From Catajapyx aquilonaris (lineage: Eukaryota): a DNA stretch of 20,000 bases. Within the stretch, counting starts at the first letter, position 1. Every line of letters begins with the position of its first letter. Below the pieces are notes generated by a model that was not told the DNA's origin, ran no database searches, and saw only the letters and a list, made by a program, of their open reading frames with translations. Position numbers and translations under genes: made by a program. The stretch covers positions 46,488 through 66,487 of the forward strand of contig JYFJ02001946.1 of the NCBI GenBank assembly GCA_000934665.2, in the 5' to 3' direction. Positions 1-20,000 of the stretch are shown here, in pieces.

Positions 1-238
1 ACGCTCTGTACGAGCTCATTGGGCCTCCGGTTTGGGTTGGCAGGTCGGACACTACCCTGGGCGACTTTGACCTTGGCGAGATCGACTCATCTGCTTTGGT
101 TGACCCGACGACTCCGGAGGATGAGGGTCAGGATGAAGAGGTCGAAATGGGCGAGGAGGAGGAGGAGGAGGCGTCCGGTGTGATTATTGTTGACCCGGTC
201 GAAATCCCTATCTCGCGGGAATACCACTCAAGGATGAG
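1..238 (+). CDS. Acidic coding segment open from the window edge; candidate upstream exon of SPO11 or the 3' end of a separate gene
   Basis: Frame 3 is open from base 3: ALYELIGPPVWVGRSDTTLGDFDLGEIDSSALVDPTTPEDEGQDEEVEMGEEEEEEASGVIIVDPVEIPISREYHSRM. GC-rich relative to the flanks. Donor-like AG|GTGAGA at 238/239 is phase 2, matching the phase-2 SPO11 acceptor at 845/846. Confidence 0.45.
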
Positions 239-462
239 GTGAGAGGGGGAGGTCATTGACCTCTGCCACATAGTGTTCCATTGGAAGTGTCCGTCCCCTC
301 AGTGGCTACTAGGCTGCAGCTATTCTTGACACTATTAGCTTAGCTGATATTGGGTCTCAGCAAATGGCGTAGCCAGAAAAGCGGAGTCAGGTGCATTTAA
401 TGCAAAGTGAACATACCATATAGTAATATCACAGTGTAAATGTGTAATTAATGTGGCCTCTT

Positions 463-501
463 CAACAACAGCAGCAGCGGCAGCAGCAGCAGCAACAACA
501 G
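463..501. repeat. (CAA/CAG)n microsatellite
   Basis: caacaacagcagcagcggcagcagcagcagcaacaacag read directly. Confidence 0.95.
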
Positions 502-723
502 TAATAAACTACAGGATATTGATTAACCTTAGCATTAGTTTCCTGCATTTGTGAAAATGTATGCATCCTTTCCAGTATTGCAGAACAACAAATTCGTGAT
601 AATTGCAAATGCAAGTAGCCCATAAGATTAGTGTAAGTATAGCTGTACGAAAATAACAACTTAAAAATAAGCACCTTAATGCAAAAAATATTGCTATCCA
701 CTGCTGACACGTCCATATTTATT

Positions 724-732
724 ATGATGATG

Positions 733-786
<54 letters not shown>

Positions 787-787
787 G
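724..787. repeat. (GAT)n(GTT)n microsatellite
   Basis: About 17 GTT units preceded by GAT units. Confidence 0.97.
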
Positions 788-845
788 AAAGCCATGTACA
801 GTACATTCTCTTGCAGGAATAATAATGAGACCCTTACCGTTTCAG

Positions 846-2448
846 AAATGCTCCTGTGGTGGTGGCAACCATAGAAGAATTTGTGCTTAGTGTGGTGCAG
901 GCTTTCTCGGCCGGGACTGCTCCGGTTGTCATCGTGCAGAGCAGACTCTGCACCTGGGAGAATGGAGCCCCCACGTATGAGTGCAATGCCACAATATTAT
1001 GCCAAACATTTATCCCATTTATACTGTATACACAGCCCGTTTGGAAACGAACCTGCTGTACTGTACCACGCACGTCCCCGACACCTGTACATGTCCTTTA
1101 TATTGTTAAATTTCCCTTTTTCAGACCACTTCTTTCCCGAGTTTCTTTCGCAAGAACGCGGAGCAGGTGTCATTTTGCTCTCCTGATACATTACCTAGGT
1201 AAACTGCACGAGATTGCGCAGAAGAAAGAAATATGCACTCGCAGGTAATGTGTGAGAGCGGTATAAGTACGCATTCATTATTTCATGTGTTCAGTGCATC
1301 TCCTTCCTCCCAGGGAGTTTTTCTACCGGTCAGCCAGAATTTTTGGCAAGCAGATGGTAGTGGACATGCTGACCAGAGAGGCCAGTTTCGTGTTGAGGAT
1401 CCCAAGGGCTGCTCTTCCTCTTGTGGCCACTGCCAAAGGGCTTGTGGCTGGCGACCTCGTCTTCATGGACAACCAAGGGACAATCATCAACTGCAAGGAA
1501 GCCCAAGGGAGTATGTCTCCGTGCCAAGTACAGTTGCGGAATTGAAATTTTGAAATAATACCGGTATCTTATTATTAATTCACAGGTGTTCTCATACCGA
1601 GTGACATCGAAGGGATGATCGTGTTGCAGTCTGCAGCACGGTTTGTGCTTGTGATTGAGAAAGACGCTACCTTTCAGCACCTGATTGCTGAAAAATTCTT
1701 GGAGCAATGGGGGCCACTCATTATGATTACGGTACGTTTGCATTATGGGGTGTACCTTACTACATCTGCACAATCATACAAATTCCCTACCAATTATTTC
1801 GTCTCGCACGTCGCACTAACCTGGTCTCCGAACACTATAGACACCCATGTTGACTCTCTGGCTTTTCAGGGTAAAGGATATCCAGATTACGCCACCAGGA
1901 GATTTCTCCGGATTGTGTGGGACTACCTGCAGATTCCAGTGTTAGGACTGGCAGATGCTGATCCGTGTGGTGCTCACATACTCAGCATTTTTAAATGCGG
2001 CTCAGGCGTAAGTTTGTCATTTGGTCATACTGATACGCGGTATGACAGTAAGGTGATTTGTTATTTTGGGCAGGCCATGGCCTGTGATGTGGACGTGTTG
2101 GCCGTACCTTCCCTTTGCTGGCTGGGATTCCTTCCAGCAGATGTAGAGCATCTGAAGCTGCCCGAGACGGCCCTCATGCCCCTCACCGACAAGGACATAC
2201 AGGTTGCAAGAAGTTTGCTTCATGGCCCCTTGCAGCACATGCCTTCGTGGAAATTGCAGGTTAGTGCATTTGTGCAATGCTGTACATTCGACTGCATCGT
2301 CTGACCTTTTTTTTTCAATCGCCAGATCAAGAAACAGTTGGACCTAGGATGCAAAGCGGAGTTGGAAGGGTTGAGTTCGTTGTCGCCAAACTTCCTGGGC
2401 CTCAAGTATCTCCCGTTCAAACTGAAACATCAAGACTGGTTGGTGTAA
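846..2448 (+). CDS. SPO11: Meiotic recombination protein SPO11 (TopoVI-A-like transesterase), 5'-incomplete model of ~345 aa
   Basis: Exons 846-974, 1125-1244, 1314-1510, 1586-1731, 1870-2007, 2074-2259 and 2326-2448, all GT-AG and phase-compatible. Spliced protein has TRREFFY (catalytic Tyr, TAC 1324-1326), FGKQMVVD, ATAKGLVAG, FVLVIEKDATF (Toprim Glu), IMITGKGYPDYATRRFL, LADADPCG (DxD), WLGFLPAD, PLTDKD, KAELEGL and YLPFKL, collinear with animal SPO11. Confidence 0.97.
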
Positions 2449-2847
2449 AAAAAGTTGTACAAATTAGCATCGTTGATGTTAGTGCGACAGTGTTCACGTT
2501 ATGTTTGCTGCTGAAATTAGCAGTGTTGCGCCTTGAAAAAAAACATTATGTTTTGTTATGTCTTGGATTCATGTTGGATAATTTTTTTGCAATGAAAGTT
2601 TTGTTGTTCAGTCCCGCAGCCTTTTTTATTTCTGAAGGAGGGCCGCAGGAAAGTGCCAGAGGCGATGGAAAATCTATTGGATATGGTATAGCCCCCAGAG
2701 ATGTCAGGTTTCCATTAGCAAATTATGACACGAGAAGTTCTCATCTCACATTATTATTTTATTCTCATTCAATTATTGCTCTCTTAATCTATACTATAAT
2801 AATACTCAGTCCTAACACATCTAACATGTTATCATTCTGTTACTCTC

Positions 2848-2853
2848 AATAAA
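2848..2853 (+). promoter_or_regulatory. Candidate SPO11 polyadenylation signal
   Basis: First AATAAA found downstream of the stop at 2448. Confidence 0.4.
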
Positions 2854-4159
2854 TTCATTCTCTTGTCGTCGTATACGTATGTCGCTCAATGCTGCACTTC
2901 TTATCGCTGAGTCTCGAGCTCTTCTTTTTCTTCTCCTTGGCCTCCTTGGCCAGTCGGGGTGAGTCTGTTTGTGCACTTGTCCTCTCACAGCAACAGCTAC
3001 ATCATGTATCATAATAATCAACCAAGAACCAGTCGCTTTATTTCAGTCTCTTTTTTTTACTGCCCGCGAAGTCTTTTATCGCTTTTCCACGTCCTCGACA
3101 AATGGTAGCCTGCGTTCCCTCTGGCTTACAAGTTAGTCTGGTGTTTTATTGAGTTGCCTAGGTGTGGCACTCATTGACTCGTCACACTCTCCCCCTCGAT
3201 AAGGGCAGGTTGCCCTCGAATCTCGTGGAGTAGGCGACACGGGACTTGTCACTTCACTAACTTGTACCAGCACTTGCATATTTTTCAAAATTCCACAAAA
3301 TAAAACGCCGCAAAAAACATAGCACGTACAGTACATGTTCATTAACACATAGTGGATGGTGCGACAATATTCGGACATATTTTTGGTACCACTTTCCGTC
3401 CAATATGTGAATGTCAGATATCGTAGAAATATTTTTCATTGTCCATGGATGATAAACACTTTTAATTCCTTTGAAGAGAACAGTAAAACAGTTACGAGGC
3501 TCTCTGGAATCAATTATGTGGCATTTACTGTCGCTTTATGAGGTCCAATAAGTACCTGTAACACCCCATCTTATTTCATCTCTAAGAAACATGCAAATAC
3601 AAAACAGGAATCCTACAACGATATTTTCAACATCAAACCTTCAAAAAAATCATTGTTACAACAAATTCACAAGATGTATTATCAAGACAACATTCGGACA
3701 TGTGTTAGAACTGAGCATCTCAAAAATCACAAACAACATCTGTGCTCTTGTCGTGACTTACCTATATCATAAACAAACGAATAGTTGCCAATACAAGACA
3801 CAGTTTACTAAAAATGACCGAAAAAAGTACCGGTAATGCAAGTGTACAGTATAGATTTTGTTTTGAGTTGATTTTGAGTTGATTTCTTTGTATCTTTCCT
3901 ACCCCGAAGGCATGTCCGGCTTGGGAAACTCTGAGGTCATTAGTGTTGCCTGAGAGCCATGATTTTTTTTGTTCGCAGCATACTACACCCTCTTGCCTGA
4001 TTGATTCTTCGATTCGCTTCGATCCTTACCAATTACTTTGAATGCCCTACGCTCTCTCAAAAATTTTCTTCAATATTATATTGTCAAATCCCGCAAGATT
4101 TTAAAATTTGAACTTCGTGTTCGAAGATCCCTTTACCTTTTTTTTGTTCTGTATTAGCG

Positions 4160-4546
4160 TTAACCAAAGTGGAAGGTTGGTATTTCGATTTCTTCATTAT
4201 CTTGGTCCTTGAATTTAACCCACCCATTTTCCTTATCCTCCTGTACTCCAGCTCTTTCGCAAAAGTTTCCCCCCAAGATGGGGACTCCGTCATAGCCCTT
4301 CAATATGTGAAATTTTACCGCTCTCATTGACGTGCACCAAAAGAGCTGGAAAGTTCTAACCGCTGCTATTTCGTATGCTGTCCCTTTGACAAGCAAAATC
4401 GTACCTGTCAGCTCATCCATTTCGGTACCGATGTTCATAGCCTCCCAGCATCTGACCTCACGATCCGAGATGATCGAATACTCCACAGTGGTGTCGATAG
4501 TTAAACAAATGTTCAATTTTGCTTGAGCTGTAATAGCGGCTGACAT
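4160..4546 (-). CDS. 128-aa retropepsin (clan AA aspartic protease)-like orphan protein, paralogue A
   Basis: MSAAITAQAKLNICLTIDTTVEYSIISDREV...VKFHILKGYDGVPILGGNFCERAGVQED...FHFG. Matches the retropepsin pattern (hhhD[TS]G..S.IS, then ILG.[DN]F) but with DTT. Putative 5'UTR intron 4557-4668 (AAAG|GTACAG...tttcag). An intact paralogue of the same length lies at 10381-10767. Confidence 0.75.
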   Translation of the reverse strand: MSAAITAQAKLNICLTIDTTVEYSIISDREVRCWEAMNIGTEMDELTGTILLVKGTAYEIAAVRTFQLFWCTSMRAVKFHILKGYDGVPILGGNFCERAGVQEDKENGWVKFKDQDNEEIEIPTFHFG

Positions 4547-4849
4547 TTCTATTTTTCTGAAACAAACCCAACAAAAAAAATATGAATATCGCTTGTTCAA
4601 CACAGTTTTTTGTTGAGCAAGAAACCACCTTCGTTGCAATAATTATTCGAAAGTATAACATACTGTACCTTTTGAGATTCTCACTATTTTTGGTTTTTGT
4701 CCTTATAGGCAATGTTGTTAATTATTAACAAAATTATTCTATCCAGCTAAAGTTTCGTGGTGCGGATTTCACGACAGTCTCTCTGGATATGACCTGTAGG
4801 CCTATACCATATACGATAGGTATAGTTTCTCAATATCTATAAGCTTAGT

Positions 4850-4970
4850 AATTTTCTTTCTTTCTTTCTTTCATTCATTCTTCTATTCTTTCCTTTTTCT
4901 GTCTTTTCATTCTATTATTTTTAAATTTTTATTCCTTTCATTTCATTATTTCATTCTTCCCTTACCCTAT
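4850..4970. repeat. Pyrimidine-rich low-complexity tract (TTTC/TTCA)
   Basis: Direct inspection. Confidence 0.8.
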
Positions 4971-5206
4971 TCTACGCCGAATTACGTAAGTTATGCAACT
5001 CTTCTGTCGCATGTCCATTGTTCAAGGAGTGATAGCAAACCAAAAATAAATCTCCTTCGTAGAAATAAAAGATTTTATTGGCACCTAGCAACTGGGTTTA
5101 TCCCCCTCTTTCTAATGTGATCTAAATTGATCTTTTTTGGTTCACCGAAATTTCCTGTTATTGTTTTTATACCAACCTCATTTTCTCAATATCAATATTG
5201 CCATAT

Positions 5207-5354
5207 TCATCATCATCATCATCATCACCATCACCATCACCATCACCATCACCATCACCATCACCATTCACCACCATCATCATCATGATCATCATGATCA
5301 TCATCATCTTCTTCTTCTTATTCTTCTTGTTGCTGCTGTTGTTGTTGCTGTTGC
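5207..5354. repeat. Compound microsatellite (CAT)(CACCAT)(CAT/GAT)(CTT)(GTT/GCT) at the A/B junction
   Basis: Direct inspection; it runs straight into the start of unit B at gttgcaag. Confidence 0.95.
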
Positions 5355-5613
5355 AAGAGGTTTGCTTCATGGCTCCTTGCAGCTAGAGACTAGCAGCACA
5401 TGCCTTCATGGAAATTGCAGGTTAGTGCTGCATTTGTGCAATGCTGTATACATTCGAGTGCATCATCTGACCTTCATTATTTCGTCGCCAGATCAAGAAA
5501 CTGTTGGACCTAAGATGCAAAGCGAAGTTCGAAGGGTTGGGTCCTGTGTCGCCAAACTTCCTGGGCCTCAATACCTCCCGTTCAATCTGAATCATCAAGA
5601 CTGGTTATTGTAA
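5350..5613 (+). pseudogene. SPO11: SPO11 3' fragment (end of the penultimate exon, last intron, last exon)
   Basis: Copy of 2203-2448 that retains the intron, so a DNA-level duplication. It has a 14-nt insertion (ctagagactagcag), a 1-nt deletion (CTC AAG TAT to CTC AA TAC) and KAELE changed to KAKFE. Confidence 0.93.
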
Positions 5614-5979
5614 AAATGGCTGTACAAATTATTAGCACTGTTGATGTTAGTGCGACAGTGTTCATGTTATGTTTGCTGCTGAAATTAGCAGTGTCGCGCC
5701 TTGTAAAAAAAAGGCATTTTGTTTTGTTATGTGTTGGGTTTATGTTGGATTATTATTTTTTGCAATGAAGCCGTGTTGTTCAGCCCCGCAGCCTTTTTAT
5801 TTCTGAAGGAGGGCCGCAGGAAAGTGCCAGAGGCGATGGAAATTTCGATTCATCCAAACGAAGCCATCATAAAGGATCCAGAAACGAGAGAAAGCACTCC
5901 AACACTTATAATTCATAACTGAGTGCACAGCGACTGCTGCGGCTGGGAATACCTACGCTCTCGGCTTTGTATTGTTAGC

Positions 5980-6155
5980 GCTAGCTCAAAATGGTTGTAC
6001 TCATCATTCAAGCACAGTGAATGTGGAAGGGTCATACGAGAACAGCACACAAATGCTGTATAGAGGCTCGACAGTGTTGTCGAAGGGCTATTTGAGGCTG
6101 AAATTACGATATTGTGAGACGGGATGTGACAATGTAAAATGGCTCAGGCGCATTG
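5980..6155 (-). repeat. Partial, diverged, inverted copy of local module M
   Basis: tgaggctgaaattacgatattgtgagacgggatgtgacaatgtaaaatggctcagg aligns with 18718-18775 and with the reverse complement of 13060-13125 and 19300-19370. Confidence 0.7.
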
Positions 6156-8913
6156 ATGCTTGGTGGTAGAAAGATCATTCCTTCAATCAAATAAGAGCTT
6201 ATGAAAGTAGCCATCAATAATTGGATTTGGTCTAGCCCAGAGGAGTTTTAGGAGCAAATGATGACAAGACATCAGTGTTATTATCACACATTTATTTGCA
6301 TTATATCTTTCCGTTGCTTTCTTAACCTATAGGCTACTAATAATACCCAGTCCTAGCACATAACCCTCACATTATCTTTTACTCTCAATTTCCCTCTATT
6401 GTTGTCGTGTACGTCGCCCAACGCTGCACTTCTTATCACTGAAGCTTGAGTCTTCTGTTTCTTCTTCTTCATCATCATCTTCGTTCTTCTTGGCCCTCAT
6501 GGTCAGTCGGGGTTTCTGTTTGTCCATTTGTCTTGTCACAGCAACTGCTATTATAATAGCCAACGACCTGTCGCTTTATTTGTCTCATTTTTATAGCCCA
6601 CAAAGTCTTTTAGCACGTTGCCACAATCATCCTGGACACATTCACATGCTGACTTATCTGGTGGTCTGATGGACCCTCTGTAAGGACAGCTCACCCTCGA
6701 AACTGCACTTGTATCACATGCATTTTTAAAAAATCCACAAAAAACATCGCACGTACAGTACATGTCCATCTCCACATGGTGGATGGTTTGACGACATATG
6801 CTATTTTTGCGACGGTACCTCATTCAGTCCAATAATAATAAGTGAGCGTCAGATATTGTGGAGACATTTTTCCTTGCATTTTTCATTGTACATGGATGAT
6901 AAACACGTTTAATTCCTTTGAAATAGAACAGTAAAACAGTTATTAGGCTCTCTAAAATCTTTTATGTGGCCATTACTGTTGCTTTATGAGGTCCGATAAG
7001 TACCTGTAAGATCTCAACTTATTTAACCGTTAATAAACTTGCAAATATACAGTAAAATTACAACTTTAGAACCATTTTCAATATCAAGCATTCAAAGAAA
7101 TCCTCGTCACAAGAGGTTAACGATATCATTAATAACACAATATACGGACATGTGTTAGAACTGAGTAGGCCTATCTCAAAACTTAATCGCAATGAACATA
7201 ATTCTGTTCTCTAGACGTGACTTTACCACTCATAAACAAATAAATTATTTATCAATACAAGATATAATTTACTAAAATTACCGAAACAAGTAATGCAAGT
7301 ACAACATCGATATATATTTCGTTTTCACTTGTTTTTACATCCCATAACTAAGTTAAAACATGCAGCTTGATTAATGACAATGACAATAATTTTATCCATG
7401 TTGTAAATTCCTAATGTTATAATAATTCTTTTAAAACTAATATAAATACCAACTTGCGTTAACATCTGCTTCAATTAAATCAATAAAAATATACAGAATG
7501 AAGTTCAAAGTATTTATAAACCATACAATATCTCTGTGAGTCATAAACATACTGCCTGCAGTGTTACTTTTTCTGCATTACAGAATATAATAATTTGACT
7601 GCTTTTGAATTTAGTTTGTAAAGAGATCAATAAATCAATGAGGACATAACAGAATTTAAAAGTTACCCTTGGTATTAAACTATACCATGTTTGTTATGTG
7701 TGCTTAAAGATTTTTAAATTTCAAAAATTATAGCAGCCTAATAATTAACGCCTCCTCATCATTCTCGACTGTGTCGCAACATCATACGAAATCGGGTCTA
7801 AACTTTAGAATTTAACTGTCGAAACAATATTACCAAGTGTTTTCATCATGAGATTATCTTCTGGGAACAACATTTCAAAAATGTCTTCATCGTGAGAAGT
7901 ACAGTATGTTGTTACTTTCTGTCTTCCCAATTAAAGTTTCAATTCGTCCCCTTGTCGCTCATTAAATTTTAGCGTAATTATCTCTGCTTGGAAATGTAAC
8001 TGTTTGGAAAATAATGATAGCCTGTTTATGACTGATTCACATGCCCACAAAATATTAATATTTCCTTAACCCACATTAATATTTCGAAGAAAAAAAACAG
8101 CTACAGGCACTACACTACAGAAGACACTGTTACACTGCACTAATCAAAATTCTTCCAACTATCCCACTACAACTCAAAATACCCAAAAGCTATGTCTATA
8201 GAGGACAAGTTCAATACTTTGTCGTCCTGCACTATCTCCCCTGCTAAATAAGAAATTACTTGTGATAATAATAAATGGAGAATAATTATTCCACTATTCA
8301 ATATTTTGAGCTACTCTTGATAATCAGTATAATTATTTAAAAACTGACTTGAATTCACCTGTCATCAGATAACTTTACTAAATAAAATATCTTGGTTTCA
8401 TCCCCCCCCCCTTCTCTAAACCAGCATAAACTTCTCATTCCCGAGTTTTCCTCAAAAAATAATGAAAGAGATTATGCATTAGCAAGAGACCAAAAAGTAT
8501 AAGTTAACTATAAATATATTACCCTTCATTATTATGACTTCTGAATTTAACGAAGACTCATTGAGGAGTGCTCCCATAATGAGGACTCTTTCAGTCCGTC
8601 TGAAATATTGGTTCTGCTGGATATCTAAACCCGAGGGTTGGCATCCAGACGCACAGCAGTCAATTTTTGTGACGTATGCAGTTAATAATTTTTGCATGAC
8701 CATCTCCGAAAGTCCATCCAGCTAACAACACCGTAAAAGGGTGGTCAGATTGGAATGATGGTGCCTCAGCCCACTTCTTATAATGGAATCCGAGACAATG
8801 TGTAGAATCTGCTGAAGGAAGACATTATTTGACTGGCAGGATAGAGTTTGGCAATTTTAGGAAAGGGAAACACAGGATAAGCGATTCATTGCCAAGTTTA
8901 GAGTAACTCTGGA

Positions 8914-8940
8914 GTGGGGGGGGGGGGGGGCGGGGNTGGG
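8914..8940. repeat. Poly-G run containing an N
   Basis: Direct inspection; probably a low-quality base-call region. Confidence 0.9.
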
Positions 8941-9175
8941 AGTGATATCATAGGAAATGAAGAAGAACCAACCCAGTGATCGTTTATCAATACATTATTA
9001 TATAGTGTGGTTGATGAGCGATAATTGGGATGTATTTTATAATCCCACTGAATATTATTTTGTTGGTTGCACAAAAAATATCATTACATATTGGATCTAT
9101 GAATGATTCACTTGCCCTATTTACTCAAATCTAATGCGTGCTTTTTGGCATTAAAAATATTCGAAAATGAATGAA

Positions 9176-9850
9176 ATCAGTCTTACCATTAGGCATAAAG
9201 CATTCTACCATATAGGTAACATTTCACCACTTAAAACTAGAGGTGAGACTTAGATTTGCTGGCCACTTATATGTGAGCAAATACGGTATATTAAATTAAT
9301 GAAGGGAAAAAATTTTAACATAAAAACCAGTCTTGAACACACTGTTAATTCGAATCTAAGTCTCACTCTTTGGCTTTAAAAAGTCGGGCAAGAAATGGAT
9401 TCTAGCATATGTAACATTTTCACCACTTAAATCTAGGAGCGCGACTTACATTTGGGGGCGACTTGTATTTTTGAGCAAGTACGGTATATAAAATTAATGA
9501 AGGGGGAAAAAATCAAACTTAAAAAACAGTCTTGAACACATTGGGTGGAATTTTCTCCCCACTGCCAGTTACTGCTAACTTAGCGGTACCAACGAAAATT
9601 CGACCCATTAATTCGAATGTAAGTCGCACTTTTTGCATTTGGGGAAATAATGGGGATCAGTCTTAAAATGAGGTAGCATGCAAAGCATTTTACCATAGGT
9701 AACATTTCACCACTTAAAACTACTAGAGGTGCGACCTAGATTTGCTGGAGACTTATATTAGACTAAGCACGGTATACAAAATTAATGAAGGAAAAATCTA
9801 AGGCGCACTCTTTGGCTTTTAAAAGTCGGGAAAGAAAGGGGATAAGTCTT
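9176..9850. mobile_element. Three-copy tandem array derived from a Tc1/mariner (Tc2-like) MITE
   Basis: Units aacatttcaccacttaaa..gtg(a/c)gacttagattt..cttata..aaatacgg|TA start at ~9218, ~9413 and ~9701, with reciprocal ttcgaatctaagtc.cac segments. The ..CGACTTATA..AAATACGG+TA end resembles Tc2/Kanga-type TIRs (from recall, not searched). Confidence 0.65.
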
Positions 9851-10380
9851 TGTTTGCATTTTTGCAACATTTTGTGATATTAGTGATTATGATGCTGTTG
9901 AAGTGTTGCTCTGTGTTGGTCGGCCAAGTGTCCGTTGCTGCAGGCTGACCAAATCAAAATAAATAAAAGTTTGATGATGATGTATCACGTACCTATTTGT
10001 GTCCTCCGAAAAAAAAATATCTCCGCCCATCCCCGGCCCTGCAAAATTATCAACTTCAAACGTCACACACAAAAAAATCTGCTGTGCATGTGAATGCTAG
10101 CCCCAATTGTGGTTAGCTATCTTGTATGTTCCTGGATAACAAATAAGATAATAACAAAAGCAAATTGGTAATTAGTGTTTCCTGAAAGAAAGATATGGTT
10201 GCTTTTAATCACAATTAACTGCACTCTCTTGCCTGATTGATTATTCGATCCTTATAAAAATTTCTTTTAATGCACAACACTCTCAGAATTTTACTTCACT
10301 GGTTAAATCTCACACTTTAAATAATTTTAAAAAACTGAATTTTGTTTTTGTCCCTTTGTCATTTTCTCTCAGTATTCGTT

Positions 10381-10767
10381 TTAACCAAAGTGGAAAATTG
10401 GTATTTTGATTTCTTCATTTTTGTGGCCCTTGAATCTAATACACCCATCTTCTTCATCCTCCTCTACTCCTGCTCTTTTGCAAAAGTTTGCCCCCAAGAT
10501 GGGGACTCCGTCATAGCCTTTCAATATATGAAATTGTTCATATTTCCATGAAGTTCCCCAGAAGAGCTGGAGAGTCCTAACAGCCGCTATCTCGTATGCT
10601 GTCCCTTTTACATTCAGCTTCTTGCCGGCCATCGAATCTAGCTCGGTACTGAAGCTCATAGACTCCCAGCATCTGACCTCGCGATCCGATATGATCGAAT
10701 CCTCCACAGTGGTGTCGATTGCAAAACAAATGTACAATTTTGCATGCGCCGTAATAAGGCCTGACAT
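10381..10767 (-). CDS. 128-aa retropepsin-like orphan protein, paralogue B
   Basis: MSGLITAHAKLYICFAIDTTVEDSIISDREV...FHILKGYDGVPILGANFCKRAGVEED...FHFG; 90/128 identical to paralogue A by hand count, with no indels. Putative 5'UTR intron 10768-10889 (AAAG|GTACAG...ttttccag|ATG). Confidence 0.75.
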   Translation of the reverse strand: MSGLITAHAKLYICFAIDTTVEDSIISDREVRCWESMSFSTELDSMAGKKLNVKGTAYEIAAVRTLQLFWGTSWKYEQFHILKGYDGVPILGANFCKRAGVEEDEEDGCIRFKGHKNEEIKIPIFHFG

Positions 10768-11852
10768 CTGGAAAAGAAACACACACAAAAATCTGTAGCT
10801 ATGAATATGAGGCGTTCAGCGCAGGTTTTAGTTGAGCAAGATAACACTATACCTCTGGTTGCAATATGTTATCCTAATATACACTGTACCTTTTCAAATT
10901 CAGCCAATCTTCGTTTTTGCCCTTAAGAATGTTGTTACACTCTATCCAGAAAAAGATTCTCGGTCAGGACTCCAAGCTAGTCTCGCTGTAAATGACTGGC
11001 CGTACAATATGTATAGCAACTCAGTATCTTTTAATATTCTTTCTATCTTTTTTTTTCTTCCCTTGTCCTAATATAATTAGGCCGACTTATACGTATGTTA
11101 TGCATCACTTCTGTGGTATGGTCCATTGTTCAGGACTCGTTTAATGATCTAATACTCTCATTCACCGAAACTTGCCACCGTTCACACCGCAAAATCTCAT
11201 TTTCACTACTTGTCGACTTTTTACTACCCTTGAAATACACTTACTATCTTTTGCTTGATCTTTTGCCTAGCCATAAAGACTTTACGATCCTTACGACCAG
11301 AACAGAGTGTGGATATTAATATATAATTACAGTACGGCACTCTGCTTCGATTTTACCCCTAGAATATTTTGCACAGTTTAGAATAAAAATTTCATTTCTT
11401 TTTCCACAATATTTAACATTTATGGATATTATTCAGTCGTGACTGAGAACACGACCGTGATAACATACCCATAAATGACCAAATGGAAAAATGTGGGCGT
11501 CATTCAGAATTCATTAAGAATTGATCATTTTAGTTTTTTCTTCTTTCCTTGGAACTTAAAATCGCACTTTATTGAAATTTAGACAATATCCGACGTCCAC
11601 TGGCGTCCTCTTTCAGAAAGTTTTGTACACAAATATCAAATATAATTATAAATGTTTCCTTGTAGAAGGGTTATGTAGCCTTGGAATGACTTTTAAACAA
11701 TTATATCGAAAAGTAACAAGACTAGGGCATGCCTATACTTACATTTGTCTTTATTGCATGTGTTTTATTAGTAAGAGTGCTCAAGGCAGTTCTATGATTC
11801 AAGCGCCAATATTTTCCCGAACAATAATATTACGTAGCAAGCAAAATTATCT

Positions 11853-12944
11853 TCATGTGGACCTAAAGACGTTTTTCATCACAGTGACCATGTTGCACCG
11901 TTTACAAGTCATCTCTATTGACCACTCTGGAACAACATACGTGATGCAGTCCAGGGGCATCAGGTCCACCCCACACCGAATACAGTAGTCAACGCTGCCA
12001 ATGAAGACAATGGTGTGCCCATATACCTCCCACTCCCAATTCTTGCCCCGAACTGCTTCCTGGCGATTCTTCCATTCCCAGGAGGCCTCCCCTGGCATCC
12101 TGAACAGGGTCTTGCTCAAGGGACCTGGTCTCCGGACGCCAGATTTGAAGGCTCCAACCCGCTTCTTCCGGATGGGTCTAGCAGCAACAGTGGTCCCTTT
12201 CGCCATCATTTGGTGCTGTTGGGTCTTCTTGACATCTTTCCGCTCAACGTACTTGCTAAACGGGATGATGCGCCGATACTTCACTGCTGGTTGTTCATCG
12301 GAGGACAGAGTAGTGTCACGACGCCGTCGATGGGCTAAAACCTTATTCCGATAGCTTTCCATGGCATGACGATCTATTTCAATAGGTGCCTGCTCATCAG
12401 AGGAAAAGCCGTTGTTTGCAGATCGGTGTCGGCTAGCCAGGTATTGCTTACGCAATTCTTTCTTGTAATACTGTATGATATTGGTTTCTGACTGAGTTTC
12501 AGCAGCGACCTGATCATTGCCAAATGATTTTTCAGAAGAATCAGCCTTTATGCCAGATACTCCTACAGCATTATTCTCGAGCACATTACTCTTACGCCAT
12601 TGCCTTAGTAAAGATGTATCAGTCAAGCTGCTTTGGAATTCAACAAGAGTTTCCTCCGATGCGTCAGTCTTGCTTGCCTTCTTTGTACTCTTTTTGCGCT
12701 TCTCAATCTCTCTAGCTGACTTATTACTGGAGTCACTGTGGCCATCTTCAGGTTTCCCTGCAACTGAATTACTCAATCAACCTCAATTTTTGTAGTACTG
12801 TATTACAACATGTTACAGTAAAATAGGGTCTGCATCTCAACACTATTGTAGTGTAAAAATTAATAATACAGCCTCACCTTCGTTATTATTGCAGAATAAT
12901 CTTGATAAATATGGCTGGACCAATCTCCACAAAAATGCAGCCAT
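11853..12944 (-). CDS. Two-exon, 323-aa basic low-complexity protein with a C-terminal CxxC..CxxC zinc ribbon; function unknown
   Basis: Exon 1 12944-12878 (aataatATGG; MAAFLWRLVQPYLSRLFCNNNE; donor AAG|GTGAGG, phase 1), intron 12877-12758 (ends ttgcag), exon 2 12757-11853 in frame. Has NLS-like KRKKSTKK, HRRRR and RKKR, a repeated SSDEQ motif, and CIRC..CKRC. Confidence 0.78.
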
Positions 12945-13577
12945 ATTATTTTGATCCCAGCAACAGCAGCTCAACACGCAACAGGGAATATATTTCTCAG
13001 CTGCAGGAGATGGTCATTTTTCGAGGCCAAATTCTCGCATTCATTGTTTCTCTGTTTAGTGTCCTTATGTCATTATGCATTGTCACGTCTTGTCGTACAG
13101 GAACTTAATCTGAGCCCCGCACAATCACTCGAGACCAATTTCACGCCTATAAAACATCTGCGAGTCAAGATACAGGCACCGCAAATTATTTTTGGTCAGT
13201 TATCTCACAGCACTTATTAATATTGAAGAACGTGGGGTCTCTATACGTCATACATTTCTCATAAGATTTCAGAAAAGCGCATTGCGTATTTTGCAATATA
13301 GGCCTACTGTAACAATGAACAATAGGGCGCTACTTTATTTGCGTTTACAGGAAAGTCAGGTAAGCTACAGTATAGTATAGCTCACTTGAAGCCTTGGGAC
13401 AAACAGTCCAGCCCATGCTGTCCTTCAAGTCACTAGATTACAACTGCGACTGTAAGTACAGCTTAATTGTAGCCTAGTTAAAATTTGGGAGTTGCAGAGG
13501 GGTTTCGTAACACAATGTAACAGAAATCTACTTTTTCTCCATTTCAGGAATCTCTGAATCAGCCATATTATAATAAA

Positions 13578-13647
13578 TAATGTCAGGTTTGACAGAGAAA
13601 TTCAGCGTGACATTGAAAGCTTTATGGCTCTTGCAAACCTGACATTA
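13578..13647. ncRNA. Pre-miRNA-like hairpin, copy 1
   Basis: TAATGTCAGGTTTG...CAAACCTGACATTA is a perfect 14-bp stem, extending to 20 bp with 2 mismatches; 70 nt long. Confidence 0.45.
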
Positions 13648-13826
13648 TCATGGAAATCACTAACACCAGGAACACCAGCCACCAAAGGCCCTTATTTTGT
13701 CATGTGTAGTGTGCTAGAACGATTATACGATCATTGACGTGCAACCCAACCTACAGTAAGTTATAAGGGTATTGTTAGCTTAGGAGGACGTTCTTTTAAT
13801 TTGAGGAATCTGTGAACTAGACATAC

Positions 13827-13890
13827 TAATGCCAGGCGTGTCAGAGGAGCAGCCTTATAAGAGCTTCTTTTCCTTGTAAACCTGGTATTA
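13827..13890. ncRNA. Pre-miRNA-like hairpin, diverged tandem copy 2
   Basis: TAATGCCAGG...CCTGGTATTA plus an inner AGAGGAGC/GCTTCTTT stem with G-U pairs; same flanks as copy 1 (ggaatct.tgaa... and tcatggaaatcac). Confidence 0.42.
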
Positions 13891-15659
13891 TCATGGAAAT
13901 CACATTTGGCATGTGATGATGCGCCAACGTAATGTAAGTGCCCAATGGCCTGTTAGGAAACACAAAATGTACGGGCTAATGTCGCCGAGCTCAGCAATAA
14001 AATCACATAACCTACTGTACTGTATAAGATGGACCAAATTCAGTCAGTGATCTTCTGTATCCCTGTCTATCAGAACGACCTCGAGTGTACATTTCCTCAC
14101 CTTAGGCGACTGTGTATTATAATGATCACTGTTATTGTCAATATCAATAAAGCAATGTCAAACCCACACCGAGAAGTTTCCTTCATCTCCACTCTAATGA
14201 ACACGTACCGGTATAAGAACATCAAGACCATCTCTGAGAAATGATGCTGGGAAACATTATGGCGTAGCCGACGGATAATTTATTGGAATTGGAGAAAAAC
14301 CTGTTATTTGGAAACCGTTGCAAACTGAAAGTAGCTGATTGGAGGTGTCATGAGATGGCCTTTTTACGCATTTTTAAATGAAATTTTTGATAATCGTGGA
14401 TTGGTAGTTCATCATAGCCACGGAGGTCGGTTTGGAGTTAGCTGGTTTTTCTTGAAAAATGATTTTTTCCACAGAAATAATTTTTTAACAATAATATGGC
14501 GAGTGTTAAAATGAGGATTAATATACGTAGATACCAAAAAACCTTAATTTAACACATTTACCATTATGGAAAATATTATTGCATTGGAGCTGGCTTGTTA
14601 AGTACACATACTTGGATCTAGCTGCGTTTGTATGCAGAAAACGAATTTTATGTCATGGATCTAACTGGTTTTGCTTAGGACACGCATTTTTGGAGCCAGT
14701 TTACTCCCGGTTTTGTGCCACACAATATTTGAGTATACTTGGTAGAGGGCATCATAATTATAACAAGGATAAAATCTCGGCCTAGTACACAGTGGTTAGA
14801 CCTGTCATGAACTGTAGTTAGAAAAATAATCGAATGTAAATGGGGACACGAATGTCCTTTTTAAATATTCATGCAAATGACTTGTTTTTGCATAAAAAAT
14901 ATCAACCTACCGTATGTGAGTATATGGCTTTTTGTTGGTTATCATCATTTCTTCGTTGAAGGTTTGGGTGTGTAAATTCATGTATAAAATGTTTCCTAGT
15001 AAAAGAGCTTTTAACCAGGAATGGCTTTTAACCTGGAATGGCTCTATAAAAAGAGGAATTGAAAAGTAACACAATATGACATGCCTACTACTTATCCATT
15101 CGCCTTTATTACGTACATGTGTCTTTAATTAACGTCAGTGTTCAAGGCAGTTCCATGATACAAACGGCACCTGTAAATTCTGTCTCTGCATGTTGTGTAC
15201 AGAATCATTGCAGATGCGAGGTCATGGAGAACAAAAACAATAATGCCCATGTTGTGACTCAGCTAAGAAAAGTGTAGTCTACTATACTTTCACTGGCAGA
15301 TAACATGCAGCACAATGAACAGGACTTGAGTAGTTACGTAGTTACGTGTTTTAATTGCCACTGCTGCATATCAACCGGAATGACATATCGAGAACCGTCG
15401 AGAACTAAGAGTTATGTGCTGACTCCCATAATGGATTATAAATACTGACCGGTACTAAATTTTGCATTATGGGTTACTAAAGGAACCCATAATTTATTGT
15501 ATTTCACTTTTTCCACCACCCTTTACGACACCAAAATCGGGTATGGCGAGCGTGCCAGTTTGTTTTTCCTTGTCCAATATTACCTTTAATGCCCCTCATT
15601 ATACGTATACTGACCTGACCTATTATGTCGTTGAGCATATCATCTGAAATCAGCTCTTA

Positions 15660-15786
15660 GGGCCGGTTTCACCGAGCTTGGTATATGATAAAACCAGGTT
15701 TCTTTAGGAAAATCCAATACAAATAGATAGGGATTTTGAGAAAGAACCCTGGTTTTATCATATACTGAGCTCGGTGAAACCGGCCC
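15660..15786. mobile_element. PIF/Harbinger (Tourist-like) MITE, 127 bp
   Basis: 46-bp TIRs starting GGGCCGGTTTCACCGAGCT with 3 mismatches; TTA target-site duplication at 15657-15659 and 15787-15789. Confidence 0.9.
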
Positions 15787-15844
15787 TTAAATACTATACC
15801 GAATGAAACCACTGTTCACCAACAATTTCCTGAACAATATTACA

Positions 15845-16132
15845 TTACATGCAAAATATATTATTATCTTCAATGACATCTTTCATTACAGTGACCATGT
15901 TGCACCGTTTACAAGTCATCTCTATTGACCACTCTGGAACAACATACGTGATGCAGTCAAGGGGCATCAGGTCCACCCCACACCGAATACAGTGGTCAAG
16001 GCTGCCAAAGAAAACAATGGTGTCCACATGTACTGTACTTCCCATTCTTGCCCTGAACTGCTTATTGGCGTTCTTCCGGCATTCCCAGGAGGTCTCCTCT
16101 GCCATTCTGAACAGGGGCTTACTCAATGGACC
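15845..16132 (-). pseudogene. 3' half of the second Zn-ribbon gene copy (still an open frame; 86 aa from ATG 16105)
   Basis: CIRCGVDLMPLDCITYVVPEWSIEMTCKRCNMVTVMK is identical to copy C; the upstream part has compensating indels; homology stops at 16132. Confidence 0.75.
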
Positions 16133-16623
16133 ATGGAATAATATATCATCAGAGCAGCATCAGAAGAGTGAACTGTCTCGACGTCTCGTCACCCACACAG
16201 TTTGGTACTTACAAGTAGTTATAGTGTCCCTATGGCTTATATCTCAGCCGGATCAGTCTGATGGGAGCCTATGTCTGCTCTCTTATATACTACGGCAAGA
16301 TATATTGTATAATAAGTCCCCACAATCATAATGACACAAATGTATGTTATGCTATATGCTCGATATACCTAGTCACATGAAAATAATAACAATCAAAAAT
16401 TTGGCATTCATTTGACCGACCTCATGCCCTGACTTCAATGTCAGACGTTAGTCGTTTCCGTACATAGACTTATCTTTGGCACGATCTTTCTATGAAGCCA
16501 AATTTCTTCGTTTTCCACTGTAAAGTTAAATGTAGCCTGCTTTAATTTTCATTGTACGTACACCAATAAGTCATCAACGGACAAAATGAGCAATCTCGTT
16601 ATTTTATGATACGTGATTCTGAG

Positions 16624-17509
16624 TCAAATACCCAGATCACATGACGATCTGAAGAGATGGCCTGGTATTGAACCAATAGAACAAATAATATATATCGTCT
16701 CAATAATATTTTTACGCATGCAGAAATGTACAGTACCTTGGTGATACAACCCGGACACCACGAGTTCTTTCAACTCTGTGCAGTCCCGAATGAAGCGCTT
16801 GATCCTGGCCCCGTGGTTCATGCAGGTAATATTAACAAGACTAAGCGACCCCAAGGTGGGAGCGCTTTTTCTGACAGCATTAAACAACGTGTTTGTGTTT
16901 CCAGACCTCCAATTCCTCAGCTCCAGTTGTTTAAGCCATCTCATGCCAAGAAGCCACTCGGCGGCATGTGGGCAGTTCAGTCCTAAGGCCTCACCGTCCA
17001 GCGTGACCCGTTTCCACAGAGATGGATCTTTCGCCAGCTGTTCCCAAGATTTGCAGACCAACGCAGCTTTTGTCACCAGCTCTTCTTCGGTTAGGTAAGA
17101 GAACACCTTCAACATCATCTCAGGAGGAAGCCGCGAAAAGCCCCCTTGAATCTGAAAAGTAATGTGAATGCCATGGTGTGCGTCAAATTATTATTGACCA
17201 GTTAGGGATTTAACCAGCAGGCAAGTGGCCATAACTTCGCTGTAACTAATTAATGGTGTTCAAATATTTTTCAAATATTGTTTGACTTACGATTACGACT
17301 TCCATGCTCTTGCCCTCATCACTTTTGTTCCTGCTTCTCTTCATATTTTTAGGCCCCTGTCCTTCTTTCTCTTCCCTTACTCCTGCAACATTCACCACAC
17401 TTCGTCTGCATGTCTTCCCAACTATTCCAGCAGTTTCATTACCAGATTGGTCTTCAGTGGGTCCCTGCCTCTTCCTACCTGACCTCCTCAATGTTCCAGA
17501 TGAGATCAT
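16624..17509 (-). CDS. F-box / leucine-rich-repeat (FBXL-like) protein, apparently C-terminally truncated
   Basis: Exon 17509-17291 (ATC|GTAAGT, phase 0), intron 17290-17152 (ends ttttcag), exon 17151-16737 encoding FSRLPPEMMLKVFSYLTEEELVTKAALVCKSWEQLAKDPSLWKRVTL (canonical F-box) and LRR-like LKQLELRNW, LGSLSLVNI, CTELKELVVSG. Probable intron 16736-16662; stop at 16624-16626. Start codon uncertain (another acceptor at 17539). Confidence 0.85.
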
Positions 17510-18194
17510 GATGGTTAGCTCGGGGTGCAAGGATCGTCCTGAAATGAAAAGTAACGCCGCGCCGCCGATCAGCACAAAATTAGTGCCATGTTTGCAACGC
17601 AGGTTGAAAATATTATTCTTGATCCAAAAAATTTCGGGAAGTGAAACGAACCACTCTGGCGAAAATCTGATTATATTGACTTCACCTAATGGTGTAGTTC
17701 ATTTCTGCCCTTTATGCACATTCCATTCATGATGGCTGATCGACAACAACTTATGTATAGTGGTACAGTACACATAAACAACTGTAGACTCAAGTAGAGT
17801 GCATACATAATACGAATGGGTATCATTTGAAACCCAAGCCAGTGATTATTAAGTTATTTTATGCGTCATCTTTTGTGCGCGGTACTCATCACTGCCATAT
17901 TTTCAATCTCAGCAACTATAATGCAGCACTCCTCCGGATGCCACATCATGGAGCTACTGATGTAATGAAAGGGCCAAAGTGACTGCTTTCTGATTGCAGG
18001 GGAAGAATTCATAAAATGCAGAATATTTTAATAATGAAGTACGGGCCAATAGGGACATTCTTCACTGATTACGTTAAGCACCGGTGTACTTGTGTTCTTC
18101 AAGATTTGACCAATCGTACAATCCGATAAATAACTTACGCAAGAGATTCACCATTTATGTCCAGATTCACTGCGGATTTACAAGATTCAACCTG

Positions 18195-18790
18195 GGATTC
18201 GCTTTAATGTCAGACATCATGAGCAGATAACATGCGGATTGTGGACGTAACATAATATTAAAACTTGGTTGCCGTTGAACACTATACTGAAATTTATTCT
18301 GTGCGTGATATGACATGGAAAAGGCCTATCTGGCTACTCTCGATGGACTTGGACTTATTAGCTACTATCATTTTAAATTGTTCTTACCGTCTCAATAGTG
18401 ATCTGTAGACTTAAAATGCACCAACTGTGGGAAGGGGGGTGATGTTCGTCAAAGGACTGCCAGAAATGTACTACTAGTCAGTCTGTCTTCCCTGTGGACG
18501 CAAAGAACGTGGCGCTCTATTATTCATTGTTTTCCAGAAATTTCATTAGAAGTGTAAGACGTAGGACGCATTCCTCTATATTCATAAGTGCTGTAAGACG
18601 TCTGACCAAAACGGCCTAATATACATTCATCCACTTTTTATAGTTGTGTGGAGGTATTATTTCAAGCTGCCCACAGCTGTTTTATGGGTGCAATAATTAT
18701 TGTTCTCGGGTGATTATGTGTTGCTGAGATTACGTTACGGTGAGACTAGACATGACAATGCATATTGGCTCAGGTATGGCACTAAAAAGG
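18195..18790 (-). repeat. Older inverted copy of module M (13055-13665)
   Basis: The reverse complement contains atgcattgtcatgtctagtc, ttttggtcagacgtcttacagcacttat, aacaatgaataatagagcgc and ggtaagaacaatttaa, collinear with M. Clear for 18365-18790, weak below that. Confidence 0.75.
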
Positions 18791-18963
18791 GGAAATACGA
18801 ACTGTACGTGCAGTATACGTATGTAACTATGTACTGTACTATGGATGTATTGTACGTACAGTATATTATGAATGAATGTACAGTATAATAATTATGTGTG
18901 CATAAATTCAGGCCAGTTTACGAGATTCACTTTACTAACGGCCTTACTTAATGCAATGGGTCG

Positions 18964-19138
18964 TTAGTAGCCCTTCTCGGAAAGGAAGGGCAGAGATGAA
19001 ATTAATGATACAGTAAATTAATTTTTGCGCACTTCCCGAGGCGGAGATTAATGAATGTGACGGATGTGACGGGTGATATCAAATATGACATTATTCGAAT
19101 ATGGAACCTCTGAATTTCATTGTTAACTACAGTATAGA
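18964..19138 (-). mobile_element. Possible short non-autonomous Helitron-like element
   Basis: Minus strand starts A|TCTATACTG and ends GCCCTTC-ctttccga-GAAGGGC-ta-CTAA (hairpin plus CTRR). The next base is C rather than the canonical T. Confidence 0.35.
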
Positions 19139-19143
19139 TGCAA

Positions 19144-19230
19144 CTCAGGACACCAGATTTGAAGGATCCAACCTGCTTCTTTCGGGTGGGTCTAACAGCC
19201 GCGACAATTGCCTCTTTTGTCATCACGAAT
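19144..19230 (-). pseudogene. Middle fragment of the second Zn-ribbon gene copy
   Basis: MTKEAIVAAVRPTRKKQVGSFKSGVL aligns with MAKGTTVAARPIRKKRVGAFKSGVR of copy C; the N-terminal ~800 nt of C are missing. Confidence 0.8.
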
Positions 19231-19810
19231 TTGTGGCTGGATACTTTGGTCAAACTTTATGGTGGACTAACTATATTGTTTTTCTGGTTTAGTCCCATGC
19301 CTGCGCGTACGCCATTATGCATTGTCACATCATTCTAGTCTTACAATAACTTATTCTCAGCCTCACATAATGACCAAAGACCAATTATTCGACCGTAAAA
19401 CATCATTCTGTGGACTCGCAGAAATAATTCCTTCACATGATAAGGCAATATTTTTGGTCTGACGTCTGATAGCACTTTTTAATATTGTCAGCGTCTTAGG
19501 TCGTAAATTTCTCATAAAATTTCAGAAAAGCACATTGAGTGTTTAACAATATAACAATGCATGATAGGACACTGCTTGCTTTGCTTCCTCAGCAGGGATG
19601 AAGGGTTAGCCAGTAGCTCACTTGAAGCCCTAGAACAAACACCTCCAGCCCCAGGCCTGCTGCCCTTCAAGTAGCCTACCTAGATTACAGATGCGAGTGT
19701 AAGTACAGCTTAATTGCAGTTAGAATTTGGTAGTCGGAGAGGGGTTTCGTAACACTCTGTAACATTAATCAACATTTTCTCCATTTCAGGAATCTCTGAA
19801 TCAGCCATAT

Positions 19811-19880
19811 TAATGTCAGGTTTGACAGAGAAATTCAGCGTGATATTGAAAGCTACCTGGCTCTTGCAAACCTGACATTA
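19811..19880. ncRNA. Pre-miRNA-like hairpin, copy 3
   Basis: Both 20-nt arms are identical to copy 1 and the differences fall in the loop region; basal extension CCAT/ATGG. Confidence 0.45.
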
Positions 19881-20000
19881 TCATGGAAATCACGAACACC
19901 ACCGATAGTGGGGGCTCTTAGGGTCCAAATTCGACCAGATGGGGACAGGTTGGACAAAAGCACCAATTTTTTTCCATGGAATCTGTATTGCTTACGCTTT

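Follow-up and report, generated by a model that had tools for sequence, protein, structure and literature searches.

To our knowledge, only a handful of host genes derive from retroelement proteases (ASPRV1, DDI1/2, and parts of PEG10 and RTL1 that correspond to the protease), and they are known chiefly from mammals and yeast. The active-site consensus of retropepsin-like proteases is given as D-T/S-G-A, and their C-terminal helix as starting with hydrophobic-hydrophobic-Gly-x-Asp/Asn (PMC7072860). Domesticated genes of protease origin, such as ASPRV1, are characterized in PMC3670739 as single-copy genes that gain introns and often lose the ancestral activity. A literature search on retropepsins, domestication, and pseudoproteases found no description of a retropepsin with a D-T-T motif or of the genes reported here.

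A 20,000-nt stretch of DNA (the window) was analyzed and contains two related genes, A and B, at a locus with the following features.

2203–4871, strand not applicable: duplication copy 1, with the SPO11 3' end, a spacer, and gene A; 2203–2671, 2676–3090, 3302–3875, and 3935–4871 each match copy 2
4160–4546, minus strand: coding sequence of gene A (128 aa and a stop), with D18-T19-T20-V21, a putative flap V53-K-G-T-A57, and I90-L-G-G-N94
4557–4668, minus strand: 112-nt putative intron in the 5'UTR of gene A, sequence-predicted, with donor AAAAG/GTACAG (GT at 4668) and an acceptor ...gtttgtttcag that ends 10 nt before the ATG
4669–4871, minus strand: possible promoter and untranslated first exon of gene A, homologous to 10890–11054 upstream of B and interrupted by indels
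5350–7336, strand not applicable: duplication copy 2, part one, with a decayed SPO11 3'-end fragment at 5350–5690
7337–10166, strand not applicable: AT-rich insertion that splits copy 2 and carries high-copy short repeats
10167–11054, strand not applicable: duplication copy 2, part two, with gene B and its flanks
10381–10767, minus strand: coding sequence of gene B (128 aa and a stop), paralogous to A at 70% amino acid identity without gaps
10768–10889, minus strand: 122-nt putative intron in the 5'UTR of gene B, sequence-predicted, with donor AAAAG/GTACAG (GT at 10889) and an acceptor ...ttttccag that abuts the ATG

We read A and B as single-copy host genes that arose by tandem duplication and encode only a 128-residue retropepsin-like domain, most likely the former protease domain of an LTR retroelement of Ty3/gypsy type (RVP_2-like) (probability roughly 0.6). 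The two are a sequence-orphan pair and probably represent a domesticated retroelement protease with a D-T-T motif.

Both reading frames run intact from ATG to stop on the minus strand, which the first-pass annotation of this DNA had not stated. That annotation put their identity at about 70% without indels, and BLASTP agrees (90 of 128 residues identical, 103 positive, 0 gaps, E = 2e-68); nucleotide identity of the coding sequences is 82%. The two blocks it called invariant, IDTTVE-x-SIISD (residues 17–28) and FHILKGYDGVPILG-x-NFC (79–96), are the same in A and B. Its variable segments were recovered among the 38 differing residues (11 of 17 positions in 36–52 and six of eight in 71–78), together with a third cluster at 102–116 (9 of 15) that it had missed. 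The consensus D-T/S-G-A is absent from both proteins: D18-T19-T20-V21 keeps the Asp and Thr and has Thr in place of Gly and Val in place of Ala. The hydrophobic-hydrophobic-Gly-x-Asp/Asn start of the C-terminal consensus helix is present in both, as I90-L91-G92-[G/A]93-N94-F95, in which only position 93 differs and which pairs with LLG-x-x-F of a bacterial retropepsin-like family. The ends of both reading frames coincide exactly with the domain limits. A conserved 5'UTR-type intron, also proposed earlier, is predicted in both copies from sequence signals (a shared donor and a pyrimidine-rich ...CAG acceptor), and the predicted sizes of 112 and 122 nt fall inside the 64–137 nt of the neighboring SPO11 introns.

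These proteins are best read as retropepsin-like domains, an assignment that is supported, though not proven. The closest ESM Atlas feature neighbor scores 0.95 for A (176 shared features) and 0.96 for B (182), and a value of 0.95 is reached by about 1 in 100 shuffled proteins. Among the 30 matches listed for each protein, 18 (A) and 19 (B) belong to RVP_2, gag-asp_proteas, or Asp_protease_2; the others are RVP and a few clusters without a common family. For A and B alike, the ten best matches that bear a family all share one family or clan, an outcome also produced by a third of shuffled proteins. Profile alignment with hhalign used an A+B profile as query and, as template, 59 bacterial PF13650/PF13975 domains, a retropepsin-like family picked in advance. 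The score was 23.5 (P = 8.2e-4, probability 24%), and residues 1–124 align collinearly in the greedy alignment, which pairs DTT with DTG, VKGTA with ta-G, and ILG with LLG. None of 150 column-shuffled queries reached this score (mean 11.2, maximum 23.2, with one shuffle close), and the reversed query scored 12.7. A diverse 28-member subgroup gave a similar result alone (P = 9.5e-4, probability 22%); none of 120 shuffled templates reached its score (maximum 16.7), the reversed template scored 12.2, and five other reading frames from the window scored 9.0–11.0 against it. When the halves were aligned separately, the C half fell on the expected motif (P = 2.4e-4), and the best local alignment of the N half placed IDTT on LDTG (score 13.9, P = 0.044). 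The 31-member alphaproteobacterial subgroup gave no hhalign signal with the A+B profile (P = 0.3).

Curated profiles and structure prediction did not bear out the domain. Pfam, NCBIfam, and PHROGs searched at E ≤ 10 gave no clan-AA match for A or B, only irrelevant weak matches; a Pfam clan-AA search was among the checks suggested in the first-pass annotation. An HMM of the 59-member bacterial family, run with filters off, yielded 5.0 bits for B and 1.3 bits for A. AlphaFold2 on the two-sequence alignment produced no usable model (mean pLDDT 37.2 with A first, 35.0 with B first); both low-confidence models have a helix at about residues 57–70, where the hhalign register has strands. Complex prediction for an A homodimer scored 0.05 against a mark of 0.32, which is evidence neither way. 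The silence of Pfam is not decisive, because in a bona fide chromovirus pol (L173) Pfam finds the RT, RNase H, integrase, and chromo domains and also misses the genuine protease. The earlier proposal of a domesticated retropepsin thus draws on the ESM Atlas neighbors, the hhalign alignment, and the signs of a host gene described below, and is not borne out by curated profiles or a predicted structure; with no curated clan-AA match and no usable AlphaFold2 model, we therefore infer the fold rather than show it.

The helix at 57–70 and the silence of the curated clan-AA models would also fit a lineage-specific gene pair with another fold, such as a small alpha/beta protein of a new kind or a beta motif resembling a WD40 blade, in which DTT and ILG are coincidental. 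The only matches in a HMMER search of 1.84 billion representative proteins are three bacterial WD40-repeat arrays (residues ~9–60, E = 6e-8 to 4e-5), and SDREVRCWE...G.E...LTG resembles a WD repeat. The WD40 assignment was rejected: each repeat contributes 1.6–10.3 bits and the E-value is a sum over 5–10 near-identical repeats, just three proteins passed where a true WD40 relative should match very many, Pfam WD40 is not matched at E ≤ 10, and one motif-like stretch in 128 aa cannot make a propeller. A different fold in general is distinctly improbable, given that the clan was named beforehand from motifs and then indicated by two independent methods, ESM Atlas and hhalign.

No true relative of A or B was found among the 1.84 billion representatives, and no retropepsin was matched. 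Homologous proteins of similar length were likewise not found, a PDB sequence search returned nothing relevant, and protein-pattern scans over viral and metagenome contigs gave no match. RT-motif scans of IMG/VR identified two and then 69 loci; against the 296 ORFs supplied by these 69 RT-bearing loci, the A+B HMM reached 2.4 bits, compared with 2.5 for reversed decoys. Five metagenome loci retrieved with a degenerate DNA pattern for GYDGVPILG were discarded as motif-only chance matches. Separately, PF08284 is present in one of 301 cyanobacterial genomes.

A tandem duplication of local DNA gave rise to A and B and carried the 3' end of SPO11 along; the closest protein match of this SPO11 in a near-length search is 34% identical. 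The second SPO11 fragment (5350–5690) is former coding sequence broken in frame by a 14-nt insertion and a 1-nt deletion. It has decayed and the two reading frames have not, which provides an internal control from the same duplication. The AT-rich insertion in copy 2 includes a bin (9339–10005) with a read depth of ~2427x against a baseline of ~30x. Rfam and tRNA scans over the window gave no matches.

By read depth and gene content, the genes do not belong to a high-copy transposable element, a possibility left standing by the first-pass annotation. Read depth, which registers copies at a likeness of at least 90%, is 30.2 for A and 31.9/29.4 for B at a baseline of ~30, compared with 185–19,800 for true repeats elsewhere in the window. 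In tblastn, A and B are the sole two copies in the window. The stretch is present in four DNA sequencing runs from one sample, and the listing names no RNA run, which has no bearing on expression; one run of unspecified kind (X5) has nearly no coverage of the window. The absence of gag, RT, integrase, and LTRs, noted earlier, holds across the window: Pfam on 119 stop-to-stop frames of at least 55 aa found no gag, RT, RNase H, or integrase (only SPO11 domains, one F-box, and weak chance-level matches), and no direct repeats bracket either gene.

The coding sequences are under constraint that their surroundings are not. Aligned with MAFFT, the two loci show 13 indel events in 559 flank columns and none in 387 coding columns (~9.0 expected from the flanks, P ~ 1.2e-4), as the earlier remark on indel-rich flanks had it; the upstream flanks are 64% identical and the downstream flanks 70%. 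Nei-Gojobori estimates for this one paralogue pair are dS 0.37, dN 0.168, and dN/dS 0.45 (Fisher p = 0.008), with 25/15/29 nucleotide differences per codon position. The ratio falls to 0.03 at residues 53–70, which in the hhalign register hold the putative flap VKGTA (53–57) and the next strand and are the most constrained segment, and to 0.17 at 79–101; the catalytic loop is conserved too. From this one pair, the values indicate purifying selection at the protein level. The variable segments have ratios of 0.84, 0.60, and 1.17 on very few sites, which indicates relaxed constraint and does not demonstrate positive selection. Diversification around the flap, as first suggested, is unsupported because conservation is highest in the putative flap and cleft elements.

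These measurements also bear on whether the two frames lack a host function and stay open by chance, as the remains of a retroelement protease present in few copies or as some other duplicate without function. The three segments at dN/dS 0.6–1.2 would suit such remains, as would the failure to find any annotated or predicted relative (among the 1.84 billion representatives or in the near-length search) and the presence, among the nearest feature-space neighbors, of short clusters made up of a protease alone, which may in turn be pieces of elements. We consider this improbable: at dS 0.37 both copies retain 128 codons and the same ends with 0 indels against ~9 expected, the ratios of 0.03 and 0.17 mark protected blocks, the SPO11 fragment of the same duplication decayed, the frame limits match the domain exactly, depth is single-copy, and gag, RT, and integrase remnants are absent from the window. 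Host-gene status for A and B is instead supported by single-copy depth, a dN/dS of 0.45, freedom from indels, and the lack of mobile-element genes nearby.

As a domesticated protease domain, the ancestor of A and B would have been captured long ago from a Ty3/gypsy-type (RVP_2-like) LTR retroelement. Each chain would be one retropepsin half, forming a two-fold dimer by A-A, B-B, or A-B pairing. The catalytic-loop equivalent, I17-D18-T19-T20-V21, would retain the Asp and the "fireman's grip" Thr, and a flap hairpin would lie around V53-K-G-T-A57. F79-HILKGYDGV-P89 may form a strand and loop, I90-L-G-x-N94 the beginning of the consensus helix, and the C-terminal strands (~108–125) the dimer interface. 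Weak, altered, or lost catalysis is expected because motif residue 3 is Thr, not the near-universal Gly, and residue 4 is Val, not Ala. The proteins would then serve chiefly to bind peptides as dimers (as pseudo-proteases), or would be proteases of narrow specificity.

Catalytic activity, with a D-T-T-V loop that hydrolyzes, would make A and B specialized processing enzymes rather than pseudo-enzymes. The catalytic Asp and fireman's-grip Thr are retained, and the putative flap, the 84–88 loop, and the beginning of the helix (ILG-x-N) do not vary between the paralogues at dS 0.37, as a maintained working cleft predicts. The motif Gly is not absolutely universal, because the protease of feline foamy virus has Gln in its place according to PMC7072860. 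The same source describes this Gly as highly conserved in retroviral and retroviral-like proteases, and in A and B both it and the next Ala are replaced by beta-branched residues; the AlphaFold2 models of the two proteins are unusable. Activity of this kind is, on balance, unlikely.

A role in genome defense was also considered, in which A and B are dead retropepsin subunits that form non-productive heterodimers with the protease monomers of LTR retroelements or retroviruses ("dimer poisoning"). The conserved cleft and interface core would mimic the target protease, and the fast-changing surface segments (36–52, 71–78, and 102–116), together with the duplication, might reflect the tracking of different element families. 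We regard this as a long shot.

If A and B are retropepsin-like, they add a modest new case of mobile-element sequence put to use by its host. A minimal protease-only pair under selection would be a clean natural case of the retropepsin scaffold being re-used without its canonical glycine, and a small, tractable protein with which to ask whether such a domain is a peptide-binding pseudo-enzyme or a dominant-negative inhibitor. Similar genes are probably under-counted, because curated profiles and AlphaFold2 missed A and B and Pfam missed a genuine chromovirus protease.

Compared with known systems, the bacterial stand-alone or fused retropepsin-like domains (Asp_protease_2, PF13650; gag-asp_proteas, PF13975) are collinear with A and B at P ~ 1e-3. 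They differ in their canonical DTGA, and the hhalign probability is just 22%–24%, with one of the two subgroups giving no signal. ASPRV1 has a canonical active-site motif. It has no detectable sequence relationship to A and B, and the lineages are unrelated. As described for mammals, ASPRV1 (SASPase) resembles A and B in being a single-copy host gene from a retroelement protease with no other pol domains (PMC3670739, PMC7408472, PMC11402058). It is reported as an active self-processing enzyme with a longer precursor (PMC7408472, PMC11402058), whereas A and B are minimal D-T-T domains.

Unlike A and B, the DDI proteins keep D-S/T-G-A and are pan-eukaryotic; A and B have neither extra domains nor detectable homologs. 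DDI proteins carry ubiquitin-like or UBA domains. The RVP domain of DDI1/DDI2 is presented in PMC7072860 as a eukaryotic host retropepsin that forms a homodimer, and its consensus helix (G-L-D-M-L) is without the Arg of G-R-D (PMC7072860), as are those of A and B (G-G-N and G-A-N). Feline foamy virus protease, the only retroviral protease that PMC7072860 names with the motif Gly replaced, is a precedent for variation at position 3. That protease is part of a viral polyprotein and has Gln where A and B have Thr; it is compared with them here by motif.

The Ty3/gypsy-type proteases (RVP_2/gag-asp_proteas, clan AA) are the nearest neighbors of A and B in the feature space of the protein language model. 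Their domain is of similar size (~120–140 aa) and has the same order of elements: a hydrophobic strand, a D-T-x loop, S-h-h-S, a flap Gly, h-h-h-L-G-x-[DN]-[FW], and C-terminal strands. The chromovirus protease of L173, with D-G-G, also departs from D-T/S-G and is invisible to Pfam, like A and B. In contrast to these proteases, A and B have Thr as motif residue 3 and no HMMER-level similarity to any member, and they stand alone as single-copy genes, each with its own ATG and stop and a probable 5'UTR intron, and with no gag or pol around them.

Genes A and B, the two open reading frames (ORFs) proposed as retropepsin-like, are both intact, as the first-pass annotation had described. Of their 128 residues, BLASTP scores 90 as identical and 103 as positive in an ungapped alignment (E 2e-68). 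A tblastn search of the window found no third copy (next matches E of at least 0.5). Invariant blocks shared by A and B are IDTTVE-x-SIISD and FHILKGYDGVPILG-x-NFC, again as first reported. The 38 differing residues are grouped in three clusters, comprising the two already recognized at 36–52 (11/17 positions) and 71–78 (6/8) and a third at 102–116 (9/15) that was absent from the earlier list.

1203–2450, plus strand: SPO11/topoisomerase VI-A gene (TP6A_N in frame 1267–1542, Toprim in frame 1579–2301)
4160–4546, minus strand: gene A, ATG-to-stop, 128 codons (ORF listing)
5350–5690, plus strand: decayed SPO11 3' pseudo-fragment (part of penultimate exon, intron, last exon)
10381–10767, minus strand: gene B, ATG-to-stop, 128 codons (ORF listing)

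The window is eukaryotic and contains a SPO11 gene with four short GT-AG introns (64–137 nt, read by eye). The closest database proteins to this SPO11 have just 29–34% identity, which indicates poor representation of the host lineage. Self-blastn matched 2203–3875 with 5350–7336 and 3935–4871 with 10167–11054. Both pairs belong to a single tandem segmental duplication of ~3.1 kb, the second copy of which is split by a 2.8-kb AT-rich insertion (7337–10166) with high-copy short repeats. The duplicated unit begins within an exon of the adjoining SPO11 gene, and the fragment at 5350–5690 places the breakpoint inside that exon. The copied 3' fragment bears an intron, and the duplication took place at the DNA level rather than by retrotransposition. 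The fragment contains a 1-nt deletion and a 14-nt insertion within former coding sequence and is therefore a decayed pseudo-fragment; non-functional coding sequence carried in the duplication has decayed. Divergence along the duplication is uneven (2203–2671 and 5350–5842 are 86% identical by blastn and other blocks 69–73%; mean column identity in the first block is 91% over 2190–2520), which might reflect gene conversion, duplication in two steps, or constraint acting on the 3' region of SPO11. CAG/CAA-type and CAT/CAC-type trinucleotide microsatellites edge the duplicated unit at 451–505 and 5181–5329.

Alignment of the A and B loci with MAFFT revealed 13 indel events in 559 flank columns and 0 in 387 coding columns, where ~9.0 were expected (P ~1.2e-4). 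Identity is 82% in the coding sequence, 64% upstream, and 70% downstream. Nei-Gojobori estimates are 0.37 for dS, 0.168 for dN, and 0.45 for their ratio, with p = 0.008 for synonymous versus non-synonymous changes (Fisher's test). Constrained segments have dN/dS values of 0.03 (53–70), 0.17 (79–101), and 0.40 (1–35); variable segments have values of 0.84 (36–52), 0.60 (71–78), and 1.17 (102–128), and because each contains few sites, positive selection is not demonstrated.

Both genes are single-copy at a likeness of at least 90%. Contig depth in the DNA run was 30.2 for A and 31.9/29.4 for B, compared to a window baseline of ~30, and depth in true repeats of the window ranged from 185 to ~19,800. 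High-copy short repeats occupy four 667-base depth bins.

9339–10005: high-copy short repeats, summed contig depth ~2427 (baseline ~30)
14008–14674: high-copy short repeats, summed contig depth ~185 (baseline ~30)
15342–16008: high-copy short repeats, summed contig depth ~19,800 (baseline ~30)
19344–20000: high-copy short repeats, summed contig depth ~314 (baseline ~30)

A ~140-nt unit is also present in three roughly tandem copies at 9176–9801. Pfam identified no gag, reverse transcriptase (RT), RNase H, or integrase in the 119 stop-to-stop window frames of at least 55 aa, which bears out the original remark that no gag, RT, or integrase lies nearby. A donor (AAAAG|GTACAG) and a pyrimidine-rich CAG acceptor shortly 5' of the ATG are kept in A and B. 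The predicted introns are 112 nt and 122 nt long, with acceptors 10 nt (A) and 0 nt (B) upstream of the ATG, a spacing at which the upstream exon could not be translated in one and the same frame in A and in B. This arrangement fits a predicted 5'UTR intron, with the ATG as the likely true start.

The window has a second locally duplicated family at 11856–12362, 15848–16105, and 19005–19256 (all minus strand). Two copies share an identical C-terminal CIRCGVDLMPLDCITYVVPEWSIEMTCKRCNMVTVMK (CxxC...CxxC, resembling a zinc ribbon), frame 11856–12776 is open over 307 codons, and Pfam gives weak sub-threshold hints alone (RNHCP, DUF4193). One other ORF probably corresponds to an exon from a gene of the F-box/LRR type.

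16627–17187, minus strand: F-box-like domain ORF (PF12937, E 7.6e-17)

Two lines of evidence, ESM Atlas features and profile-profile alignment, favor the family that the first-pass annotation had named from motifs. The first ESM Atlas match scored 0.95 with 176 shared features for A and 0.96 with 182 for B; 0.95 is reached by ~1 in 100 shuffled proteins according to the tool's statistics, and the two queries are non-independent. Among the 30 matches listed for each, 18 (A) and 19 (B) have the RVP_2/gag-asp_proteas/Asp_protease_2 set, others carry RVP, and a few are clusters without a common family. A profile built from A and B was compared by hhalign to 59 bacterial PF13650/PF13975 domains collected by genome search (score 23.5, P 8.2e-4, probability 24%). 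The confidently aligned local stretch covers ILG and the C-terminal strands (Q90–117). Residues 1–124 are collinear in the greedy alignment, which matches IDTT to the DTG loop, VKGTA to the flap 'ta-G', and FHIL...ILG-x-NF to V...LLG-x-x-F of the bacterial family. This score was reached by 0/150 column-shuffled queries (mean 11.2, sd 2.3, max 23.2) and 0/120 column-shuffled templates (max 16.7); the reversed query and template scored 12.7 and 12.2, and five other window ORFs 9.0–11.0. The C half alone produced a P of 2.4e-4, and the best local alignment of the N half alone sets IDTT on LDTG (score 13.9, P 0.044, some shuffles higher).

While the Atlas neighbors and the collinear alignment support the retropepsin-like reading, curated libraries were silent (no clan-AA family for A or B in Pfam, NCBIfam, or PHROGs at E ≤ 10), and a 31-member alphaproteobacterial subgroup alone had no hhalign signal (P 0.3). 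With an ordinary HMM built from the 59 bacterial domains, B scored 5.0 bits and A 1.3 bits, and the HMM of A and B scored 296 ORFs from 69 RT-bearing IMG/VR loci at the level of reversed decoys. Two AlphaFold2 runs had pLDDT values of 37 and 35, and both low-confidence models show a helix at ~57–70. Calibration came from an IMG/VR contig, L173, with a chromovirus-type pol (1726–5571, plus strand) in which Pfam finds RT, RNase H, integrase, and chromo domains and misses the protease. That protease aligns to the 59-domain profile at 77% probability, and its catalytic loop is D-G-G in place of D-T/S-G. Pfam silence and motif deviation therefore do occur in genuine retroelement proteases, and this pol illustrates that such proteases vary widely and readily escape detection. 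On balance, A and B very probably contain a retropepsin-like domain; for the whole reading, a domesticated and selected host gene pair, we estimate a probability of about 0.6.

Searches of public protein collections, spanning 15 billion clustered sequences, detected no relatives of A and B. A word-based search of 5.8 billion proteins returned no match, and a PDB sequence search gave no relevant match. HMMER, run exhaustively against 1.84 billion representatives, returned only three matches, all bacterial WD40-repeat arrays, covering residues ~9–60 (~4367–4522 and 10588–10743, minus strand). Their E-values are sums over near-identical repeats of 1.6–10.3 bits each, and the Pfam WD40 profile matches neither gene. 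WD40 kinship was set aside on these grounds as a motif-level resemblance (SDREVRCWE...G.E...LTG), and the likeness to the bacterial unit (S-D-x-x-V-R-x-W-[ED]...G.E...L-T-G) is probably convergent.

Retropepsins, as described in PMC7072860, are obligate homodimers with a D-T/S-G-A loop, an Asp pair that catalyzes hydrolysis, a Thr/Ser 'fireman's grip', flaps, and a C-terminal consensus helix of G-R-N/D, or G-L-D in DDI proteins. The same paper reports the motif Gly as highly conserved, its sole replacement among those studied being Gln in the feline foamy virus protease (PMC7072860). In A and B the Asp and Thr are retained, along with a flap-like Gly, the 84–88 loop, and I-L-G-x-N, whereas Gly is changed to Thr and Ala to Val. 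The putative cleft-lining elements are all invariant between A and B, and in the hhalign register the variation in three segments falls in loops away from this putative cleft. One variable segment we take to be an extra ~11-residue stretch between catalytic loop and flap, relative to HIV-1 protease numbering. This pattern would fit a maintained binding cleft, and such a cleft together with the lost Gly and Ala leads us to expect a dimeric module that may bind peptides with impaired or unusual catalysis. The main alternative here, an active specialized protease, would draw on the retained Asp and Thr and must accommodate the replaced Gly; we consider it unlikely. Far less probable is the initial suggestion that dead A or B subunits act as a dimer poison, forming non-productive heterodimers with LTR-element or retroviral proteases.

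The reading of A and B as domesticated genes has precedents. Literature searches on retropepsins, retroviral-like proteases, and protease domestication yielded no description of a D-T-T retropepsin. Protease-derived domesticated genes, ASPRV1 among them, are single-copy and intron-gaining and have often lost the ancestral activity, according to PMC3670739, and DDI1/2 are host retropepsins (PMC7072860). Unlike ASPRV1 and DDI1/2, A and B consist of a minimal domain only, are missing the defining motif Gly, have no detectable relatives (15 billion clustered sequences), and come from a poorly sampled host lineage (best SPO11 match 34% identical). With these differences, the pair would be of the same kind as the ASPRV1-type protease-derived domesticated genes.
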